The notes beneath the pieces are model-generated. The model was not told where the DNA came from, searched no databases, and saw only the letters and a program-made list of their open reading frames with translations. This document shows, one piece after another, positions 1 through 58,287 of a DNA stretch of 58,287 nt. This DNA comes from a virus. A program made the position numbers and the translations under genes. The stretch is taken from positions 1 to 58,287 of IMG/VR virus record IMGVR_UViG_3300045988_068176. One strand, written 5' to 3'. How positions within the stretch are numbered: position 1 is the stretch's first letter; each line of letters starts with the position of its first letter.

Positions 1-85
1 ATTTTTTTGTTTTTACGGTCGTCATATTCATTTTCCGCAGTAACACCAAGTGCGCACATGAAAAGTGCCACAGCCAAAAGCAAAA
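1..85. repeat. 85-bp terminal direct repeat, identical to 58203..58287 (circular-closure overlap)
   Basis: Bases 1-85 recur exactly at 58203-58287; a minus-strand ORF crosses the junction in frame. Confidence 0.9.
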
Positions 86-215
86 TTGAAAGAAAAGCGT
101 AAAACAGCCCAGCTCCAAGCGTTGTTACGTTTTCAATTAAGCCTCCGCAGCCAACAGACCAAATCGAGAACAAAATCCCAACTGTAACTAATATCGTCCC
201 TTTTGCGCTTTTCAT
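1..215 (-). CDS. small membrane protein, 5' part (continues at 58202..58157 after closure; 86 aa joined)
   Basis: ATG at 215..213 overlaps the stop of the upstream gene (ATGA); hydrophobic MKSAKGTILVTVGILFSIW...; runs off the window edge. Confidence 0.6.
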   Translation of the reverse strand, partial: MKSAKGTILVTVGILFSIWSVGCGGLIENVTTLGAGLFYAFLSILLLAVALFMCALGVTAENEYDDRKNKK

Positions 216-448
216 TTTTCCACCTTTTTCAACACGACATCGAAGTAGTCCGGGTTTGAGCTATCGACGATTGCGTATGCGTTCAGAACATCGCATATCT
301 TCAAAAGTGTCCCTGTTCTGATCCCTTCTTTGTGCCTAGCTCTTCTTCTCCCGAGGATGCTGTCCAGTGTCGGCCTTGACACTGTGCTTTTGCGACAAAG
401 CTCATTCACACGAATACCGCGTTCTTTCATGGCATCTTCGAGCGTCAT
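212..448 (-). CDS. XRE-family helix-turn-helix regulator
   Basis: 78 aa; GIRVNELCRKSTVSRPTLDSIL HTH signature. Confidence 0.7.
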   Translation of the reverse strand: MTLEDAMKERGIRVNELCRKSTVSRPTLDSILGRRRARHKEGIRTGTLLKICDVLNAYAIVDSSNPDYFDVVLKKVEK

Positions 449-669
449 TTTTTCTCACCCTTGTGCCCGAATACCCAAGCCGATGCGGCGATGGCTGCGG
501 CTGCAATAGTGTATTTCGCAGCTTCAATGCCAACCATCACACCGATCTCGTTCATCAGCCACATATTCACAAGGAGGAATGCCAGGACGATTGCCAACGT
601 CCCAGCCCAAATCAAGATAAGTTCAACCAACGTTTTCACACTCAGCCCTCCCGTCCACCAACGGCACAT
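445..669 (-). CDS. small two-TM membrane protein
   Basis: 74 aa, two hydrophobic stretches; ATGA-type overlap with the downstream gene. Confidence 0.5.
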   Translation of the reverse strand: MCRWWTGGLSVKTLVELILIWAGTLAIVLAFLLVNMWLMNEIGVMVGIEAAKYTIAAAAIAASAWVFGHKGEKK

Positions 670-842
670 TCTGCAACCGTGTTTTCGATTTTCTTACGCA
701 GCATTACACAAACCATGCGGATTTCTTTCAGCTTCAATCCGGAACTAATGGCCATGCCATACATATCATTTACGAGCTCGTAGGCTTTGGGGGACAGGTC
801 ATCCCGTGCAAGCTTTTGCTTGTATCTTTTGTTTTTGTACAT
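642..842 (-). CDS. hypothetical protein
   Basis: 66-aa ORF in an operon-like minus-strand array. Confidence 0.45.
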   Translation of the reverse strand: MYKNKRYKQKLARDDLSPKAYELVNDMYGMAISSGLKLKEIRMVCVMLRKKIENTVAECAVGGREG

Positions 843-936
843 TTCTTGTAGTCCTTTCTATGGATATGTTCTAGGCGGTCAGCTTCTCGGCTTTGCCATC
901 AAATCTCCCGCTTTCCATAATATTTGCCGTTCATCT

Positions 937-1380
937 TTACCACCTATCAATCGTTCCAAGCTGTAGCCCAAGCACTACCTTGCCGTATGTTGTGCCAAGC
1001 TCCTTTGCCTTTTCTTTGATTTCGTCGATGGTATAGTCCTTATTTTTCGGCTTTGCCTTTTTCTGCTCCGGCTTCTTGTACTGGCCGCTTTTACCGCTTT
1101 CTCGATACTTCTCGCGCAGCTTTTTTTGCGAGTCTGCGTAAGCTGCTTTCGAGCACTCTGCGTGATATTTCTGGCAAATATTTCTCCGCACAAGTGGTTT
1201 ACCACACCAAGCACAAGGAACCGGTTTTGCGGTTTCTTTTCGCTTGTCCTCAGTTTGTTTTCGTTTACGTTCTCTGCCTCGCTCCAAATTTGCGATGCTG
1301 TAGCAATTAAGGCAGTATTTTCGATTCGCGGCCACCATTCCAAGAAGAGCTCCACAGCGCTCACAGTATTTAATCTCCAT
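937..1380 (-). CDS. zinc-ribbon protein, lysine-rich
   Basis: Start moved to MEIKYCERCG (AGGAGA RBS); CxxC...CxxC pairs. Confidence 0.6.
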   Translation of the reverse strand: MEIKYCERCGALLGMVAANRKYCLNCYSIANLERGRERKRKQTEDKRKETAKPVPCAWCGKPLVRRNICQKYHAECSKAAYADSQKKLREKYRESGKSGQYKKPEQKKAKPKNKDYTIDEIKEKAKELGTTYGKVVLGLQLGTIDRW

Positions 1381-1552
1381 ACTGCTCTCCTGCTTTCTTC
1401 TTGGCTTCCCGGTTATGCCGTTCAAAGCACTGGTTCAGCATCTTTTCCATCCACAGTACCTTGCTGGCTTCGTTCCGGGACACGCCCGTTGCCATCGCCA
1501 GTTTCAATCTACGCTTACGGCTTTGCGCTTTACAAAATTTCATTGCCAGCAC
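1370..1552 (-). CDS. small basic protein, possible DNA binding
   Basis: 60-aa ORF, Arg/Lys rich; overlaps both neighbours by a few nt. Confidence 0.4.
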   Translation of the reverse strand: MLAMKFCKAQSRKRRLKLAMATGVSRNEASKVLWMEKMLNQCFERHNREAKKKAGEQYGD

Positions 1553-1935
1553 TCACCGACCTTTTTGACGATAAAAGCGGGTACATCCCTGCTGGTAGCC
1601 CGGCACAGGCAGACGCACTTGGAAACCCAAGTATCAAAATAATCAGAAAGGATGCAGCACGTTGCATTTCGCTTAAAGCTTTCATCGCCCGGTCTTTTAA
1701 GCCAAACAGAAACTGCCTTGTAGTAGTACGCTTCCGTGACTCCACACCATTCAATGCTATACCCATCCAAGCACAACTGTTCCATGATCTTCATCGCCAG
1801 ATGCTTTGCTTCTGTGAGTTCCTCTGCCGTCCACTTTAGCTTGTCCTCTTCGTACATCTTTACCAGTTCGTCAATGGTATGCCGAGCTTCATCCGGGTTC
1901 TCAAGGTCTACTTTCAAAGTGATAATCTGCTCCAT
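1540..1935 (-). CDS. hypothetical protein
   Basis: 131-aa ORF immediately after the Rha-like gene. Confidence 0.55.
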   Translation of the reverse strand: MEQIITLKVDLENPDEARHTIDELVKMYEEDKLKWTAEELTEAKHLAMKIMEQLCLDGYSIEWCGVTEAYYYKAVSVWLKRPGDESFKRNATCCILSDYFDTWVSKCVCLCRATSRDVPAFIVKKVGECWQ

Positions 1936-1937
1936 GT

Positions 1938-2885
1938 TCAGCCCTCCTTCTGCTCAATTTCAAGAATCTTGCAGATGCTCTGGATAATCTTCTCCGGCTT
2001 TCGCTCGCCACGAAGAATCTTGTAGAGGTACGAATCGTCAAGGAACAATCCAGTATCGCTTTGAACCGCCTGAATCAGCTCCGTTTGCTTCATACCTCGC
2101 TGCAACAGCTTCATCTTCACTTCCAGCTCAAAGCCAGATGGTGTGGTAGGCTCTTGCTTTTCAGACTTAAGAAACAGGTTAACGAAGTAGACCTGTCCTT
2201 TTCCAGTGACCTTTGGTGTTCTGTTAATGGAAACGTGGTCGCTGTGCTGAATCGTGGTCTCTTTGATTTCAAACAGTCCCATCTCCATACTACGCTGCGT
2301 AGGCAAGTTGTAGTCGCTTCGTTTCTGGTCTTTAATGAGGTAGCCGTTCTTTCGCATCCAATCGAACAAACGGTTCTGTCCGATGTTAATGCCATTTTGC
2401 GAAAGCAGCTTTGCAAGCTCACCAACGAGAATGGATTTTTTGCTTGCTGAAACTGCATCAGCAAAAAGTGCTTTCGGCTTCATGGTTTCAATCTGCTTGT
2501 CTTTCTCTTCCAGTTCCTCATGCGCTGCAATCAGGGCAGTTGCGAGAAGCTGCGAGCGGGTAAGCTGCGGTTGGTCAGCCAGCTTCTTTTCCATCTCGTT
2601 GAACGCTGCAATGTACTTCAGTTTCCATTCGAGAGCAGCCTTTCCGGTAAAGCCCATAGCCAGCAGGGTGAAGCCGTCACGGTTCATGAGATAAGTTCTC
2701 TGTTCCCTGCCGTAGCTGTCCGCTTCGGTGCTTTCAAAAAACATCTGCGCAAAATTGCGCACATCTTCTTTTAGATTGTCCACCGCCCTGAGAACGTCAC
2801 GGTGGTTCTTATCGAAGTTCTCTGCAATCTGGCGGCTTGAAACCACAGGCTTGCCATTTCGCATGGATAAGATAATGTCGCTCAT
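1938..2885 (-). CDS. Rha-family regulatory protein with KilAC-type antirepressor domain
   Basis: N-term SSRQIAENFDKNHRDVLRAV...YLMNRDGFTLLAMGFTGKAALEWKLKYI (Rha); central ALFADAVSASKKSILVGELAKLL (KilAC/ANT). Confidence 0.85.
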   Translation of the reverse strand: MSDIILSMRNGKPVVSSRQIAENFDKNHRDVLRAVDNLKEDVRNFAQMFFESTEADSYGREQRTYLMNRDGFTLLAMGFTGKAALEWKLKYIAAFNEMEKKLADQPQLTRSQLLATALIAAHEELEEKDKQIETMKPKALFADAVSASKKSILVGELAKLLSQNGINIGQNRLFDWMRKNGYLIKDQKRSDYNLPTQRSMEMGLFEIKETTIQHSDHVSINRTPKVTGKGQVYFVNLFLKSEKQEPTTPSGFELEVKMKLLQRGMKQTELIQAVQSDTGLFLDDSYLYKILRGERKPEKIIQSICKILEIEQKEG

Positions 2886-3079
2886 TTCCCCTCTCTTTCA
2901 TTCAACAGCTCTTCCAGAGCTTCTTTCACCTTAGCTTCCGCATTTTTAGGTTCGCGCTTACCGTTCAGGATTTTCCCCAAGTATTCCGGTGCGCATCCCA
3001 TTTTTGCAGCAAGCTCTCTGATTTCAATGTTGTTAACGTGAAGCGTCCCTACAACATCGCCTGTCCACTTAGGAAGCAA
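2882..3079 (-). CDS. Cro-like HTH protein
   Basis: 65 aa; TTG start behind AAGGAG; IEIRELAAKMGCAPEYLGKILNG; divergent from the repressor. Confidence 0.65.
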   Translation of the reverse strand: MLPKWTGDVVGTLHVNNIEIRELAAKMGCAPEYLGKILNGKREPKNAEAKVKEALEELLNEREGK

Positions 3080-3096
3080 ATTTTTTCTCCTTTCTT

Positions 3097-3274
3097 GTTC
3101 TAGTACTTGAACTTTTTGAAAGAATATGATAATATTATGGTGTCAAGCAAAAACATTATCGAGCGTTCTTCTATTTGTTCAAAGTCTTTAATTTGTTCTA
3201 CCGATTGAACCCGGTAACCTTATTAAAGCACAAGTAGTAGAACTTTTCAAGTGTTTTTGTTCAAGTGGTAGAAC
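3097..3274. promoter_or_regulatory. divergent switch region with 16-bp operators GTTCwAnnnnnTwGAAC
   Basis: GTTCTAGTACTTGAAC 3097-3112, GTTCTACCGATTGAAC 3195-3210, CAAGTAGTAGAAC 3231-3243, GTTCAAGTGGTAGAAC 3259-3274. Confidence 0.6.
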
Positions 3275-3309
3275 TTCGCCATCTTGTACAAACGCTGGAG
3301 GTATATTTT

Positions 3310-3645
3310 GTGTTTTTTGACAATTTCGTAAGGCTATGTGAGCAAAAGGGAGTAAAGCCGTCTCGTGCTTTGACTGAAGCTGGCGTTCCAAAATCTGCTT
3401 ATAGTTATTGGAGAACCGAAGCAAGTTCAGGGAACGACGCAAAGCCGACCAATCAAAATGCCGTTAAGCTAGCACAGTATTTCGATGTTACGGTTGACTA
3501 CCTTCTCACTGGCAACCAAAAAGAAAACCTGCCCCAGCAGCCGCAAAGTGAAGTCGATGCAGCAGTGGAGCGGATTAGAAGAAAACTTGAATCTATGCCG
3601 AAGGAACAGCGTGAGGCGCTGATGAACCTGATCGAGAAGATGTAA
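3310..3645 (+). CDS. cI-like XRE-family repressor
   Basis: GTG at 3310, 8 nt after GGAGG (3297-3301); FVRLCEQKGVKPSRALTEAGVPKSAYSYW HTH; the track ORF starts at 3265. Confidence 0.75.
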   Translation: MFFDNFVRLCEQKGVKPSRALTEAGVPKSAYSYWRTEASSGNDAKPTNQNAVKLAQYFDVTVDYLLTGNQKENLPQQPQSEVDAAVERIRRKLESMPKEQREALMNLIEKM

Positions 3646-3669
3646 CGTTCATGCCCGGTAAAATAAAAG

Positions 3670-3716
3670 AATCCCTTGTGCCGGGCTGGTGTAGCTCTGC
3701 GCAAGGGATTTTCTGT
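3670..3716. terminator. bidirectional rho-independent terminator
   Basis: AATCCCTTGTG...CGCAAGGGATT stem followed by TTTTCTGTT; A-run on the other side. Confidence 0.6.
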
Positions 3717-3817
3717 TACTCTAAGTCTAATGCTTGTTCCGCTACCGGAATCTTTTCAGGATGTTCCAGCAGCCATGCAATAAATCGGTCAATCTTGGCT
3801 CTTTCCTGTTCACTCAT
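3716..3817 (-). CDS. possible 33-aa ORF
   Basis: MSEQERAKIDRFIAWLLEHPEKIPVAEQALDLE behind GGGAGG; below the track cutoff. Confidence 0.25.
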   Translation of the reverse strand: MSEQERAKIDRFIAWLLEHPEKIPVAEQALDLE

Positions 3818-4003
3818 TGTGACATATCCTCCCGATCGGTAAGTGCAGATGTTCATTTGATACGATTATACATCTTTTAGTTGTCAAGTCAATGTATTTT
3901 GAACAACTTCGTGAAAATCGAACGTTTTCTTCACATCTATTACTTCACATCAGGGAAGCCAAAAATTGCAATGACAATGATTAAGAGCCACATTAAGTTT
4001 AAG

Positions 4004-4249
4004 TTACCCTTTGCTTTGTAACATTCCGTTGAGAATGGAACGAAAGGGGTTTTCAGGCAACTTGTCCAGCACATCTGCTTTGACGAGCGCATTTGTGCTG
4101 ATACTGTGCGAAACATTGTTTAGTTGCACAATGGCATCGTCCAAGTCTTTTACGGTTGCTCCACGCCGTTCCATTAACTGGAGGAAAGTTTTCACTTCTT
4201 CAAGAACGACAGGGTTCTCGACTTTATAGAATCCATTCGTAAAGTCCAT
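4004..4249 (-). CDS. hypothetical protein
   Basis: 81-aa ORF, last gene of a small minus-strand operon. Confidence 0.55.
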   Translation of the reverse strand: MDFTNGFYKVENPVVLEEVKTFLQLMERRGATVKDLDDAIVQLNNVSHSISTNALVKADVLDKLPENPFRSILNGMLQSKG

Positions 4250-4261
4250 CTTTTTCTCCTC

Positions 4262-4465
4262 TCAAAGTTCCACAAGTTGACCGTCAATGCGTTCGATGCT
4301 ATCTGCCGGGTCTCGCCCATCGTCTAAGGCGGCTACGGCGCGTTCCAGAACGTTTTTTGCTTCTTCATAAGCAGACTTGTCAGCATCGTTGTTTGCAAGG
4401 TTGTAGACTAGTTTTAAAGCGGTCTGGCGTGCATAGGGAATGAGCATGGTGTCAATCTGGTTCAT
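4262..4465 (-). CDS. hypothetical protein
   Basis: 67-aa helical acidic ORF. Confidence 0.55.
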   Translation of the reverse strand: MNQIDTMLIPYARQTALKLVYNLANNDADKSAYEEAKNVLERAVAALDDGRDPADSIERIDGQLVEL

Positions 4466-4468
4466 ACA

Positions 4469-4540
4469 CTAACCCTCCCACGGTTTCGGCGTTTTGTTTT
4501 CGTTCGGTTCAGATGCGGGCATTCCGTCAATGATAATCAT
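4469..4540 (-). CDS. possible 23-aa leader ORF
   Basis: AGGAGG then 7 nt then ATG; MIIIDGMPASEPNENKTPKPWEG; the 137-aa track ORF is an upstream extension. Confidence 0.3.
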   Translation of the reverse strand: MIIIDGMPASEPNENKTPKPWEG

Positions 4541-4682
4541 ATTGTTACCTCCTGTTTTGATTGTTTTTTTGATGGTACAGTTATAACACAGGCTGCTGTT
4601 GGTTCTCCATAGCAGCTTTTTCCATTTTTTGGCTTGTCGAATCCAGCAGTTTTGCCGAATTTTGTTGAAATGGTGAGAATTT

Positions 4683-5276
4683 ATGGATGAATATTTAGTA
4701 AGAACAGCCAAAGCATTAGAGATGGCTCGAATGCGTTCAGGCTTGAGCCAGCAGAAGTTGGCAGCACGGATGGGCGTGAATCGTGGCACGGTAGCAAATT
4801 GGGAGCAAGGTCTGGCAGCCATCTCCCTGCCTATGGCTATGCGCTGGTTCACCTGCTGCGGCGTATCGGTGGCTCGATACATGGACGCTTGTATTCATCC
4901 AGGGCTGCTGGAACACCTGGAAGACGACCTTTCCGATCTGGAGAAACGGCGGATTCTCATAGATGCTATGATGGAGTGTTCCTCCTATGAGATAGATGCC
5001 CTGCTGTACATCCGATACGGAGATCACGGCTCAGACCACATCGGTGTGCTAACGGAGATTCTGGCAAACCTCCACACGCCGTTGAAGGACAGGGTTGCTG
5101 TCTGCCGGATGGCATCCGGTAACTATGAGATGGCACAAGCTACCGGAACAGACCCAGACCCGAACGGAACCGCCCCAAAGATGGAGATTCTTTATCAGGC
5201 ACAGGACGCTGGAACGGAAGCAGCCATGAAGTCCAACGATTCTTATACCGTGAATCCCAATAATATAACTGGCTGA
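4683..5276 (+). CDS. XRE-family HTH regulator with C-terminal domain
   Basis: 197 aa; LSQQKLAARMGVNRGTVANWEQG. Confidence 0.7.
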   Translation: MDEYLVRTAKALEMARMRSGLSQQKLAARMGVNRGTVANWEQGLAAISLPMAMRWFTCCGVSVARYMDACIHPGLLEHLEDDLSDLEKRRILIDAMMECSSYEIDALLYIRYGDHGSDHIGVLTEILANLHTPLKDRVAVCRMASGNYEMAQATGTDPDPNGTAPKMEILYQAQDAGTEAAMKSNDSYTVNPNNITG

Positions 5277-5685
5277 TTGTCGAATTATCGAAGTTTTTAC
5301 GGTATACAGGGGGACGTGCTCCACTTTTTGTACACAATAGGCCTGTTATAAATATGGTTTTGGGTTGTCATTTTGTCCCCCATAGAATCGTAAATGGTGG
5401 ATTTTTGAAAATGTAATTAACGAATTTGCGTGAAATTTTTGTTCATCAAAGCGTGACTTGTCAATTCGTCCCCTATTGGTGTGATTGCACTCCATTTTCT
5501 GTACACGATAAAACCGTCAGGTAGGTTATAGGGCTTGATGGACGTTTCTTATTCAGCAAAAAGAGTTGTCGTTTTCCACAATTTGCCCGTTGAAGAGAAG
5601 AAATTGTTGAAAATGTATCGTCGTCACTATTTGATGATGATTATTTATCTCTTGTTTATCTCTTGTTTATATATATAGTAAGAAC

Positions 5686-5788
5686 GTGTACAAAAAGTGG
5701 AGCATTGTGTACATAAAGTGGAGGAACGTGTACAAGAAGTGGAGAGTATCGTGTACAAAAAATGGAGTATCGTGTACAGAATGTGGAG
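5686..5788 (+). repeat. five direct 17-bp iterons GTGTACAnAAnrTGGAG, 21-23 bp period
   Basis: Copies at 5686, 5707, 5728, 5751 and 5772; partial copies at 5811 and 5829. Confidence 0.85.
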
Positions 5789-5823
5789 GTCAATTGTTGA
5801 AAAAATAATTGTGTACAGAATCA

Positions 5824-5852
5824 TTGACGTGTACACGATACAGTGGTATAAT
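5824..5852 (+). promoter_or_regulatory. rep promoter (TTGACG, 17 nt spacer, TGG-TATAAT) overlapped by an iteron-like site
   Basis: -35 at 5824-5829, -10 at 5847-5852 with TG extension; GTGTACACGATACAGTGG lies in the spacer. Confidence 0.7.
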
Positions 5853-5877
5853 AGGGTAGAAGAAATGAGGTGATGCA

Positions 5878-6981
5878 ATGCCAGAATTGACAGGGAACAA
5901 TCTTGTCGAAAAGAGCAAGGCGTTGGTTTGGGCGAAGTTTACGGACTACACAGCAGGCGAGCTTCGGCTGCTTGAGGTCTATCTGAGCCGTATCAATCCG
6001 AGAGACCCCGAAAGTTCTAACGTGTCGTTTACGCTGGCTGAATATTGCAAGCTACTGGATTTGAAGCTCAATTCAAAGAACTTGAAGTCGCAGGTTAAGC
6101 ACTTTTTGGGCAACGTGGTTTCAGTACCACTGAATGCAGATGGAACAGAATATGTGATGTATCCGCTGTTCACAAAGGCAGAGGTCAAGTTCAATCGAGA
6201 ATCCTTGTCCTATGACGTTTCAATCAACTGTAATCCTGACTTGCGGCCTGTGTTTTTCGACATTGCAAGAAGCGGCTACGTCAAATACCGTCTGCGATAT
6301 ACGATTGGGATGAAGCAGCAAGCATCTATTCTGATGTACAGCATGATTCGGGATTGGATGAATCGCTCTCTAACATCGAACAAGATTGGTTTGAAGCAGC
6401 TGCGTGACCACTTGGGGGCAAACGATGCAAGTTATGACGACTTCCGGGCTTTACGCCGCAGAGTTCTTGAACCAGCAGTGGAAGAGATCAGCAATGTTTC
6501 AGACATTGTCGTTGACTTTGAAAAGATTTGCACAGGGCGAAAGGTAGTAGCAGTTGAGTTTCGATTCGGGTACAAATCCAAGCAGCCCGTCATAGATGCC
6601 GATTCTAGCGAGGTTGATTGTGAGGCGGCTAATTCCAAGCCGGAAATCAAAAAAGCCACCAGAAAGCCCCGCACAAGCGGATACGAAGGGTACGACTGGT
6701 CTGTGTGCGATGCACTGTCGGTTCAAGAGTGCATCGAGGTTGCAAAGGCTGTCGAGGTAAAGATGATGGAAGAGCACCCATCTATCAAGCTGCCGAAGCG
6801 GAGAGATGCGGTCTATGACATCGTAAAGGCTGCGTGTACGGATATTCTTTCAATCAACCGCGACCCTTGGCCTGACCACCCGAAGCGGTATCTGATTGGT
6901 AGCTTGAAGAAAGACGGTGCGATTGAAGAGTATCTTCCGGCATTTTATGAAATCGAAACAATGAATGGAGGTAAAACATGA
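5878..6981 (+). CDS. rep: Rep_3/RepB-type plasmid replication initiator
   Basis: 367 aa; LVEKSKALVWAKFTDYTAGELRLLEVYLSRI N-terminus typical of iteron-binding initiators; iterons directly upstream. Confidence 0.8.
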   Translation: MPELTGNNLVEKSKALVWAKFTDYTAGELRLLEVYLSRINPRDPESSNVSFTLAEYCKLLDLKLNSKNLKSQVKHFLGNVVSVPLNADGTEYVMYPLFTKAEVKFNRESLSYDVSINCNPDLRPVFFDIARSGYVKYRLRYTIGMKQQASILMYSMIRDWMNRSLTSNKIGLKQLRDHLGANDASYDDFRALRRRVLEPAVEEISNVSDIVVDFEKICTGRKVVAVEFRFGYKSKQPVIDADSSEVDCEAANSKPEIKKATRKPRTSGYEGYDWSVCDALSVQECIEVAKAVEVKMMEEHPSIKLPKRRDAVYDIVKAACTDILSINRDPWPDHPKRYLIGSLKKDGAIEEYLPAFYEIETMNGGKT

Positions 6982-7274
6982 GCGTTGAAATTCCAAAGCC
7001 GGAAAGAAAAACGGCAAAGTGGGTGTATTGTAGAAAAACGGACGAAGATGGCAATGAATATGGCTATTACGAATGTTCTGGCTGCAAAATGTTTACAGTT
7101 CAAAACGGATTTTATAATTGGTGCGCACTTTGCGGCGCATATATGACCAATTCTAGAAAAATTCTTAAAGATATGATGACGAACAAAGATATGCCCGAAG
7201 TCAGCCATCGTCAGATGCTTCCCCTTGGCGTTAAAAAGATTGACATAGCAATGAAAAAGCATGCTGCAAAATAA
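6978..7274 (+). CDS. zinc-ribbon protein
   Basis: 98 aa; TAKWVY...ECSGC...CALCGAYM; paralogous motif in 8075..8392. Confidence 0.55.
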   Translation: MSVEIPKPERKTAKWVYCRKTDEDGNEYGYYECSGCKMFTVQNGFYNWCALCGAYMTNSRKILKDMMTNKDMPEVSHRQMLPLGVKKIDIAMKKHAAK

Positions 7275-7307
7275 TCAGACGCATCAAATAAAAGAAAGAG
7301 TGATAAA

Positions 7308-8078
7308 ATGGCAAAAATCATAGCGGTCGCCAACCAGAAGGGCGGCACAGGAAAGACCACAACAAGCACCTGTCTGGCTGGCGCGTTGCAACTGCTTGAC
7401 AAGAAAGTTCTGCTGGTGGACTGCGATGCCCAGTGCAACGCAACGGACACCTACGGCGCACGGACAGAGGACGTATGTACCCTGTTTGATGTAATGACCC
7501 GGCAAGGAACGGTCGAAGAAGGAATCCAGCACTGTGAAGCTGGTGATATTCTGCCGTCCGACAGCGCTTTGAAGGACATTGACGAGCAGCTTGTCCGGGA
7601 CATGGGCAAGAACTTCCGGCTGCGAGAAGCCCTTGAGAGCGTGTCCGGGCGGTATGATTACATCGTGCTTGACACGCCCCCGCAGCTTGGTCTTGCGCTT
7701 GTGAACGCGCTGATCGCCGCCAACAGCATCATCGTTCCCATCACAGCAGACCGATACGCACTGGCTGGTTTGAGCCAACTTTCGCAGACCATTGGCGATG
7801 TTCGCAGATACTTCAATCCGACTTTGAAGATTGAAGGCCTGCTTCTGAACCAGTACAAGAGCCGTGAGAACCTGTCCAAAGAGGTTGTGGAGCAGCTTCC
7901 TGTGATTGCACAGAGCATGGGTACAACGCTGTTAGACGTGAAGATTAGACCGTCTATGGGCGTTCGTAAGGCACAGGCAGAACGGCACAGTCTGTTTAGT
8001 GGTGACACGGCAAAGAGTACCAGCGCAGAGGATTTCAAGGCCTTGGCGCAGATGATTGTGGGGGAGAAAGAAAAATGA
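7308..8078 (+). CDS. parA: ParA/Soj-family partition ATPase (no N-terminal HTH)
   Basis: MAKIIAVANQKGGTGKTTT deviant Walker A; 256 aa. Confidence 0.9.
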   Translation: MAKIIAVANQKGGTGKTTTSTCLAGALQLLDKKVLLVDCDAQCNATDTYGARTEDVCTLFDVMTRQGTVEEGIQHCEAGDILPSDSALKDIDEQLVRDMGKNFRLREALESVSGRYDYIVLDTPPQLGLALVNALIAANSIIVPITADRYALAGLSQLSQTIGDVRRYFNPTLKIEGLLLNQYKSRENLSKEVVEQLPVIAQSMGTTLLDVKIRPSMGVRKAQAERHSLFSGDTAKSTSAEDFKALAQMIVGEKEK

Positions 8079-8392
8079 GACTGATTGATTCCGATGAACT
8101 TGTAAATTACTATTTGCAAAACCAAGCTGATCAAGCAAGATTTCGTAGTGAAACAGCAAGTGTATGCGATGTTTTAGAAAATGTGATTCGCCATGTAAAA
8201 TTGATGGATGAAATTCAGCCGAAAGAAACGGCAAAGTGGGAAGCTCATCATCGAGTGGACGAGGATGGAGAGCATTGGAATTGGCTCGAATGCTCAAACT
8301 GCCATTATAAGATTGCACGTTATCCGAAAATGTACCGAGAGACAAGGTTCTGTGCTTGTTGCGGAGCAAAAATGGAGGACGAAGAGGAATGA
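8075..8392 (+). CDS. zinc-ribbon protein
   Basis: 105 aa; ETAKWEAH...ECSNCH...CACCGAKM. Confidence 0.55.
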   Translation: MRLIDSDELVNYYLQNQADQARFRSETASVCDVLENVIRHVKLMDEIQPKETAKWEAHHRVDEDGEHWNWLECSNCHYKIARYPKMYRETRFCACCGAKMEDEEE

Positions 8393-8961
8393 AATCAACC
8401 AGCAAAAAAGCATCCGGCTTGTTGGGCGGGTTTGATTTTCAGCCTATTTTTTCGGAGCAGCCATTAAGCCGAAGTGAGCCAAAGGAAGAAGAAGTAAGCC
8501 AAGTAAAGCCGAACGAAGCCGAACAAGAGCAGATTAAGCTAAGTGTAGCCACAGACCGCCGTACACAGCCCAATGAAGCACAGTTAAGCAATATTAAGCC
8601 GAAGCAAGCCAAAGACAGCGGAACACAGCCAAACAATGCCGTAGTCAGCGAAAGCAAGCCAAAGAAGCTGAAGCAGGCGAAGGAAGTTCAACGTCTTATC
8701 GAACAAGGCGATGTGTCCGGTGCACTAGCTGAAGCTGGCTTGACAAAGAAAAAAATCCCGATGCCGGAATCGCATCAGGGCGTTGCAAGCGGTGACGGCA
8801 AACGTTCTAAGCGCATTACCATCCTTATGAGCGAGGAAGAACGTAAGTATATCAACCGTGAAGCCAGACGGCACGGAATGACCATCGGGCAGTATGTGTA
8901 CGCTCTGGCTGCTGCTGCGGCAGATGGGAAGATTGAGTTGGAAGATTTCTTGGAGGATTGA
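8389..8961 (+). CDS. RHH (MobC/ParG-like) DNA-binding protein with low-complexity N-terminal half; candidate centromere-binding protein
   Basis: ATG 8389 overlaps the upstream stop (ATGA); C-term RSKRITILMSEEERKYINREARRHGMTIGQYVYAL ribbon-helix-helix. Confidence 0.6.
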   Translation: MKSTSKKASGLLGGFDFQPIFSEQPLSRSEPKEEEVSQVKPNEAEQEQIKLSVATDRRTQPNEAQLSNIKPKQAKDSGTQPNNAVVSESKPKKLKQAKEVQRLIEQGDVSGALAEAGLTKKKIPMPESHQGVASGDGKRSKRITILMSEEERKYINREARRHGMTIGQYVYALAAAAADGKIELEDFLED

Positions 8962-9014
8962 GGTATGTCGTGAAACACGATATACCTGCAAACTGTATCT
9001 TCCGGTAGTAGGTA

Positions 9015-9043
9015 TTGACTTTTAAGCACACAAATAGTATACT
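9015..9043 (+). promoter_or_regulatory. sigma70-like promoter (TTGACT, 17 nt spacer, TATACT)
   Basis: -35 at 9015-9020, -10 at 9038-9043, 30 nt upstream of the CopG-like ORF. Confidence 0.5.
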
Positions 9044-9073
9044 TAATGTGCGCTCAAAAGTGGAGGTGAACGC

Positions 9074-9247
9074 ATGAGTGCAAAAATGGGAAGACCAAAG
9101 CTGGAAAACCCGAACAGTGTTCGCACAAGCGTCCGTTTGGACGTGAATACTGACAAACAGCTTTCGGATTATTGCGAAAAAAACGGCATTTCTAAGGGAG
9201 AAGCCGTTCGTGAAGCTGTCCAGCAATGGCTTGAACATCAAAAATAA
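9074..9247 (+). CDS. CopG/Arc-type ribbon-helix-helix protein (57 aa)
   Basis: GGAGGTG RBS; RTSVRLDVNTDKQLSDYCEKNGISKGEAVREAVQQWL; below the track cutoff. Confidence 0.65.
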   Translation: MSAKMGRPKLENPNSVRTSVRLDVNTDKQLSDYCEKNGISKGEAVREAVQQWLEHQK

Positions 9248-9381
9248 AAAATCCCCTAAACTGTTCGTAACTTGGCGGTCACCGGCAGTTTAAGGGATTA
9301 CACTCCATGCGATTATGGGTGATAAATCCATTATATCATCTTCATAGTTGCATTACAAGCAAGATTTTTGTGGTAAAGCCA

Positions 9382-10296
9382 ATGAACATTCCGGCAACGA
9401 AAGAAGAGATTCTCGAAAACTTCAAGAAAAACAACAATGGTCGTCCGCTCAATAAGGATGATTATGAGATTGCGGAAGCGTTATCTCGCATCACTTACAA
9501 GGCGTATGAGGTCGGCGTGGAAGATGCCAAACAGTTGAATATGGAGGATATGATGGATAACAGAAACGCACTTCAAATCTTTAAGAACGAAGAGTTTGGC
9601 TCAATCAGAACATTTGTGAAAAACGGAGAGTACTGGTTTGTCGGTAGGGATGTATGTAATGCGTTTCAAGACAAGAACCCAAATAGAAGCATCGGACGAA
9701 TTGACGATTGCGATAAGCGTTCCTTGAAAATCAAAGATTCTCTTGGGCGTGAGCAAACAGTGACTGTTATCAACGAATCCGGGTTATATGCTCTTCTTTT
9801 TGCAATGCAGCCGCAAAAAGCGCATAATCATGGGGTGTCAGATGAGTACCCCATCGAAATCAAGGAAAGGATTGAGAAGCTTCGCCGTTTTAAGAGATGG
9901 GTAACGCATGATGTGCTTCCTACGCTTCGCAAGACTGGCTCTTACAGTATGAACCAGCAGGAGAACAAGCCTGACGCGCAGAACGATGCAATCTTGCAAG
10001 TGCTGATGAAGAACACGGAAGTCTTGCAAGCCATCGTTCAGCAGAACCAGCAGATTATGATTGCTCTTACCAACCTATCTGTCAGCGATGCAAAGCGCAC
10101 GATGGAGATTCAGCCTTACACTTCCCATCAGGGGCAGAAGGGTGACGGCAAACGTAGCAAGCGAATCACAATTCTTATGAGCGACAGCGAGCGGACGTTC
10201 GTTACGAGAGAAGCACGCAAGCACGGATTCACGGCAGGGGAGTACATCTACAACCTGTCCGTTGCAGCATCGAAAGACCAGATTGATTTAGGCTGA
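9382..10296 (+). CDS. Bro-N family antirepressor-like protein with C-terminal RHH module
   Basis: IFKNEEFGSIRTFVKNGEYWFVGRDVCNAF...INESGLYALLF...WVTHDVLPTLRKTGSY (Bro-N). C-term KRSKRITILMSDSERTFVTREARKHGF. Start uncertain (alternatives at 9550/9553). Confidence 0.75.
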   Translation: MNIPATKEEILENFKKNNNGRPLNKDDYEIAEALSRITYKAYEVGVEDAKQLNMEDMMDNRNALQIFKNEEFGSIRTFVKNGEYWFVGRDVCNAFQDKNPNRSIGRIDDCDKRSLKIKDSLGREQTVTVINESGLYALLFAMQPQKAHNHGVSDEYPIEIKERIEKLRRFKRWVTHDVLPTLRKTGSYSMNQQENKPDAQNDAILQVLMKNTEVLQAIVQQNQQIMIALTNLSVSDAKRTMEIQPYTSHQGQKGDGKRSKRITILMSDSERTFVTREARKHGFTAGEYIYNLSVAASKDQIDLG

Positions 10297-10384
10297 TTTA
10301 GTGGCGGAATTTTTCGCCACTAATTATCAAAGCGCAAAATTGCGCTCTGGTCATAACTGAATTTTCAGTGCTGATAGTAAATAA

Positions 10385-10426
10385 AGAGGGGGCCTGTCCA
10401 ATTTTGGGCACACCCCCTCTTTTGTT
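10385..10426. terminator. bidirectional terminator
   Basis: AGAGGGGG (10385-10392) / CCCCCTCT (10413-10420) then TTTTGTTT; sits between convergent genes. Confidence 0.7.
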
Positions 10427-11065
10427 TCACTTCTCTGTCACGCAATCCCAGTAGAGATATGCCTTGCCATCTGCGGCATCTGCGTCCTCAAGGAACGCCT
10501 TTGCCATGTCAGCATAGAAGCCCGGAGTGTCAACAGACTGGCGTTTTGCGACCTGACAATAATCCGAGTACATCATGTTCATAACAGCCCAGAAATCGTT
10601 CGGGTCACAAGTGATGTTGCGCTGTTTGGCAACGTCCTGTGTCTGTTCCAGCGTCCAGTGACAGCCCTTTGTGCCGTCAGCATTCACCATGCTGTCGCAC
10701 CATTCCTCTGCTTCATCGTGGGTAAGGTGCTTGCGTGGCATCTTGATGGAGCGGCTGTCCGCACCGCCATGCTCATACTGCCCAGACCGCTTGTCCCAGT
10801 CTCCGTTTTGCGAGAAGCCAATCTGCGGCATCTTGCGCTCGTACTCTACGTCAGGGTAGCGGGGGATAGGGTAGGGGTCAATGTAACGGTTTTCCTCCTG
10901 CGGATAGTAAGGATAGCGGTCGCTGCCATCTTCCAGCTTACGCAGACGGCGTTCCAGCTCACGTTCCCTGCGGTCACGCTCTTCCTCAAGGCGGTCACGT
11001 TCCGGCTCACGGTCTTTGTCGTGGTCGCGGAGCATCATCATGCGGCGAAAATTATTCTTGCCCAT
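10427..11065 (-). CDS. hypothetical protein, Arg/Glu/Asp-rich N-terminus plus conserved-looking C-terminal domain
   Basis: 212 aa; DREPERDRLEEERDRRERELERRLRKLE then HLTHDEAEEWCDSMVNADGTKGCHW...MNMMYSDY. Confidence 0.6.
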   Translation of the reverse strand: MGKNNFRRMMMLRDHDKDREPERDRLEEERDRRERELERRLRKLEDGSDRYPYYPQEENRYIDPYPIPRYPDVEYERKMPQIGFSQNGDWDKRSGQYEHGGADSRSIKMPRKHLTHDEAEEWCDSMVNADGTKGCHWTLEQTQDVAKQRNITCDPNDFWAVMNMMYSDYCQVAKRQSVDTPGFYADMAKAFLEDADAADGKAYLYWDCVTEK

Positions 11066-11078
11066 AATCTATACCTCC

Positions 11079-11450
11079 TCAAGAAATGGACGCAGGCGCA
11101 CCGGCGTGGGAGCGGCAGAAGCAGCCAAGATACTTAAACGTGCCGGTGCCGGTTGCAGACGTTGCCACACGGGTAGCGTAGCGGGTGCGGGTGTGGATGC
11201 TCTCGGCGGTTGCCTGAGCGCAGTTGCAATCGGTCAGAGGGTACGCGGTCGTGCCTGCACCTATGGTAATGACCACAGGGGCGTTGATGGTAGTCGTGTC
11301 CGGCAAGCTCTGAGCAACCACGATACAATACTTCTCTCCGTTCTGGTATGCGCCAGCAGGGATATTGATGGTCAGCGTGTCGTTGGCAAACGTGACCGCC
11401 TGACTGATGACCAAGTGCGGGCAGAGTTTGCAGCTTGTTTTGCAAGCCAT
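11079..11450 (-). CDS. Cys-rich hypothetical protein
   Basis: 123 aa; MACKTSCKLCPHLV...DCNCAQ...LGCFC. Confidence 0.55.
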   Translation of the reverse strand: MACKTSCKLCPHLVISQAVTFANDTLTINIPAGAYQNGEKYCIVVAQSLPDTTTINAPVVITIGAGTTAYPLTDCNCAQATAESIHTRTRYATRVATSATGTGTFKYLGCFCRSHAGAPASIS

Positions 11451-11535
11451 AATGTTTTCCTCCTAAAAAATCAGGGGCAGAGGTGTCTTACCCCTGCCCC
11501 GATGGTTCACCCGGTGTTATCGGGGAGTGTGTAGG

Positions 11536-12408
11536 TTAGCAGCAGCCGCAGCAGTTCACGCCCACGTTGGGGTTTGCCACCTGATAAGCGGGAATCGGAC
11601 GAGGATTGACCCGGTTCAGGATGGTATCGGTCTGCTGGGACATCACAGTGGTCAGAAGCGCATTCTGACGATCCTGAGAAGCAGCGAACTTCAGGTTCTG
11701 GTTCTCAGCGGTCAGAGTGGCAATCTTATCCTGCGTGAAGTAGTCCATCATGCTGCGGAAATTGGCGTTGCAGTTGTCCACGATGGCACGGGCGTTGTCT
11801 GCGATAGCCTGACGGGTAGCGCAGTCCTGCTGTGCAATGGTGTACTTCAGGTCGCCGATGAGCTGCTTGTTCTCGCAGCAGCAAGATGCAAGCTGCGTGG
11901 AAAGTGCGGTCTGACCCGCCTGCCGTGCGTTGCCCTCCTGCATGATGGCGAGGCTGATGGCGTTGTCGCCGTTGGACACGCTGCGTTCCAGACCGTTCAC
12001 GAGCTGTGCGTTCTGGTAGCCGAGCTGACAGATGGCGCTGTTCACGCCCGCAAAGCCGTTTGCGATGTTGGCGTTGACTCCGTTTATCTGCGCCAGCTGG
12101 TCATAGCCCAGAGAGCAGATACCGCTCTGAATGCCAGCCAGAGAACGGGAAGTGTCCTGCTGGTAGAAGCCTTCAGACAGAGCCGCACGAGTATCTGCGC
12201 CACCCTGACCAGTTGCGCCAGTGCCGACCAGATAGGGGATGTAGCTGTTCATGCCGTTGTCACCACCGTTTCGACCGTAGCCGTTTGTACCCCAGCCGAA
12301 GATGATGGCGAGGATGATAACCGCCCACAGACCTTCGTTGCCGAAAAATCCGCCGTTGTTATTGCCACCGTCCTGCCCAGCCAGATAACCAGTTGCAAAA
12401 TCGTCCAT
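11536..12408 (-). CDS. Gly/Asn-rich membrane-anchored protein ending in CCGCC
   Basis: 290 aa; GGNNNGGFFGNEGLWAVIILAIIFGWGTNGYG TM; internal ICxLGY repeats; C-terminus VNCCGCC. Confidence 0.6.
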   Translation of the reverse strand: MDDFATGYLAGQDGGNNNGGFFGNEGLWAVIILAIIFGWGTNGYGRNGGDNGMNSYIPYLVGTGATGQGGADTRAALSEGFYQQDTSRSLAGIQSGICSLGYDQLAQINGVNANIANGFAGVNSAICQLGYQNAQLVNGLERSVSNGDNAISLAIMQEGNARQAGQTALSTQLASCCCENKQLIGDLKYTIAQQDCATRQAIADNARAIVDNCNANFRSMMDYFTQDKIATLTAENQNLKFAASQDRQNALLTTVMSQQTDTILNRVNPRPIPAYQVANPNVGVNCCGCC

Positions 12409-12530
12409 AACAAAACTCCTTTCAGTTTTGCGTTATGCCATCCCACCGCCGTGTGCGGTGGGCGAAGCCAAACAAAAGCGGTTTTTATCAAGTCCGCAAA
12501 ACTGAGAAGCGTTTCGCTTAGAGGGATGCT

Positions 12531-12782
12531 TTACCGGGGCAGCGTCAGGTTCAGAGCGCTTGCCAGCTGATTCAGGTCGATGCCACGCTCTTTGGCGAGG
12601 TTCTGCGCCATCGTTCGGAGCTGCGTTTCGTTTTTGCCCTGAATCAGGTTCAAGCCTTGCATGATGGGTGCGTTCTGCCCGCTCAACTGCTGGATAAGCC
12701 CCATCGGGTTCTGTCCGGCACGGGCAAGGTTCGCAAGCTGCATGATGGGGCTGTGCGTAATCACATCAAACGGAGAGGGCAT
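12531..12782 (-). CDS. hypothetical protein
   Basis: 83-aa Gln/Asn/Leu-rich ORF. Confidence 0.5.
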   Translation of the reverse strand: MPSPFDVITHSPIMQLANLARAGQNPMGLIQQLSGQNAPIMQGLNLIQGKNETQLRTMAQNLAKERGIDLNQLASALNLTLPR

Positions 12783-12785
12783 CGC

Positions 12786-13307
12786 TTATTCTCCTTTCTT
12801 TGCTGCGGCAGTGGGCTTCGAAAAGCTCTTCTGCCACTTTTCCAGCTCATCCAGACGGTGGACGAGGGCGTTGTACTGCTCAATAGGCACATACTGCTGT
12901 GTCGGTGCAGCGGTCTGCTGTGCCTGTTGCGCCTGCATTTGCCGCCATGCTTCCGGGCTGTAAAACTCCTGCACATAGGATTCGCAGGTATCCGGGTTAA
13001 GCCGCTTGCAGTAGATCACGCCGCTGCGCAAGTCTGGGCAGTAGGTCGGTCTGCCGTACAGGTCGGACGGTATCGCCAAAAACTCCTCCCTGCTAGAAAC
13101 AGGTCTGCCGAGTAACCAACCTCCGTCCTGTGCCGACTGCTGAACAGGCTGCTGCCCATTCATCGGCTGCGGACGCTGCGGCTGTGCCTGTTGCATCTGT
13201 GTGTTTGGCAGGGGAGTGGCAAGCCCTACCGTGCCCATGCCGCCGTAAGGATTGACAGACTGCTGCGGAACGTAAGGCGCTCCGGGTGTCGGATAATAGC
13301 TCATCAT
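12786..13307 (-). CDS. Gln/Pro-rich hypothetical protein
   Basis: Start moved to MMSYYPTPG behind AGGAGGGATG; the 268-aa track ORF extends into the leader. Confidence 0.55.
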   Translation of the reverse strand: MMSYYPTPGAPYVPQQSVNPYGGMGTVGLATPLPNTQMQQAQPQRPQPMNGQQPVQQSAQDGGWLLGRPVSSREEFLAIPSDLYGRPTYCPDLRSGVIYCKRLNPDTCESYVQEFYSPEAWRQMQAQQAQQTAAPTQQYVPIEQYNALVHRLDELEKWQKSFSKPTAAAKKGE

Positions 13308-13350
13308 AATACATCCCTCCTGATGTGACCAGTGTACCGCATCGGCAAAA

Positions 13351-13381
13351 AACGAAGGACAACGAAGGCACAACGAAGGAC
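13351..13381. repeat. three tandem 10-11 bp repeats AACGAAGG(C)ACA
   Basis: aacgaaggac aacgaaggcac aacgaaggac, just upstream of the 12786..13307 RBS. Confidence 0.8.
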
Positions 13382-13620
13382 AAAAAAAGAAAAGCGCCCA
13401 CACGGAAAAATCCACATGAGCACTTAAAGATATAAATATACTTATATAAAATGATGACAAAACAGAAAGTTTTACCGTTTTATTTGCAAAAAACTCCACC
13501 GTTTTGCCTACAAAGTACCCCGCGTGGCACGCAGGTCTTCGACAAAACAGGGGATTTTTTGTAAAATCAAGAGCGGAACCGCCCACAGGCAATGCCGCTC
13601 TCTACAAATGCCGTAGCATT

Positions 13621-13797
13621 TCAATCTGGGACTCCTAAGTGCATAGGAATGTAAAACGGGATGAACCGCTTCCAACTATGGAAGTGTTTAGGATATCGCC
13701 TAACAAGATACCAATCGCCAAAAAGGTGGAAGGTTGTATAGTATTTTGCGATTCTTGCCACTCGTTCTTCTTTTGTATTGCACATAAGCATCACCAT
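13621..13797 (-). CDS. possible 58-aa basic/aromatic ORF inside the long leader
   Basis: MVMLMCNTKEERVARIAKYYTTFHLFGDWYLVRRYPKHFHSWKRF...; its GGGAG RBS lies in the 3' arm of a 9-bp hairpin. Confidence 0.3.
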   Translation of the reverse strand: MVMLMCNTKEERVARIAKYYTTFHLFGDWYLVRRYPKHFHSWKRFIPFYIPMHLGVPD

Positions 13798-13975
13798 ATA
13801 AAATCGTCTCCCGCATAGTACGCACTGTAAGTAGGCGGGCGGGAGACTGTATCATCTTAAAAGACCCGCCATGATACGCATCGTTGAGAGGCTTAGCGGG
13901 TTCAGATATACACCCTAATGCGCTTCTTCGAGAGGCCGGGTGGATTTGTTAAGATAATTATACCATAATTCGTGC

Positions 13976-14009
13976 AAAAAGAAAAGCGGCAGACCCGAAA
14001 GCCTGCCGC
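13976..14009 (-). terminator. rho-independent terminator
   Basis: Minus strand GCGGCAGGCTTTCGGGTCTGCCGC followed by TTTTCTTTTT. Confidence 0.75.
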
Positions 14010-14054
14010 TTCAATGCGTTTCACAAGAAAACGCACCCAATTAAAAGTATAGTA

Positions 14055-14288
14055 TCACACATCCAGCATTTTTTCAATGCTTTTCAGCCGATAGCTTACC
14101 GCCGTCCGGCTGTAATGCGTCTGTGCTGCAATGTCCGGCAGTGGGAGCCGCTCAACGTACCGCAAAAGAGCTATCTTTCGGTCTACCCTCCCAAGCGGTG
14201 CGCTTTTGATAGCAGCGGTCATTTGCTTCCGGTCAAGTCCTTGCAGCGCAGCGGGCAGCACTACACGAGCCGCCGCCACAGGCAGCAC
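14055..14288 (-). CDS. sigma-70 region-4-like HTH protein (DUF1492/late-activator-like C-terminal half)
   Basis: RKIALLRYVERLPLPDIAAQTHYSRTAVSYRLKSIEKML; GTG start in the track; may be fused by frameshift to 14233..14472. Confidence 0.6.
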   Translation of the reverse strand: MLPVAAARVVLPAALQGLDRKQMTAAIKSAPLGRVDRKIALLRYVERLPLPDIAAQTHYSRTAVSYRLKSIEKMLDV

Positions 14289-14472
14289 CGAGCCAGAAAG
14301 GCTGCGGCAGCTGTCCGGCGTTGCGCACCATTACGGGGGCGTTACCGAGATGGCATGTTTTCGTGAAGCCACGAAAACATACGCAGACCATTTTCGTGAT
14401 ATCACGAAATTGCTCTTGTGCGGCATACATTTTGTTGGTGCAAACAAAATGCTCGTATGCAGTGCTACTCAT
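14233..14472 (-). CDS. hypothetical ORF overlapping the region-4 gene in another frame
   Basis: ATG 14472 behind AAGGAG (8 nt); MSSTAYEHFVCTNKMYAAQEQFRDITKM; contains three palindromes. Confidence 0.4.
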   Translation of the reverse strand: MSSTAYEHFVCTNKMYAAQEQFRDITKMVCVCFRGFTKTCHLGNAPVMVRNAGQLPQPFWLGAACGGGSCSAARCAART

Positions 14473-14476
14473 GGTT

Positions 14477-14644
14477 TTACTCCTTATCTGCCCGCTTTTC
14501 GATGCACTCGCCATATTTGTCAAGAAGGCAATCTTTGCAAAACTCTCGATTGTCGCCTTTCAGGTTGCACACCTTTTTATGCTTGCGGGCTTGATTCATA
14601 GCGTTTGCAGAAGCGGCAATAATGCCGCACATAGGTACAGCCAT
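14477..14644 (-). CDS. 55-aa Cys-containing small protein
   Basis: GGAGGATATC then ATG; MAVPMCGIIAASANAMNQARKHKKVCNLKGDNREFCKDCLLDKYGECIEKRADKE; below the track cutoff. Confidence 0.5.
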   Translation of the reverse strand: MAVPMCGIIAASANAMNQARKHKKVCNLKGDNREFCKDCLLDKYGECIEKRADKE

Positions 14645-14654
14645 GATATCCTCC

Positions 14655-14993
14655 TTACTGCTTTTGCAGTGCCGCTTTCATGCGGTCAAAGAAAAATTGA
14701 ATCACGATGCCGATGGTCTCATCGGTGATGGCCCACGAGATGAATTTCCCGTACTTGCTTGTGGCCAGGGCCGCGCGGAGCATCTGAGCCACCCAGGCTT
14801 TGCGCTCCGCACCTTTTTTGGTTCCCTGGATCTCGTGCTCTGCCTGCTCGATGAGCTGGAGCACGGTGGGCTTGACTGCTGCACCATACCCCAGCCGGAT
14901 GCAGCCAAGGGCGTAGAAGATGAAGCCGCCCAGCATCAGTGCAAGGGCCACCGGGCCCGGGACGGCGCTCAGGATTTTTGCTGCTGCGTCCAT
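14655..14993 (-). CDS. holin (LL-H-like)
   Basis: 112 aa; N-terminal TM VALALMLGGFIFYALG then an amphipathic tail; sits immediately downstream of the other lysis genes. Confidence 0.55.
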   Translation of the reverse strand: MDAAAKILSAVPGPVALALMLGGFIFYALGCIRLGYGAAVKPTVLQLIEQAEHEIQGTKKGAERKAWVAQMLRAALATSKYGKFISWAITDETIGIVIQFFFDRMKAALQKQ

Positions 14994-15367
14994 GCGTTTT
15001 CTCTCCTCTCATACAAAAATTTGTCGATTTCCTCCGCACTCTGCTCCATTGCTTTGATATTATCACCTGACAACTGAGCGCCTAAAACGGCGCGGTTGGA
15101 GCGCAAAAGGATGGTGATGGCGTTTTCCAGCGCCCCAAAATGCTCCAGATCGCGGCCCAGAGCGGCAGAGTGGTTAGAGTAGCCCGCCTCAAGCACTCCC
15201 ACGCGCCTGTCCAGCTCATCCAGCCGCTTGTCCTGTGCATCGTTGGGAGCCTGTGCCTTTTTGATGTACTTGTGGATGATGTCCAGCACCTTGTCCAGCG
15301 TAATCGCTGCCGTGCACGCACTACCCAAGATGCCCACAATCCAAATCAAAGCCTCTTTTTCAGTCAT
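14969..15367 (-). CDS. membrane-anchored coiled-coil protein of the lysis cassette
   Basis: 132 aa; TM ALIWIVGILGSACTAAI; overlaps the endolysin stop. Confidence 0.5.
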   Translation of the reverse strand: MTEKEALIWIVGILGSACTAAITLDKVLDIIHKYIKKAQAPNDAQDKRLDELDRRVGVLEAGYSNHSAALGRDLEHFGALENAITILLRSNRAVLGAQLSGDNIKAMEQSAEEIDKFLYERRENAWTQQQKS

Positions 15368-16164
15368 GTGCCCTCCCTGAGCCGCGTCAGGCCCTTTGTT
15401 TTGATGATCTTCGGGTAGTTGCGGGTGGTAACGTTCAAGTCTACGTTGCCGGAGATGCCCGGAACAGAGCCTTTGCTGGTGTGCTGGTGGGCGTGGTAGA
15501 TGTAATTCACCTTGGGCGTCTTGCCCGTGTAGTCGGCCAGCCAGACGTCCCAGCGGCCTGCCAGGCGCTGCATGTCCAGCTCATAGCTGTAGCCCGTGTA
15601 GGTGTACAGCTGGGCGTAAAAACCCATGGCTTCCACCTTTTCCAGCGAATAGGCCACGACGTTGGTAAGGTCAAGGGTAGAGAGGGGCTTGAGCTTGTTT
15701 TCTTCAACGTCCACGCACACGGGCATTGTGAGCTCTTTGCCCCGCACCGCTTCCCGCACAAGGGCCAGCTCTGCATTGGCCATCGCCTCGCTGGTGGCGT
15801 AGGTGTAGTAGTAAACGCCAACGTCCAGCCCAGCGGCCCGGGCACCGCGGTAGTTGCGCTCAAAGGTCGGGTCGATGTAAAGACCGTCTGCCCGCTTGCT
15901 CATCTTCGAATTCGTGGAGACCGTTTTGAGCATGACACCTTTGTAGCCAGCCGCCTTAATTTTGCGCCAGCCGTCGAGGGTGATTTTGCCCTGATACCGG
16001 CTTACGTCGATGTAGCGGTAGGGCGGCTCACCCGTCCAGCCCGGTACGGTGTCCACAGTGGACACTTTTTCAGGAGTGGGGGCGTCCGGCTCCTCTGCCT
16101 TGTCTCCGGCAGCGCGGGAGAGGGCTGCAAGAAGCTTGGAGATAAAATCAAAGAGTGCTTTCAT
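15364..16164 (-). CDS. endolysin, GH25 muramidase
   Basis: YIDVSRYQGKI...GVMLK...DVGVYYYTYA...WLADY pattern of GH25 lysozymes. Confidence 0.85.
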   Translation of the reverse strand: MKALFDFISKLLAALSRAAGDKAEEPDAPTPEKVSTVDTVPGWTGEPPYRYIDVSRYQGKITLDGWRKIKAAGYKGVMLKTVSTNSKMSKRADGLYIDPTFERNYRGARAAGLDVGVYYYTYATSEAMANAELALVREAVRGKELTMPVCVDVEENKLKPLSTLDLTNVVAYSLEKVEAMGFYAQLYTYTGYSYELDMQRLAGRWDVWLADYTGKTPKVNYIYHAHQHTSKGSVPGISGNVDLNVTTRNYPKIIKTKGLTRLREGT

Positions 16165-16290
16165 ATCGTGCCTCCTTATTGTTTATTAGAATATTGTATT
16201 CTAGCGAGGGAATAACTTTCGATTCCCATGGTTTTCACCTCCATTTTGAAATTTTACAGATTATTTATCGACAGCGTATTGCGATGGTTC

Positions 16291-16326
16291 GCAGGCAGTC
16301 TTTCCAGCTGTCTGCTTTTTCTTTTT
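16291..16326 (+). terminator. plus-strand-oriented terminator inside a minus-strand gene array
   Basis: GCAGGCAG...CTGTCTGC stem followed by TTTTTCTTTTT on the plus strand only. Confidence 0.55.
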
Positions 16327-16338
16327 ACACCATCCGCT

Positions 16339-16785
16339 TTATATCTTGGTAATGGTCCAATATTTCTGTAGACTATAGATAAACTCTACACGGTATTGTA
16401 CGGTTACTCCATCCGCGCTTGTTGCCGTCAGAATTGTACTTACGTTCGAGTTTCTAGTATGTGAAAGAACACAGGTCGTATCGTTTGAGCTTAAGATGCC
16501 AATGCCAGATACTGCAGATGGGGCTGTAGTATTCCATGTTACTTTCTGGTTCGTCGCGTTACTCGGTGTAAATACTGCGGTGATGGTTGGTTTGTCGGCA
16601 TATTTGTCGTTCAGTGTCAGTGTAATTCCCGTCACCGCCACATAGCTCTGGTGCACCAGCCTGGCCTTCCCGCCGACGCCGACGTACACTTTCTTGACTT
16701 TTCTTGCCTTTCCGCCGACGCCGACGTACAGGGCCTTGACGTGCCGGGCTTTGCCGCCGACGCCCACAAATAAATTCTTTCCCAT
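16339..16785 (-). CDS. tail-fibre-associated protein with YVGVGGKARxVKx repeats and an Ig-like (Big_2-like) domain
   Basis: 148 aa; three 13-aa repeats then ITLTLN...VTWNTTAPSAV. Confidence 0.6.
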   Translation of the reverse strand: MGKNLFVGVGGKARHVKALYVGVGGKARKVKKVYVGVGGKARLVHQSYVAVTGITLTLNDKYADKPTITAVFTPSNATNQKVTWNTTAPSAVSGIGILSSNDTTCVLSHTRNSNVSTILTATSADGVTVQYRVEFIYSLQKYWTITKI

Positions 16786-16797
16786 TTTGATTTCTCC

Positions 16798-17217
16798 TTA
16801 AAGCCATCGGTAGTGCGGCTTCTCCTCGTGGAACAGCCTCCACCGCAGCGCGTCGTCCACAAAAATGCAGAGAACGCTCATCGCCACCCACAGCAGGCTG
16901 AACGGCAGGCAGATCTGTCCCAGCAGGTTGCAGGGCAGGCCCGAGTAGTCCCAGATGCCGAGGCCCAGATATAAATTCAGGATGATCCCCGCCACCAGCT
17001 CCACGGCGGTCACCAGGGCGCTGCCGCAGAGCGCCTGCTTCCAGATGGGCATTTCCCAGGGCAGGTAGTTGTTTAAGCCCCCGATGAGCACAAAGCATAC
17101 CCCGCCCACGATGCCCATGGTCCAGTGGGTGCGGTCCCGCCAGAGCAGCTCCACTCCCATGTAGAGCAACCCGCCCAGCGCCGCTAAGATGGATAGTTTC
17201 ACAAATTCCCGTTTCAT
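16798..17217 (-). CDS. polytopic membrane protein (PF06541/DUF1113-like)
   Basis: Start moved to MKREFVKLS; GGVCFVLIGGLN...GIWDYSGLPCNLLGQICLPFSLLW. Confidence 0.5.
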   Translation of the reverse strand: MKREFVKLSILAALGGLLYMGVELLWRDRTHWTMGIVGGVCFVLIGGLNNYLPWEMPIWKQALCGSALVTAVELVAGIILNLYLGLGIWDYSGLPCNLLGQICLPFSLLWVAMSVLCIFVDDALRWRLFHEEKPHYRWL

Positions 17218-17299
17218 CGCTCCATTGCTCCATTTTGAATTTTTCGCACAAGCCTTTCCTCTTTGCCAAGGGCTCGCCCTTTGGGAGAGCTGGCGAGCG

Positions 17300-17980
17300 T
17301 CAGCGAGCTTGAGAGGGCTCCAGCTTCTTTGCAATGACCTCCACCTGCTCTTTTGCCTTCTGCAGGATGTCCGCCACCTCGGCTTTCAGGTCCTCCGGCA
17401 GCTCCACGCCATAGAAGATGCCCTTCAGCACCTCAAGGCTCGTCTCCCGGCCGATCCACTGCCGCAAAGCGTTGTTGTAGGTGGTCTGCTGGGTGATGGT
17501 GCTCTGCTTTGCCGTGTACAGCGTCACGATGTCGGCGGCGGAGTACAGCTTGCACTGCTTCCCGTCCGCATGGTAGGGGTAGGCCGTGGCCCCCAGCATC
17601 ACCGCGTTGAACACACCGTCGATGTTGGATTGGTCGGGCACTTCCAGCGAGAAATGCTCCTGCGTCCCGTCCCCGAACAGTACGTCGATGCCCGCCGTGA
17701 TGGCCGCTTCGCAGGCGTCGGAGGCTTCCTCCAGCTTTTTCGCCCGCAGCGTTTCCATCTGCTCTTCCTCGGTGGGCGGGGTGGGCACTTCACCGTACTC
17801 GTATACGGTGTACTTCTCGTTTTCGAGGGAGATGCCCCAGTACGTCTCGCCCGGCTGTGCGGTCTCGTTGTGCTCGTTCACCGCCGCTTCCACCGCAGCA
17901 TAGTTGTCGTTCTTCTCTTCGTCCAATACGGGCACTTCGTAGCCCGGCGCGATCGTCTTCTCGTCCATGTCATCCTCCAT
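17300..17980 (-). CDS. DUF4376-like tail fibre accessory protein
   Basis: TLRAKKLEEASDACEAAITAGIDVLF...TLYTAKQSTITQQTTYNNALRQWI; start uncertain (18001 TTG, 17980 or 17968 ATG). Confidence 0.6.
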   Translation of the reverse strand: MEDDMDEKTIAPGYEVPVLDEEKNDNYAAVEAAVNEHNETAQPGETYWGISLENEKYTVYEYGEVPTPPTEEEQMETLRAKKLEEASDACEAAITAGIDVLFGDGTQEHFSLEVPDQSNIDGVFNAVMLGATAYPYHADGKQCKLYSAADIVTLYTAKQSTITQQTTYNNALRQWIGRETSLEVLKGIFYGVELPEDLKAEVADILQKAKEQVEVIAKKLEPSQAR

Positions 17981-17987
17981 TTTGAAC

Positions 17988-19019
17988 TTATTCGTAGACA
18001 AACAGAACTTTATTGGTCGTCAAGCTAGAGTTCGCACCGGGGTCGCTTGATTGTGCACCAAAGGTAAAACCGTTCGCGTTGCCTGCGCCATTAGCGTACT
18101 TCACGTTCAACTCGCTTTTCAGGATGTAGTCCAAATTGTCGCCTGACCAGACTGGAATCCACATATCACTTGTATTGTGATTCCGTCGTGCCGCCACTTT
18201 GGTCATACTTCCAAATGCACCTTGATTGCAGTATGCCAGATTCGACGCAGTTCCGCTGTATGCGCCATTCCAATAGGCCATAAAACCCATATCCGGCACA
18301 TACTGCTGGTCGGTTGCAGCATCTTTCCAGCCACTTGGTCCTACACTCGTCAGCGTCCGAGTTGCTTTGAACGCAGCGCTTCCAAGTTTCGCTTTAATCC
18401 AGTTCCAGAGAGCGCTCAGTGGCTTGCGGCGATAACTCACAGCAGACTCGTTTTCGCCATTAACATGCTGTCCAACAAAGTAATCTGAATCTTTAGGGAT
18501 ATTGTTTTCTACATCTAAGGCTTCAATAAGCTTATTGATGTCTAGCGCGTCCCCAACAGCCTTTGCATCTGCTGGAGCGTTTTCTTTACTTAAGGTCTTA
18601 TCTGTTCCAGCTCTTGAGCCAGCCAGTTCTGCGGCGTCCTCTGCAGCTTTCTGCGCTTTTTGAGCTTGTTCGCGGGATGTGTTGGCATCAATCCGACTTT
18701 TCTCGGCAGCTTCTTTGCTGGCGAGAGCGCTGTCTGTGTAGCCTTTGATAAGCTTTGTTGCGTCGTTGACGGCGTTTCCTGCGGCAGCTTCCGCTTTCTT
18801 ACGGTCTTCCTCCGACTTCTTTGCGGCAGTTTCCGCCTGTATACGCGCAACATCCGCGCCCGCAACGTCACTTAAAGTATTCAGCGTCTCCGCGTTCATC
18901 GGAGTGCCTTCAACCTCAGGTTCATCATTGCGAACCAACGTGACAACTTCCGATGTGCCGTCAGATTTTTTCATTGTCCATCGGCCTGGGTACTTTGCCT
19001 TGCGGTCAACAAATACCAT
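17988..19019 (-). CDS. tail fibre protein
   Basis: Start MVFVDRKAKYPGRW behind GGAGGTG; KYPGR N-terminus typical of Firmicutes prophage fibres; coiled Ala/Lys segment. Confidence 0.7.
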   Translation of the reverse strand: MVFVDRKAKYPGRWTMKKSDGTSEVVTLVRNDEPEVEGTPMNAETLNTLSDVAGADVARIQAETAAKKSEEDRKKAEAAAGNAVNDATKLIKGYTDSALASKEAAEKSRIDANTSREQAQKAQKAAEDAAELAGSRAGTDKTLSKENAPADAKAVGDALDINKLIEALDVENNIPKDSDYFVGQHVNGENESAVSYRRKPLSALWNWIKAKLGSAAFKATRTLTSVGPSGWKDAATDQQYVPDMGFMAYWNGAYSGTASNLAYCNQGAFGSMTKVAARRNHNTSDMWIPVWSGDNLDYILKSELNVKYANGAGNANGFTFGAQSSDPGANSSLTTNKVLFVYE

Positions 19020-19470
19020 AGTAAGGTTCACCTCCACAGATTGGCTCGTCGCAGTAAAGCAAATGATCGTTTGCGATTCGCTCTATCTTGGCCAAAATTT
19101 CTTCGATTTTATTCATGGTCTTGTATGCCAACTTATCCATGCTGGTTGGAGTGCTTGGCAGACCACCGGGGCCGCTGCACTTGGCCCGAATGTTAGATAC
19201 GTTCGATAGCCAGCGATTTGCGTCGCTTGTGGTCATGTATCCTTCCACCGTCCAGTTCGTTTTGATAGAAACAGACGCGCCAAGTGTAGCGGCAAGCTCG
19301 GACACACCACTTTCGATGCGGTTGTAGTCCATGTAGCTCAACGCACCTTTCATGCCAGCTGCCCATTCTATCCGCTCTTCTTCCGTCCACGTTCCAACGT
19401 TGGCTTTATCGTGCAGTTCGTTCACGCGGTCAACGTCTGCCTGCGTTCGGTCTGTAATCCATGTTGCCAT
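19006..19470 (-). CDS. tail-fibre-associated hypothetical protein
   Basis: 154 aa; DRTQADVDRVNEL...GALSYMDYNRIE pattern seen next to fibres. Confidence 0.55.
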   Translation of the reverse strand: MATWITDRTQADVDRVNELHDKANVGTWTEEERIEWAAGMKGALSYMDYNRIESGVSELAATLGASVSIKTNWTVEGYMTTSDANRWLSNVSNIRAKCSGPGGLPSTPTSMDKLAYKTMNKIEEILAKIERIANDHLLYCDEPICGGEPYYGIC

Positions 19471-19482
19471 AAAGTCTCCTTG

Positions 19483-22314
19483 TTAAGTAAGAACGTTTCC
19501 ATTAACATCAACTTCCAATGTGGCTGGAAGAGTAAATGCCGGGAGAACAGGATACTTTTTTGTGACATCAGAAATTGTCGTATATGTATAATAGCTATTA
19601 TTAGACTTGGACGAAGAAACAACAGCAGAATTGTTATACTTGAAAAATTCCGGATAAGCGAATGGCGTTGCATCAAAACATCTTGAGCGAGTCCATGCAT
19701 AATTAGAACTTCCGATAATGTTGTAAAGCATTTCACTGCAATTCGGCAAAGCCGTGCCCTCCTTAGTAATGCCAGAAACGTTAGAGCTCATGCCAAGTTC
19801 TGTTGCAGACAAGAGAAAAACTTTGCGAGATATCCAAGTGACCGCAGAGCCATCAGTCGTATGAGAATTGCCGTCATCGTCTTTATAAGTCTGAGGACCG
19901 GGAGAAACTCGGATGTTTGTATTCTTGATTTTACTGGAAATACTAGAGTCGAGCGTTCTGAAATATTCGCCGTTCAACCACTCGTCAATAGTGCTACCGG
20001 AATATATATTGGTAAAACGACTATCATAGGAAGCACTTTCGGTGCTCCACACATGCGAAAGTACAGTCTTGGAAGAACGAGCGAGCAAAGAAAGGCCTTT
20101 TCCGTTTCCGGGGAATGTTGGCCACTTAGAAGAAGCTTCTTCATAATCATGCTTTGCAAGAACAAATGCGGTTCTTTGATTGCTTTCTTTGATATAAAGT
20201 GTTGTTCCGATGGGAAGAGAGCCAATTGTAGCAGGGCTTGCAACGACAGAACAGGTTGATTTTTCCTCAGCAGCGGTAACGGTAATTGTTGCGCTACCTT
20301 TTTTGAGCCAGGTCACGCGACAGGTCGAAGAACCGTTGCTCTTGGCTACGATATCCAGCCGAACAACGTCAGAAGGAGACGCAGACCAGTTGATTTCAGG
20401 AGCCCCGTAGTTATTAGGTACAAACGTTGCGGTGATATCCTGCGGAGCGCCCCAACGAACGCCAAGAGCGCGTGTGCTCAAGTACAAAGAAGGAGAGTTG
20501 TTGACGACCGGGATTGACGAGCTGACAGAGCCAACGTATGCCGAAACGGTAGCATTTCCCTTGCGATTGTACTTGACCTCACAGGTGGATTTGCCGGATT
20601 CGTTTGTAAGAACGCGAAGCGTGACGATTCCTTCCGGCGAAGCGCGCCAGCTGACAGTAGGCAAGTCGGGGTCATAAGGCAGAAGTTCTGCGGTCAACAC
20701 CTTTGGCTCATTGTAAATCAACGACAGAGAAGACGAGGACAAAGACACGGACGAAACGTCTGCCAGGACATAGCCGGAAATCGTGCCTTTGAAACAGCCC
20801 GTATACTGGTATTTGCTTTCCGTTACGAAGACGCTGGATGCGTAGCCAAAGTTGTGATTGAATTTTACGTGGTCAAATGCATCGATGTGCGGGCTGGCGC
20901 GATACTCAAGTTCGACCTTTTTGCGGTTTGCTAGCATAGCATAAGCTTCAGTGATGGAGTTCTTGCTCTTGACAAGCATTGCTTCGGTCAGCAGCTCGTT
21001 GCTGACGGTCTGGGTGACGCCTTCCGCGTTAGAGCCTTCCGGGTACAGATGCTCTTTGCCATTAACGTTGCAAGACACATTCTTGACGCGGGACGCAAAA
21101 GAGATTTCAGGCCACTGGAAGTTATTGATAACTGGAATCTCGTATACTTCAGTTCCCTCTTCTGCGGTCAAGTTGACTCGCTCGATACGAATGTGACCAT
21201 CTCGCGTCTGGTACAAAGCCATACCCGCTGCGTTTGCGGCCAATTGCAGGATGTCTGAGTTCTTGTACGAAGTTTTTTCGGAAGAAATATCGGTGCTGTA
21301 TTCTTTTAGCTCTTCGGAAATGTAGAACGAAGGAACATTAGAGGGCAACGTCTCCAGTGCGTCGTAGCACATCTGATAAAGCGTGCCCGTCTTTCGACCC
21401 GTGTAGTTTGAGGTCATCATGAACTCAAGGGCATCACGAGCCGTGAAAGACGCTTCCAGGCCATTAGAAGGGACGCTCCATTCCGAAAGATAGAATTTGC
21501 CGCCATTAATCCATTGCGTTTCTCCATCCACATCCATGCCATAACGGACGTCCACTTCCTGCCGTTCATACAGATATCGAAACATGCCGCGAGGGTTGAT
21601 AGCATCCCACGTTTTTTGGCTGTTGTCCAAAGAGAATTCGATGCTGTCTTTAGGAAGCTGCGCCGAGATCGGGTCTCGGCTGGATGTGTGCGTGTACGAA
21701 ACAAGGTCTTTTTTGCTATATACCTTGTGAAGGCCGACCATGATCCATTCAATGCGAGCACGACGATTTGGAATGCTCCATTCCAGAATGTCAATGGCAA
21801 TGGAGTCGTAACCGTAAATTTCCCATTCGGTCTCAGAATAAACGCTTCTGTTGTTCGATACAGTGATGGTGCTCACAACGGAGGTTCCTTTATAAGCCGT
21901 GAGCTTGAATTTAGTTGCCCATTCATTCATCATGGACGACCAAACAATCGTCAAACCGGGAACGGCACGTGTGTGCACGCTGCCGAACGAAAGGATAATG
22001 CGCGGGTGGTTGGAATCGCTTACAAGCGTCTGGCTGATAAAACCAGCATCCCCATAGGGGACAGAATCCGGCAACAATCTGAAACTACCGTCCAGAACGT
22101 GCAGATTTGTTTCCCCTGTTGCATATTTCGTCAATACACGGTCAAGTTCCTTCGTGGTATTTTCGATATTACCAAAAGGAACCTGTGCAGTTGCGCTTGC
22201 GGTGGCATCCTCTTGAACGCCTGGTTCGGTGCTATTGTAAGAAATCTCAACAAACTCTTCCGGCACAAGAGTATCGTTGAACTTATCAAGCCATGCTTGA
22301 GATGGATGTTCCAT
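19483..22314 (-). CDS. tail-tip/receptor-binding structural protein with Ig-like repeats
   Basis: 943 aa directly after the Dit-like gene; two tandem Ig-like segments (LTAELLPYDPDLPTVSW / ITATFVPNNYGAPEINW). Confidence 0.75.
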   Translation of the reverse strand: MEHPSQAWLDKFNDTLVPEEFVEISYNSTEPGVQEDATASATAQVPFGNIENTTKELDRVLTKYATGETNLHVLDGSFRLLPDSVPYGDAGFISQTLVSDSNHPRIILSFGSVHTRAVPGLTIVWSSMMNEWATKFKLTAYKGTSVVSTITVSNNRSVYSETEWEIYGYDSIAIDILEWSIPNRRARIEWIMVGLHKVYSKKDLVSYTHTSSRDPISAQLPKDSIEFSLDNSQKTWDAINPRGMFRYLYERQEVDVRYGMDVDGETQWINGGKFYLSEWSVPSNGLEASFTARDALEFMMTSNYTGRKTGTLYQMCYDALETLPSNVPSFYISEELKEYSTDISSEKTSYKNSDILQLAANAAGMALYQTRDGHIRIERVNLTAEEGTEVYEIPVINNFQWPEISFASRVKNVSCNVNGKEHLYPEGSNAEGVTQTVSNELLTEAMLVKSKNSITEAYAMLANRKKVELEYRASPHIDAFDHVKFNHNFGYASSVFVTESKYQYTGCFKGTISGYVLADVSSVSLSSSSLSLIYNEPKVLTAELLPYDPDLPTVSWRASPEGIVTLRVLTNESGKSTCEVKYNRKGNATVSAYVGSVSSSIPVVNNSPSLYLSTRALGVRWGAPQDITATFVPNNYGAPEINWSASPSDVVRLDIVAKSNGSSTCRVTWLKKGSATITVTAAEEKSTCSVVASPATIGSLPIGTTLYIKESNQRTAFVLAKHDYEEASSKWPTFPGNGKGLSLLARSSKTVLSHVWSTESASYDSRFTNIYSGSTIDEWLNGEYFRTLDSSISSKIKNTNIRVSPGPQTYKDDDGNSHTTDGSAVTWISRKVFLLSATELGMSSNVSGITKEGTALPNCSEMLYNIIGSSNYAWTRSRCFDATPFAYPEFFKYNNSAVVSSSKSNNSYYTYTTISDVTKKYPVLPAFTLPATLEVDVNGNVLT

Positions 22315-22317
22315 ACA

Positions 22318-22692
22318 TCAAACCTCCACAAGCGCAAGTGCGCAATTAGTCCAGCCCATTATCTTGCCGGTTTTAGGCCCTCTACGCCACATACCAGCCG
22401 TTCGATCGGAAACATACATCTGCCGCGTCTCGTATGCGTTCGTGGCTTGGTTTAAAAACCGAACGGAGCAGTAAAACTTGGTAGTGAAGGGGCTAATGGC
22501 AGCGGCCCATTGTTCAGCAGTAAGGTAGTTCCATTTCACGGAAACTTTCGCCACGTCATGCCGAACAACAGAGCCGACCACCTTGCCCTGCACATTACGG
22601 CCAGAGTCAACGATCGTGCTGGTTGTCGCTTCATAAGAAGACGGCTCAGGCATTTCTCTGCCGTCAATCGTAATGAGCGCCGGAATTGCCAA
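22318..22692 (-). CDS. distal tail protein-like component
   Basis: 124 aa between the tape measure and the tail-tip protein. Confidence 0.55.
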   Translation of the reverse strand: MAIPALITIDGREMPEPSSYEATTSTIVDSGRNVQGKVVGSVVRHDVAKVSVKWNYLTAEQWAAAISPFTTKFYCSVRFLNQATNAYETRQMYVSDRTAGMWRRGPKTGKIMGWTNCALALVEV

Positions 22693-22706
22693 AGTGAGCC
22701 ACCTCC

Positions 22707-25700
22707 TTAGTAACTGTATGCTTCGTTGCCCATGATGGCACGCCCGCGGTCACTCTGCGTCTTTTCAACTGCGGCAGTAACCTGCTTGCCATCGATAAAC
22801 AACTTGATGATATTGTTCTTATCTTCGTGGCTGTAGCGCTGCTTATAATCTAACAGTGCGTTATACGCGCCGTTGTACACAGCTTCTTTGATTTCCGATG
22901 CACTGAGTTGCTGTGTTGCGCTTGCAGTATAGCTGCTCTGCAATCCGCTGTTTGCATCGTTGTATTGAGATGTTCCAGGAACATTGCTGTAATCAATCTG
23001 CCCCAAGTCGGATTCATCGTAGCCAGTAGAGCCATAGGAGCTACTGGAAGAGCTCTTTTTACCGCCCATGCCACCAGCGATGCTGGCAATGGAAGCAGCC
23101 AGGACAGCCGCAGCACCCAGAGCAACCAGTCCAGCGGGAATACCGAAAATGGTAGCAGACAAAGCCGCACCAATAGCGTTAAGCATCGCCACGAACGATG
23201 CGCCAATGGTAGAAATCAGAGTGCCCATAGACGCATAGATGGTCGGGAACGCGCTTGCAAGACCTCCAGACAACGCCGCGCTGATTGCCGTAGCGACAGA
23301 TTTTAACGGCCCTCTTACAGCCTGGAACGTTGAGCTGAGGGAACCGCCAAGCTGTTTGGTTTTCTGCAAAATCTCGCCGAATTTCGAGGTAATGCCGTTT
23401 AGAAGCTCGCCGCCAATCTGATACGCCTGTGCGGACAGCGTAGACAACGCATTGGTCAGTTGCGTGCTCAAGTCGGTAATCATATTGGTTGCGATAGTCT
23501 TGATTTGCGTGCGCTGCTCTTCGCCCATTGCGTGCCACAACACGGCAGCAATCGTCGTACCGATGGTCTTCACATCGCCACTTTGAGCGGCTTCCCAAAG
23601 GTTTTGAATGGTGCCAAAGAAATCATTCTGCAAGTTGGTATCGAGCTGCTGCCAAGTGCTGGTGAGAGTCTGGTCAAGGTTGTTTACAAAGCCAATACCA
23701 GTCTGCTTGCCCTGTTCGATGAACTGGTTTCCAGCATTGGTCACGCCATTGATAAGACCCTGCATGGCTTCATCAACATAGCCTTGAGCGGCGGCGATGC
23801 CGTTTGCAAGGCCCTGATCGACATAGATACCAAACTGTTCAAAAACCTTGGAAGGAGAATTGATATCAGTATCAGTTGTAAACTTGTCAATGATGGCTTT
23901 TGCAAGTCCACCAACAGTTTTCTTTGCGTTCTCAATGCCTTTGTTGATGCCATCAATCAAGCCCTGAACGATGTTTTTGCCATAGTCCAAAAATTTTGCG
24001 GGGAGATTTTTGATCGTATCAACCAAACTGTTCCAAGCCTTGTCCCAGTTTTCTTTGAATCCAGCCCACTTCTGGTTCCACCACTCACCAACGCCGACAA
24101 ACCACTGCTTCAAGCCTGCACTCGCTTGGTCAAGCGCCTGAATCGGATGCTGAACAAACCCAGGCAGGCTTTCCCATGCAGTCTGAAAGTTAGCGCTGAA
24201 CCCTTGCCACTTTTCATTCCACCACTCGCCAACGCCTACAAACCAGTTTTTTAAGCTCTCGCTTGCCTTGTCGAGAGATTCTGTAATTTTGTCCCAGTTT
24301 TGATAAATCGCAATACCGACATCGGTCAGACCGCCAACAATCAAACCAATCAACGCACCGATGCCTGTACCAATCGGGCCTCCAAGAGAGCCGATAATTG
24401 CACCAATACCTGCGCCAGTCATTGTCGAGCCAAGCGGAATCAAAATTCCATTTAACGTGTTTAAGCCATTCTTGACAGCATCATAAACGCCCGTTACAAA
24501 CATAGGTATGCCGGTTACTACTCCGCCAACTGCTGCTCCAATAATCGCGCCAGCAGTAGAGCCGCCAGCTGCTTTAATGGCCGCTCCAACAGCAGTATTG
24601 CCAAAGCCGGTCACGATAAACTGAGCAATTCCTTTGCCAAGAATGGCTGCGCCTGTAGTCCCAATCAAAGCGCCAAGAACAATTTCAGCAAAATTTTTTC
24701 CATTTACGCCATTTTCAATCGCGTCTTTAATGCCTGTAATCTCAAGGACGATGCCCACTGTAAAAACACCAAGACCCAAAACAATGGATTTCAGCGCGTT
24801 CATTTTGGAGATAGCGTCCACAATATCCGTAATAAGATTTGTAAGCTTCCAAGCGGCAAAAGCGGTTGCTACAGTCGCTATAAGAGGAAGCATAGCCTTG
24901 ATTTTCTGCTTGATAGCATCAATCTGCTTTGCAAACTCTTCGTTGTACTGCTTGAACATATCGTAACCGGACAGGTCTACATCGCCCAAGATGTTGCCAG
25001 CAGATGCACCGCCGCCAGAGCCAGAGCTTCCCTGTGTGGGGTCAATGATGTTCAGTTCATCAAAACCCATCGTGTAGTCCTTGAGGGCTTTGGCGGCTTT
25101 CTTGGTGGAGTCTGCCGTGTCATCCATTGCGTCACCGATACCGCCAACGCTATCAGCGCTCTTGGTGAAATCAGTAAACACGACCTTCACACCCATCAGC
25201 TTTGCAACCCACTCAACAAGCTCTCGAATGAGCTGAACAGCGGCAATCAGCGGGGGAAGAATGGATTTCATGGCGGGGTAAAGCAGAGAGCCAACAGACT
25301 TCGCCAGCATATCCAACTGCGCTTTCAGAATCTTAATCTGGTTCGCAGGGCTTTGGATGGTCTGTGCAAGGTTGCCCTGCACGTTGGCAGTCTGCTTCAT
25401 AATGGCAATGTAACGCAGAACCGCCTTATCTGCCTGAGACAAGCTAGAAACCTGCTTGTTAAAGCCCAAAGCAAGAAGTTCCTGCTGTAACCGTGCCTGA
25501 GACAGGTCAATGCCCAAACGGCGAATAGGCTCAATCTCACCAGAGATTGCGGAGGACATTGCGGTAAAGGTCTCTGCAACGTCCTTGTTCCAATAGGAGC
25601 CTTCGTCATAGGCAAGCTGGGTCAGGTTCTTAGACAGAATGTATGCTTTGTCGCTGGTCAGACCAAACGAAGTACCCAAGCTCTGGATGGTAGCCATGTA

Positions 25701-26576
25701 GGTCATCGCTTTGGTCGGGTCAACGCCAAGCAAACCCTGCATCTTGCTAATGAGCGTATCGGCTTCACCGCTCAAATTGCCCATAGCATTATGGAACAGG
25801 TCTGTCGCTTCATAGAAGTCGTTAAACTTCGCAACAGCGTTGCCAAGATAATCAGCGATAGCTTTCAGCGAAACCAGCTTTGCCATGTTCCGCATAAAGC
25901 CGTTCATCTGATTGGACAGACTGAGATAGCTCTTGCGCTGCTTTTCGTTGGCCGCGGTCACACGGTTCGCCTGTGTGACCACCTTGCTCAACTGCGGAGG
26001 GAGCTTTGAAAAAGCATTGCCCACTTTGTCAAGCTGAGACGCAAGGGGAGTAAGAGCAGCAGAAATCTTCTGACAAGAGTTTGCAAAAGAATCAAGGTCT
26101 GTCGCTTTCAGCTTGTCGGTCAGGTCAGGAACTTTTCCGATCGCATTGAAAGCGCTTCCAAGAGCTTTAAGGTTCGATGCGTCCAGAATGGACAGCGGAG
26201 CCAAAGCGTTAGTGAGCTGAGTAATGCTTCCAGACATGGAGTAAAAGTCCACGCCGTTCAAGCCCGACACAGCCGCAGGAATCTTCTTGATTGCGTTCAC
26301 GACCGTGTTGATGCTCTTTGCGCTTGCGGTCGGGTTAGCGTTTGAAAGTCCATTTAGAAAGCTGGTAATTTTGTCCAGCCCAGACATTCCAGAGGATGCC
26401 TGTTTCAGCGTTGCAATGGAACCAGCCAGCCTGTCAAGGCTGTTTACAACTTTTGTGACGTTGCCTTTCGTCCGCAAATTAGAAATGGCGGTAGCGAGCT
26501 TGTCGATATTAAGCTCTGCGCCCTGCGATTCCGCAGAAATCTCTACGGATAAGCTCGTAATATCAACATCAGCCAT
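22707..26576 (-). CDS. tape measure protein
   Basis: About 1290 aa; helical with Gly-rich TM-like segments; follows the G/T chaperones. Confidence 0.9.
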   Translation of the reverse strand: MADVDITSLSVEISAESQGAELNIDKLATAISNLRTKGNVTKVVNSLDRLAGSIATLKQASSGMSGLDKITSFLNGLSNANPTASAKSINTVVNAIKKIPAAVSGLNGVDFYSMSGSITQLTNALAPLSILDASNLKALGSAFNAIGKVPDLTDKLKATDLDSFANSCQKISAALTPLASQLDKVGNAFSKLPPQLSKVVTQANRVTAANEKQRKSYLSLSNQMNGFMRNMAKLVSLKAIADYLGNAVAKFNDFYEATDLFHNAMGNLSGEADTLISKMQGLLGVDPTKAMTYMATIQSLGTSFGLTSDKAYILSKNLTQLAYDEGSYWNKDVAETFTAMSSAISGEIEPIRRLGIDLSQARLQQELLALGFNKQVSSLSQADKAVLRYIAIMKQTANVQGNLAQTIQSPANQIKILKAQLDMLAKSVGSLLYPAMKSILPPLIAAVQLIRELVEWVAKLMGVKVVFTDFTKSADSVGGIGDAMDDTADSTKKAAKALKDYTMGFDELNIIDPTQGSSGSGGGASAGNILGDVDLSGYDMFKQYNEEFAKQIDAIKQKIKAMLPLIATVATAFAAWKLTNLITDIVDAISKMNALKSIVLGLGVFTVGIVLEITGIKDAIENGVNGKNFAEIVLGALIGTTGAAILGKGIAQFIVTGFGNTAVGAAIKAAGGSTAGAIIGAAVGGVVTGIPMFVTGVYDAVKNGLNTLNGILIPLGSTMTGAGIGAIIGSLGGPIGTGIGALIGLIVGGLTDVGIAIYQNWDKITESLDKASESLKNWFVGVGEWWNEKWQGFSANFQTAWESLPGFVQHPIQALDQASAGLKQWFVGVGEWWNQKWAGFKENWDKAWNSLVDTIKNLPAKFLDYGKNIVQGLIDGINKGIENAKKTVGGLAKAIIDKFTTDTDINSPSKVFEQFGIYVDQGLANGIAAAQGYVDEAMQGLINGVTNAGNQFIEQGKQTGIGFVNNLDQTLTSTWQQLDTNLQNDFFGTIQNLWEAAQSGDVKTIGTTIAAVLWHAMGEEQRTQIKTIATNMITDLSTQLTNALSTLSAQAYQIGGELLNGITSKFGEILQKTKQLGGSLSSTFQAVRGPLKSVATAISAALSGGLASAFPTIYASMGTLISTIGASFVAMLNAIGAALSATIFGIPAGLVALGAAAVLAASIASIAGGMGGKKSSSSSSYGSTGYDESDLGQIDYSNVPGTSQYNDANSGLQSSYTASATQQLSASEIKEAVYNGAYNALLDYKQRYSHEDKNNIIKLFIDGKQVTAAVEKTQSDRGRAIMGNEAYSY

Positions 26577-27003
26577 CACTACCACCATCACTTTCCATCA
26601 TAGAGAACATCATTCTCTTGATTCGCTCCTGCGCCTCAACTGCGCGTTGGTATTCATACTCGTCTTTCTCCTTTTGGGTAAGGGGAATCGGCCTATCCAT
26701 GTACTTGATGGGGCTAGACCCTTTCTTTCGGAACATATTGCCAACCGTAGAGGAAAGTGCAGATGCCATGTAAAAGCCATTTCTCCACGCTTCTGTGTTG
26801 GCTCTGCGTTCCCGTAGCTCCTCTGCGTCACGGTAAACTTTTGCCAGCCAGACATCGCCGTACCAGAACTGGTCGTATGTCATGCCGATGGAGATGTAAT
26901 AGGCTTCTACATCGTGGAACAGCTTGGAGAAGGAGAGTGGTTCTCCCTCTCCGTCCGCTTCCTGAGATTGTGCGGTTACACAATCTCCCACGTTGCGTTT
27001 TTT
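26569..27003 (-). CDS. tail assembly chaperone, -1 frameshift extension (gpT-like part)
   Basis: The ORF overlapping the gpG-like gene is open in the -1 frame from the AAAAAAC slippery site. Confidence 0.7.
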   Translation of the reverse strand, partial: KKRNVGDCVTAQSQEADGEGEPLSFSKLFHDVEAYYISIGMTYDQFWYGDVWLAKVYRDAEELRERRANTEAWRNGFYMASALSSTVGNMFRKKGSSPIKYMDRPIPLTQKEKDEYEYQRAVEAQERIKRMMFSMMESDGGSDG

Positions 27004-27323
27004 GCGGTCTTGTCCTCAGTGTCAGTTGCCAGCAGAGACTTGGAAGCGTCCATGAACATCTCAAGCAGAATGCCCATCAGGTCTTCCTTCTCCTCGATGT
27101 GCTGGAACATCTCGTCAACGACCTTGCGCTTGATGCCCTTGTTCCGTGCGATGAAAGCGCCGTAGAACAGAGCGCGAGAGTTGGACAGCAGATTGGTCAT
27201 CTGGGTGTACTGACCAATCTGAAAACCTGCACGCTCGGTGGCTTCCACGCTGTCACGGGTGAAAGTCAGCTCATAAGTGTTCTTACCATCGGGGGAATGA
27301 AAGTTGATAACTTTAGTAGCCAT
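26976..27323 (-). CDS. tail assembly chaperone (gpG-like)
   Basis: 115 aa between the major tail protein and the tape measure. Confidence 0.75.
   Translation of the reverse strand: MATKVINFHSPDGKNTYELTFTRDSVEATERAGFQIGQYTQMTNLLSNSRALFYGAFIARNKGIKRKVVDEMFQHIEEKEDLMGILLEMFMDASKSLLATDTEDKTAKNATWEIV
26997..27003 (-). promoter_or_regulatory. -1 programmed frameshift slippery heptamer A_AAA_AAC
   Basis: Minus strand GCA AAA AAC, 5 codons before the gpG stop; the -1 frame continues as ..KKRNVGDCVTAQ.. Confidence 0.7.
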
Positions 27324-27407
27324 AATAAATGCTCTCCTTTATAAATAGGGGCAGAACCAAATCCGATGTTCAGTTCTGCCCAGTTTGATTGATTTGATTT
27401 TTGCGGT

Positions 27408-27845
27408 TTAGCCGCCGTTGACAGTCAGGGTCTCGCTGAACTCAGGCTTCTTGGTGAAGATGCAGTTGATGGTCATTTCCACAACCTCGTCCACGCCAAA
27501 GCCGGACAAGCCGACTTGGTGCATACCCTGCCAAGTGAAGCCGGAGCCGTCCTGCATCTTCAGGGCGTAATACTTCACGGTGTTGCTCTCGGAAGTCTCA
27601 TCGTAGCCAGCTTCCTTGACCTTCTTGTAGTCAGTCTTGTTGTAGTTGGCAGTAAAGGACTTGGTGTCACTCTGGATAATGCCAAAGATGTTGACCTGCA
27701 TAGGGTCAGACAAAGTAGTGGCATCCAGAAGGTTCGGCTCGGAGATCAGGTCGGGCACATCCTTGATGTCGCACAGCTTCGTCAGAGCGGTTGCGCTGTC
27801 GCCACAATACAGGGTGGTATTCAGACCGGAGATAGCAGTACTCAT
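27408..27845 (-). CDS. major tail protein
   Basis: 145 aa; position and size; strong RBS. Confidence 0.7.
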   Translation of the reverse strand: MSTAISGLNTTLYCGDSATALTKLCDIKDVPDLISEPNLLDATTLSDPMQVNIFGIIQSDTKSFTANYNKTDYKKVKEAGYDETSESNTVKYYALKMQDGSGFTWQGMHQVGLSGFGVDEVVEMTINCIFTKKPEFSETLTVNGG

Positions 27846-27860
27846 AGAATGTTTACCTCC

Positions 27861-28262
27861 TTAGTTTCGGTAAATCATTCCGTCCTCTCCGATTGTTGCC
27901 CCGTAGCTGCAATCAATCCGATAGACGGAATTGTTATACAGCCCATTCAACGGGGCAAATGACTTGCGATAAAATTTAAGCGGTTCAAGAACAGAATCCA
28001 CGATGCCAACGATGGAACGTGCTTCTGCAATGCGTCCGGTGCTTTTATTGGAGTAGACCCGCACACGCAGGGAAACGGCAGCGTATTTGCTGTGACCAGC
28101 AGAATCAATATGTACAGGAAGATTGCTGTTTTCTTCTATCTGCACACACGGAAATTTCTTGACATTGCTGTCATTGATTTCACCGGTAACGAAAATGCCG
28201 GGAACTTGTTTTCGCAGTTCCTTAGCAACAGCCGTGAAGATAGAATTGAAATAATCAATCAA
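27861..28262 (-). CDS. tail completion/terminator protein
   Basis: 133 aa; synteny between the gp10-like gene and the major tail protein. Confidence 0.55.
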   Translation of the reverse strand: MIDYFNSIFTAVAKELRKQVPGIFVTGEINDSNVKKFPCVQIEENSNLPVHIDSAGHSKYAAVSLRVRVYSNKSTGRIAEARSIVGIVDSVLEPLKFYRKSFAPLNGLYNNSVYRIDCSYGATIGEDGMIYRN

Positions 28263-28780
28263 CTATTCCAAACCTCCCTCCACGTTGCTTCGACTTGAGA
28301 AGCCATTTCCTCAACAGCCCCCCACATAGCCATAGCTGGTTCGTTACCATCGGTGTAATTCAACTGGCCTTTGCCATCCACCTGTTTGACAGGCGTACCA
28401 GCATTGCCGGGGTCACCGTAGTAGTACCATCTGCGGTTTGCGCCTTGCCCTTTGCCATAGGAGCCATGCGCACCAACGCCGGGCGGTAGTTCACCGCCAT
28501 ACCCGTTGTGATGTGCGCCAGTACCGAACTCGATAAAGGCAACTGACTTGCCATCGGCAATGATGGCGCAAGTGTTTCCGTTCTGCTCAACACGGCAAGA
28601 AACATCGTTGCTACCGGCATATTCTGCATTGGAAAAGCGAACTTTCGCCACATCAAGCCCTTTGTCAGCTAACGCCTTTGCAAACTCCTGCGCCTTTTTG
28701 TTCAGGGTGGTCTTGTACTCCTGTATCCGATGTTCCGCATCACGAAGTCCGGCATCGCTCAACCTCACTTTAATTTTCAC
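28259..28780 (-). CDS. HK97 gp10-like head-tail joining protein
   Basis: MKIKVRLSDAGLRDAEHRIQEYKTTLNKKAQEFAKALADKG pattern. Confidence 0.6.
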   Translation of the reverse strand: MKIKVRLSDAGLRDAEHRIQEYKTTLNKKAQEFAKALADKGLDVAKVRFSNAEYAGSNDVSCRVEQNGNTCAIIADGKSVAFIEFGTGAHHNGYGGELPPGVGAHGSYGKGQGANRRWYYYGDPGNAGTPVKQVDGKGQLNYTDGNEPAMAMWGAVEEMASQVEATWREVWNS

Positions 28781-29147
28781 TTGTAGCCACCTCTTTCAGC
28801 GCATACAACGTGTCTGTGATATGCTCTGCGACTTTGACCACAGTGTAATTGAACGGCTTTGAAATGTCCGTCTGAAACCAGACGTGTGTGCCTTCGTAAA
28901 GCGGTGTGTTGCGCTTTTTGCTGGACGAGCTGACAACGTAGCTGTAATCCGTGAATGCTCCAAAAGGGTTTGCTTCCGCAGAACCAGTAGGAGGGCTGAC
29001 GTTCAGCATCAGCTTTGCGGGTTCGCTCCACGATTCGTATGCGGATTCGCCAGTCTCGTTGCCCCATTCGTCCACAACAGGCGTTTTCTCGCCAACCGGG
29101 TTTGAATACCACAGCGGGCGTTTATCCAGTGGGCTACCATTGAACAT
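28770..29147 (-). CDS. head closure/head-tail adaptor
   Basis: 125 aa; synteny. Confidence 0.55.
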   Translation of the reverse strand: MFNGSPLDKRPLWYSNPVGEKTPVVDEWGNETGESAYESWSEPAKLMLNVSPPTGSAEANPFGAFTDYSYVVSSSSKKRNTPLYEGTHVWFQTDISKPFNYTVVKVAEHITDTLYALKEVATSEN

Positions 29148-29491
29148 CAGCCGATAACACCTACTCTCGGAACTACTTCATTAAGCAGGGACTGTGCCAC
29201 ATCGGAACTTTCCCAAACACGAGTAATGCCGTTGTTGGTGTAGCTCGTCTGTCCGTTTGCGCCGATGTGGTTGTACAGTTCCGCTGCAATGCGTATCTGC
29301 AACGACTGATACTGCGAGGGCAACTCGTCCGGTCTGTTGCCGAAGGGGTATCCCTGCGCAAATATCTTATCTTTGGCGAAATCAAGCAGCAGGTCGAAGA
29401 GTGGGTAATCCTCGTCCGTGATTTCACGGTCAAGTGCAGGAGCAATGTACTGCCCCAGCTTGACTGCCGCTTCGGAATACTGGTCTCCCAT
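29147..29491 (-). CDS. gp6-like head-tail connector
   Basis: Start moved to MGDQYSEAAVKLGQYI behind AGGAGG. Confidence 0.55.
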   Translation of the reverse strand: MGDQYSEAAVKLGQYIAPALDREITDEDYPLFDLLLDFAKDKIFAQGYPFGNRPDELPSQYQSLQIRIAAELYNHIGANGQTSYTNNGITRVWESSDVAQSLLNEVVPRVGVIG

Positions 29492-29511
29492 GCTGCTTTC
29501 CTCCTTTCGCC

Positions 29512-30579
29512 TTAGTAAGCCTTGATGCAGTACACAGCGTCCATCTTCTGGAAGGACGGCAGGACAATTTCGGATGCGATGATGTTTGTGTTGACAGGGT
29601 GAGGTTCCTTGATAGTGGTGACCGCAACGCCGTTGTTTACGATAGAAACAGAAGCGTTCGTCATGCCCGCACGGAGGTCTGCCTCTTCGGGAGTAGTGCC
29701 ATACCACATCTCGCCGACCTTACCATCAGGAACCAGAACAACATAGCCATCCGGGATATATTTGACGGAATCGCCACCGCCTTCAGGCTGATACATTTTG
29801 TCGAACAGATGAATCTTGATGTCGGTAGTCTGCTCAACCAGGGCTCGTGCTTCACTCTGGGTAAGAACGGCAATAGACTTTGCCGTAACCGTCATGAAAC
29901 GGTTTTTCACCTCGTCAGAAGCAATCATCTTGTTCAGAGTGTTGGTGTTCATATAGGCGCGAGTGATGGTTTCGCCAACGTTTGCCGCAATCGCATCCTT
30001 CGCAGTGGCGAAATCGGTAAGGGGAGTAGAAGTGGTAACGTCCCACTTCGACTTGCCGGTAAGAGCCTTGTAGTTCTTTGCCTGCCAAGTGCCATCCGGG
30101 TCGTAATCGTAGATGTAGTTCACGCCGTTTGCCTTGATGGTGATACCGGGCTTGCCGTTCTCCGGGCAAAGCAGCTGCCACGCCATACGTTCAGGAACGA
30201 TTCGAGCACCAGTAATCAGCTCTGCGGCATCATCGAAAATTCGGCTGATGATTTCATCCGCAAAAGTGCTTTTGCTGTTCTGAATCTCCATCAGCATCTG
30301 ACGGTCTTTTTCGTCAATGTGAAAGCCCTCGCGGAAGAACGGCATCTCAGTCTCAGACATCTTGAAGCCCTTGCGCTCACGGAAAGTCGCCTTCGTGTCA
30401 AATGCACTCGGCATCAGGGAGATGCCAACGCCCTTGTGACCGCGAATCCACTTCAGCTCCAGACCGGCTTTCTTGCGCGGAGGGAACAGAGCATCAGAGC
30501 CGAACGCCTGAGCGTTGGTAACATCGTTCGTCCAATACTCAGCAAGTGCATCGGAAGTGAAATATTTCTGAAAATCCAT
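29512..30579 (-). CDS. major capsid protein (lambda gpE-like family)
   Basis: 355 aa; MDFQKYFTSDALAEYW...LFPPRKKAGLELKWIRGHKG pattern. Confidence 0.85.
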   Translation of the reverse strand: MDFQKYFTSDALAEYWTNDVTNAQAFGSDALFPPRKKAGLELKWIRGHKGVGISLMPSAFDTKATFRERKGFKMSETEMPFFREGFHIDEKDRQMLMEIQNSKSTFADEIISRIFDDAAELITGARIVPERMAWQLLCPENGKPGITIKANGVNYIYDYDPDGTWQAKNYKALTGKSKWDVTTSTPLTDFATAKDAIAANVGETITRAYMNTNTLNKMIASDEVKNRFMTVTAKSIAVLTQSEARALVEQTTDIKIHLFDKMYQPEGGGDSVKYIPDGYVVLVPDGKVGEMWYGTTPEEADLRAGMTNASVSIVNNGVAVTTIKEPHPVNTNIIASEIVLPSFQKMDAVYCIKAY

Positions 30580-30593
30580 ACGTTTTACCTCCG

Positions 30594-30965
30594 TTAAAGA
30601 TTGGTGCCGATGTTGTCACGGAAAAAGACTGCGGGAACAGCCTTGTGCAGAGCGGCAACGTCATCAGCAGTAAAGGAAAAGCCAGAACTTGCCTTCGCCT
30701 TTTTCTGGTCAACAACGCCCTGAATCAGCAGTGCGCCGTTGGGGTTGACGGACGGGTCAACGGTGTGCAGCAGAATACCAATCGCATCGGTAACCGCTGC
30801 ATCGGAAACCCCGGTAGTGGCAGAAGCCTTCTTGCCAGTTTTTGCCATGGGATAGCCAGCCTTTACAACATCGGTTTCGGTCACAGTAAAGGGAATGGCA
30901 ACGTAGGTATCAGCAGCCAGAATAGTGCTTTCAGGAGCCGATACCGGAGTAGTAGTATACTTCAT
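30594..30965 (-). CDS. head decoration-like protein
   Basis: 123 aa immediately upstream of the capsid gene. Confidence 0.5.
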   Translation of the reverse strand: MKYTTTPVSAPESTILAADTYVAIPFTVTETDVVKAGYPMAKTGKKASATTGVSDAAVTDAIGILLHTVDPSVNPNGALLIQGVVDQKKAKASSGFSFTADDVAALHKAVPAVFFRDNIGTNL

Positions 30966-30975
30966 GTTTTCCTCC

Positions 30976-31557
30976 TTAATGGAAAGCGTTCAGTGCGTCA
31001 CTCGATGCCTTATTTTCGGCATTCTTTCTTGCTGCAAGGCTCTTGGCAAACGCCACGCCCTCACTGTCAGAGCTGCCATTGCCATCCGCACCCGGAGGTG
31101 TGGGCATATCCTTCAGCAAGGAAGCCTTGTAAGCGGTGTCGTGGGCAGTCATAAACTCCGACTGGAACTTAAACACCTTGTCCATGTCACCGTCAGCCAG
31201 TGCAGACGCAGCCTTGTTAGCAAGTTCAGCGTCATACCCCTGTGCAACGAACTTTTCACGGTAAGATGCAAGGGTCTTTTCCTTGACGAGGTTTTCTTTG
31301 TCGGCAGTCAGAGCTTCAATCTGCTTCTGCATCTCTGCCAGCTTGTCAGCCTGTTCCTGTGCGGCGTTCTCGTCATCGGTGCGCTTTGCCTTGAGCTGCT
31401 TCTTGTATTCGGCAGCTTCGCCATTGGCTTTCGTCACGGCGTTGCGCAGCTTCTCAACCTCTGCGTTAGGGTCTGCAACCTTTTCAAGCGCAGAAATGAT
31501 TTCATCGGCGGTCATGCCCTCTTTGTAGGCATCACCAAGCAACACATTGAGTTTCAT
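30976..31557 (-). CDS. scaffolding protein (GP20-like)
   Basis: Helical, Lys/Glu/Ala-rich; between portal and capsid; start chosen at MKLNVLLGDAY. Confidence 0.7.
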   Translation of the reverse strand: MKLNVLLGDAYKEGMTADEIISALEKVADPNAEVEKLRNAVTKANGEAAEYKKQLKAKRTDDENAAQEQADKLAEMQKQIEALTADKENLVKEKTLASYREKFVAQGYDAELANKAASALADGDMDKVFKFQSEFMTAHDTAYKASLLKDMPTPPGADGNGSSDSEGVAFAKSLAARKNAENKASSDALNAFH

Positions 31558-31651
31558 ATCGTTAATTTCCTCCTGCGTTTTTTTACCGTTGCTTCCCTGC
31601 AACGCTGCGAAATTTGTATCCCGGCTTCCCTGCCGTGTTTATGGCAAAGGA

Positions 31652-33166
31652 CTATTCATCCTCTGTTTCTTTATTGGTATCAGTAGACTGTTTATCTGCT
31701 ATGTTCCCGACATTTGTGCCGGTAGCATCCTGTTTAGGCTGTTCCTGTGGCTTCGGTGCTTCCCCATCCTCGCCCAGCTTGCCAGCGGCAATTAGGAAAG
31801 GCTTGCTCATTTCATAAGCAGCCTGCGGGTCAGGGAAAAGACCGGGCGTGGTGAACGCCAACTGCGGGTCAATCGGCTGCTGAATCATCTGTGCGAAAAT
31901 CTGAACCTTGCTCTGCTGGTTGTCGTACTGGCGGCGTGGCAGTTTGATGTTGATGTCACTTGACATCAGCTTAGAACCAGCCGTGTCACGCAAAATTTTT
32001 AGCATCACAGACAGGCTCTGGCGCTCAGCGTACTTGAACATATTCTCGTACTGCTGCGCCCTTGCTTCGGTGTGATTCCAGCCGTTGCGGACGATGACTG
32101 CGCCCACGTTGTCGGAGGTTGCGTTCTCGCTGCCAGTGGCACTTGGCATAGCAGTCAGACTGCGGTACACGTTCAACATGGAGTCAAGCAGGGTCTGGCT
32201 CTGCTGCTGGTCAAGCTCGTTTGCAATCTGCGATACAGAAGCGGGCAGACCAGAAGTGGATTTCAGGCACATTGCGCCAAGCTCTTTTACTTGGTCAAGA
32301 GCATCCTTGTCCACAAGGCAGTTGGTAAACACCATGATGGACTGGATGAACTGCGCCACACCATCCAGACGATTGCTTTCAAGGTCGTTGATGGCATCCA
32401 GCACAGGAATAGCAGGTTCAAACAGACCCATACGCTCAGGGTTCAGCTTGTATTCGACCATCGGCAGCATTCCAAGAGAATGATTCTCCGATTTTGTGAC
32501 CTTGCCGTTGTCGATTTCAAAATACTGGTTTGGCGTGTACACGCAAATCAAGTCGTTCAAGTCGTTCTGATAATTGCGTGGGATGTGCAGCACGTTGGCG
32601 ATAGGCTTATGCCCGATGCCGGAGTTATAAATCACATACGCCATGTCCGGGTCGGGAACGTCCACTAGCAGGGGCGTTTCGTCCGGGTAGTTGCCGTTGT
32701 ACCCCTTGTCAGGAAGAACAATGCGATATCCCTGTCCGCACTCCAGCATCCACTGCCATAGCCGCCGATCAAGTGCATCCTTGCCCTCATACTGCAAGGC
32801 GTTGGACAGGCGGGCGATTTCCTCACCGTCACCTGTTGCCGTTTCAGACCGCACATAAGAGCAGGGAGTGCCACTCATGTAACCGGTGTAAAAGCCCACG
32901 CACTCGTTGGCGTGGTTCTCTACAATGCGATTGGTGATTTCAGCGTGATATTCTTTCGTGCGATGGAGGACAGGCTGGCTACCCAAGTAGTAGTTATGCA
33001 GAAAGCGAATCTCGTTCTTATTCAGCAAATGAATAGGCTCTGCTTTGCCCATGACCACTTTCAGCACGTTTGCCCGATTGATTTCCGTTTCCGGCGTTTC
33101 AATCGGTCTACGTCCGGTTAGCGGCTCATTCAAAAAGCCACCAACAACCGTCTGATACTCAGCCAT
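31652..33166 (-). CDS. portal protein
   Basis: About 504 aa; start MAEYQTVVGG behind AAGGAGG; SPP1 gp6-like size and position. Confidence 0.85.
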   Translation of the reverse strand: MAEYQTVVGGFLNEPLTGRRPIETPETEINRANVLKVVMGKAEPIHLLNKNEIRFLHNYYLGSQPVLHRTKEYHAEITNRIVENHANECVGFYTGYMSGTPCSYVRSETATGDGEEIARLSNALQYEGKDALDRRLWQWMLECGQGYRIVLPDKGYNGNYPDETPLLVDVPDPDMAYVIYNSGIGHKPIANVLHIPRNYQNDLNDLICVYTPNQYFEIDNGKVTKSENHSLGMLPMVEYKLNPERMGLFEPAIPVLDAINDLESNRLDGVAQFIQSIMVFTNCLVDKDALDQVKELGAMCLKSTSGLPASVSQIANELDQQQSQTLLDSMLNVYRSLTAMPSATGSENATSDNVGAVIVRNGWNHTEARAQQYENMFKYAERQSLSVMLKILRDTAGSKLMSSDINIKLPRRQYDNQQSKVQIFAQMIQQPIDPQLAFTTPGLFPDPQAAYEMSKPFLIAAGKLGEDGEAPKPQEQPKQDATGTNVGNIADKQSTDTNKETEDE

Positions 33167-33258
33167 GTTTTCCTCCTTTCCGGCAAAATAAAAAGCGCAG
33201 CAAGACAAACCTGTTAAGGTCTATCTCACTGCGCTTACAACTGCGCTTCAAAAGCTAT

Positions 33259-33447
33259 TCAGTTTTTGAACTTTGGTACGGAGACCCATGTATCTTTTGG
33301 AAAGTTGGAATCTCCAATTGTAATCCAATGGCAAAGAGGGCACAGAAGAGAGAACTTGCCTTCCACTTCACCAAGGTAACGTCCGCAATCGCACGGATTT
33401 CCGTTTGCGTCCTCGCGGGGATGCTTGCATCTGACTTTTGCTTTCAT
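33259..33447 (-). CDS. small zinc-finger protein
   Basis: 62 aa; CxC...CPLCH. Confidence 0.5.
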   Translation of the reverse strand: MKAKVRCKHPREDANGNPCDCGRYLGEVEGKFSLLCPLCHWITIGDSNFPKDTWVSVPKFKN

Positions 33448-33607
33448 CTGCGCTCCTTTCCTAATATTCCTGGAAACAGGCTGTTGAGCACAGACCTGTT
33501 AGAAGCTGCTGGGAAACTGTTCGCACTTCCAGCCGTGCTATTCTCCGCCTAGAGAAACCATTGCAGCTATTTCATTCTGCTGTCGGACAGATGTTGGGCT
33601 GCAATTT

Positions 33608-33685
33608 TGGTGCTGCATAATGGATTTGAACCAATGTATGTCCGGTTATGAGCCGAATGCTCTAGCCATACTGAGCTAATGCAAC
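33608..33685 (-). tRNA. tRNA-Met/Ile2 (anticodon CAT), CCA encoded
   Basis: Hand-folded: acceptor GTTGCAT/ATGCAGC, D-arm GCTC..GAGC, anticodon loop CTCATAA, T-arm ATTGG-TTCAAAT-CCATT, then ACCA. G1-C72 pair argues against an initiator. Confidence 0.8.
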
Positions 33686-33817
33686 ATAAAGACCCGGCTT
33701 GATTCATCGTTGCTCTTTGAAATGGTAAAATGTCCAAAAACCATTTCATCGAGAGCCGGGAATAACGATTGGAGGTTGTAAAAGGAAAATTTCCATGAAA
33801 ACAAAAGTGAATCGTTG

Positions 33818-33901
33818 TGCTGCGTGACGGATTTGAACCGCCTTATTCTGGAAGTCAAGATTTTAAGGGCGAACCAGACCCCATCCAACACGGGACGCAA
33901 C
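33818..33901 (-). ncRNA. tRNA-like element with non-canonical core
   Basis: Perfect acceptor GTTGCGT/ACGCAGC and T-arm GGCGG-TTCAAAT-CCGTC. No standard D-arm; the TCTGG/CCAGA stem encloses 22 nt instead of a 7-nt loop; no CCA. Confidence 0.45.
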
Positions 33902-34092
33902 TTATATATCCCAGCAATGGGAAAGATCGTGGAAACCATTGCTGGGCAGAAAGGAGAACGCCTGCAAAGCATTCAGCTCGGAGCCGTAAAGCTTGTAGCA
34001 GGCATCATGCCGGAGTAGCCAACTCCTTACACACATTATACCAAAAGCAACGATATAAAGTCAATAAATTAAATTATACGTTACCACTTTTT

Positions 34093-35760
34093 TCAGAATG
34101 GCCTTTTTATTGGTTCAATTTTACTGATTCCGTTATACAATTCATCGGCAAGCTGTGCCAGACTGTCCGGCGCATCATCGTGCGGAACTTTGCCAAGCTG
34201 TGTGAACATCGTCACCTGTTCCATGAACGCCTTGTACTCTTTCGACTGGTGCTTCTCATCAAGGAAATAGAACCGTTTGATGTCCGGCGCATACTGGATA
34301 ATTCTTGACAGCTTGCTTTGACCGCTTGGCGCACGCTGGCTACGGACGGAGCAGTGATAGCCTTGCTGCCGGAGCTGGCTGTCTACCACGTCACAGTATT
34401 CATCGCCGCCGTTGTTGGCTTCACCACGCACCACGTTGATTTTGTGCTGGATGATTTTTCCGACAACCTCTGGTCTGGTCACGGTCTTATCGCCATTATT
34501 AAACACAAGGTCGGGGATGAACACAGCATCACCGTACACATAAGCGACAGGGCAAGCCGTGAAGTCACCGCCACCCCATGCAATGTCCATAACCATGAGC
34601 TTACGATCAGGCTCACCATCAGGCAGAACGCCGTTGAAATACCGCAGTTCATCGGCAGGGAACAGCAGACCTTCACGCACATAGGGCTTGCCCATATACT
34701 TCGCCCACCATGTTGCGTCATCAATGCTGGCTTTCATATCGGCATAGTAGGCATCGTCAAATCCAACGCCATAGTCATAATTAAAGTTGCTGTGTCCGTT
34801 CTCGTCCACCGCAGGAATCACCCGGAATCTGTACTTTGGATTGTCTGCATACTGGTTCTGAATGCGCCCAAGAGGGTCAAGCACGTTCCAGCGTGTGCCG
34901 ACCATCAGCTCTAAAGCGCCTTGCTTTTTACGGTCTTTCAGCTGGTTCAAATAGGCATCGTACTTGTTGTTCAGACGCTCAACGTTCAGGCTTTCCTCCA
35001 AGTCCTCGATCAAGTCATCGCTGTACAGAACGCCGCCCTCGCCGATTTCAACAGCACCAGTCAGCGTACCGCCGATGGAGCGACAAGTCAGGGTGGGGAA
35101 GCGCTTCTTTCGGTTCAGGTCAACGCTTTCGTCCTTTGCGCTCTTGTCCACAAGCTGAACGTCAGGGAATATTTTACCCCAGTTGTAAGTTACAGGGTCT
35201 GTGATGATGGACAGCACTTCACCATAGAAGCCATTGGTCAGCTTGTCAGAGTGTCCGCTCATAACCGATGCAACGTCAGGGCGGTTGCCCATCAGCCATG
35301 TAATGAAGAAGATGCACAGCGTGGACTTGCCAACGCGAGCAGGTAAGCTAACGCCCAAGAAGTCAATGCGCTTATAAAACAAGTCCTCTAGGTCATTTGC
35401 CAGCACTTTCAGAACCCTGCGTCTCGGCTGATAGAACTTCTTCTCCGGCGCACGGTTCCATTCAAGGTAGATGCAATAGCTGTCGAACACATCTTTTGCT
35501 TCAAACAGGTACGTCCGGCTGATAATGTCATAGACCTTCGCCACGTCTTCGCCTGTTTTCATCTTACCCATCATGGCTGCACAGACAGAGCGTAGCTCAC
35601 CAGAGTATTTGTAGGCATCGAACCGCTTGTCTTGCGGCAGAGCATCTCTCAGGTTCACCACCGCCTGAAACCAGTCCTCATAGACCTGCGCTTCGGTCGG
35701 ATTCTGCTTTGCATACGCTTTGATGCTTTCGATGATGGCGATACACTGCTTTGGCTGCAT
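34093..35760 (-). CDS. terL: terminase large subunit
   Basis: Start MQPKQCIAI; Walker-like LPARVGKSTL; C-terminal nuclease-like half; adjacent to portal. Confidence 0.85.
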   Translation of the reverse strand: MQPKQCIAIIESIKAYAKQNPTEAQVYEDWFQAVVNLRDALPQDKRFDAYKYSGELRSVCAAMMGKMKTGEDVAKVYDIISRTYLFEAKDVFDSYCIYLEWNRAPEKKFYQPRRRVLKVLANDLEDLFYKRIDFLGVSLPARVGKSTLCIFFITWLMGNRPDVASVMSGHSDKLTNGFYGEVLSIITDPVTYNWGKIFPDVQLVDKSAKDESVDLNRKKRFPTLTCRSIGGTLTGAVEIGEGGVLYSDDLIEDLEESLNVERLNNKYDAYLNQLKDRKKQGALELMVGTRWNVLDPLGRIQNQYADNPKYRFRVIPAVDENGHSNFNYDYGVGFDDAYYADMKASIDDATWWAKYMGKPYVREGLLFPADELRYFNGVLPDGEPDRKLMVMDIAWGGGDFTACPVAYVYGDAVFIPDLVFNNGDKTVTRPEVVGKIIQHKINVVRGEANNGGDEYCDVVDSQLRQQGYHCSVRSQRAPSGQSKLSRIIQYAPDIKRFYFLDEKHQSKEYKAFMEQVTMFTQLGKVPHDDAPDSLAQLADELYNGISKIEPIKRPF

Positions 35761-35831
35761 AAAAAAATAGGCACCCCCTACCTGAAAATGTAAAGAGTGC
35801 CTACAACTGCACAAAAATCAAATATTCGGTT

Positions 35832-37064
35832 TTATTCTCCGGCTTTGAAATTGTAAATCGGCTTAATATGCTTTACAATATCAACGGTTGGAGAGATTGC
35901 GTTGATAATTTCCTGCGCTGACTTATATGCCATCGGGCATTCATCCAACGTGGATTCATCGGCTGACGTAGTATAAATTCCATTCATTTGCTTTTGGTAT
36001 TCCTCAACGCTGAATGCTTTTTTAGCCGCTGTTCTGCTATATAGTCTGCCAGCACCATGTGGTGCAGAAAAATTCCAATCAGGATTGCCCTTACCAACGC
36101 AAATAAGGCTTCCGTCTCTCATATTAAGAGGAATAATCAGCTTCTCACCCTCTCTAGCGGATACAGAGCCTTTTCGGATAATATCATCCGATTCATCAAT
36201 GTAGTTATGAATGGTTTCAAAGAAGGACGCATGGGTCAGCATAGAATTGATTCCAACGCCGTATAAAATGGTATGCATAATTCTTGCTCTGTTCATCCTC
36301 GCAAAAGCCTGACAAATTCGCATATCATTAAGGTAGGAATCACGTTCTTCGCCTTCAAGATAGCAAAGTTCATTCGGAATATCAGGGAACTGAACATCCA
36401 ATTCTTTGATTTTTTGCGAGATTTCTTGTTCACGACCCTGCGCTTTCAGTTCCGCAATTAGATGTTCCGTAGCGTCTTTTCTTTTATTCTTTCCTTTAAG
36501 ATTTGAAATGGCTACGCTTTGATGATATTCTGCGACTTGCTTCCCAAGATTTCTGCTTCCAGTATGGATAACAAGGTACTGGTTTTTTTCTTCATCTTCG
36601 TCCAGCTCGATAAAATGATTGCCACCGCCCAAAGTACCCATGCTACGAAGAATCCAGTCAACATTATGTAGGCTATCTTTGCAATCAAGCTGGCCAAGGA
36701 AAGAATCCGACATTTTCTGCGATTCGTGAACATTCATTCCAGCCGGAACTCGTTCTCTGATTACTTTATCTAACTTTTTCGGGTCGATGTGTTCAATTCC
36801 AAGTTCAGCGACAAGCATTCCGCAGCCAATGTCCACGCCTACAATATTCGGAATGACTTTCTTGCCCAAGTTTGCCGTAAACCCAATTACACACCCGGAA
36901 CCAGCATGAACATCTGGCATAATTCGAATTTTGCATCCGTCAACAAAGCTCTGATTACAAAGCGTTAAAATCTGCTCAGATGCCTTATCTTCAATATTGT
37001 CCGTAAACACCTTTGCAGACGCATATTTTCCTTCAATCGTTTTCAACTTGTTCTCCTTTCTCAT
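35832..37064 (-). CDS. rtcB: RtcB-family RNA ligase
   Basis: IMPDVHAGSGCVIG, GVDIGCGM, GGGNHFIE, HTGSRNLG, PHGAGR motifs; true start may be the TTG 7 codons in. Confidence 0.9.
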   Translation of the reverse strand: MRKENKLKTIEGKYASAKVFTDNIEDKASEQILTLCNQSFVDGCKIRIMPDVHAGSGCVIGFTANLGKKVIPNIVGVDIGCGMLVAELGIEHIDPKKLDKVIRERVPAGMNVHESQKMSDSFLGQLDCKDSLHNVDWILRSMGTLGGGNHFIELDEDEEKNQYLVIHTGSRNLGKQVAEYHQSVAISNLKGKNKRKDATEHLIAELKAQGREQEISQKIKELDVQFPDIPNELCYLEGEERDSYLNDMRICQAFARMNRARIMHTILYGVGINSMLTHASFFETIHNYIDESDDIIRKGSVSAREGEKLIIPLNMRDGSLICVGKGNPDWNFSAPHGAGRLYSRTAAKKAFSVEEYQKQMNGIYTTSADESTLDECPMAYKSAQEIINAISPTVDIVKHIKPIYNFKAGE

Positions 37065-37092
37065 TCAGTTTTATTCTAGGTTGCGAATAATG

Positions 37093-37668
37093 TCACCTGT
37101 TCTGTTCAGCAATCCGATACCATGTCTGGCGGGTTACGCCAAGCTGTTTGGCAGCGTCCGTGACCGTGAGAATGCGCTTCTCCACCTGCTCATGGAGAAC
37201 GTCAAAGAGGTTGCGGTCATACTCAGTGGGTTTGCGGCCTTCCTTGTAATCAGGGCGCTGGCTGGCAATTTTCTTGCCCTCTCTGGTGCGTTCAACAATC
37301 ATGTCGCGCTCAAACTCTGCAAAGGCAAGCATCACCGTGCGAATAACCTTGCCGGTTGGGGAATTGTTCATAACCCCCATGTTCAGGATGTTCACCGAAA
37401 CGCCCTTATCAATGAACTGGTCTATCAGTTCAAGGCCATTCTTAGCGGAACGGGCAATACGGTCAAGTTTCGCCACGATCAGCGTATCTCCCGGCTGGAT
37501 TTCATCCATTAGCTTATCCAATTCAGGCCGATGCAGCTTCGTGCCGGTGTAAACATCTGAAAAGATTTTCTGTGCGCCGTTAGCTTTCAGAAGTTCCGAC
37601 TGGGCTTCAAGACTATTGCCATCAATCGCCTGTCCAGCGGAACTGACACGAGCGTAACCGTAGATCAT
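37093..37668 (-). CDS. small serine recombinase (resolvase/invertase family)
   Basis: 191 aa; [13 protein letters not shown] catalytic Ser, [15 protein letters not shown]-terminal [22 protein letters not shown]. Confidence 0.9.
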
Positions 37669-37958
37669 TCAGATTCACCGTCTCTTTCAAGAACCTTAAG
37701 AACAAATTCATCCGATGCAACATCAGCACCAATAGGCTGAATCACGATTTGGTATTTCATTTCTTCCAAGAGCATTGCCATTGTGGACAGCTTCAAATCA
37801 TCCGCATTAACACGGTTTGTTACATAAGAAGAAACTTCATATTTCATTTGCCTCGCAAGAGATGCAGAAGTATATCCTCTGATTTTCATGACGGAGCGAA
37901 GAATGTCCCCTGAATTGACTTTATTTTTGGTTGCGCCACCCTTTTTCTTTTCTGCCAT
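37665..37958 (-). CDS. XRE-like HTH protein co-transcribed with the recombinase
   Basis: 97 aa; [22 protein letters not shown]; ATGA overlap with the recombinase start. Confidence 0.6.
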
Positions 37959-37984
37959 TTTCTTTGAGCCTCTCTTTCAGCCCA

Positions 37985-38013
37985 ATGATAACACATTCTT
38001 ATGTTTATGTCAA
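37985..38013 (-). promoter_or_regulatory. promoter TTGACA, 17 nt spacer, TATCAT with an operator in the spacer
   Basis: Minus strand TTGACATAAACATAAGAATGTGTTATCAT; 24/29 identical to the unit at 41176-41204. Confidence 0.65.
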
Positions 38014-38190
38014 CATCTTCTTGTGTTTTTTGCGAATTTTTACTATCAACATGGTGGTAAAACGGCTGTAAACTTTTTCGTTGCTTTACAAACTGTATAC
38101 TTGAATAGTAGCCTTACGAATTATCGAAAAATATACTTTCGAGCTCTACCATTGAAGTAAACTAATCCGTTTACAAAATCATTATCAAAT

Positions 38191-38206
38191 AACGTAAATT
38201 TACGTT
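38191..38206. promoter_or_regulatory. perfect 16-bp palindrome AACGTAAATTTACGTT
   Basis: Between divergent promoters upstream of the recombinase operon; candidate operator or recombination core. Confidence 0.4.
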
Positions 38207-38257
38207 AGAATGAGTAAAAATCAGAAATATCTGATGCAAATTATACAAATTGGGCTG

Positions 38258-38286
38258 TTGACAACTATATACCAAGCGTCTATAAT
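38258..38286 (+). promoter_or_regulatory. consensus sigma70 promoter TTGACA, 17 nt spacer, TATAAT
   Basis: -35 at 38258-38263, -10 at 38281-38286; both hexamers perfect. Confidence 0.75.
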
Positions 38287-38498
38287 CTAAGACAGCAGAA
38301 CACACGATAAATTAGCCAACAACGGTAGATTTATCCTTTGTGGCATAAAAAATAGGCCATCAGCACCACCGACCAAAGTTGCACTGATGACCTATTCCAC
38401 CACAAAACAGAAGCTGCGCAACCAAGGGCGCAGTCTCGGTTTCTGTCAATTATTATAGCAGAAGCAGACCGCTTCTGCAATAGAAAGGAGCAAAAAAC

Positions 38499-38654
38499 AT
38501 GAACTTTCCCACGACAACCGAAGAATTTCTGAAAACACTCGCCCACGGCAAAGAGCCGACCAGTGAGGACAGGGAGTACGCAGAAGCACTGGGTAAGCTG
38601 TCCGAACTGAACTACCGGGCAGGGTACGAAGCGGGAGCGGCCGCGAAGAAATGA
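38499..38654 (+). CDS. 51-aa hypothetical protein
   Basis: AAAGGAG RBS; MNFPTTTEEFLKTLAHGKEPTSEDREYAEALGKLSELNYRAGYEAGAAAKK. Confidence 0.45.
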   Translation: MNFPTTTEEFLKTLAHGKEPTSEDREYAEALGKLSELNYRAGYEAGAAAKK

Positions 38655-38771
38655 TTTTGACGCGGACTCATGTGTATTATAAATTACCACATGAAATCGT
38701 TCAAAACTATTTACTTCACAAAAATCGGCGGTATAATACCATTACCAACAGATGAAAGGTGGTGAAAAAAC

Positions 38772-38948
38772 ATGAACAGTCCCTATACCGAGCGGTACAA
38801 TCGCACTTTTACAATCAGCATGACGGAACGCCAGTATAAGCACTTGCAGAACTACTGCATCAAAAATCGGGTTTCTCTGGCAGAAGCCATGCGTAAAGGT
38901 TTCTTTACCTTGCATCCCATCCCGGAGACCGATGAAAACGAAAAATGA
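38772..38948 (+). CDS. 58-aa ribbon-helix-helix protein
   Basis: RTFTISMTERQYKHLQNYCIKNRVSLAEAMRKGF; AAAGGTGGTG RBS. Confidence 0.55.
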   Translation: MNSPYTERYNRTFTISMTERQYKHLQNYCIKNRVSLAEAMRKGFFTLHPIPETDENEK

Positions 38949-39065
38949 TACGCTCGCTAAAGTTTGCCGACCGCAGCGAACGTATCATAAACAACACTGG
39001 AACAAGCTGTTCCAGCCTTATTATAGCAGGAATTGGCTTGTTCCGCAAGAACCATAGGAGTTTTT

Positions 39066-39833
39066 ATGGAACAAAAGGTTAAATATGCTATCAATCTTAT
39101 CAGCGAAAACGGGCAAGTTGTCGTTTCCAGCCGTGAAGTAGCAGAACACTTCGGCAAGGAACACAAGAACGTTATCCAGTCCATTGAAAATTTGGCGGCT
39201 GAAAATTCAGCCACCAAATCCATGTTCTACGAAACAACGTTTGAAAATCGTGGTAAACAGTATCCGATGTACCTCATGAACCGGGATGGGTTCAGTTTGC
39301 TCACGTTTGGCTTTACCGGCAAGGAAGCCCTCGAATGGAAGCTCAAGTACATTGACGCTTTCAATCAGATGGAGCAGAAGCTTACCAACCCGGAGCCTGA
39401 ATCAACAGAGATGCTGTTGAGCCGCGCTCTGATCGCCGCTAACAGTGTTATCGACACGGAGCGCAAGAAGGTAAAGGCTCTGGAAGCGGAAAACGCCAAG
39501 ATGAAGCCTGATTCCGATTACGCAAAAGCGATGCTACTTTCCGATGAAAGCCTGACTACCACGCAGATTGCCATGAACTACGGCATGAGCGCACGAAAGC
39601 TGAACAAGATTCTTAGAGAGCTTGGCATCCAGCATACAGTGAACAAGCAGTGGATTCCTTACCAGAAGTATCTTGGCAACGGATACGTTGTCGGGCATCC
39701 GATCGAGCTGCCGAACGGCAAGACGAAAGAGGTCACCCGCTGGACAAGAGCCGGTCAGAAGTTCATTTACAGCAAGCTCAAAGAAGCGGGCTATCTGCCT
39801 GTTGGCGAGCAAATCAGAATGGAGACGTGCTGA
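39066..39833 (+). CDS. second Rha-family/KilAC antirepressor
   Basis: VVVSSREVAEHFGKEHKNVIQSIENL...YLMNRDGFSLLTFGFTGKEALEWKLKYI; C-term TTTQIAMNYGMSARKLNKILRELG. Confidence 0.85.
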   Translation: MEQKVKYAINLISENGQVVVSSREVAEHFGKEHKNVIQSIENLAAENSATKSMFYETTFENRGKQYPMYLMNRDGFSLLTFGFTGKEALEWKLKYIDAFNQMEQKLTNPEPESTEMLLSRALIAANSVIDTERKKVKALEAENAKMKPDSDYAKAMLLSDESLTTTQIAMNYGMSARKLNKILRELGIQHTVNKQWIPYQKYLGNGYVVGHPIELPNGKTKEVTRWTRAGQKFIYSKLKEAGYLPVGEQIRMETC

Positions 39834-40108
39834 TGGACTACTCGGAAGAAATGTTTCGGCTACAAGCTGAGAATGAAGAGCACAAAGCCGTTTTAGAAAA
39901 AAGCCATGAAATCCTTAATCAGGCATTAGAAATCATCATGCCAGAGGATAAGCGGTCAAGAGAAGTTGTAAGTGTAGCGCTAGCAACGTCCATACAACAT
40001 TTTTGCGAGGACAGCTATTCAATGGGATACAATGATTGCTTGCTCGACATTCTCAGGGAAAAGGAAGAAGTCAGCGCTCCTATCATGTTTCCAACACTTA
40101 AATCGTAA
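39833..40108 (+). CDS. hypothetical protein
   Basis: 91 aa; ATG overlaps the upstream TGA. Confidence 0.5.
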   Translation: MDYSEEMFRLQAENEEHKAVLEKSHEILNQALEIIMPEDKRSREVVSVALATSIQHFCEDSYSMGYNDCLLDILREKEEVSAPIMFPTLKS

Positions 40109-40123
40109 ATAGCCCATAAGAAA

Positions 40124-40160
40124 AGCCAGTGGTTAGAGAACATCTAGCCGCTGGCTTTTT
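40124..40160. terminator. bidirectional terminator
   Basis: AGCCAGTGG...CCGCTGGCT stem flanked by AAAA and TTTTT. Confidence 0.65.
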
Positions 40161-40171
40161 GTGTTATGCGT

Positions 40172-40792
40172 TTATTCCTCTACAAGGTCTGCGTACTTGA
40201 CTTCAATACGGGGCAGTTCATCGGTAGTGCTGGTCAATGCTCTGGTGATTTTCTCAAGCCCGGTGAACTCACCGTAGACGTTGATAATGTCATCTTCCAG
40301 AATCTTCACAGCATCGCCACCACGCTTATCCAGCATATAATACTCGTCATCGGCATAGAAGCCGTATCCGCTGTTGTCCGTGTAGGTTCTCCATGCTTTT
40401 TCGCTGCCGGAGAAGTTTGCGTCAATAATCTGCGAGACCTTTACCTTGACAACAATCTTGGTGCCCTCATACTTTTCAGGATAACGGCACAGCTCCTTAT
40501 AGTCCACAGTCTGGCACTCAGCCTTGTAATCATCCTCGCTGATTTCAGGCACAGACGCAACGGAAGAAGCGGTGGATGCACTTGCCTTAGTGGTGCTACT
40601 GCTTGCAGAGCCGTCAGAACTGCTGCTAGAGCCACCAATAGCAGACAAAACAATCAAAACAATGATGGCGATAAACCACCAGCGCTTGTAGATGGGCGGC
40701 TTGTTCTTACCGCCACACTGAGGGCAGACCTTTGCACTTGCGGCAATCTCTGCGCCACAGTGCTTGCACGTTGTCATTTTACTTTTAGCCAT
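40172..40792 (-). CDS. zinc-ribbon, single-TM, extracytoplasmic-domain protein (moron; possible exclusion function)
   Basis: Start MAKSKMTTCKHCGAEI...CPQCGG behind GGGAGG; TM WWFIAIIVLIVLSAIGG; Ser-rich linker. Confidence 0.65.
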   Translation of the reverse strand: MAKSKMTTCKHCGAEIAASAKVCPQCGGKNKPPIYKRWWFIAIIVLIVLSAIGGSSSSSDGSASSSTTKASASTASSVASVPEISEDDYKAECQTVDYKELCRYPEKYEGTKIVVKVKVSQIIDANFSGSEKAWRTYTDNSGYGFYADDEYYMLDKRGGDAVKILEDDIINVYGEFTGLEKITRALTSTTDELPRIEVKYADLVEE

Positions 40793-41152
40793 TGTAGATT
40801 CCTCCCTTTCAAGGCTTGTAAGGCAAGTATAGCACAGAACACAGACCCTTTGTAGGGGTCTTTTTGTTTTTGCGGGAAATTTTTGAGATTGGCGATAGGG
40901 GTGGGGTGTTTTTTGAGCCTTTTTTATTTTTTCGGTGGTGACGGGATTCACCTGCCCCACCCCCGGCGTTCCCTGTATACCCTGCCGGTGCATCCCCGCC
41001 CACTCCAGCGCACCCGGACAGACTGTACAGCACAGGCAGCAGGGCAGGCCATGCCAGATGCAAGGCAGACCTTACTGGCGGCGATGCTGGAGGGCGGGCA
41101 ACGTGTCCGAAACTGTGCAGATTTGGACACACTCAAACATGAACGATTTTCA

Positions 41153-41225
41153 ACACAAGAATGTGTGCAAAACCATTGACACCAACACAAGAATGTGTTA
41201 CTATATAGACAACACAAGAATGTGT
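41153..41225 (+). promoter_or_regulatory. promoter TTGACA, 17 nt spacer, TACTAT with three ACACAAGAATGTGT operators
   Basis: Operators at 41153-41166, 41185-41198 (inside the spacer) and 41212-41225; -35 at 41176-41181, -10 at 41199-41204. Confidence 0.7.
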
Positions 41226-41255
41226 TACACCACCACAAAACAGGAGGACAAAACC

Positions 41256-41684
41256 ATGAAAAAGACCATTGATTACACCGCACTTGCTGATACTATCCGC
41301 GCAGAACTCAACGCCCGCCACGATCGCAGCGCATGGGATAAAGCTGTTACGTTGTACGCTCTCGACCTGCTGGACGATGTGCAGGAGGGTGCAAACAATA
41401 TGGAGCGCCTGCCCATTGACGGTGCAGAGCTTGAACAATGGGCGCTCAACGGTGCAAGCTGCTGGGAGCAGTACAGCAACGGCGGTGGCTCCATCTACTA
41501 TAACGCTGATATTGCCGCCCGTGTCTGCACCCCGTCCGAACTCAAGCGCAAGCGCGGCGGAACGTACGAACCTAACAGCCGGGAAACGTGGCTTGACGTG
41601 CAAGCCCGCGCACTGTATCAGGCTTGCAACCGTATCCGCATTATCTGCCGCACCAACGGCTTATATTGCAAGGGGGTGCAGTAA
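41256..41684 (+). CDS. hypothetical protein
   Basis: 142 aa; CAGGAGGA RBS; start inside the 249-aa track ORF. Confidence 0.6.
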   Translation: MKKTIDYTALADTIRAELNARHDRSAWDKAVTLYALDLLDDVQEGANNMERLPIDGAELEQWALNGASCWEQYSNGGGSIYYNADIAARVCTPSELKRKRGGTYEPNSRETWLDVQARALYQACNRIRIICRTNGLYCKGVQ

Positions 41685-41685
41685 T

Positions 41686-41781
41686 ATGATTGCATTTGAT
41701 GCAACCCAATGGGCAGCCCTCTGGTATGTGGGCGGCATGATTTCCGGCGCGCTTGTTATGATTGCATTTCTTAACAGCTAA
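41686..41781 (+). CDS. possible 31-aa membrane peptide
   Basis: MIAFDATQWAALWYVGGMISGALVMIAFLNS behind GGGGGTG. Confidence 0.3.
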   Translation: MIAFDATQWAALWYVGGMISGALVMIAFLNS

Positions 41782-41798
41782 TAAGGGGGAGCAAAACG

Positions 41799-42137
41799 AT
41801 GAAATATCATAAAATTAGAGGGGTGGACAAATCCACCTGCACAGCAGAGCAAAAAATCGCCTACAATATGGCGTGGTACATCTGGAACGACTGCCGCTAT
41901 AACTGGGCTGACTGCCGTACCCGTATCGACTGGAGCGAACAGGAGAACGCCGCTATCCGGGACTATACGGACAACTGGCAGTGCAACTATGCAGAAAAAA
42001 ACAAAAGGTACGATATTGATAGTATCTTTTGTGCCTTGCGTGCAGGGTTGCACGACTACTTGACCGGCTCCGCACACGTCCTAATGAGTTATCAGGATAT
42101 TGGGGCAGCATTCCCGGCAAATTATATGGAGGGTTAA
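41799..42137 (+). CDS. hypothetical protein
   Basis: 112-aa ORF; GGGGGAG RBS. Confidence 0.55.
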   Translation: MKYHKIRGVDKSTCTAEQKIAYNMAWYIWNDCRYNWADCRTRIDWSEQENAAIRDYTDNWQCNYAEKNKRYDIDSIFCALRAGLHDYLTGSAHVLMSYQDIGAAFPANYMEG

Positions 42138-42140
42138 AAA

Positions 42141-42404
42141 ATGACTGAGTTTGAAAAGAAAGTGAATGAGTACAGGGAAAACAAGCGCCTTTTGGAAGAG
42201 CTTGAAGCCCTAAACGATGCAATCAAAACAGATATAATTGCAATGATGCACGGCGCACCTGAAATGGTGCAGGGCACTGCAAAGGCTATTTACAAGGATG
42301 TTTCTTCCGTCCGGCTTGATAGCAAGCTTTTGCAGGCCGCACACCCGGATATTTATGCCGAGTGCAGCAAAAAGACCGTTTACAAGCGGTTCAGCGTGGT
42401 TTGA
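42141..42404 (+). CDS. hypothetical protein
   Basis: 87-aa ORF in the same operon. Confidence 0.55.
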   Translation: MTEFEKKVNEYRENKRLLEELEALNDAIKTDIIAMMHGAPEMVQGTAKAIYKDVSSVRLDSKLLQAAHPDIYAECSKKTVYKRFSVV

Positions 42405-42419
42405 TAGGAGGTATTTAAT

Positions 42420-42536
42420 ATGTGTTTGGTTGTTATTAATGGCCGCGTTGCTGCTGAGTGTAGCGCAACCACAAAAGGCGCTTTTTGTCACTTTGGCGTT
42501 TGGTATACTTACGACTGGGAGGCAATCACAAAATGA
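42420..42536 (+). CDS. possible 38-aa ORF
   Basis: AGGAGG then 9 nt then ATG; MCLVVINGRVAAECSATTKGAFCHFGVWYTYDWEAITK. Confidence 0.3.
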   Translation: MCLVVINGRVAAECSATTKGAFCHFGVWYTYDWEAITK

Positions 42537-42598
42537 TATTATCTTGTATCCTGTTCGCTTTTTGGTTTTTCAGCGCACTTTTTAAGGCCAGCAAATGA
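42533..42598 (+). CDS. possible 21-aa hydrophobic peptide
   Basis: ATGA overlap with the previous ORF; MILSCILFAFWFFSALFKASK behind GGGAGG. Confidence 0.25.
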   Translation: MILSCILFAFWFFSALFKASK

Positions 42599-42673
42599 AC
42601 CGATCGGATACTTTAGCAGGGCTGCACCGATAAAAGCAACCCCGCCCCATTGCCCAAAAGGGCAAAAATATTT

Positions 42674-42702
42674 TTGCAAGTCCTGTTTTTGGGGCCTACA
42701 AT
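42674..42702 (+). promoter_or_regulatory. promoter TTGCAA, 17 nt spacer, TACAAT
   Basis: -35 at 42674-42679, -10 at 42697-42702. Confidence 0.55.
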
Positions 42703-42753
42703 ATGATATACTATAAAAAAGGGCAGTAAAAGCCCAGAAAGAAAGGCATCACC

Positions 42754-42969
42754 ATGAAAACTTACACTGAACACGAAATCAACGGCTTGAGCATTTACGT
42801 TGATGACGAGACCGGGAAAGTGCATCACGCAGTAAATTGGGATAGCCCAAACCAAACAACGCTTTACCCGTACGCCTACAACACCCGTTCCCGTGTGTGG
42901 GATAATGTCAGCGGAGATTATACGCTGGCAGGATTGAAGCGCACAAAGCGCCTGATTGAATGGCACTAA
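42754..42969 (+). CDS. hypothetical protein
   Basis: 71-aa ORF; GAAAGG RBS. Confidence 0.55.
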   Translation: MKTYTEHEINGLSIYVDDETGKVHHAVNWDSPNQTTLYPYAYNTRSRVWDNVSGDYTLAGLKRTKRLIEWH

Positions 42970-42980
42970 CAAAATCTTAA

Positions 42981-43046
42981 CCCCGCCCACGCTGGCGGGG
43001 CTTTTATTTTGCCTTGCATCTGCTGAGGATGCGGGGCTTTTATTTT
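42981..43046 (+). terminator. two tandem rho-independent terminators
   Basis: CCCCGCC...GGCGGGG then CTTTTATTTT; CCTTGCATC...GATGCGGGG then CTTTTATTTT. Confidence 0.75.
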
Positions 43047-44401
43047 GTCCCGCTGCAATGCAGCCCTATACAAGCGTTTACAGTGCGTTTTGTGCTACCC
43101 ATGCAGTTATACCGCCCACACCACAAAATGCGCACAGGGCTTTGCAGACGCTTTTCCTGCGATTATGCCCGCTCAACCATCCACGATACCAGACCGACAC
43201 AAACGGCTATAATACCACATACGACACGCTGGAGCACGTCACAGCGGCGCAGCGCCTCCAGCACGTACCAGATACCAGCGCCACGCCGGATGCTATACAG
43301 GCCAGCACAGCCACCATATTATAATAATGTATATAAGGGTGCGCCCCTGTTATGGATCCATGCAAGACAGTGCAGCATACCACAGACCATGCAAACCCGG
43401 CGGGGTCAGCTCCTACCGTCTGCGGATTGCTGGCAAGCGCTACACCCAGCGGGTCAGTCCAGCAGCAGGAGCGCGGCGGGCGGCGCGGAACCATTGGCGG
43501 CTCTCGCCGCATCTCTTTTCGGGCTTTCGCCCGATAGCCAATAGAGGTCAGCAATAGTCGTAGTGTCCCGGCTGGAATAGTCGTAACAGGTTCTGGAATA
43601 GTCGTATCCAATAGTCGTAGTTTCTCCAATAAAATAGTCGTAAAGTCGTCAGATGACCAGTTTTTGAAAGTCCTATATATTGTATAGTAACGAGTAGCTC
43701 GCTGATAGTCGTAGAGTAATAGTCGTAGCATTTTCTTGCGAGCTATCGTCAAATAGTCGTGTATTTTTTGTGTGAAATAGTCGTTCTCCTTTTAGAGAAA
43801 GAGAGGTGCGATAGTCGCTAAGCCATCAGACCACCTCAAAAATCAATAGCTGTCAATACACCTATCAATTTTAATCCCAATCGCATTACCTCAAAATATT
43901 TAACCATCGTACTTATTATAATAGTCGCAGACAATTACTCAATCTTTTTAACTATTATTCTGATGGAATAATTGTATCATTCGATTCGGTTCGTTCTTCT
44001 CCGATTTAATTACCGACAACTACAATCATATCACACCAACCAACTAGGATTATCCATTCGGCAAATGCCTCAATACTTTTAACTATCTAATAAGACTATC
44101 CGGCTGGTCAGTCACTTTCAATTTGTAATCAACTGCTTATACAGTCATGCAACATTTTTACATATCAAGCCGACTGCGAAATGAAGTCAATTCTCCATGT
44201 GGAATAGTCGTAGACCATCCACCAGTCCGAACCTCACGCCAGCTCTTGCCTACGGTCTGCTCTGCTGGCTAACGGTGTAGCTTTGGAGATAGAGGGTTGT
44301 AGGGGGAAAGAACCTTTGCAAAAACATCTAGTTGTCGTTTTCAGTCGTCGCAGTTGTCGCACCATTTTGGCGTGGGGGCCTCAAACAATTTATTTGTTTG
44401 A

Positions 44402-44468
44402 GGGGGGAGTTAGGGGGATTATAGGGGGTAATAGGGGTTGTAGGGGAAAGAGGGGGAAGAAAGGGGGG
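44402..44468 (+). repeat. array of seven G4-G6 tracts at about 11-bp spacing (TAGGGG-type)
   Basis: G-runs at 44402, 44413, 44424, 44434, 44443, 44452 and 44463; preceded by a 10-bp hairpin at 44379-44403. Confidence 0.85.
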
Positions 44469-44484
44469 AAGATTGGATGCGAAC

Positions 44485-44519
44485 GCATGCAAGCGCATTC
44501 ATTTGCATGCAAACGCATA
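44485..44519 (+). repeat. two direct 14-bp boxes GCATGCAA(G/A)CGCAT, 20 bp apart
   Basis: 44485-44498 and 44505-44518; the 13-mer ATGCAAACGCATA recurs inverted at 47003-47015. Confidence 0.8.
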
Positions 44520-44713
44520 ATGCTGATAGTCGTAGCCATATCAGCCCAAACGCTACTCGATCGATACGGTTCCTACTCAAAATCAGACCTTGCCGTTTTC
44601 TCTCGATAAATAACAGAAGAAAAAAGCACGGAATAGTCGCAGAGGGTAGTTTTACTACCTGACACCATTCCATGCTTTCTGATACGTTTGTTGATTGGAG
44701 ATTTTAGCGGAGA

Positions 44714-44995
44714 TTAGATTCTACCATCTGCTTGCATCTTGCGCATACGCTCCGCAGCCGCTTCTTTCTGTTCGTCCGTCATAATTCTTGTGGTTGCAAA
44801 CCGCACAAGTCGCTTGGGCATCTCATACCACTTGCCGTCCTTGTCCTGCTTGACCAGCTTGTACGACACAGGCTCCCGCTCGCACAGCTTGTCAAGCTTG
44901 CGCATATACACCGGGTCAGCGGTATAAACCGATGCAGTATCTTCCGCTGCATTGAAGTTGACGATGGTCTCTTGTTCCAGTCGAGTGATGTTCAT
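44714..44995 (-). CDS. hypothetical protein
   Basis: 93-aa ORF with RBS. Confidence 0.55.
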   Translation of the reverse strand: MNITRLEQETIVNFNAAEDTASVYTADPVYMRKLDKLCEREPVSYKLVKQDKDGKWYEMPKRLVRFATTRIMTDEQKEAAAERMRKMQADGRI

Positions 44996-45135
44996 AATCG
45001 TTTTCCTCCGTTTGTTGATTGACGAAAAATATTTATGGGGTTCAGACGATAACTTTATCGCCCAGACCCTGTTATCTGTTTTTCTTGCCTATTCTACTGT
45101 AACGATACGAGCGCAGAAGCAATGCTAGGCTACTA

Positions 45136-45411
45136 TCACTCAATCGTTTCGTATGTTTTCTCGAAAATGTCAGGTTTGCACGGGTAGATTTCGCCATTTA
45201 CGCCACGAATGATATAATCGCCAGTCCTCGCAATCATAGTCCCTTCAAGCGTTTTAATCTCGCACCACGCAGGGTCATCGTGAAACTTTCCGAAGTCGTG
45301 CGTGATAATATCGTTGCTACTTACTGCATCCCAGAACCAATCTTCTCCAACAAGGCCTCGTGCATTGAGCTTGAATGCTTCGATAACAACTGGCTTCTTG
45401 CGGTATTTCAT
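45136..45411 (-). CDS. hypothetical phage protein
   Basis: 91 aa; [16 protein letters not shown]-terminus common in phage ORFs. Confidence 0.55.
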
Positions 45412-45427
45412 GTTTATTCTCCTCTCG

Positions 45428-46651
45428 TTACATCCACACGCATTCTTTGAACTGCTGTGTTTCCATCTGGAACGTGATGTCTAGTGACCCCACGTTACCC
45501 TCTTTGTTCTTCTCAAGCGCAAAGTGATAATGCTGCTCCGGCCGCTTTTTCGTAGTCACGTTCTGTGCCAGCAAGATGATTGCATCTGCGTCCTGCTCGA
45601 TTTGCCCGGATTCTCGCAAGTCTGCGGCAGTTGGCGGGATACCTGCTCTTGCGGTCTCTCGATTAAGCTGTGCAAGTGCTATCACCAGCGTTCCTGTGGA
45701 CTGTGCGAACTCATGTAGTGCCATGCTGATCTCCGTTACGGCACTGTATCGGTCTTTCGCTCCGGCTTGATGGATAAGCTGCAAATAGTCGATGAAAACC
45801 ACTTTGGCTTGCATCCTGATAGACTGCGTTCTAATCCACCCAACGCTCTTACCAGCGGCAGAGCGGACGAACAGCGGATATTTCTTGATAGCTGCCAGCC
45901 GGTCAAGTTCGTTAATGCTGACGGTCTTGTTTTTGACCGTGTGCAGTGGTACGCCTAGCTGGTTTGCGATGATACGAGCATAGAGCGTATCCGGGTCTGT
46001 CTCTAGGCTGAAATACGCCACTCTGCGTCCGTTCTTGGCTATTTCACAGGCAAGTTGCAGGGATAGTGCTGTTTTACCAGCAGACGGTCTGCCGCCGATT
46101 ACAACGAAGTTGCCCGGCACAAGGTGCAAGTTGTTATCCAGCACTCTAAGCCCTGTGCTGATATACTCCGGCTTATCATCCAGCTTGCGGATATAATTGT
46201 CTATGCCGTCACACATCGGGATGAAATCGCTTCTCTCGTTGTGCAGGTTGATAGCTTCTCCTAGCTGCTCATAAATGCCTGTCAGGTCTGCGTACCTGGT
46301 CGATCCATCAACGATCTGGAACGCAATCTCTCTGGCTCTGGACAACGCTGCCTGTTCCTTGACGATTCCAGCCCATCCAAGCATCATGTCATGGGTAACG
46401 TTGCGGATGAACTCTGCACCAAAGGCATCCAGGCATTCACCCATTGCTTTCTTGCAGTTATCGTACCGCCCCATGACTTCTACCGGGTTCCACTTGTCGT
46501 TGTGTTCCCAATAGCCACGAATGGCAGCGAATGTATCACGCAGTTCAGGGCAGAAATCGTCGATTTTAAGGTCTTGCAGCACATCGGCGTATTCCGAGAA
46601 CGTAAGGACTGCCCCCAGCAGGATGTACTGGGTCTGATTTTCAATATTCAC
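45428..46651 (-). CDS. dnaB: DnaB-like replicative helicase
   Basis: [22 protein letters not shown] Walker [27 protein letters not shown]. Confidence 0.9.
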
Positions 46652-47316
46652 CGCAGAAAATCTCCCTCGTCAGGCAATTCAGCCATTGTCTGCTGATAGC
46701 CACCGTTCCAATCCTTCACGTTACGCATCCAGTTCCGTGCAGCAGCTTTCCAGTCCTTCATAGGCGATTTTCCAACCTTCCAGCCATTTGCCGTGAAGTG
46801 GTCAACAAACCGCTCTGCTTCTGATTCCATGTAGCCCTTCTCGGAAAAGTATTCTCTGGCTTGCTCGACAGTCGGTGCTTTAAAGCGTTTTACTTCGTTG
46901 GTATTTTTCTTTTCACATTTTTCTTTTTTATCAGATTCAGATACAGAATCAGATACAGATAAGGCATCGTTTGCATCCATTTGCATATTTTGCATACCAG
47001 CGTATGCGTTTGCATCATTGGTATGCGTTTGTATGCACTTGCATTTTTCATCGTTCCAACGCTTATTTGCACTCCGTCTGTTTTTCTCGATTCGCTCCTG
47101 TCTTTTCTGTGCATTCATATCATCGAACGCCTTAACAACTTTCCAGAGCATCCGCATAGCACGATCGTCGTCGTACGCTGGCTCAAGTCCGGTCTCAACG
47201 TATTGTGCGTAGTTGCGGACGAATGCTCCAAATTCCTCGTCTGTCAGCTCGTCCATCGCATGAACGTGTTCCAGCAGAAGAATCATTGATGTTCTCGGCT
47301 TGTGTTCCTGCTCCAT
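46648..47316 (-). CDS. replisome organizer / DnaD-like replication initiation protein
   Basis: Start at ATG 47316 (AGAGGA RBS). N-term LTDEEFGAFVRNYAQYVETG; C-term FVDHFTANGWKVGKSPMKDWKAAARNWMRN. Confidence 0.65.
   Translation of the reverse strand: MEQEHKPRTSMILLLEHVHAMDELTDEEFGAFVRNYAQYVETGLEPAYDDDRAMRMLWKVVKAFDDMNAQKRQERIEKNRRSANKRWNDEKCKCIQTHTNDANAYAGMQNMQMDANDALSVSDSVSESDKKEKCEKKNTNEVKRFKAPTVEQAREYFSEKGYMESEAERFVDHFTANGWKVGKSPMKDWKAAARNWMRNVKDWNGGYQQTMAELPDEGDFLR
46971..47044. repeat. origin-like repeat cluster inside the organizer gene
   Basis: TTGCAT at 46971, 46981, 46990, 47010 and 47039; TATGCGTTTGCAT at 47003 and TATGCGTTTGTATG at 47022. Confidence 0.7.
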
Positions 47317-47318
47317 AT

Positions 47319-47492
47319 TCAGTCCTCTTTGTAGCGTTTGTTCCACGCTTCGATGGCTTTTTCTTCACTAATAGCATCGGATGTCTCAACTCCACAATTA
47401 TTGCACATTACAAAATAAGTCATACCGTATCCAAATAATCCTATTTGGGGCGGCTTTGCGCCGCAGAATGGGCATCTCTTAAGTTCTTCCAT
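47319..47492 (-). CDS. lar: Lar-family restriction alleviation-like protein (57 aa)
   Basis: MEELKRCPFCGAKP...VMCNNCGVETS...EEKAIEAWNKR; GGAGAAAAAGG RBS; below the track cutoff. Confidence 0.65.
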   Translation of the reverse strand: MEELKRCPFCGAKPPQIGLFGYGMTYFVMCNNCGVETSDAISEEKAIEAWNKRYKED

Positions 47493-47504
47493 CCTTTTTC
47501 TCCT

Positions 47505-47687
47505 TTATATTGTTCTTACTGCTCTTTTATTCCAGTCTATAATTGCTGATGGCAAAAAAGAAAAAGTTTGAGAATGTCTGCCACATTTATCGCATAAAAC
47601 CACATAATGCGCATAAACACCAAAAGGCTCTTTTTCTTTTTCGATATGCGGCTCAGCTCCGCAAAGGCACAATTTCAATTCTGTCAT
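47505..47687 (-). CDS. lar: second Lar-family-like protein
   Basis: LCLCGAEP...VVLCDKCGRHS...SAIIDWNKR. Confidence 0.6.
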   Translation of the reverse strand: MTELKLCLCGAEPHIEKEKEPFGVYAHYVVLCDKCGRHSQTFSFLPSAIIDWNKRAVRTI

Positions 47688-47866
47688 TTTCTAAATCCCT
47701 CTCTCGTTCTCGTGATTCGCTTATGCGCCTTGACAGGTCTTGCGCCTTTGCCGTATGCCGGGCGGATATGTTTTGCCTTGATATGCCCGCAAGGCGGCTT
47801 CGGCCCGAAATCAAAAAGGCTCAAGTCCATAACGATGACGCCAAACTTCTTGTTCGTCATACTCAA
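47684..47866 (-). CDS. hypothetical protein
   Basis: 60-aa ORF with overlapping stop/start on both sides. Confidence 0.45.
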   Translation of the reverse strand: MSMTNKKFGVIVMDLSLFDFGPKPPCGHIKAKHIRPAYGKGARPVKAHKRITRTREGFRK

Positions 47867-48114
47867 TCCCCCTTTGGTGGCTCTGGCATATACGCCCAGT
47901 GCGTCACTTGTGCGTACTTTTCGCCAAACTCGCTTTTCTCGACATTGTAGTAGCCTTCGTAGGCATCAGCCCAGAATCGACCATTCCAAACTGCCTCGAA
48001 TACTTCTGGTTTGTTTCCAATAAAGGGTTGCATAGAAACAAGCACCGCATCGCAATTGTTAGGCGGAAGCCCTTCTTTTTCAATGGAGTGCCAAATCACT
48101 TTGTTTTCGCTCAT
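47863..48114 (-). CDS. DUF551-like protein
   Basis: W.S.E.EGLPP...VTHWAYMPEPPK. Confidence 0.6.
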   Translation of the reverse strand: MSENKVIWHSIEKEGLPPNNCDAVLVSMQPFIGNKPEVFEAVWNGRFWADAYEGYYNVEKSEFGEKYAQVTHWAYMPEPPKGD

Positions 48115-48123
48115 ATTGTCCTC

Positions 48124-48357
48124 CTATACCATCGGAAACGCCATCCAATGCGTCACCGTCACATCTTTCGGCAGTCTCTCGCCTATCTCATCCCAGAACT
48201 GACCGTCTGCGTAACAGCCAAGAAAGTACGCTGTCGGTGAGAATCCTTGCAACATTTTTCCATCTTTATCGCGCCACGTTGTCTTGGTCGCAAGCAACAA
48301 AGGCTGTGTCCGCTCTCGTGGTGGTTCGCTTGCTGGATGCCAAAGCGTGTTAGCCAT
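48124..48357 (-). CDS. DUF551-like protein
   Basis: WHPASEPP...VTHWMAFP. Confidence 0.6.
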   Translation of the reverse strand: MANTLWHPASEPPRERTQPLLLATKTTWRDKDGKMLQGFSPTAYFLGCYADGQFWDEIGERLPKDVTVTHWMAFPMV

Positions 48358-48547
48358 TGTCTTTCACCTCGATTGTTGGTGCATTTTCAATAGCTGTTAT
48401 TACGTCTCCGAGCACATCGAACATCAAGGCGTTGAATGTGTAATCAGCTTCATCCACGCTTACATACTTCATCTGCCTATCGGAAAAATAACGTTTAAGT
48501 GCATTTGCATCAATCGGTCTGACTTTCATTGTTCGTCCCTTCTTCAA
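48350..48547 (-). CDS. hypothetical protein
   Basis: 65-aa ORF. Confidence 0.5.
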   Translation of the reverse strand: MKKGRTMKVRPIDANALKRYFSDRQMKYVSVDEADYTFNALMFDVLGDVITAIENAPTIEVKDNG

Positions 48548-48556
48548 ATCGTGTTA

Positions 48557-48778
48557 TCAACACTTATAACCATAAACGCTAAAGATGATTGCAAACCCAA
48601 CGAGAAAGAAAAGAACATTGACTGCTACAACCGCAATGGCTTTCAAGATTACGTTGTCTATGTATTTGTCCAAAGTTCTAAGAACTATATATTTTTCGAT
48701 CAAATAAATCGGTAAAACAAACACAAAACCAATCATTGTCGTCAAGACAAAACCGAGTACAATTTCAAACAAAGACAT
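48557..48778 (-). CDS. small membrane protein
   Basis: Start MSLFEIVLGFVL behind AAGGAG; two TM segments. Confidence 0.5.
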   Translation of the reverse strand: MSLFEIVLGFVLTTMIGFVFVLPIYLIEKYIVLRTLDKYIDNVILKAIAVVAVNVLFFLVGFAIIFSVYGYKC

Positions 48779-48792
48779 TTTTCTTTCTCCTT

Positions 48793-49158
48793 TCAATCTC
48801 CATCCCACACGCCGTCAGGACGCATTCTTGCAAACGCCAGCAAACCATACAAAGCGCGTTTGGCGTTGCCCTCTGTGGCATTCCAGTAGTCGCTATCGTC
48901 TACATCATCGCCTAGTGCAGAAATAGCCTTTTCAAGCATCGGAATGCTCTCTGCGCCTGTTTTACCATAGATGGAGCGGATGCCGCCCTCACCAAACACT
49001 TCCGGTCGATAATAGAAGTGACTGTAATTATAGGTGACGTTGAGCCACAGTTCTTTTGTACCGCCCATAGCGCGCATACCACCTGCGATAAAATGCGTAC
49101 TATCCGCTTTGAGCGGTTCGTGCGTTACAGGGTCACACAGTGAAATATCATAGCTCAT
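48793..49158 (-). CDS. hypothetical protein
   Basis: Start MSYDISLCDPVTHEPL. Confidence 0.55.
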   Translation of the reverse strand: MSYDISLCDPVTHEPLKADSTHFIAGGMRAMGGTKELWLNVTYNYSHFYYRPEVFGEGGIRSIYGKTGAESIPMLEKAISALGDDVDDSDYWNATEGNAKRALYGLLAFARMRPDGVWDGD

Positions 49159-49162
49159 TTTC

Positions 49163-49399
49163 TCATCCTTTCGCCAGCCATACAGCCAAAAATCCACCGC
49201 AAAAAGCAACGACGTTTATAGTCACCACCATTATCGCATGAATAATTGTTGAGCGTTCTGGATGCTTCCATGACCATTCAATTGAAATGCTATCGGTCAT
49301 ATTCCAAAGAAACATTTCAAAAATCGTAATAAAGGATCCAATGAATAATGTTATAATTGACCCAAGAACAAATATGATGAACGTATCTTTAGTTGTCAT
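49163..49399 (-). CDS. small membrane protein
   Basis: Start MTTKDTFIIFVLGSIITLF. Confidence 0.5.
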   Translation of the reverse strand: MTTKDTFIIFVLGSIITLFIGSFITIFEMFLWNMTDSISIEWSWKHPERSTIIHAIMVVTINVVAFCGGFLAVWLAKG

Positions 49400-49631
49400 T
49401 TTCTCTTTTCTCCCATTCCTTGCATCCACGTTCGTCCCACACGAAGTCTGCAACGTGTTCTGACTGGTCGTTTACACATACGCCCTCCGGCTCTTCGTAC
49501 CATTTGCAAGAGCCACAGGATGGCTCGGATTTGTTCTTGCAGGATTCTGCTGTGCATCGGATAGCCTTGCCAGCGGAGAACTGCTTGATTCCCATGCAAG
49601 AGCAATGTTCGGCGGTGCAGTAAATGTCCAT
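49389..49631 (-). CDS. Cys-rich hypothetical protein
   Basis: 80 aa with 10 Cys. Confidence 0.5.
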   Translation of the reverse strand: MDIYCTAEHCSCMGIKQFSAGKAIRCTAESCKNKSEPSCGSCKWYEEPEGVCVNDQSEHVADFVWDERGCKEWEKRENDN

Positions 49632-49831
49632 TATCTCTTCCCTCTCTTTCCCCTGTTGAACCGCCCGATCACTCGCTTATACTCTGCATAACACTCCGGG
49701 CACAGGTCGCCAGTGTCCCTTCGCCATGCCCAGCCTGTGAACAGCTCGTTTTCGTCATACTTCCAGCCCTCCAGCTTGAACCCGCAGCGGTCACATACTC
49801 GCTTGTGGTAGATTCCTCTGTCAGTTTGCAT
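49631..49831 (-). CDS. zinc-ribbon protein
   Basis: CDRCG...CPEC. Confidence 0.5.
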   Translation of the reverse strand: MQTDRGIYHKRVCDRCGFKLEGWKYDENELFTGWAWRRDTGDLCPECYAEYKRVIGRFNRGKRGKR

Positions 49832-50616
49832 TAGTCATTCTCCCCAACGTACTTGAACAAAATTTCTTTGTCGGCTTTCCAGTCTTTGATTTTGCACGGA
49901 ATATCCGTGCCGGGCACGGTCTTTTTTAGACCATCCATCTGCCAGACGTTCCATGAGATGATAGCAGCCATGTTGCGAACTTTCCCAGCGTCAGGCTCTA
50001 TTCCGAACAGCCACTTAAAGTTCTCTCGCCATGTCAGGAGCATATTTGCTCTTGCAAGTAACAGGCTGTCACCCTGCCACTCATATCCGTATGTAGTCGT
50101 CGCTGCATCCTCTGCCACATCGTGCCATGTCCAGACATTCCAATCAAACCAGTTGTTTACACATTTCAGTTTGCGGTCAAATAGTCCTTTCCGTTTTGGT
50201 ACTGGAATCTTTTTGCCTGTTACCGTGTCGTATCGGTTCACAAGGAACGGTGCTTCTCCGCAGGTGATTTCAAGGACTGTTGAATGGATGTACTTGATAG
50301 GCTCTTTCTTCATATCGGGCACCGCACCGTTTTCTTCTCCCATGTCTATCATCTTTTGACAGACCCAAGAAGGAGTGAAAACCTCTGCTTTTGCTTTGGT
50401 TCTTTGCTTCTGCTCATCCAGACGCTTGAGAACTCGTGGCACTGGCGGGCACTTCTTGATTTGTTCTAACGTGATTTCATCCGCAAAGCCTGCGCCTAGT
50501 TCAGGCGGTGGCTCTGTCGCCCATATGATGTTTTTGCCGGTAGTACGGTCTTTAAGCAAGATAAACAGCACCGCTGAAAGAATTGGGTCGGAGAAGTCAA
50601 CCAACCGTTGTTTCAT
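49831..50616 (-). CDS. methyltransferase-like protein with gamma-class xxFTP motif but no visible NPPY
   Basis: KAEVFTPSWVCQKMID and VLEITCGEAPFLVNRYD resemble motifs X/I of N6-adenine MTases; catalytic motif not seen. Confidence 0.4.
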   Translation of the reverse strand: MKQRLVDFSDPILSAVLFILLKDRTTGKNIIWATEPPPELGAGFADEITLEQIKKCPPVPRVLKRLDEQKQRTKAKAEVFTPSWVCQKMIDMGEENGAVPDMKKEPIKYIHSTVLEITCGEAPFLVNRYDTVTGKKIPVPKRKGLFDRKLKCVNNWFDWNVWTWHDVAEDAATTTYGYEWQGDSLLLARANMLLTWRENFKWLFGIEPDAGKVRNMAAIISWNVWQMDGLKKTVPGTDIPCKIKDWKADKEILFKYVGEND

Positions 50617-51364
50617 TTTTCGCTACCTCTCTGTACTCCACGTCAATCCCTTTTGGCAAAGCCGTCTGGTACTTCTGGGCAAGCTGTTCTGCGCTCTGAG
50701 CATCACCCAACGGCTGTTCAGGCGGCGCAACGGTGACTTCCACGTTGTCACGCATACCAAAATAATTCTTGGCTCGGAAAATCCACTCTGCCGGGTTCTC
50801 CTGACCATACATACCGTTGTACGCCCACATGGACTGCATTTGCAGAATCAGCTTCAAGATGTACTTCTGCTGCAAGCTGTCGTCACGGCGTTTGCCCGCC
50901 ATAATCTGCTTCAGGCTCACCCATTCGATGCCCAGCACCAGTGCAATCCATTCCACCACAGGGGAGATTCTGGCTTCAATGCAAGCGTCAAAGAAGAAGT
51001 CAAGGCGTTGCTGCACTTCAATCGGGTTGTTCATGTCCACGCTCGGAAGGTCGCCAAAATATTTGGCTGCAATCATACCGATGACCTTCTTGTCCTCTTC
51101 ATCGCCGATTCTCGACTGCAAATCGCCTGTGTTCAGCATCTTAGACCTCGTGATTGCTAACTCCTGTTGCTCTTTCACCTTTTTACTCACCTGTGAGCGG
51201 ATAGATTTCCGCTTGTTAAGCATCTGTTGCTTCTTCTTCTCTCGCTCTTTCTCACGCTTCGCAGCGGCTTCTTCTTTCGCTTTTTGCGCCCGCTTCTCAC
51301 GCTTTTTCTTTTCGGCTTCGGTCAGCGGCGGTCTGCCACGACCACGCTTCGGGGGTGTTGACAT
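50597..51364 (-). CDS. terS: terminase small subunit-like protein
   Basis: GRGRPPLTEAEKKK N-terminus; PVVEWIALVLGIEWVSLKQI HTH; NPAEWIFRAKNYFGMRDN hallmark. Confidence 0.7.
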   Translation of the reverse strand: MSTPPKRGRGRPPLTEAEKKKREKRAQKAKEEAAAKREKEREKKKQQMLNKRKSIRSQVSKKVKEQQELAITRSKMLNTGDLQSRIGDEEDKKVIGMIAAKYFGDLPSVDMNNPIEVQQRLDFFFDACIEARISPVVEWIALVLGIEWVSLKQIMAGKRRDDSLQQKYILKLILQMQSMWAYNGMYGQENPAEWIFRAKNYFGMRDNVEVTVAPPEQPLGDAQSAEQLAQKYQTALPKGIDVEYREVAKNETTVG

Positions 51365-51367
51365 GTA

Positions 51368-51919
51368 TCAGACCTCCTCAATTTGATTTCCGAAAGCGTC
51401 CCATCCATCACGATGATTTCTTGCAAATAGTTCAATCTTTTTAGCTGTCGGAAACATATCCTCTAACATTTTATAGGCGCATTGCGGTTTATGACTATGG
51501 TATGTAGCGGGCTCTCGAAGTATCGTTGTGTATTTACCTCTCGTTTCTTTTCTTGGCATCAGCATTTTTCCGGGCTTGTAGAACCACAAGAGATATTCGT
51601 GCGAGAACCGAACCGTAAAAGCAGGAGCAACGCCGTTTTCTTTATCCCAAACCATTCTCGCATGGAGTTTGTAGCCACGCTTTGCCATTTGCCGTTCCGC
51701 TTCCATCAAGAACTTGTCAATGCACCACATAAACACATTATGGTGGTCTGCTGTATTTTCAAAGAAAACGTCTTGAATAGAAAAGCAATCATCAAGCGAA
51801 AGAGTTTTGTAATCAAGTTCTTTTCCTTGATTCGGTCTGCATTTTCTGACGTTTCCTTTTTTCTGCGGCCACGGTGGGTCTGTGTAAATAATTTCGTACT
51901 TTTCGTTAAGTTCGTTCAT
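51368..51919 (-). CDS. MT-A70-family N6-adenine DNA methyltransferase
   Basis: IIYTDPPWPQKKG (DPPW), 183 aa. Confidence 0.85.
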   Translation of the reverse strand: MNELNEKYEIIYTDPPWPQKKGNVRKCRPNQGKELDYKTLSLDDCFSIQDVFFENTADHHNVFMWCIDKFLMEAERQMAKRGYKLHARMVWDKENGVAPAFTVRFSHEYLLWFYKPGKMLMPRKETRGKYTTILREPATYHSHKPQCAYKMLEDMFPTAKKIELFARNHRDGWDAFGNQIEEV

Positions 51920-52212
51920 TATTCATCCTCTTTTGGAATTCTAGGAATTGGCATCCAAAACTTGACCGGGTATTCATCATCGACCCATTTCCCATCTTTG
52001 AACTGCATTGTTCTAATACAGTTTCTCCAATACCAAAAATCGTAGACAACAAAATAAACCCCATTTTCAATAGGTTGTGCGTCTTTTACACTTGTCCACA
52101 ACTGCATAGCGGTTGGAACCGTATCAACCCATTCTTCGGCTTCTTTTAGGTCGATTTCTTCTCCCATGTTCCCCAATGCATCAATAACATCCTCTGTGTC
52201 AACAAGTCTCAT
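51919..52212 (-). CDS. DUF551-like protein
   Basis: WTSVKDAQP...VKFWMPIPRIPKE. Confidence 0.55.
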   Translation of the reverse strand: MRLVDTEDVIDALGNMGEEIDLKEAEEWVDTVPTAMQLWTSVKDAQPIENGVYFVVYDFWYWRNCIRTMQFKDGKWVDDEYPVKFWMPIPRIPKEDE

Positions 52213-52218
52213 CCTCGT

Positions 52219-52383
52219 TCACCTCTTCATTTTCGTTTCGATGTTGTCTAGCTTCCGTGCAATCTGCAAGATAGAACAACAGTTGTCCAACTGTCGCCAC
52301 CAAGCGCACTTTTCTTTCTCGCACACGCACCGACCAAGCGGATTGCTGGTCATCTTCATCGGGCAGTAAAGTTCGTTGTCCAT
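52219..52383 (-). CDS. small Cys-rich protein
   Basis: Start MDNELYCPMK behind GGGAGG. Confidence 0.5.
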   Translation of the reverse strand: MDNELYCPMKMTSNPLGRCVCEKEKCAWWRQLDNCCSILQIARKLDNIETKMKR

Positions 52384-52385
52384 GC

Positions 52386-52580
52386 TTACCTCCCAAGAAA
52401 CACAAACGCCCACTTCATCCATTCTGGGATGTCTGCGGAAAACAAACCCTTATACATAAAGATGGAAAGTGCGATAGACGAAACTGCCGCGACTGCAATA
52501 AAAGCGATTACAACGCCTTGAAGAATCGCAAACTTTCTACGGCTTCTTTCCATCCTCTTTTCAATGTCATATCTGTTCAT
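52386..52580 (-). CDS. small membrane protein
   Basis: 64 aa, one TM. Confidence 0.5.
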   Translation of the reverse strand: MNRYDIEKRMERSRRKFAILQGVVIAFIAVAAVSSIALSIFMYKGLFSADIPEWMKWAFVFLGR

Positions 52581-52586
52581 GTTATT

Positions 52587-52769
52587 TTACCTCCACCCTA
52601 TCACAACAGCCGTACAAACGACTAGACACACGTTGGCGAACAGCCAAACAAGCATTGCCTGACGCTTTTCAAACAGGCTGTCTGTCATGTCTTTGATTGT
52701 CCGTTCGGACTGAACTACCACCGCCAGCAGGACTAGGCAGACCAGCCAGCGAGTTGCAAATTCAAACAT
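52587..52769 (-). CDS. small membrane protein
   Basis: 60 aa, two TM. Confidence 0.5.
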   Translation of the reverse strand: MFEFATRWLVCLVLLAVVVQSERTIKDMTDSLFEKRQAMLVWLFANVCLVVCTAVVIGWR

Positions 52770-52770
52770 T

Positions 52771-53004
52771 TCAGAATGCCTCCCAACTGTTAACCGTAAT
52801 TTTCTTCCCGCAAATCGGGCATTCAGGAATAATTTTGTTCCATACTTTATTTGCTGTCATCGTTGCAAATCGAGTGTCGAGGACATCTATATCCGTTCCA
52901 CACAAATCACAAGAGAATTTTATGCTCCTCCGAATATCATCTCTTATCCTCATGGATAACGTATCGTCAACTTCTTCGCTATTCAACAGCGCCATCAGCT
53001 CCAC
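52771..53004 (-). CDS. zinc-ribbon protein
   Basis: CDLCG...CPICG. Confidence 0.5.
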   Translation of the reverse strand: MELMALLNSEEVDDTLSMRIRDDIRRSIKFSCDLCGTDIDVLDTRFATMTANKVWNKIIPECPICGKKITVNSWEAF

Positions 53005-53318
53005 CTTTCTCTCAGCTCTTTTTCGATCTGTTCTGACTTTGCGGTGATGTAATCTGCAAACTCGTCAGGTGTCATGTTCTCGTTCTTGAACTGCCCAACC
53101 ATCTCCCAGTACCCGTCACCGATGCGGATGATTTTCTGCACCTGTTCATCGGTCAGGTCTGCATCGCACCGAAGGTTCTGAATCAGTGCGCCCCATGTGG
53201 CAGCGATGCCATCCAGAGCCATGCGGAATCCGTACAACTGGTTCTGCCGTGCGATTTTGCGGAGGTTGGTCGGCTTGACCTGTTTACCACACAAGGGGCA
53301 GTTTCCAAATTTATTCAT
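52995..53318 (-). CDS. hypothetical protein with N-terminal CxxC
   Basis: Start MNKFGNCPLCGK behind AAAGGAG. Confidence 0.5.
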   Translation of the reverse strand: MNKFGNCPLCGKQVKPTNLRKIARQNQLYGFRMALDGIAATWGALIQNLRCDADLTDEQVQKIIRIGDGYWEMVGQFKNENMTPDEFADYITAKSEQIEKELRERWS

Positions 53319-53640
53319 CCGGCTGCTCCTTTGCTTCAAGGCGAGAGAGCCAGCGGGCTTCTTTTTCATCTTCGATTTTGATAACCTTTTCCATGTACCT
53401 GTTATAAATCAAGATTCCGTCTCTTTCGGCGGACTTGCCAAACATGGTTAGGCAGACAAAAACATCCGCCATTTCTTCTTGTATATTTTCTAAACATTCC
53501 TCAACGCTCTTCGGTGTCGGATTCGTACCATCCAGCGCCCGGCGCAGCTTCAACGTAGCCTGTGCCAGTTCGGATGCTTCTTCTGCCAACTGCGCCAAGA
53601 TTTCTGTCTTGGGCAGAATGTCTGAAACTTTTTTACTCAC
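53311..53640 (-). CDS. mazG: MazG-like nucleotide pyrophosphohydrolase
   Basis: LAEEASELAQATLKLRR...IQEEMADVFVCL EExxE/D pattern. Confidence 0.7.
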   Translation of the reverse strand: MSKKVSDILPKTEILAQLAEEASELAQATLKLRRALDGTNPTPKSVEECLENIQEEMADVFVCLTMFGKSAERDGILIYNRYMEKVIKIEDEKEARWLSRLEAKEQPDE

Positions 53641-53815
53641 TTTTTTCTCCTTTCAGCCAGTCGTTCAGCTTTGCCATGCAAGAGGGGCAAAGGCGATACT
53701 CGTAGTCACACGGAACACCAATACCCCACACACGCATCTCAATGTCGGTGAAATTGTTATATTCGTATAAAGGATACGTCTCTCCGCATCTATCACACTT
53801 AAGTGCCTCTCCCAT
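53633..53815 (-). CDS. zinc-ribbon protein
   Basis: CDRCG...CPSC. Confidence 0.5.
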   Translation of the reverse strand: MGEALKCDRCGETYPLYEYNNFTDIEMRVWGIGVPCDYEYRLCPSCMAKLNDWLKGEKSE

Positions 53816-54332
53816 GTTCTTTCTCCAATCTCTTTAGCAGCCCGTCCACGTCATACCGCCAATGGACACGCAACCTTTTTGCTTTGACCTCTATCCCCTC
53901 TTGCTCTGCCCACTGCCAAGGGATGCTCTTGCGGCTCTCGTTGTAACGGAACGCCAGAACCTTGCTGGCAGGGATTGCAAAGGTGCGGTCGACCGCCCTG
54001 TAATTTACTATCACATGGGCGGTCTGACCGCCGTACCCCATCGCATCCACCATGTCAGTGATGTGCTTTTCCTTGCGGTATTTGCACTTTGCCTTGTCGT
54101 ACTTACCGAACACCTTTTCCAGAGGGATAGAGGGCGTTTCTATGGTTTTCAGTTCAAACAGGTGGTTCATCGGGTATCGGTACACAAGGAAGTCGCAGAT
54201 GTTATCGATGGAAAAGGACAGGTTCTCGTTGCCGCCGTAGTAGGTGGCGGCACTGTCTTTCAGCCGGTAGCACCACGCATCGGATGGGACGGATGCTTTG
54301 AAGTCTGCTTCAAACTGCTTGCCGGTGTTCAT
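53799..54332 (-). CDS. recU: RecU-like Holliday junction resolvase (PD-(D/E)xK)
   Basis: GKQFEADFKAS...ICDFLVY...LFELKT motif order. Confidence 0.7.
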   Translation of the reverse strand: MNTGKQFEADFKASVPSDAWCYRLKDSAATYYGGNENLSFSIDNICDFLVYRYPMNHLFELKTIETPSIPLEKVFGKYDKAKCKYRKEKHITDMVDAMGYGGQTAHVIVNYRAVDRTFAIPASKVLAFRYNESRKSIPWQWAEQEGIEVKAKRLRVHWRYDVDGLLKRLEKEHGRGT

Positions 54333-54517
54333 GCGTTGTCCTTTGGTCGTTTTGGGAGTGGCATCCAGAACGGCATATTGTCAGGAAACGACTCCGCAAG
54401 GGTCATATTCACAATTCCTGCATGTTCCGTATTGCTATACCAAACCAAAATGTTTCCCATCGAATCTCCGTCACATTTGTGAGGTGGATTTTTCACTATA
54501 TCTTTCCATTCATTCAT
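54329..54517 (-). CDS. DUF551-like protein
   Basis: WKDIVKNPP...MPFWMPLPKRPK. Confidence 0.5.
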   Translation of the reverse strand: MNEWKDIVKNPPHKCDGDSMGNILVWYSNTEHAGIVNMTLAESFPDNMPFWMPLPKRPKDNA

Positions 54518-54535
54518 CCTCGTTTACCTCCAAAT

Positions 54536-54811
54536 TCACGGAATATGAGTTGCTTTGTCAGCGGGCTTTTCCATTTCCTTCATAATTCGCTTATGTTCTT
54601 CCACTGTCATGTTGTTCGGAAAAAAGCACCTGTCAACAATCTCAAACGGCTCAATATAATGGTCAAGAACATCTCGTGCTTCTTTTCGTGCTTTTTCTGC
54701 ACACATTTCGATATATTCTTCTTCGGTCATGTTGTAATCGGTAATGCAATCGACCACCGAAGAAAACCGGCACAGCAGACCATTAGGTTGTCTTGCAATG
54801 AAAGCTCCCAT
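54536..54811 (-). CDS. hypothetical protein
   Basis: 91-aa ORF. Confidence 0.5.
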   Translation of the reverse strand: MGAFIARQPNGLLCRFSSVVDCITDYNMTEEEYIEMCAEKARKEARDVLDHYIEPFEIVDRCFFPNNMTVEEHKRIMKEMEKPADKATHIP

Positions 54812-55027
54812 TTATCGTTCACCTCTAAATTCACTTCCGAGAAACCGCTTTTTTCCACGTTCCCGGTGCTTGTCCTCGTAGTTGCGGTGGTACACGCTCT
54901 GGCTGTTGTTAAGCTCATGCACAAACGCCTTGCGCTCCTCGAAGTCTTTCTTCTCTTCCTTGTACTTCTCGCAAGTGTCGTGGCAAGCTGTGCAGCGTGA
55001 TTCGCAGTTGAGACAACAGGTAATCAT
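54812..55027 (-). CDS. Cys-rich small protein
   Basis: MITCCLNCESRCTACHDTCEKY. Confidence 0.5.
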   Translation of the reverse strand: MITCCLNCESRCTACHDTCEKYKEEKKDFEERKAFVHELNNSQSVYHRNYEDKHRERGKKRFLGSEFRGER

Positions 55028-56664
55028 TCTTCGCCAAATCTCCTTTTTGTGACGGCAATGCAGAAGCTATCAACTTCGCTCGCCCATCGTGCCGTACCGT
55101 TTCCATAGGTCTTTTGCCAGATAAGCGGGAAGCCACCTATACCATCGAACAGACTTCCTAGCGTGGCATTTTTGACCAGATAAGGTTTCATCTTCTGTGC
55201 AATCCAGAACCACTGCGGTAGAGCAATGCTGTTTCCGAGTGCCTTGTACCGTGGACTGTCAGCGGACTTATGCTTTTTTCCTTTGGTGTCTGTCCACTCG
55301 CCAATGTCAGTCCATCCGCTCGGGTAGCCCTGCAACCGTTCACACTCAACAGGTGTCAAGCGGCGAACAATCCAGCGGACGTTTTTCTCTGCAACCAGGC
55401 ATTCGCTGCCATTGCCGATGTTTCCTGCTTTCGCTTTCAAGGTTGAGCATTTTCCACTTTCCTTATAGTGGCTGAAAGACTGTTCGTTGAAGGTATTACG
55501 TTCGATAGCGATAGCTGTGTAGTCTGTGATTCTGTTTTGGTGGTCGCCTGTGATTATCGGCGCTATCTGGCCGTCGCCATTTCCTTGTGCATTAAATATT
55601 TTTCTTTCCGTGACCATTGGAACATACCCGCCGCCAAGACCCATGCTTGCTGGAAGCGTTGGGCAGATGCCGGTCTGTGAAACCGTTGCATGGACTTGGT
55701 TACTTTCCAAGACTATCGGTTGTGCATTGCTTTCAAACACGATAGGTTGGTGTCCGTGTTCCGCTGCTCGCAATGTCCCCGTCATGTTATAGGACACGCT
55801 CATCGCCCCTCCGCCTTGGTCATTTAAGACGGGAATCGCTTGGAAAAGCGTCTGGTCTTGGAGCGTCGATAGCGTTCCGACTTTTTCTGTTTGCACAAGT
55901 GCGCCCTTTCCTCCTCCGGCACAGCCAGAGCGGATTTTAAGAGAGTACGCAGCTGCTTCTCTGCTTTCTCTCTTATCCGTTCCTTCCTCTCGTTCAGAGC
56001 AGTCAGCTTCTCTCGTCTTATCCGTTTCTGTTCTTCTGCAATCAGCATCTCCATCGCCTTTGCGGCCGCGCCCGGCTCCCACCATTCGATCATTTCCAGC
56101 AGGGCGGTTTGCAGCAAGTCCGGCAATTTCTTTCCACGTCGGGATGCACGGATCAGGATACCTTGACAGGCTCGTGCGCTCAAATAATATTTCTCCGGCG
56201 CGTTGGCCTCCAAGGTCGATGATAAGAGCGATACGTTTTCTACGCTGGGCCACTCCGAAATATTGACTGTCGAGCTGTCTCCAAGCCAAGCTCCATCCGT
56301 CTCCTGAGATTGCTCCGGCTTTGCTCCATCTGCCCTTTCTACTCGAAGGTCTAGGAATTGAAGCGTCTGGTTGTTCCACGCGGGCAAGTTCTTCCAGCAC
56401 GGCTCTGAAATCTTCTCCGTTGTTGCTGGAAAAGACCCCTGGTACGTTTTCCCAAATAGCGAAAGTTGGATACATTCCATTGGTTGCTGCCCTCATTTCT
56501 TTTATGATTCGAACCGCTTCCATGAACAACCCGGATCGTTCTCCCGCAAGTCCCGCCCTGCGTCCCGCAATGGACAAATCCTGGCACGGACTGCCGAACG
56601 TGATGCAATCCACAGGTTCTATCTGGTCTCCGTGAATCTTTGCAATGTCGCCCAAGTGCTTCAT
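55024..56664 (-). CDS. dcm: DNA cytosine-5 methyltransferase, circularly permuted (motifs IV-X then I-II)
   Basis: GSPCQDLS (IV), WENVPG (VI), QRRKRIALI (VIII), ECERLQGYP and LGNSIALP (IX/X), then C-terminal LFDGIGGFPL (I) and WASEVD (II). Confidence 0.85.
   Translation of the reverse strand: MKHLGDIAKIHGDQIEPVDCITFGSPCQDLSIAGRRAGLAGERSGLFMEAVRIIKEMRAATNGMYPTFAIWENVPGVFSSNNGEDFRAVLEELARVEQPDASIPRPSSRKGRWSKAGAISGDGWSLAWRQLDSQYFGVAQRRKRIALIIDLGGQRAGEILFERTSLSRYPDPCIPTWKEIAGLAANRPAGNDRMVGAGRGRKGDGDADCRRTETDKTREADCSEREEGTDKRESREAAAYSLKIRSGCAGGGKGALVQTEKVGTLSTLQDQTLFQAIPVLNDQGGGAMSVSYNMTGTLRAAEHGHQPIVFESNAQPIVLESNQVHATVSQTGICPTLPASMGLGGGYVPMVTERKIFNAQGNGDGQIAPIITGDHQNRITDYTAIAIERNTFNEQSFSHYKESGKCSTLKAKAGNIGNGSECLVAEKNVRWIVRRLTPVECERLQGYPSGWTDIGEWTDTKGKKHKSADSPRYKALGNSIALPQWFWIAQKMKPYLVKNATLGSLFDGIGGFPLIWQKTYGNGTARWASEVDSFCIAVTKRRFGEE
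55824..56480 (-). CDS. 218-codon ORF embedded in the +1 frame of the methyltransferase gene
   Basis: GAGGG then 9 nt then ATG. SLFGKT...NISEWPSVENVSLLSSTLEANAPEKYYLSARACQGILIRASRRGKKLP resembles a module I recall from MTase-associated proteins. Confidence 0.4.
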   Translation of the reverse strand: MECIQLSLFGKTYQGSFPATTEKISEPCWKNLPAWNNQTLQFLDLRVERADGAKPEQSQETDGAWLGDSSTVNISEWPSVENVSLLSSTLEANAPEKYYLSARACQGILIRASRRGKKLPDLLQTALLEMIEWWEPGAAAKAMEMLIAEEQKRIRREKLTALNERKERIREKAEKQLRTLLKSALAVPEEERAHLCKQKKSERYRRSKTRRFSKRFPS

Positions 56665-56732
56665 CTTTCCAAACGCCCGTTTAGCCAGATAGCGCAGCTC
56701 TTATATAAGGTAGGCGGTCAATGCCTTACAGG

Positions 56733-57305
56733 TCAGAATGGCAGCGAACCATCCGGCTCTTCAATCACAGAGAAGTCATCGTTCCCGCCCTGCGAGTAGC
56801 CAGAGCCAGACCCACCAGCCAGCGTTTTCTTCTGTCTGACCTCATAGTCGCCGGAACGAATCTTGTCCACGCTGGTGAAGCGGTCAACGACAAGCTTCGT
56901 CTTGACGTTGCCATCGTTGCCCATGTACTCTTCCTCGCGGAGAACCACGCCGACCAGCTTGCCACGCAGGGTCTTTTCATCGTTGTTGAACTTGTAGCCG
57001 GGATTGGACTGCTCCACAGCGGTGATAAATCCCTTGAAGAACGGCAGCGCCTTCTCTTTGTAGCTCTTGATGGTCTTGCCGCCCCATGCCCATTCGCCCG
57101 GGTTCAGCTTGCCGCACTCGATAAGGGAAGCGGTCTGCTCACGCCAGTAGCCCTTGAACTCGCCCTCTGTGATTTCCCACTCGATGTTCAGGCGTTCCTT
57201 TGCGGGTTCGTCCGTTGCCTTGCAGATACCGGCAACATAGCCGCCAACAGGCAGGGCACGGCGTTCGGTGGCTTCCTGTACGTCATTCCAGTTGATGTTC
57301 TTCAT
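56733..57305 (-). CDS. ssb: single-stranded DNA-binding protein (DUF669/gp2.5-like) with acidic tail
   Basis: 190 aa; C-terminus GNDDFSVIEEPDGSLPF; adjacent to the Sak4-like ATPase. Confidence 0.65.
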   Translation of the reverse strand: MKNINWNDVQEATERRALPVGGYVAGICKATDEPAKERLNIEWEITEGEFKGYWREQTASLIECGKLNPGEWAWGGKTIKSYKEKALPFFKGFITAVEQSNPGYKFNNDEKTLRGKLVGVVLREEEYMGNDGNVKTKLVVDRFTSVDKIRSGDYEVRQKKTLAGGSGSGYSQGGNDDFSVIEEPDGSLPF

Positions 57306-57308
57306 CTG

Positions 57309-57941
57309 TTACTCTCCTTTGTTATCCGGCTGAACCGGGATGTTGTAATACTCACGGATGGTCTTGTCTACGGTGGCGAGGTCGTTCTCGATCAGCGCAT
57401 CGTTGAACATCCCAAGGGGGGTTTTCACGGTGTCCATCCCATCATTGCGAGTGCTGAACAGGTATCGCCCATCCTGCACAACGGTTTTCAGAACGATGGT
57501 AAAGTACCCTTCCACGCAGACCTTTTCGTCCAGTAGCTTTCCGATGGTTTTAAACTTCTCGCCACCGTCTCCGTCACGCTCGCTGTGACCGAAAAAGTAG
57601 ACCACAACATCGTCCGGCAGTTCCTTTGCCCGCATCAGCAGAGCGTTGAAGTTGGCTGCCATGTCGGTAAACTTCTGGTATCCAGCGACCTTTGCGTTCC
57701 GCATGAACTCGCCAGTCATAAGGTAGGTGGCATCGTCAATGACGATGGACTTACGCTTGGTGCTGTGGATTGCGGCATCAATCTTGCCGTAGTCGTTGGT
57801 GATATAGGTTTTCATGTTGTTGCGGAACGGCAGCGGCTTGCCAAGCACGTTGATGACTGCAACCTGTTCCGGGTCAAAGTTCCGAAGCGAAGCGGACTTA
57901 CCGCTGCCGGAGTGACCGTAGACCATTACTAATACTGCCAT
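57309..57941 (-). CDS. Sak4-like/AAA_24 recombination ATPase
   Basis: VMVYGHSGSGKSAS Walker A; IVIDDATYL Walker B. Confidence 0.75.
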   Translation of the reverse strand: MAVLVMVYGHSGSGKSASLRNFDPEQVAVINVLGKPLPFRNNMKTYITNDYGKIDAAIHSTKRKSIVIDDATYLMTGEFMRNAKVAGYQKFTDMAANFNALLMRAKELPDDVVVYFFGHSERDGDGGEKFKTIGKLLDEKVCVEGYFTIVLKTVVQDGRYLFSTRNDGMDTVKTPLGMFNDALIENDLATVDKTIREYYNIPVQPDNKGE

Positions 57942-57959
57942 TTTTCTTTCCTTTCTTCG

Positions 57960-57998
57960 GCTTCATTGGGCTTCATTGTTCTTACTTTGGCTTAATAT
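57960..57998 (-). repeat. AAGCC-motif cluster shared with 8463..8614
   Basis: AGCCCAATGAAGC (rc of 57960-57972) equals 8567-8579; ATATTAAGCC (rc of 57989-57998) equals 8591-8600. Confidence 0.75.
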
Positions 57999-58010
57999 GG
58001 CTGTACAAAA

Positions 58011-58160
58011 TCAATCTCCCCAGCACACGGTATCCGCTTCATCTGGCCGCTGCCATTCAGGTTCTTCGTCCGCTCTGGGTGCGAAGTAGTAGTCATCGGG
58101 CGGCTCAACCACGCCACCGAACCGATCAAAACAGCCGGAGCAATCGTACATTTCGTTCAT
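58011..58160 (-). CDS. 49-aa Cys-containing acidic protein
   Basis: GGAGGAATGCAGA then ATG; MNEMYDCSGCFDRFGG...; below the track cutoff. Confidence 0.45.
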   Translation of the reverse strand: MNEMYDCSGCFDRFGGVVEPPDDYYFAPRADEEPEWQRPDEADTVCWGD

Positions 58161-58287
58161 TCTGCATTCCTCCATTTGTTGGTATGATGTGTTGCACGGC
58201 TGATTTTTTTGTTTTTACGGTCGTCATATTCATTTTCCGCAGTAACACCAAGTGCGCACATGAAAAGTGCCACAGCCAAAAGCAAAA
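58157..58287 (-). CDS. 3' part of the wrap-around membrane protein gene (see 1..215)
   Basis: Same frame continues from the terminal repeat to the TGA at 58159..58157, which overlaps the next ATG. Confidence 0.55.
   Translation of the reverse strand, partial: LLLAVALFMCALGVTAENEYDDRKNKKISRATHHTNKWRNAE
58203..58287. repeat. second copy of the 85-bp terminal repeat
   Basis: Identical to 1-85. Confidence 0.9.

Follow-up and report, generated by a model that had tools for sequence, protein, structure and literature searches.

Bacteriophage SPP1 has one origin, oriL, inside gene 38 and a second, oriR, in an intergenic region, each composed of repeats and an AT-rich DNA unwinding element (DUE), and stalling of forks at gp38-bound oriR has been proposed as the trigger for the switch from theta to sigma replication (PMC6316719). 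In SaPIs the origin lies immediately downstream of the helicase gene and has 6-12 short iterons on the two sides of an AT-rich centre (PMC9371898). Rep_3 plasmid iteron origins and P1 oriR-incA also pair direct repeats with an AT-rich segment, and a second array away from the origin, as in P1 incA, could control copy number in a phage-plasmid. Arrays of about ten short, same-orientation repeats are likewise found in parC of R1, parH of TP228 and the omega heptads of pSM19035, where they are bound by RHH proteins.

We analyzed a 58,287-nt stretch of phage-plasmid DNA (hereafter the window), in which a 1.7 kb gene-free stretch lies beside DNA-replication genes (43047-44713). As in SPP1, where gp38 is the organizer and gp40 the DnaB-type helicase, a DnaB-family helicase gene comes after the organizer gene, a repeat cluster in the organizer gene has a second, intergenic copy beside an AT-rich DUE, and the intergenic locus is bracketed by transcription signals. 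Unlike in SPP1, a second and far more numerous class of box, RATAGTCGnA, dominates the intergenic locus; this box is absent from the organizer-gene repeats and is not tied to organizer type. There is also no helicase-loader gene here, and the organizer has a DUF6291 N-domain. With SaPI origins the locus shares very short repeats downstream of a helicase gene, split by a central AT-rich region, but the split is very unequal (~10 boxes vs 1-4), and the boxes point one way on both sides whereas SaPI iterons face opposite ways. Furthermore, SaPI iterons are read by the winged-helix domain of an SF3 Rep, whereas the helicase here is of the SF4 DnaB type with no extra Pfam domain. The resemblance to Rep_3 and P1 origins does not extend to the repeat itself, as the Rep_3 iterons of this element are unrelated to the box. 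Finally, type Ib and type II centromeres are contiguous, regular and located beside the par operon as its operator, and the box array is none of these. An earlier note on this DNA did not recognize the motif; our literature search likewise found no described system that matches the box, and a search for DUF6291 gave nothing.

Composition of the locus

ATAGTCG occurs as an exact match 17 times in the window, compared with a mean of 3.43 (sd 1.76, maximum 9) in 100 shuffles, and 0/100 shuffled windows contained 17 or more copies; this genome-wide count bears out the claim in the earlier note that the motif exceeds chance. Fourteen copies lie in the locus, all on the + strand as had been reported, and together span 43554-44639 (Table 1). 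Only three copies fall outside it, as many as expected by chance; the further copy that had been placed inside the helicase gene was confirmed. No second box cluster was found elsewhere in the genome by a weight-matrix scan. A Chi-like recombination hotspot was considered and rejected because ATAGTCG is not over-represented genome-wide, its excess being limited to the single cluster.

The boxes are irregularly spaced (11, 13, 14, 21, 23, 24, 34, 47, 58 bp and longer), with numerous spacings near multiples of ~11.5 bp (11, 23, 34, 47, 58). The first five, which the earlier note had set at roughly 21-23, 13 and 23 bp, measure 23, 21, 13 and 23 bp apart, and the degenerate copy described after the fifth is present. 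Conservation in orthologous columns defines the selected footprint as RATAGTCGnA, nine specified bases within ten: selection is confined to positions -1 to +6 and +8, and position +7 is neutral. The extended consensus proposed previously, GGAATAGTCGTAG, is therefore too long.

Table 1. Sequence features of the locus, the neighboring replication genes and the Rep_3 iterons (coordinates in the window)
Feature	Position	Strand	Remarks
Rep_3 iterons cGTGTACAaAAAGTGGAG (GTGTACA..GTGGAG)	5317-5841		21-23 bp spacing
Two tandem intrinsic-terminator-like hairpins	42979-43046	+	end of + strand operon; terminator scan (42981-43037)
GC-rich leader without boxes	43047-43480		in all relatives, 445-680 bp
Conserved AT island with predicted promoter-like match TATACA-17-TATTAT	43294-43336	+	
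Conserved twin hairpins directly before first box	43481-43550	+	pairwise identity 0.90; terminator-like match
ATAGTCG copies (n = 14)	43554, 43577, 43598, 43611, 43634, 43705, 43719, 43753, 43777, 43811, 43921, 44204, 44526, 44633	+	
Dense cluster of 10 RATAGTCGnA boxes (43554 to 43811)	43553-43820	+	degenerate AAGTCGTCA at 43643
AT-rich segment, DNA unwinding element-like	43836-44150		25-38% GC; one box inside (43921)
Strongly conserved block ATGCAACATTTnTACATAT ... AAAATGAAGTCAATTCTCCATG, box 44204, ... TTTGGAGATAGAGGGTTGTAGGGGGAAAGAACC	44147-44320	+	alignment
Three 9-10-bp units with GTCG core: AGTTGTCG / CAGTCGTCG / CAGTTGTCG	44331-44362	+	
Seven G4-6 tracts in a run	44400-44472	+	found in 52/80 type-2 loci
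Four tandem 10-bp units ATGCGAACGC / ATGCAAGCGC / ATTCATTTGC / ATGCAAACGC ('a' cluster)	44477-44516	+	
Two distal boxes (44526 and 44633)	44526-44639	+	
Two small accessory genes	44714-45411	-	93 aa, phrog_1709; 91 aa, phrog_419
DnaB-family replicative helicase	45428-46651	-	box copy at 45785
DnaD-like replisome organizer	46648-47346	-	DUF6291 N-domain, disordered linker, C-terminal 3-helix bundle
~7 ATGCAAACGC-like 10-bp repeats in linker-coding part of organizer gene	46967-47044	-	beside AT-rich stretch

On the left, the tandem terminators that had been called at 42981-43046 were recovered as terminator-like hairpins at 42981-43037. The first also scores as terminator-like on the minus strand, a 17-nt direct repeat, GCGGGGCTTTTATTTTG, occurs twice in this region, and the two hairpins would form the left insulator of the locus. 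The leader that follows evolves at the neutral rate with many indels (pairwise identity 0.77-0.81 vs 0.78 at 4-fold sites of the helicase), and 49 of its 57 versions share less than 93% identity with each other. The twin hairpins, GCGGC-TCTC-GCCGC with a T run and then CGGGC-TTTC-GCCCG, are also present in L141 and L144. Toward the right, the run of G-tracts may be G-quadruplex-forming DNA or, since it is C-rich and G-poor in the minus-strand transcript, a Rho-utilisation-like insulator. The 93-aa gene whose end had been placed at 44714 was confirmed as the right-hand boundary; the position of the accessory genes is mosaic among relatives, with no universal gene there. To the left of the locus, an 87-aa gene (42141-42404) is conserved and matches a RecE-like exonuclease family in its C-terminal part only.

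The earlier note had seen no convincing gene here. Each of the 12 mechanical ORFs in 43000-44713 is intact in at most 26/57 relatives, and homologous segments of the locus vary in length by non-multiples of 3; the locus therefore holds no conserved coding gene, and a conserved ORF spanning it was looked for in the 57 relatives and is absent. There was no Rfam match to the locus even at E = 5, and RNA covariation analysis of the best-conserved block gave 0 compensatory pairs (-10.9 kcal/mol, RNAalifold). DnaA boxes (TTATCCACA-like 9-mers with up to one mismatch) are lacking in 43000-44713.

Conservation among relatives

The phage-plasmid family is very common in human-gut metagenomes (>600 IMG/VR contigs), and a single helicase cluster comprises 2025 sequences. 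No relatives of the helicase or Rep_3 were found in GTDB representative genomes, and a plasmid database search gave no match. The only hint of a host is a single NCBI bin, labeled 'uncultured Ruminococcus sp.'.

Conservation in related phage-plasmids, a check that the earlier note had proposed, proved universal: the array is found in every relative whose contig reaches the locus, across those >600 contigs and two types of replication module. Its position directly downstream of the organizer-helicase genes, also as described, is the same in 57/57 type-1 regions (drawn from 271 IMG/VR contigs) and 71/71 full type-2 loci (drawn from 344). Each relative has 8-17 boxes, and 1606 copies face one way vs 18 the other (703 forward and 10 reverse in type 1; 903 and 8 in type 2). 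A SaPI-type origin was rejected, as neither its opposite-facing iterons nor a self-loading SF3 Rep helicase that reads them through a C-terminal winged helix is seen. Pairwise identity is 0.95-0.97 in the box cores, compared with 0.82-0.86 elsewhere in the locus and 0.78 at 4-fold sites, which are neutral (Mann-Whitney p = 3e-9), and on this comparison the box cores are under purifying selection.

The order of leader, box cluster, ~300 bp of AT-rich DNA and 1-4 more boxes is constant, with cluster, AT-rich segment and distal boxes in that order in 57/57 versions. In windows of 100, 200 and 300 bp the AT-rich segment is the second least stable duplex in the genome, with the AT-rich part of the Rep_3 iteron origin ranked close behind. 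The sequence of the segment is mosaic among relatives (pairwise identity 0.705), and 57/57 versions contain a stretch of 200 bp or more with 28-35% GC, a comparison that shows the segment keeping its composition while its sequence is replaced.

Outside the family, distant helicase relatives (35-47% identity, via cluster P0243) had no comparable array within 5 kb; clusters P0244 and P0246 yielded nothing, and P0241 recovered type 2 only. When 185,579 species genomes were scanned for triplets of the AATAGTCGT box separated by 4-28 bases, no similar irregular array was found, its 57 matches all being regular tandem repeats in unrelated taxa, and the identical scan of IMG/VR returned almost solely the phage-plasmid family itself.

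The box does not follow the initiators

The minor 10-bp units have a clear relationship to the organizer. The exact 10-mer ATGCAAACGC is found at just two positions, 44507 and 47006, each time within a tandem cluster of like units, and the organizer-gene repeats resemble SPP1 oriL in appearing to be an origin within a gene. These 'a/b' clusters are present in 57/57 type-1 genomes vs 2/80 type-2 genomes, whose organizers are without linker repeats; the 10-bp units alone follow the type-1 organizer, and do so at clade level. Within type 1 the organizer linker type (A/B) is not paired with the non-coding cluster type (a/b). The AlphaFold2 model of the organizer has a pLDDT of 60 and gave no Foldseek match in the PDB at E <4, and a sequence search of the PDB also gave no match. 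The helicase matches DnaB_C (SF4) at residues 164-402, with no further domain found.

The box behaves differently from the 10-bp units. It occurs in identical form with three variants of the DUF6291 N-domain (the type shared by the window and L141, that of L144 at ~25% N-domain identity, and that of type 2), with two helicase types that are ~65% identical to each other, and with or without a RepA_N-like gene. The earlier note had implied that the organizer reads the box, which does not fit an identical box shared by three organizer N-domains and two helicase types. Two further candidates were rejected: the organizer C-terminal domain, because 43 type-2 loci without this domain and the RepA_N-like gene keep the array, and a gene between helicase and array, because that position is mosaic with no universal family and is only ~430-560 bp long in some loci. 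The L143 phage, which has a window-type N-domain, has no DnaB helicase and no array. A widespread, clonal lineage (99.85% identity) that has lost most of the organizer and helicase keeps 13-14 boxes. Among the matches listed in a helicase homologue search, all were at least 95% identical, and these are uninformative for co-variation. Rep_3 has iterons of its own upstream, and the organizer and RepA_N-like protein have repeats in their genes. Judged by co-variation, neither Rep_3 nor the RepA_N-like protein appears to bind the box, and the same holds for the N-domain and the C-domain of the organizer. As the box co-varies with none of the element's initiators, its binder would be a host factor or else a conserved phage protein whose gene lies elsewhere.

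The plasmid replication and partition genes lie at a distance. The element encodes Rep_3, ParA (256 aa) and an RHH protein with an N-terminal tail resembling that of ParG, and the box array is 35 kb from parA. A Rep_3 iteron or incA-like array was rejected, as the box is unrelated in sequence and no ATAGTCG lies among the Rep_3 iterons. There is no box near the par or rep promoters, and none scoring above 9 bits within 1-19500. The ParG-like RHH gene, which adjoins parA, contains 21 units of exact 10-bp period (8463-8672; lag-10 autocorrelation 0.56, z = 8.4), and this period is kept in 65 variants. Over this in-gene array third-codon-position (synonymous) identity is 0.91, vs 0.79-0.83 in the rest of the gene, and amino-acid constraint is relaxed. 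The premise of the earlier note that no parS lies near parA is therefore doubtful. The RHH protein is at least 89% identical on contigs of both module types.

Discussion

The earlier note left four options standing, a lytic origin, a centromere, a pac/TerS loading array and a regulator sink, and the present results narrow these toward an origin-type reading, which we hold tentatively: that the vegetative replication module of the phage-plasmid has its cis-acting, origin-type DNA element in this locus is, in our judgment, a little short of an even bet. It is favored by the combination of the box cluster, the second least stable AT-rich segment and the organizer-type 10-bp units. Iteron-type origins have direct repeats beside an AT-rich unwinding element, and here 10 boxes in 270 bp abut the 300-bp segment; they are linked to replication genes, as is seen in every locus that extends far enough; and their repeats co-vary with the initiator, which the box does not. 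In such an origin the asymmetric, monomer-sized boxes would be occupied by a sequence-specific DNA-binding protein, about ten in 270 bp and 1-4 on the far side, forming a nucleoprotein complex that adjoins the easily melted AT-rich segment. Melting would occur there, and the DnaD-like organizer would load the phage DnaB-type helicase at the melted DNA. In type 1, the organizer's 10-bp units lie ~300 bp from the AT-rich segment and duplicate the organizer-gene repeats, an arrangement like that of SPP1 oriL/oriR. The terminators on the left and the C-rich tract on the right would block transcription of the two converging operons across the site.

Several other functions deserve consideration. 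A regulator or host factor that has no part in initiation, such as a sporulation- or growth-phase-dependent repressor of phage DNA synthesis, could use the array as a binding platform or be titrated by it as a sink or decoy. This would explain an orphan binder that co-varies with no neighboring protein and boxes restricted to a single insulated locus. Phi29-type phages have host Spo0A boxes near their origins, and the GTCG core and the TGTCG units (44331-44362) loosely resemble the 0A box TGTCGAA; however, relative to the 0A box, A replaces T and T replaces A in every box, and the Spo0A consensus is therefore not matched. Such a platform would not need the adjoining AT-rich segment, no similar irregular array turned up in the species genomes, and we consider this function unlikely. 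Somewhat less likely still is a partition centromere, the array being the parS of ParA and the ParG-like RHH protein despite lying 35 kb from their genes. N15 has dispersed centromeres, this phage-plasmid combines Rep_3, ParA and a ParG-like RHH protein, array and RHH protein are both invariant across the two module types, the lineage that lost much of the organizer and helicase retains the array, and the omega heptads and parC are, like the boxes, short repeats in one orientation (here with a 7-bp core). Nevertheless, a better candidate exists in the 10-bp-period array within the ParG-like gene, and because this is under DNA-level selection the box array is unlikely to be the centromere. Autoregulation via the centromere repeats is the norm for type Ib centromere proteins, yet the par and rep promoters have no box nearby; the boxes are not contiguous but lie at irregular intervals (11-34 bp and more), and a centromere would leave the AT-rich segment and the organizer-type units unexplained.

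The strictly uniform orientation of the boxes, which is shared with known fork barriers in that these are polar, would also suit a polar barrier 2.4-3.5 kb from the in-gene origin, where a tightly bound array of protein would halt one fork, imposing unidirectional replication or a theta-to-sigma switch. Fork stalling at gp38-bound oriR of SPP1 offers a precedent, Sak4-like and RecU-like recombination functions are encoded in the genome, and the array does not depend on the type of initiator. This purely inferential reading lacks a candidate protein, as nothing resembling Tus, RTP or another contrahelicase was identified; the conserved AT-rich segment is again left unexplained, and known bacterial fork barriers use far fewer than fourteen sites. 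We rate it as improbable as the centromere. A pac site, in which a TerS ring wraps phased repeats, is highly improbable. The spacings near multiples of 11.5 bp and the independence from replication-module type are compatible with it, and several partial contigs end within 44130-44600. These ends, however, scatter around the G-tract and the allelic a/b site, and further ends cluster in the mosaic region at 41-42.3 kb, a pattern that fits assembly breaks at variable DNA; full-length contigs begin at many different positions. Moreover, known pac sites are in or beside terS, whereas the array is ~8 kb from terL (34093-35814) with an entire + strand operon between. The least probable reading is a long non-coding RNA with boxes acting at the RNA level. 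A transcript of ~900 nt with 10 boxes could run from a promoter-like TTGAGT-16-TATAAT on the minus strand (43942 to 43915) to a terminator-like hairpin on the same strand (43002-42979), but the promoter-like site is in a mosaic segment and not conserved, the 430-bp leader evolves neutrally, and the Rfam and covariation results argue against a structured RNA.

A more speculative and rather unlikely reading is that the boxes are an initiator-independent 'common landing pad' at one melting site, or else that they trap forks in a polar manner and so determine when theta replication gives way to rolling-circle replication. If the landing pad is true, a host factor or unlinked phage protein would read the conserved array marking a single melting site, and interchangeable replication modules, with two organizer-helicase types and an optional RepA_N-like initiator, would all use that one site. 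Under either version, origin marking would be separate from initiator specificity, unlike in textbook iteron origins.

Knowledge of the start site and mode of replication is a precondition for engineering the family, for reading its replication state from metagenomic coverage, and for understanding how a plasmid replicon (Rep_3) and a vegetative replicon operate together in the same element. An invariant, dominant repeat amid swapped nearby initiators poses a concrete question: who binds RATAGTCGnA? The reader of the box may prove to control replication throughout the family, whether it is a host factor or a phage protein common to all members.

The replication modules of the phage-plasmid and its relatives

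The window represents a closed circle of ~58.2 kb, as bases 1-85 are identical to bases 58203-58287 (an 85-bp overlap), and it encodes tailed-phage structural genes in addition to a plasmid module and a vegetative replication module. In the Rep_3 replicon, two inverted single iterons lie upstream of the direct iterons, half-sites are found in the promoter, and a DnaA box with one mismatch is located at 5572. Human-gut data contain the element very often (its helicase is encoded at 97-100% identity on 271 IMG/VR contigs), and 185,579 species genomes yielded no instance of it. A second clade of 344 contigs, here called type 2 to distinguish it from the type 1 module of the window, has a helicase that is only ~65% identical and a different organizer.

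Coordinates of the principal features, with pairwise identity among relatives for the parts of the non-coding locus
Feature	Coordinates	Strand	Remarks
Rep_3 iterons	5317-5841		Plasmid module; five direct, 21-23 bp, cGTGTACAaAAAGTGGAG, behind AT-rich TTaTTTATCTC repeats
Rep_3 initiator	5878-6981		Plasmid module
ParA	7308-8078		Plasmid module
ParG-like RHH protein	8389-8961		Plasmid module
DUF3800-VIII RNA	13493-13556	-	Rfam match above gathering score
tRNA	33611-33685	-	Rfam match above gathering score
RAGATH-5 RNA	42604-42656	+	Rfam match above gathering score; just left of the locus
Leader	43047-43480		Identity 0.77-0.81; neutral, half gaps in part
Second part of locus	43481-43835		Identity 0.88-0.91
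AT-rich middle	43836-44150		Identity 0.705; mosaic replacement
Right part of locus	44151-44713		Identity 0.84-0.87
DnaB-type helicase	45428-46651	-	Vegetative replication module
DUF6291/DnaD-like organizer	46648-47346	-	Vegetative replication module

The ATAGTCG array is conserved and under selection

The 14 plus-strand ATAGTCG boxes described in the earlier note are present between 43554 and 44639, with precisely the positions and spacings listed there. There are 17 exact copies in the window, compared with a mean of 3.4 and a maximum of 9 in dinucleotide-preserving shuffles, and in a genome-wide scan with a weight matrix derived from every copy, this cluster was the only one. Besides this array, only the Rep_3 iterons at 5.3-5.8 kb form a strong short-repeat array in the window. 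Many box spacings fall near multiples of ~11.5 bp (11, 23, 34, 47, and 58), and spacings of 13, 14, 21, and 24 bp also occur.

When the relatives are compared, the array is found in every one that reaches into the locus: 8-16 boxes in 57 type-1 regions, 9-17 in 71 type-2 loci, and 13 and 16, respectively, in the more diverged relatives L141 and L144. Box orientation is uniform (703 versus 10 in type 1; 903 versus 8 in type 2), and individual boxes come and go; only one of the 57 regions is not unique. Taking the four-fold degenerate sites of the helicase (pairwise identity 0.78) as a neutral yardstick, the box-core columns reach 0.95-0.97, against 0.82-0.86 in the remaining columns (p = 3e-9). 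Because selection is confined to positions -1 to +6 and +8, with +7 neutral (0.75), the functional box is RATAGTCGnA, a size that would suit the footprint of one helix-turn-helix or winged-helix domain. The observation made from the sequence is confirmed, and the array is clearly functional DNA.

The locus that surrounds it is non-coding, in agreement with the original description: of the twelve mechanical ORFs between 43000 and 44713, none remains intact in over 26 of the 57 relatives, and the length differences between homologous stretches are not multiples of three. The order of parts is shared by all 57 versions: a GC-rich leader followed by twin hairpins, 4-11 boxes, an AT-rich segment, and 1-4 further boxes. 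The box-free leader (~430 bp) is retained in all relatives despite its neutral rate and many indels, nearly every genome having its own version.

A possible origin-type architecture

In every one of the 57 versions the AT-rich part spans at least 200 bp at 28-35% GC, and whether stability is computed over 100, 200, or 300 bp, it ranks second genome-wide among the least stable duplexes, with the AT-rich part of the Rep_3 origin following directly behind. The least stable segment of all is 37989-38300, which separates the late operon from the plus-strand early operon and presumably contains divergent promoters. Two predicted intrinsic terminators mark the left edge of the locus, and on its right side a run of G-tracts would be a C-rich, G-poor stretch if transcribed from the minus strand; together these could insulate the site from both converging operons.

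The locus also carries four tandem 10-bp units (ATGCAAACGC-like) at 44477-44516, with approximately seven counterparts at 46967-47044, where the organizer gene codes for the linker; in the window, exact copies of the 10-mer are confined to these two clusters. Among relatives the organizer linker has two alleles, A (ATGCAAAcGC units) and B (ATACGAATGG / ATACCAAnnn units), and the non-coding site has the matching alleles a, b, or both together. Since a/b clusters are found in 57/57 type-1 genomes and only 2/80 type-2 genomes, they follow the type-1 organizer at the clade level, although within type 1 the two sites are unmatched and not co-inherited (18 of 25 B-type genomes have only a). This arrangement resembles that of phage SPP1, whose organizer gp38 binds repeats in its own gene (oriL) and at the intergenic oriR, each beside an AT-rich DUE.

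The box is uncoupled from the linked initiators

Candidate binders were assessed by their co-variation with the box. Rep_3 is ruled out by its different iterons. At least three strongly diverged forms of the DUF6291 N-domain accompany the same box, and the array is absent from a phage that has the window-type N-domain and lacks a DnaB helicase. The C-terminal bundle of the organizer is missing from type-2 organizers, and the interval from helicase to array has a mosaic gene content in which no gene is universal. A RepA_N-like winged-helix protein is accessory only (37/80 type-2 and 5/80 type-1 loci) and has iterons of its own. With the obvious candidates excluded, the boxes form an orphan array, and their binder would be either a host factor or a conserved protein whose gene lies elsewhere. 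The RepA_N-like gene lies between helicase and array (L195, 5112-5816; L272, 6365-7084), contains three in-gene iterons (AGGTGAAnGATTGTTCACCTC), and shares a C-terminal module with the type-1 organizer.

In one lineage (L266-L270; at least 24 contigs, genomes of ~55 kb) a 1.4-kb deletion of window positions 45711-47123 joins organizer residues 1-74 in frame with the C-terminal ~90 residues of the helicase, and 13-14 boxes are kept. As this lineage is clonal, its boxes tell little about long-term selection. The lineage is widespread, and the fusion shows that the element can do without its vegetative replication proteins, at least for a short time.

Alternative readings

The best-supported reading, which we hold tentatively, is that the locus may serve the vegetative replication module as an origin-type cis element. 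That the array is instead a partition centromere, as conservation of the RHH protein across both module types might suggest, is unlikely: its boxes are irregularly spaced, and none lies close to the promoters of par or rep. The premise that parS is missing near parA is itself doubtful, given a 10-bp array inside the adjacent ParG-like gene. In the linker-coding part of that gene (8463-8672), 21 units of A..aAGCCrA have an exact 10-bp period (lag-10 autocorrelation 0.56, z = 8.4) that is kept across 65 distinct alleles. Compared with the rest of the gene, this part has more conserved third codon positions (0.91 versus 0.79-0.83) and less conserved first and second positions (0.95 versus 0.97-0.99); the kept period, conserved synonymous sites, and relaxed amino-acid constraint together point to a DNA-level element, which is likely a better centromere candidate for ParA than the ATAGTCG array.

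A polar fork barrier is as improbable as a centromere, and a platform for a regulator or host factor only slightly less so. We consider it very improbable that the array is a pac site. An RNA is the least probable reading, as Rfam gave no match within the locus, either at gathering thresholds or with E relaxed to 5, and RNAalifold, applied to 25 diverse sequences of the best-conserved block (44140-44330), yielded -10.9 kcal/mol with zero compensatory pairs.

Partial IMG/VR contigs of ~30 kb frequently end at ~44130-44600 and 41000-42300; most likely the assembly broke at the G-tract, the allelic a/b site, and the mosaic genes, and the DNA itself does not end there. Immediately upstream of the gene for the large terminase, an RtcB RNA ligase gene and a small serine resolvase gene (35832-37064 and 37093-37668, minus strand) occupy the place expected for the small terminase.

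If the locus is an origin-type element, it belongs to a kind already known, with a new motif. It is unusual for such an element that its dominant box does not depend on any of the linked initiators, and this uncoupling of the box from initiator type is the only feature that would surprise a specialist.

Follow-up and report, generated by a model that had tools for sequence, protein, structure and literature searches.

The stretch of DNA analysed here, referred to as the window, comprises 58,287 nt of the IMG/VR record IMGVR_UViG_3300045988_068176, and the region of interest extends from position 54,812 to position 56,732. All features described below lie on the minus strand. The central gene (55024..56664) encodes a circularly permuted C5-cytosine DNA methyltransferase (MTase) of 546 aa, recognized from the list of open reading frames, from matches to PF00145 and TIGR00675, and from HMM matches in swapped order; its motifs are arranged as III-IV-VI-VIII-TRD-IX-X-I-II. 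The protein begins with MKHLGDIAKIHG, and this new N-terminus contains the HLGDI of the motif III region (residues 3-7) and the catalytic motif IV, FGSPCQDLS (residues 23-31, with Cys27; together 56572..56658). Then follow motif VI, WENVPG (residues 71-76; 56437..56454), motif VIII, QRRKRIALI (residues 140-148; 56221..56247), a variable region, and a block of motifs IX and X (55216..55365), located by alignment and by an HMM of canonical relatives, which consists of motif IX, RRLTPVECERLQGYP (residues 434-448; 55321..55365), and motif X, LGNSIALP (residues 476-483; 55216..55239). A linker, KPYLVKNAT (55162..55188), connects the motif X helix to strand beta-1, that is, the former C- and N-termini. 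The relocated SAM-binding module (55027..55161) comprises motif I, LGSLFDGIGGFPL (residues 502-514; 55123..55161), motif II, WASEVD (residues 527-532; 55069..55086), and the C-terminal tail AVTKRRFGEE. The initial annotation had described the 546-aa ORF and named its motifs, all of which were located; the strand, which it did not state, is added here.

The permutation can be demonstrated directly by comparison with profiles and with ordinary enzymes. PF00145 matches the whole protein with E=2.8e-34 and 119.5 bits (cutoff 22), the N-terminus beginning at HMM position 46, and TIGR00675 matches it with E=4.3e-30 and 105.5 bits (cutoff 100.65). The C-terminal module alone aligns to positions 4-43 of PF00145 with E=5.8e-4 and 19.8 bits, just below the gathering threshold of 22. 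When an HMM built from three canonical relatives was used, two matches in exchanged order were obtained, as the initial annotation had anticipated: residues 1-182 correspond to positions 49-226 (E=2e-80), and residues 498-543 to positions 3-46 (E=3.4e-12). The new N-terminus aligns to M.HhaI from residue 58 and to M.HaeIII from residue 49. It had also been proposed that the C-terminal end joins onto the N-terminal start, and an artificial de-permuted junction (the C-terminal 49 aa followed by the N-terminal 100 aa) indeed aligns in one piece to ordinary C5-MTases from phages of Ruminococcus, Terrisporobacter and Streptococcus with 57-64% identity; across the junction, these canonical enzymes read ..WASEIEPFPI(A/R)VTTKRLP.(M/V)KHLGDI... 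These alignments directly show a circular permutation with its breakpoint between motifs II and III. The ORF departs from the canonical linear order I to X and, judged by its profile matches, is a topological variant within the PF00145/TIGR00675 dcm superfamily, from which it is not excluded. A phmmer search with the 55-aa C-terminal module against PDB sequences gave chance matches only (E>1), and the AlphaFold2 model of the full MTase, based on a shallow alignment of 43 sequences with 74-95% identity, has a mean pLDDT of 31.6.

The permuted layout recurs in over 120 protein clusters with the same ends, at 80 viral loci on IMG/VR contigs, in the two cultured Faecalibacterium phages Toutatis and Lelie, and in 207 genome stretches across Clostridia. 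Isolate genomes with this layout include those of Faecalibacterium tardum, Gemmiger gallinarum and Bittarella massiliensis, and many MAGs carry it as well. The arrangement, far outside what chance would give, has been assembled independently hundreds of times. Relatives with identical architecture share 47-95% identity, and at the 72 genome loci where the permuted ORF was found, it ends 28-58 aa (mostly 38-48) past the start of motif I. Among 43 aligned relatives, the Cys of PCQ in motif IV, the ENV of motif VI, the QxRxR of motif VIII, the FxGxG of motif I, the acidic residue of motif II, and motifs IX and X are invariant; within the relocated module, the invariant stretches are G503-L514 and A528-E530. 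Nucleotide diversity at codon positions 1/2/3 amounts to 0.09/0.05/0.41 in the N-terminus (motifs III/IV), 0.07/0.05/0.42 in the motif X helix, and 0.10/0.07/0.52 in the relocated I-II module, which is under strong purifying selection. The linker, with 0.32/0.29/0.53, is variable throughout, as expected of a loop made by fusion of the old termini.

The MTase ATG follows the stop codon of an unrelated upstream gene after a leader of 68 nt (56665..56732), and the MTase stop codon overlaps the start codon of a downstream 71-aa Cys-rich ORF (54812..55027) in the sequence ATGA, with the AAGGAG SD motif of the latter lying within the last MTase codons. The overlap and the SD motif point to translational coupling of the two genes and mark the MTase stop as a settled feature. 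A promoter and terminator scan returned no minus-strand sites near the MTase gene. An effect of the contig end was rejected, the MTase gene being 1.6 kb from the end of the window with unrelated genes on both sides. The leader includes, after the upstream TAA, 12 codons in frame with the MTase, ELRYLAKRAFGK, which the initial annotation had taken as a probable relic of the old N-terminal I-II module. The codons are present as described, and their similarity to AVTKRRFGEE scores P about 0.003 by BLOSUM against shuffles, for about 10 residues in a register picked post hoc; at the nucleotide level, 7 of 36 positions are identical to the C-terminal tail, and descent from the old motif II tail is thus a weak possibility. 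Both sequences directly precede an ATG, and a common initiation context is an alternative source of the likeness.

The variable region (55375..56172), delimited by comparison of relatives, contains repeated TRD-like cassettes with a TL dipeptide, for example YSLKIRSGCAGGGKGALVQTEKVGTLSTLQDQTLF (55843..55947). Relatives range from 441 to 669 aa in length because cassettes are gained and lost, and the presence of several TL-containing cassettes suggests recognition of more than one target sequence. What had been annotated as one long target-recognition region also holds a second gene: an overlapping ORF of 218 aa (55824..56480), read in the +1 frame on the strand of the MTase, starts with MECIQLSLFGKT, 9 nt downstream of an SD-like GAGGG. 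The N-terminal ~85 aa of its product are predicted to be disordered and overlie MTase motifs VI-VIII, a three-helix unit (56079..56225) overlies the inter-domain linker of the MTase, and a coiled-coil extension (55926..56069) is followed by a basic tail. In an AF2 model, residues 86-134 reach a pLDDT of about 95. The structured part of each overlapping protein faces the unconstrained part of the other. The peptides ACQGILIR and LPDLLQTALLEMIEWWEPGAAAK lie within the +1-frame product.

The embedded ORF is under purifying selection of its own. In the part encoding the helices, position 3 of the +1 frame is the most and position 2 the least substituted, opposite to what is seen in the MTase frame, and in comparison with canonical relatives, identity is 60-63% for the helices in the +1 frame but 33-37% for the MTase linker that this DNA also specifies. 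Diversity at position 3 of the MTase frame falls from around residue 56 onward, shortly before the embedded ATG is reached. The +1 frame is free of stop codons for 222 codons, a length attained by 6 of 2000 synonymous shuffles, and it is open in all relatives, canonical ones included; 1044 close homologues and 2982 representative clusters of its product were obtained, and some TRD-IX-X proteins carry the embedded protein as an in-frame N-terminal domain. The variable region of the window further contains a purine-rich insertion of 41 codons (55951..56073); translated in the MTase frame, it gives GRGRKGDGDADCRRTETDKTREADCSEREEGTDKRESREAA, and translated in the +1 frame, a coiled coil, AAAKAMEMLIAEEQKRIRREKLTALNERKERIREKAEKQL. 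Two relatives (L003 and L004) lack it. In carriers, its +1-frame diversity at positions 1/2/3 is 0.09/0.12/0.25, and amino acid identity is 85% in the +1 frame versus 70% in the MTase frame; the +1 frame is thus the selected one. The low-complexity insertion was accordingly rejected as a part of the TRD and assigned to the +1-frame gene. No Pfam or NCBIfam match was obtained for the embedded protein, a comparison with PHROGs gave a weak match to phrog_16143 (annotated 'DNA methyltransferase', E=6e-4) as the sole result, a Foldseek search of its model against the PDB gave nothing below E=4, and a literature search for an overlapping gene in a C5-MTase yielded nothing relevant. Open frame, selection and homologues argue for a conserved second gene of older date, which would be expressed and functional.

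In relatives of the window, two hypermutable poly-G tracts, T1 and T2, flank the helical region of the embedded protein. Their lengths, read from assembled consensus sequences, range from G6 to G14, and with flanks that match at 100%, the lengths G7, G8, G9, G10, G12 and G14 were all seen, across independent samples and the two cultured phages, of which Toutatis has G9 and Lelie G14. All frame breaks in relatives fall at the two G runs. Roughly a third of the viral relatives and over a third of the bacterial copies are frame-shifted; among genome copies, 31 of 38 without a tract are intact, and about 27 of 34 with a tract are shifted at it. Each frame state is also represented by independent protein clusters. 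As judged from the reading frames, the tracts leave a shortened enzyme, an enzyme in two pieces, or an embedded protein continuous with the DNA-recognition half. The split two-chain form occurs in the relatives L083, L085, L086, L066, L093 and L094 and in P0305/P0370, and L093, a locus of canonical type, is split at a G8 tract; L083 and L094 exemplify the T2+1 allele. The shifts appear to be reversible (G7 and G10 are in frame) and not scattered lesions. Frame-shifting in many relatives shows a family that tolerates loss of the single-chain enzyme. The window carries no variable intragenic homopolymer: it reads AGTAGAAAGGGC at T1, where the equivalent site (56326..56352) has degraded to AGTAGAAAGGGCAGATGG (RPSSRKGRW), and it has an insertion at T2. 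Lacking both tracts, it is locked in frame as a single-chain enzyme, and its MTase is indeed one unsplit ORF. A literature search for a phase-variable phage C5-MTase found nothing relevant, and a preprint on hyper-variability in Toutatisvirus deals with a DGR island located in another part of the genome.

Bacterial phase-variable MTases (phasevarions) are encoded by poly-G genes in Campylobacter, Neisseria and Helicobacter. They share with the relatives of the window an intragenic G tract that sets the frame and varies in length between otherwise identical genomes. Unlike in phasevarions, the tracts described here are phage- or prophage-borne, there are two of them, they reside in a C5-MTase of gut Clostridia, and the off-frames join a conserved overlapping gene; the window itself is without both tracts. 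Bacillus phages of the SPbeta, phi3T and rho11s type encode multispecific C5-MTases in canonical order with tandem TRD modules, each with a TL dipeptide, and the window's family resembles them in being phage-encoded and having several TL-containing modules that are gained and lost. In plant DRM2, motifs VI-X precede motifs I-V, and consistent with this order, the motif IV region of DRM2 aligns near the C-terminal end of solved catalytic domains (residues about 304-351 of 352-357). DRM2 thus also has a rearranged C5-MTase motif order, but its breakpoint is a different one, and it is a eukaryotic enzyme that works as a dimer.

In all natural permuted C5-MTases published, the break lies in the variable region, and none with a breakpoint outside had been found as of 2018 (PMC5944983), in line with the statement of the initial annotation that the known examples have other breakpoints. 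They include M.BssHII, M.Alw26I, M2.Eco31I, M.Esp3I and M2.BsaI as well as 22 further REBASE entries of Type H/J (PMC5944983). In these enzymes, as in the 546-aa protein, motif X precedes motif I, and duplication followed by truncation is the presumed origin of both. However, enzymes of the M.BssHII type start in the variable region and have the order IX-X-I-VIII, whereas only motifs I-II have moved in the 546-aa protein, the N-terminus of which corresponds to canonical residue 49 and in which motifs IV-VIII precede the TRD. The closest counterparts in topology are engineered Class B permutants, whose chain starts between motifs II and III and carries I-II after motif X; they were the most active permutants made, and cp62M.MpeI, with the II/III breakpoint, had an activity comparable to the wild type (PMC5944983). 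The II/III N-terminus, the fused native termini and the order X then I-II are common to cp62M.MpeI and, according to the HMM matches, the 546-aa protein. The engineered enzymes were made in the laboratory from CG-specific mycoplasma enzymes or M.HaeIII, while the family described here is natural and widespread and has a natural linker of 9 residues, several TRD-like cassettes and an embedded overlapping gene. The split counterpart engineered in the Class B study corresponds to the natural split state of the relatives. M.AquI is a natural C5-MTase of two subunits, alpha with motifs I-VIII and beta with TRD-IX-X (PMC5944983); the window encodes a single chain, and a two-chain split is found in its relatives. 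Unlike in M.AquI, the second chain of the relatives starts with a conserved ~135-aa domain from the +1 frame over motifs VI-VIII, and a poly-G tract switches the split on and off.

Several alternative explanations have to be weighed. The window is one assembled sequence, and its motif order is a possible outcome of a mis-joined tandem repeat, so that an assembly artefact, either a collapsed tandem duplication or a mis-joined conventional MTase gene, might be suspected. An artefact has practically no probability left because the same architecture recurs in over 120 clusters, on 80 IMG/VR contigs, in two cultured phages, in isolates and in MAGs at 47-95% identity, both halves of the MTase are under purifying selection, and the gene starts 68 nt past an unrelated gene, its stop codon sharing bases with the ATG of the gene that follows. 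The gene could also be an inactive remnant, either a pseudogene in decay or a DNA-binding protein without catalytic activity, in which the I-II piece is the leftover of a second copy and does not fold back. The share of frame-shifted copies, roughly a third in viruses and over a third in bacteria, and the mean pLDDT of 31.6 of the whole-protein model would agree with this, and activity is deduced from motifs. Nevertheless, the catalytic motifs are all intact, the I-II module shows 0.10/0.07/0.52 at the three codon positions with invariant FDGxGGFPL and ASE residues, the shifts are confined to hypermutable and apparently reversible tracts while tract-free copies are intact (31/38), and engineered enzymes of the same topology are fully active (PMC5944983). 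A remnant is thus very improbable, and the protein is presumably an active enzyme whose C-terminal module closes the usual fold.

Similar considerations apply to the second gene and to the tracts. The +1-frame ORF might be a miscalled by-product of the codon and amino acid composition of the MTase: the frame is naturally stop-poor, with a mean open run of 106 codons in the shuffles, the first 85 residues are predicted to be disordered, known domains are not matched, and part of the conservation, namely, that of FGKT (opposite WENV) and SLSQIL (opposite IALVADF), follows necessarily from MTase motifs that are themselves conserved. It is difficult to reconcile such a by-product with substitutions concentrated at the third +1-frame position of both the helical part and the insertion, with helices that are better conserved (60-63%) than the MTase linker (33-37%) against canonical relatives, with a frame that stays open for 133-135 codons in canonical relatives from Streptococcus, Terrisporobacter and Ruminococcus phages, with the drop of MTase position 3 diversity near residue 56, where the SD-like GAGGG is located, or with a helical unit modelled at pLDDT about 95 and fused in frame to TRD-IX-X proteins; we regard it as quite improbable. 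Differences in poly-G length could reflect sequencing or assembly errors, since homopolymers are error-prone and the data are consensus sequences, or the runs could be sites of programmed ribosomal or transcriptional slippage that keep 'shifted' alleles functional, in place of phase variation at the DNA level. Yet, flanks that are 100% identical enclose six different lengths (7, 8, 9, 10, 12 and 14), from independent samples as well as two cultured phages, each state is also present in independent protein clusters, the frame state follows the tract length, and tract-free copies are mostly intact (31/38). Errors or recoding in place of DNA variation are therefore unlikely, and recoding on top of DNA variation is possible.

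We are highly confident in the joint reading of the locus as a natural permuted C5-MTase gene of a gut Oscillospiraceae (Faecalibacterium-type) phage with a nested +1-frame gene, relatives of which undergo switching at tracts. The enzyme would derive from a canonical Dcm-like family of phages and ICEs, with the start of the polypeptide moved to just before motif III (HLGDI) and the beta1-alphaA-beta2 module (motifs I-II) placed after the motif X helix via a short variable linker. The most economical origin, to which the evidence at hand points weakly, would be that the canonical gene was duplicated in tandem and then lost motifs I-II from the first copy and III-X from the second. Adjacent MTase copies are present in phage NatCom_9287. 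The MTase is likely to protect phage DNA from host restriction. In relatives, tract slippage would generate three states: an intact single-chain enzyme together with the free small protein; truncated, presumably inactive products; or an enzyme in two chains, the TRD-IX-X-I-II chain having the embedded protein as its N-terminal domain.

A more far-reaching and tentative interpretation is that the locus is a frozen example of a widespread, undescribed coding device of phages and prophages of gut Clostridia, in which an ancient +1-frame gene within a C5-MTase gene is bracketed by two hypermutable poly-G tracts, and slippage reassorts the halves of both proteins as a form of bet-hedging. A phage population would continuously yield single-chain, two-chain and enzyme-off variants, which might be advantageous if methylation protects against classical restriction and is lethal in the face of methylation-dependent restriction. 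The II/III permutation would place the SAM-binding module on the TRD chain, and neither chain of the split form would be dispensable.

Natural permutation of C5-MTases had been placed in the variable region only, and the large II/III family represents a natural topology that matches the one found by protein engineers to be best tolerated. Its canonical, permuted and split members form a natural series for the study of how new topologies arise. In addition, public gene calls systematically mis-annotate these loci: next to truncated MTase fragments, more than a thousand clusters of +1-frame products are listed as 'hypothetical protein'. Should the embedded gene be translated, phages and bacteria would share a long same-strand overlapping gene of unusually wide distribution, and its product would be a new protein domain tied to DNA methylation. 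If switching at the tracts takes place in the DNA itself, gut phages would possess a phase-variable epigenetic switch of their own, with a bearing on phage host range, on the evasion of restriction in the microbiome, and on the interpretation of methylome data.

The 546-aa methyltransferase (MTase) ORF, located at 55024..56664 on the minus strand, starts with MKHLGDIAKIHG and ends with AVTKRRFGEE, and the 12 in-frame codons between an upstream TAA and its ATG read ELRYLAKRAFGK; these sequences are as described in the initial annotation. The ORF matches Pfam PF00145 (E=2.8e-34) and TIGR00675 (E=4.3e-30), and its N-terminus pairs with M.HhaI from residue 58 and with M.HaeIII from residue 49 onward, that is, past motifs I-II. 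An HMM made from three canonical relatives (Ruminococcus phage NatCom_23091, Terrisporobacter phage TPDSL_ph1 and Streptococcus phage Javan105) yielded five matches that are colinear and then wrap around: residues 1-182 correspond to HMM positions 49-226 (E=2e-80), three weaker matches run through the target-recognition region (TRD) and motifs IX/X, and residues 498-543 correspond to HMM positions 3-46 (E=3.4e-12). Taken by itself, the C-terminal stretch of 79 residues hits PF00145 positions 4-43 (E=5.8e-4, 19.8 bits); the swapped order anticipated earlier, with the C-terminus matching the HMM start and the N-terminus the part after motif II, was thus recovered. An artificial de-permuted junction, in which the last 49 aa were placed before the first 100 aa, gave one unbroken alignment, spanning residues 1-149 with 57-64% identity, to ordinary C5-MTases from many Firmicutes phages; with Toutatis-like records it pairs only over residues 44/47-149. 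The canonical relatives read ...LGSLFDGSGGFPL...WASEIEPFPI(A/R)VTTKRLP.(M/V)KHLGDI.... Judged by the swapped matches and the unbroken alignment, the enzyme is circularly permuted, as originally proposed; the permutation is of almost unit length, and its breakpoint falls in the II/III loop, after canonical residue 46 or so and before about residue 49.

The permuted layout is widespread and not confined to the window. Among the best 120 protein-database clusters (66-95% identity, 428-669 aa, contigs mostly 50-60 kb), the I-II module is terminal in all of the 17 inspected but one truncated record, and nearly all of these start with MKHLGDI.... Motif I lies upstream of motif IV in none of 80 IMG/VR loci (46-95% identity), and the permuted form is also present in two phages of Faecalibacterium that are in culture, FP_Toutatis and Lelie. 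The IX-X-I-II module is contiguous in the permuted form only; when one genome per species was scanned with it, 207 stretches were retrieved, including Faecalibacterium tardum, Gemmiger gallinarum, Bittarella massiliensis, Oscillibacter, Christensenella, Lachnospiraceae and numerous MAGs. In 72 of the 80 genome loci kept, an ORF in which motif IX precedes motif I was found, and it stops 28-58 (mostly 38-48) residues past the start of motif I. A 214-kb Subdoligranulum variabile 'plasmid' (L092, OY725880, locus about 2930..4150) carries a shorter permuted MTase in which the embedded ORF discussed below is also open, and therefore the family is not limited to free phage genomes.

Two rival readings are that the gene is an artefact of assembly or a remnant in decay. 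For codon positions 1/2/3, nucleotide diversity amounts to 0.09/0.05/0.41 in residues 1-61, 0.07/0.05/0.42 in the motif X helix and 0.10/0.07/0.52 in the relocated I-II module, a purifying pattern in both ends of the protein. Variation is free in the X-to-I linker of 9 residues, and none of the catalytic or SAM-binding residues changes among 43 relatives. The MTase stop and the ATG of the following ORF overlap (ATGA), and AAGGAG lies within the final MTase codons. Taken together with the recurrence of the layout, these features make both artefact and decay very unlikely.

As to the origin of the permuted gene, the 12 upstream codons had been proposed to be a relic of the old N-terminal module. 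The peptide RYLAKRAFGK indeed scores above 99.7% of shuffles against the enzyme's own tail (IAVTKRRFGE); its scores with canonical tails are modest (P=0.02-0.2). However, this register was picked with the result in view, no more than 7 of 36 nucleotides are identical, and both segments directly precede an ATG, so that the proposed descent is a weak possibility. MTase copies lie side by side in some related phages, and tandem duplication followed by double truncation would be the most economical origin.

The MTase gene contains a second, predicted gene on the same strand, a 218-aa ORF in the +1 frame (55824..56480, minus strand), whose 222 open codons were met by only 6 of 2000 synonymous shuffles. 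Its ATG, at MTase residue 62, is preceded by GAGGG 9 nt upstream, and the encoded protein has 1044 close database homologues, which gene callers picked also at loci with an open MTase frame. Diversity at MTase-frame position 3 drops from about 0.43 to 0.13-0.28 starting near residue 56; over codons 46-85, counted from the first tract site, the pattern is inverted: main position 1 (position 3 of the +1 frame) reaches 0.26-0.39 and main position 3 only 0.07-0.16. Compared with canonical relatives, identity over motifs VI-VIII is 54-56% in the MTase frame and 32-38% in the +1 frame, and over the post-VIII linker 33-37% and 60-63%, respectively; in these relatives the +1 frame is free of stops over 133-135 codons and shows the same motifs. 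By these comparisons, the +1 frame is under its own purifying selection, and it is conserved even in relatives with a canonical MTase. A purine-rich insertion of 41 codons (55951..56073, minus strand), nominally in the TRD and missing from L003 and L004, the nearest relatives, is of low complexity in the MTase frame and a coiled coil in the +1 frame, the selected one; selection returns to the MTase frame at AYSLKIRSG, and the insertion is thus assigned to the embedded gene. An exhaustive search with the embedded protein gave 2982 representative clusters (635 at E≤1e-10) and no match in Pfam, NCBIfam or PDB folds. AlphaFold, run with a diverse alignment, predicts disorder for the first 85 residues and then a three-helix unit (residues 86-134, pLDDT about 95). 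At best guess, and going by the fusion architectures described below alone, the embedded protein may serve the TRD-bearing chain as an adaptor or as a DNA-contact domain. For L005-L008 and P0121-P0240, public calls take the +1-frame ORF and a truncated C-terminal MTase fragment, also where the MTase frame is open throughout; more than 1000 clusters thereby carry the label 'hypothetical protein', and the MTase annotation is wrong.

In the relatives, all frame breaks occur at a poly-G run (T1) that lies after motif VI and before motif VIII. With G7 or G10 the gene is in frame (42 loci), as it is where T1 is interrupted or absent (9 loci, window included); with G8 or G14 (20 loci, plus 4 others in the same frame state) the MTase is truncated and the embedded ORF start is in frame with VII-X-I-II; with G6, G9 or G12 (8 loci) III-VI is joined to the C-terminal part of the embedded protein. 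At a second run, before the first TRD cassette (T2), G8/G9 fuses the whole embedded protein to TRD-IX-X-I-II (L083, L085 and L086), as does G7 in L066, compared with G6 in L017. Such embedded-protein/TRD fusions are common in databases for both permuted and canonical types; in the canonical-type contig L093, I-VIII stops just past a G8 tract and the embedded ORF continues into TRD-IX-X. How the MTase halves and the embedded ORF are framed relative to each other depends on tract length. Tracts of G6-G14 were recorded in consensus sequences across L001-L088 and L094-L173, and six lengths (G7, G8, G9, G10, G12, G14) occur within 100% identical flanks in the Toutatis lineage. In Toutatis (L001, MG711466, 6463..7874) two GenBank CDSs, both 'DNA-cytosine methyltransferase', are one permuted gene split at G9; Lelie (L002, PP479942) has G14 at that site with identical flanks. 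Of the 72 copies in bacterial genomes, 38 lack a tract and 31 of these are intact; of the 34 that have one, about 27 show a frame shift there. In these consensus sequences the tracts look hypermutable, and the variation resembles slipped-strand phase variation. In the window both tracts are lost: the T1 equivalent (56326..56352, minus strand) reads AGTAGAAAGGGC, and the T2 equivalent (about 56071..56097, minus strand) holds the insertion instead. The window is therefore predicted to be locked as a single-chain MTase plus a free 218-aa protein.

The relatives P0001-P0120, 441-669 aa in length, differ mainly by gain and loss of TL-containing TRD-like cassettes in the variable region (55375..56172 in the window, minus strand), which suggests modular, possibly multispecific target recognition. 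Two clusters, P0018 and P0022, have a 16-aa insertion, KTIYDGRTGNVLRIGT, directly before the motif VIII arginines (YWG...PQRRKR). The overlapping downstream ORF encodes a 71-aa Cys-rich protein (MITCCLNCESRCTACHDTCEKY...; 54812..55027, minus strand), conserved in L003, L004 and L008 and without a match in Pfam or PHROG; in L018 and L019 the MTase ORF is about 30 residues longer than usual, and its tail (...EGNSGTVLCGGNCQCHKSCGDAETH) may read into this ORF. No promoter-like or terminator-like minus-strand site of the MTase's own was found. The neighbours, all on the minus strand, encode a weak RecU-like protein (53799..54332), an unknown phrog_18107 protein (56733..57305) and an AAA_24 ATPase (57309..57941), placing the MTase within a replication/recombination module.

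All natural permuted C5-MTases described by Slaska-Kiss et al. 2018 (PMC5944983), namely M.BssHII, M.Alw26I, M2.Eco31I, M.Esp3I, M2.BsaI and 22 more from REBASE, have their permutation within the variable region, in agreement with the earlier remark on M.BssHII, whereas the window MTase breaks between II and III. In the same study, designed permutants included ones that begin between II and III, native termini could be fused directly without harm, M.HaeIII permutants obtained by directed evolution began there as well, and tandem fusions were active. The window MTase is, as far as sequence can tell, a natural counterpart of this topology, known so far from laboratory reports only. The split state seen in the sequences of relatives has its counterpart in two fragments, Mpe[62-279] and Mpe[280-61], that came together as active enzyme (PMC5944983). 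No paper on a natural II/III-permuted C5-MTase was found; REBASE was outside the search, and newer entries are possible. The enzyme is most likely active, probably as a multi-target C5-MTase protecting phage DNA, and its SAM-binding module would close the fold from the C-terminal side. The initial annotation's observation and main reading hold. The permutation represents a new natural form of a known type of rearrangement, and the locus is more interesting than first noted for its conserved embedded gene and its relatives' frame-switching tracts.

Follow-up and report, generated by a model that had tools for sequence, protein, structure and literature searches.

Nucleotides 55824-56480 on the minus strand of a viral DNA of 58,287 nt (IMG/VR record IMGVR_UViG_3300045988_068176, analysed over its whole length and here called the window) are probably a true gene, overprinted in the +1 frame and contained within the gene for a phage C5 cytosine DNA methyltransferase (MTase); we put the probability of this reading at roughly 0.8. 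Ribosomes would initiate on the MTase mRNA at an internal Shine-Dalgarno (SD) sequence and ATG, both apparently made by synonymous choices in MTase codons (..EMR..TN-G..). Comparative sequence analysis shows that the first ~94 residues of the nested frame are set by MTase motifs VI-VIII and are mainly kept free of stops. The selected part is a basic two-helix hairpin at residues 95-134, placed between motif VIII and the target recognition domain (TRD) in a linker where the MTase accepts any sequence, and this phage lineage has added a coiled coil (residues 135-178) via an insertion read as a loop in the MTase frame. A large clade of C5 MTases from phages and mobile elements, spanning Firmicutes, Actinobacteria, Proteobacteria and other phyla, probably inherited the nested arrangement from its common ancestor, and the product may be a small accessory protein acting with the MTase or its DNA substrate.

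The methyltransferase gene

The host gene (Table 1) carries all the motifs looked for in a C5 MTase, namely I, IV (PCQ), VI (ENV), VIII (QxRxR), IX and X, and hhalign matched the MTase frame of the clade to residues 88-283 of Escherichia coli Dcm with a probability of 98%. Motif mapping gave an unusual, circularly permuted order, IV-VI-VIII-TRD-IX-X-I-II, rather than the canonical linear order from I to X, and the permuted order is common to the relatives L003, L008 and L013. The MTase frame of the window is continuous through the linker and forms one uninterrupted ORF.

Table 1. Features of the MTase gene and of the ORF nested in it, in window coordinates
Feature	Position	Strand	Basis or remark
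C5 cytosine DNA MTase (host gene)	55024-56664	minus	546 aa; ORF list and Pfam PF00145, E=2.8e-34
MTase motif IV, GSPCQ	56581-56595	minus	motif located
SD-like GAGGG	56490-56494	minus	9 nt upstream of the nested ATG
Nested start codon ATG	56478-56480	minus	MTase codons AAT-G (Asn-Gly)
Nested ORF, 218 codons, ATG start	55824-56480	minus	ORF list; stop codon 55824-55826
Nested residues 2-94, overlying MTase motifs VI-VIII	56199-56477	minus	predicted disordered
MTase motif VI, ENVPG	56437-56451	minus	motif located
MTase motif VIII, QRRKR	56233-56247	minus	motif located
Nested residues 95-134, conserved basic two-helix hairpin PEKYYLSARACQGILIRASRRGKKLPDLLQTALLEMIEWW	56079-56198	minus	+1 conservation and AF2
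Nested residues 135-178, coiled-coil extension	55947-56078	minus	lineage-specific insertion
Nested residues 179-218, tail over the start of the MTase TRD (AYSLKIRSGCAGGGKG..)	55827-55946	minus	lower AF2 pLDDT
MTase motif IX, RRLTPVECERLQG	55327-55365	minus	motif located
MTase motif X, GNSIALP	55216-55236	minus	motif located
MTase motif I, LFDGIGG (FxGxGG type)	55132-55152	minus	motif located
MTase motif II	55069-55086	minus	motif located

Layout of the nested ORF

An initial sequence-only reading had described an ORF of 218 codons in the +1 frame of the MTase, starting with an ATG 9 nt after GAGGG, and both statements hold, the strand of both genes being minus. The nested start lies 184 nt (3x61+1) after that of the MTase, which places the ORF in the +1 frame of the same strand and wholly inside the MTase gene, with an overlap of 657 nt. 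Both frames read as protein over 56100-56340, as had been noted: the MTase frame gives GWSLAWRQLDSQYFGVAQRRKRIALIIDLGG and the +1 frame of the same DNA gives DGAWLGDSSTVNISEWPSVENVSLLSSTLEANAPEKYYLSARACQGILIRASRRGKKLPDLLQTAL. The Lys/Arg/Glu-rich C-terminal part of the nested product does overlie the low-complexity stretch of the MTase frame, which occupies MTase residues 189-240. The same reading had likened the +1 sequence to a module of proteins associated with DNA MTases on mobile elements. The module is real but does not occur elsewhere as a domain of its own; all cases checked proved to be the motif VI-VIII region of this MTase clade read in +1, for example MTase VADFGG as +1 SQILE and MTase GEILFE as +1 EKYYLS. 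The nested module was never found apart from this MTase clade.

The AF2 model of the nested product has pLDDT <50 for residues 1-78, two hairpin helices at residues 102-115 and 121-134 (pLDDT ~90) and a long helix over residues 138-185 (pLDDT ~90). The hairpin, whose peptides include YYLSAR, ACQGILIR and LPDLLQTALLEMIEWWEPGAAAK, is encoded over the unconserved MTase linker after motif VIII and before the TRD. The coil insertion amounts to a net +107 nt in a DNA alignment with the relative L013 and gives, in the MTase frame, a loop of low complexity (..GRGRKGDGDADCRRTETDKTRE..). In most loci the nested ORF ends 0-10 codons past the hairpin. A free product would be of ~24 kDa in the window and typically of ~15 kDa. 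On the plus strand of the window, an antisense ORF of 91 aa at 55891-56166 covers the coil and part of the hairpin.

Start signals

The +1 frame is closed by an in-frame TGA (56493-56495) five codons upstream of the nested ATG, and GAGGG is built from the MTase codons ATG-AGG-G of '..EMRA..'. A nested start codon is found at the aligned site in 70 of 72 loci (ATG in 67, GTG in 3). The MTase codon over the nested ATG is AAT (51), GAT (9) or CAT (7), so the xAT-G start is retained although the MTase residue varies between N, D and H; this codon always ends in T, compared with a T-ending share of ~54% among nearby N/D/H codons. An SD-like 4-5-mer is present in 62 of the 67 loci with a nested ATG. 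In 34 of 39 non-redundant loci the Arg codon that forms it is the rare AGG, which makes up 14% of all Arg codons in these genes, and where the MTase residue R is replaced by Q-E, the DNA there reads CAGGAGG. Like Rz1 within Rz, the nested ORF has translation-initiation signals of its own, and here they are conserved.

An open frame across relatives

Related loci were picked by the MTase sequence alone (motif IV), independently of the nested frame, which makes them the less biased sample. The nested ORF is without a premature stop in 61 of these 62 loci, which are phylogenetically related and do not give independent counts. Synonymous recoding of the MTase frame leads to an expectation of 2.7 +1 stops per locus, with a mean probability of 0.084 for no stop at all, and therefore the open frame is not due to chance. 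In the remaining parts of these MTase genes, +1 stops occur at a rate of 0.05 per codon, equivalent to 6.6 per 132 codons, and none of 843 +1 windows of equal size there is free of stops. The +2 frame over the same stretch has 3-13 stops, and in the control gene, E. coli dcm, five stops interrupt the +1 frame of the corresponding region. A 'single stop' in each of 14 genome loci was considered as a sign of ORF decay; this was rejected, since the codon is the regular terminator of the ORF and lies where the alignment ends.

Homologues of the +1 product, a lack of which would have told against the sequence-only reading, are numerous: 1044 proteins at E<=1e-3 and 2844 clusters at 50% identity, with 5166 clusters at 90% identity in a profile search. 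Among named phages, an ORF in +1 relative to the annotated MTase CDS is present in P1 dmt, Javan191, Mycobacterium phage Dallas, Vibrio phage 1.171.O and Pseudomonas phage D14E. The hairpin is conserved in all five loci and the nested ORF is kept throughout a range of locus GC content from 37 to 62%. It is unannotated in P1 dmt, where it lies at about 66713-67201 of record NC_005856, and in related MTase genes of very different phages and of bacteria.

Which frame is under selection

The two frames share the region unequally. For nested residues 1-90, conservation is higher in the MTase frame (0.60-0.62 versus 0.36-0.41 for +1), and over residues 2-94 per-position entropy peaks at MTase third positions. 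Judged by these comparisons, the MTase frame dominates selection over residues 2-94 and the +1 frame is kept open. Between loci with the same MTase dipeptide, 54-60% of comparisons within the nested ORF show identical +1 residues, against 39% just upstream, the suppression of synonymous variation that dual coding had been expected to leave.

From about residue 95 to residue 178 the situation is reversed: variable sites fall on +1 third positions, and the +1 frame is conserved and the MTase frame is not. Mean pairwise identity over the hairpin is 0.55 in +1 and 0.35 in the MTase frame, and entropy there is 1.42 at +1 third positions versus 0.91 at MTase third positions. This selection on the hairpin is also seen in loci where the +1 ORF stops immediately after it. 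In the coil insert (43 codons, seven loci) variable sites are distributed 5/5/20 over the +1 codon positions. In the tail, residues 179-218, the distribution is 3/18/5, so the wobble there belongs to the MTase frame, and on this pattern the tail is a by-product of that frame. The confident AF2 helices coincide exactly with the +1-selected part of the nested ORF. Hairpin identity, coil wobble, stop avoidance and synonymous constraint all point to purifying selection on the second frame.

Joining of the frames in relatives

In the window, as in ~80% of loci, a stop codon ends the +1 ORF immediately past the hairpin, and it is the MTase frame that encodes the TRD. In ~5% of loci the hairpin is in frame with the TRD or the module is split between frames, and the +1 segment in these can be part of an MTase polypeptide rather than a free protein; in some relatives the nested module is fused directly ahead of the TRD. 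By type, 116 loci were counted as a, 22 as c and 9 as b. A split MTase is present in the relatives L013, L023, L029, L043, L048, L051 and L093, the two ORFs overlapping by ~440 nt in different frames. In the close relative L013, ORF-A (IV-VIII, 208 aa) overlaps ORF-B (module-hairpin-TRD-IX-X-I-II, 439 aa), and this two-ORF layout recurs in P0124, P0254, P0188 and P0214. At the junction the split relatives have a G8 or G9 tract, compared with G7 in sister loci whose MTase is fused, and a second poly-G tract accounts for seven of the eight loci with the module split across frames. In general, G6-G9 tracts occur inside the MTase gene of relatives and their length correlates with which frames are joined, although differences in poly-G length in metagenome assemblies may be errors. 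The window has no homopolymer of at least 6 nt at either junction position, and no slippery or homopolymeric site for frameshifting or transcriptional slippage was found there.

Alternative explanations

The joined and split loci raise the question of whether the +1 segment is an alternative piece of the MTase instead of an independent gene, either as the start of a second subunit (hairpin-TRD-IX-X, in the manner of M.AquI) or with the hairpin reached through frameshifting or slippage, the 218-aa product being a leftover. The overlapping ORF-A and ORF-B of L013 and its counterparts and the two poly-G tracts suggest as much, as does the only match of the module to Dcm, in which hhalign places module columns 58-114 on Dcm residues 283-338, colinearly and directly after the end of the MTase-frame alignment at Dcm 283; the match is weak (probability 3.6%, P=0.012). 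Homology of the hairpin to the post-motif-VIII segment of classical MTases is a speculation from this alignment. That the +1 segment is an alternative piece of the MTase is nevertheless unlikely: this sits poorly with the termination of the +1 ORF after the hairpin in most loci, with the purifying selection on the hairpin in those same loci and with the tract-free junctions of the window, and its poly-G evidence is exposed to assembly error. Furthermore, a frameshift route needs neither an open +1 frame nor an ATG and SD 90 codons upstream. A related proposal, to which we give slightly more weight while still thinking it improbable, is that the enzyme cannot do without the nested product, which would form part of it. 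A hinge segment after motif VIII would have moved into the +1 frame and active MTase would be made from two frames, the second piece being a free small subunit or, when poly-G tracts slip, a fusion to the TRD; the locus would then change between several enzyme architectures according to the length of the tracts.

The remaining explanations fare worse. An open and conserved +1 frame might be a passive by-product of conserved MTase residues and codon usage. This would suit residues 1-90, which are better conserved in the MTase frame and predicted by AF2 to be disordered, and invariant +1 residues such as G10 do map onto the invariant W-E-N of motif VI. It is the recoding control that leads us to reject this reading as very improbable, as recoding that preserves the MTase introduces stops that the real loci lack. 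The stops in the +1 frame of dcm, the ATG and SD kept by synonymous choices and across residue changes, and a hairpin better conserved in +1, with +1 wobble, from 37% to 62% GC, also speak against it. Least credible of all is constraint at the level of the nucleic acid, such as RNA structure or a regulatory site, or a gene on the plus strand such as the ORF at 55891-56166. The third codon positions of that ORF coincide with those of the nested ORF, and for the coil insert taken by itself the wobble pattern fits both. The three-base periodicity of the coil is, however, the signature of coding and not of RNA structure. The antisense gene is rejected because, in 134 of 147 loci, stops interrupt the hairpin in the antisense frame that shares this wobble; across the whole module, each antisense frame is open in at most 11 of the 147, and the translated antisense sequence is merely the S/F/L-rich reflection of the K/E/R coil.

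Searches for a known family or fold

For the nested protein, Pfam gave no match at E<=1 except a chance one to MCU (E=0.68), NCBIfam and PADLOC gave no family match, and there was no match among PDB sequences. Foldseek of the AF2 model against PDB found no matching fold (best E=1.9). PHROGs gave weak matches to phrog_16143, 'DNA methyltransferase' (E=1.5e-7 to 7e-3). None of these searches pointed to a function. In a full-text literature search, no description of such a nesting within a C5 MTase was found.

Comparison with known systems

The closest parallel in layout is the pair of spanin genes of phage lambda, in which Rz contains the whole of Rz1 in its +1 frame, Rz1 has an SD and a start of its own, and the products cooperate. 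In both cases a gene on the same strand is wholly nested in the +1 frame of a phage gene and has its own start signals. The Rz and Rz1 proteins are unrelated to the nested protein and MTase and serve lysis, not DNA modification; here the catalytic motifs VI-VIII of an enzyme gene are overprinted, the arrangement extends over several bacterial phyla, and both translation and partnership of the products are putative. Long same-strand overlapping genes conserved across bacterial phyla are very rare, and annotation pipelines discard such overlaps by design.

A C5 MTase gene that likewise shares DNA out of frame, there with the gene of a functionally linked protein, is dcm. In the E. coli annotation vsr (2030448-2030918), which encodes a repair endonuclease, overlaps the 3' end of dcm (2030899-2032317). 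That overlap is of 20 nt at the end of the gene as opposed to 657 nt nested within it, and the nested protein has neither the Vsr endonuclease domain (PF03852; Pfam and NCBIfam searches) nor any other known domain. The coil insert at 55947-56078 can be compared with ShiLan-type insertions, which lie in a phage methylase gene, are stop-free in the host frame, where they are read as a loop, and have their real coding information in another frame. Unlike these, it has no HNH or other nuclease domain (no homing endonuclease was found in it with Pfam) and is no self-contained homing element but a lengthening of a nested ORF that was already there; that ORF is not an insertion itself.

Phase-variable MTases (phasevarions) have simple repeats inside mod genes, and the G6-G9 tracts in the MTase gene of relatives, whose length tracks the joining of frames, are reminiscent of these. 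The window has no such tract, and a shift here would probably re-wire two overlapping frames and not simply switch a gene off. Circular permutation is shared with M.BssHII, M.Alw26I, M.Esp3I and other C5 MTases (PMC5944983), but the window MTase is broken between motifs II/III and IV, giving IV-X and then I-II. The split C5 MTase M.AquI differs from the window MTase, which is one continuous ORF, and also from the split relatives, for their out-of-frame ORF overlap has no counterpart mentioned for M.AquI in the available part of the same source.

Significance

A nested gene would here lie inside one of the most widespread gene classes of phages and mobile elements, and its ORF is carried, never annotated, by the textbook phage P1. 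If it is translated, studies of orphan cytosine MTases, whether of anti-restriction, of epigenetic effects or as tools, have manipulated two genes together, and MTase knock-outs, codon optimisation and heterologous expression silently remove or change a second protein. It would also be a clean natural system for studying how a protein arises on top of catalytic motifs, as modelled with disorder in its N-terminal part, where the older gene is under constraint, and a fold in the part where that gene is free. Translation, if it occurs, could be tested directly in E. coli with P1.

A nested reading frame in the MTase gene

The gene for the C5 cytosine DNA methyltransferase (MTase) contains in its +1 frame a second ORF of 218 codons, which the sequence-only reading had described and which we found as it stood there, with an ATG start and lying wholly within the MTase ORF. 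The nested start follows that of the MTase by 184 nt and is hence in the +1 frame; the GAGGG reported 9 nt before the ATG is present, and the peptide strings quoted for both frames are exact. From the comparisons below we rate the nested ORF as a probable overprinted phage gene, unusually ancient and broad, lying over the catalytic motifs of an enzyme. The flanking genes form a phage replication/recombination module, and the nearest named relatives are the Faecalibacterium phages Toutatis and Lelie, together with uncultured gut phages. A 271-aa ORF on the opposite strand is probably a chance shadow ORF.

Table. Features of the MTase region in the window
Feature	Position	Strand	Remarks
MTase ORF	55024-56664	-	546 aa; Pfam PF00145, E=2.8e-34
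Nested ORF	55824-56480	-	218 aa
GAGGG	56490-56494
In-frame TGA	56493-56495	-	ends the +1 frame shortly before the nested start
AAA_24 ATPase gene	57309-57941
271-aa ORF	56721-57536	+	antisense to the genes at 56733-57305 and 57309-57941
91-aa ORF	55891-56166	+	S/F/L-rich

An open frame beyond chance

Two samples of loci were compared: 80 viral loci found through the nested sequence itself and, to avoid circularity, 80 loci from species-representative genomes (Clostridia, Bacilli, Actinomycetota, Bacteroidales, Fusobacterium and a Planctomycete MAG) found only via the MTase motif-IV segment upstream of the nested ORF. As dual coding would have it, a premature +1 stop is absent from 61 of the 62 loci of the second sample that align over the full length, although the loci in this and all other counts are phylogenetically related and hence non-independent. 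Single stops, considered as signs of ORF decay, proved to be the natural end of the nested ORF, where the alignment also ends. In the +2 frame the nested stretch contains 3-13 stops. In other parts of the same genes +1 stops occur at 0.05 per codon, and none of 843 +1 windows of equal length is open there. When each MTase segment was recoded with synonymous codons sampled from the gene's own usage, 2.7 +1 stops arose per locus, the mean probability of none being 0.084. The classical C5 MTase of E. coli, dcm, has five +1 stops in the equivalent region.

The start is conserved as well. The nested ATG is formed by an Asn-Gly dipeptide of the MTase, read A-ATG-G, and this site aligns to ATG in 67 of 72 loci and to GTG in 3 others. 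The MTase codon that overlaps it is AAT (51), GAT (9) or CAT (7), ending in T throughout despite the change of residue, whereas only ~54% of nearby N/D/H codons do so. AGG encodes the Arg of '..EMR..', ten nucleotides upstream, in 34 of 39 non-redundant loci, creating GAGG, against an AGG share of 14% among the Arg codons of the same genes; loci with Q-E in place of the Arg site residues read CAGGAGG. The nested start signals are maintained through synonymous choices in MTase codons.

Selection on the two frames

Per-position entropies were calculated from non-redundant loci (44 viral and 50 genomic). Over nested columns 1-90, which correspond to MTase motifs VI-VIII, the MTase third position is the most variable, and identity is higher in the MTase frame than in +1 (0.62 versus 0.36 in columns 1-30; 0.60 versus 0.41 in columns 61-90). 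The pattern is reversed over columns 91-127 (PEKYYLSAKACQGILRRAxRRGKxLPxxLxxAL), where third positions of the +1 frame have an entropy of 1.42 and those of the MTase frame 0.91, and identity is 0.55 in +1 and 0.35 in the MTase frame. Suppressed synonymous variation, which the sequence-only reading had named as a check, was also observed: the same MTase dipeptide in two loci gives the same +1 residue in 54-60% of cases within the nested ORF, compared with 39% in the MTase-only region just upstream. By this measure, synonymous sites in the N-terminal nested part too are constrained toward the +1 residue.

A gene on the opposite strand could in principle lie behind the wobble pattern. The antisense frame whose wobble positions coincide with those of +1 is, however, interrupted by stops in the hairpin (nested residues 95-134) in 134 of 147 loci, and so an antisense gene is rejected as an explanation. 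In the window, the 91-aa antisense ORF mirrors the K/E/R coil and uses the same wobble positions as the nested ORF; most probably it is a shadow ORF.

Compared with L013, a close relative (L-numbers denote related MTase loci), the window has a net insertion of 107 nt between '..EMIEWW' and 'AY(S/T)LKIRSG', read in +1 as a K/E/R heptad-like helix and in the MTase frame as GRGRKGDGDADCRRTETDKTRE.... In the seven loci that carry this insert, +1 codon positions 1/2/3 hold 5/5/20 variable sites. Over the last 40 nested codons, which lie across the beginning of the target recognition domain (TRD), the counts are 3/18/5, and the wobble there belongs to the MTase frame. AlphaFold2, run on the nested protein with an 84-sequence alignment, gives pLDDT <50 for residues 1-78 and ~90 for helices 102-115 and 121-134 and a long helix 138-185. 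Taken together, wobble and model divide the nested protein into four parts: an N-terminus, predicted to be disordered, overlying the catalytic motifs; a basic two-helix hairpin under selection, overlying an MTase linker; a lineage-specific coiled coil, on an insertion tolerated by the MTase as a loop; and a tail that is not under selection. In most loci the nested ORF ends 0-10 codons past the conserved hairpin. Another +1 C-terminal extension, of 40-44 aa (NPGTLSQVMQKVKEQEGLEEKELDEY..), stands just after the hairpin in place of the coiled coil in L017, L024, L025, L030, L036, L038 and L039; the nested ORF has therefore been lengthened independently at least twice, a further sign that the +1 product itself is evolving.

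Homologues and annotation

The 218-aa sequence, for which a search for homologues had been proposed, has 1044 protein matches at E<=1e-3; the top 120 are 'hypothetical proteins' of 209-233 aa with 74-92% identity. An exhaustive search of 50%-identity representatives matched 2844 clusters (567 at E<=1e-10), and a profile of the first ~135 nested residues matched 5166 clusters at 90% identity. No homologue has a Pfam domain over the nested part, and the nested protein, with no family in Pfam or NCBIfam, is outside every described protein family. In annotated phage genomes, tblastn found matches in 152 records, including dmt/dam of P1 and P7, Streptococcus Javan prophages, and phages of Vibrio, Pseudomonas, Serratia, Pectobacterium and Mycobacterium. 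All five records inspected (P1, Javan191, Dallas, Vibrio 1.171.O and Pseudomonas D14E) match in +1 relative to the annotated MTase CDS, each in an unannotated +1 ORF of 131-163 codons. The module of MTase-associated proteins with which the sequence-only reading compared it is thus a real sequence but not a separate domain existing elsewhere; as the matches inspected are all +1 in an MTase, it is what motifs VI-VIII of this clade give when read in +1. VADFGG of the MTase frame, for instance, becomes SQILE, and GGA GAA ATA TTA TTT GAG (GEILFE) becomes EKYYLS.

In P1 (NC_005856) the unannotated ORF has 162 codons (2396-2884 of locus L011, inside dmt at 2095-4359) and ends ..LLSQVLEQTSIPQRYFLSSKACAGILRRGEKRRKSLPPLLQMALQSVAKA; it offers an experimentally tractable model. 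In Mycobacterium phage Dallas (L174, 1047-2495) two annotated CDS make up the MTase, and an HNH endonuclease gene comes next. The +1 ORF of Dallas begins upstream of motif IV and has 159 open codons; at such high GC an open frame by itself says little, yet the hairpin sequence is conserved.

Public gene callers often pick the nested ORF, sometimes at the cost of splitting or dropping the MTase, and nr holds at least one such call, labelled 'hypothetical protein'. Calls on the related contigs L003 (3817-5934) and L008 (2524-4161) choose the nested ORF, and the MTase is left as an uncalled 705-aa ORF (a 1.2-kb gap) or survives only as a C-terminal fragment of 197 aa. The overlap therefore interferes systematically with automated annotation of this MTase clade.

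Frame wiring in relatives

Among 147 loci, 116 have a short nested ORF (type a), 22 an extended, window-like one (type c), and in 9 (type b) the hairpin is in frame with TRD-IX-X and the MTase frame reaches a stop 8-13 codons further on. One type b locus is L013, which shares 89% identity with the window in this region: an ORF with motifs IV-VIII (208 aa) overlaps one of 439 aa. A homopolymer of 7-9 bases lies near the junction in 7 of the 9 type b loci; exactly at the hairpin/TRD junction it is G8 or G9 in five (L013, L029, L043, L048, L051), and G7 or G6 in sister type a loci (L015, L021, L026, L045, L156, L163). Tract length here correlates with placement of the TRD in the MTase frame (long enzyme, short nested ORF) or in the nested frame (two overlapping ORFs). 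A second poly-G tract lies ~138-142 nt from the nested start, between motifs VI and VIII; intact loci have G6/G7 there, whereas 7 of the 8 with the module split across frames have G8/G9 (L033, L035, L037, L041, L042, L110, L171). With G9, motifs IV-VI run directly into the hairpin and motif VIII is skipped, as in the related protein P0180. The window lacks both tracts. These length differences look like phase variation or slippage re-wiring both frames, though they could be homopolymer assembly errors.

Function and known systems

The nested protein has turned up nowhere outside this MTase clade, is conserved although the TRDs, and hence the specificities, differ among carriers, and can be fused directly before the TRD. 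These features favour a small accessory protein that would act together with the enzyme or its DNA substrate. Its working part would be the basic hairpin, and the coiled coil in the window phage may allow oligomerisation. An hhalign comparison places module columns 58-114 on Dcm 283-338, weakly (probability 3.6%, P=0.012), and the clade's MTase frame ceases to align with Dcm at residue 283, exactly before this match; that the nested product might provide a hinge segment missing from the MTase frame seems to us improbable. Fold and sequence searches of the nested protein gave no other functional leads.

Full nesting in +1 with its own start is known from lambda Rz/Rz1, which the arrangement resembles. 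In dcm-vsr an MTase gene likewise shares DNA with a partner gene, but over 20 nt only. Full-text searches of open-access papers and bioRxiv brought up no description of any gene lying inside a C5 MTase gene. The window's insert is reminiscent of 'ShiLan', an out-of-frame HNH insertion in an actinophage methylase (PMC11855218).

The host MTase is itself circularly permuted, its motifs running IV-VI-VIII-TRD-IX-X and then I-II at the C-terminus. According to a 2018 survey, the known natural permuted C5 MTases are all broken in the variable region (PMC5944983); the break here differs from those, lying between motifs II/III and IV. The C-terminal '..AVTKRRFGEE*' and N-terminal 'MKHLGDI..' adjoin in canonical relatives such as Javan191, and the permuted order is common to L003, L008 and L013.
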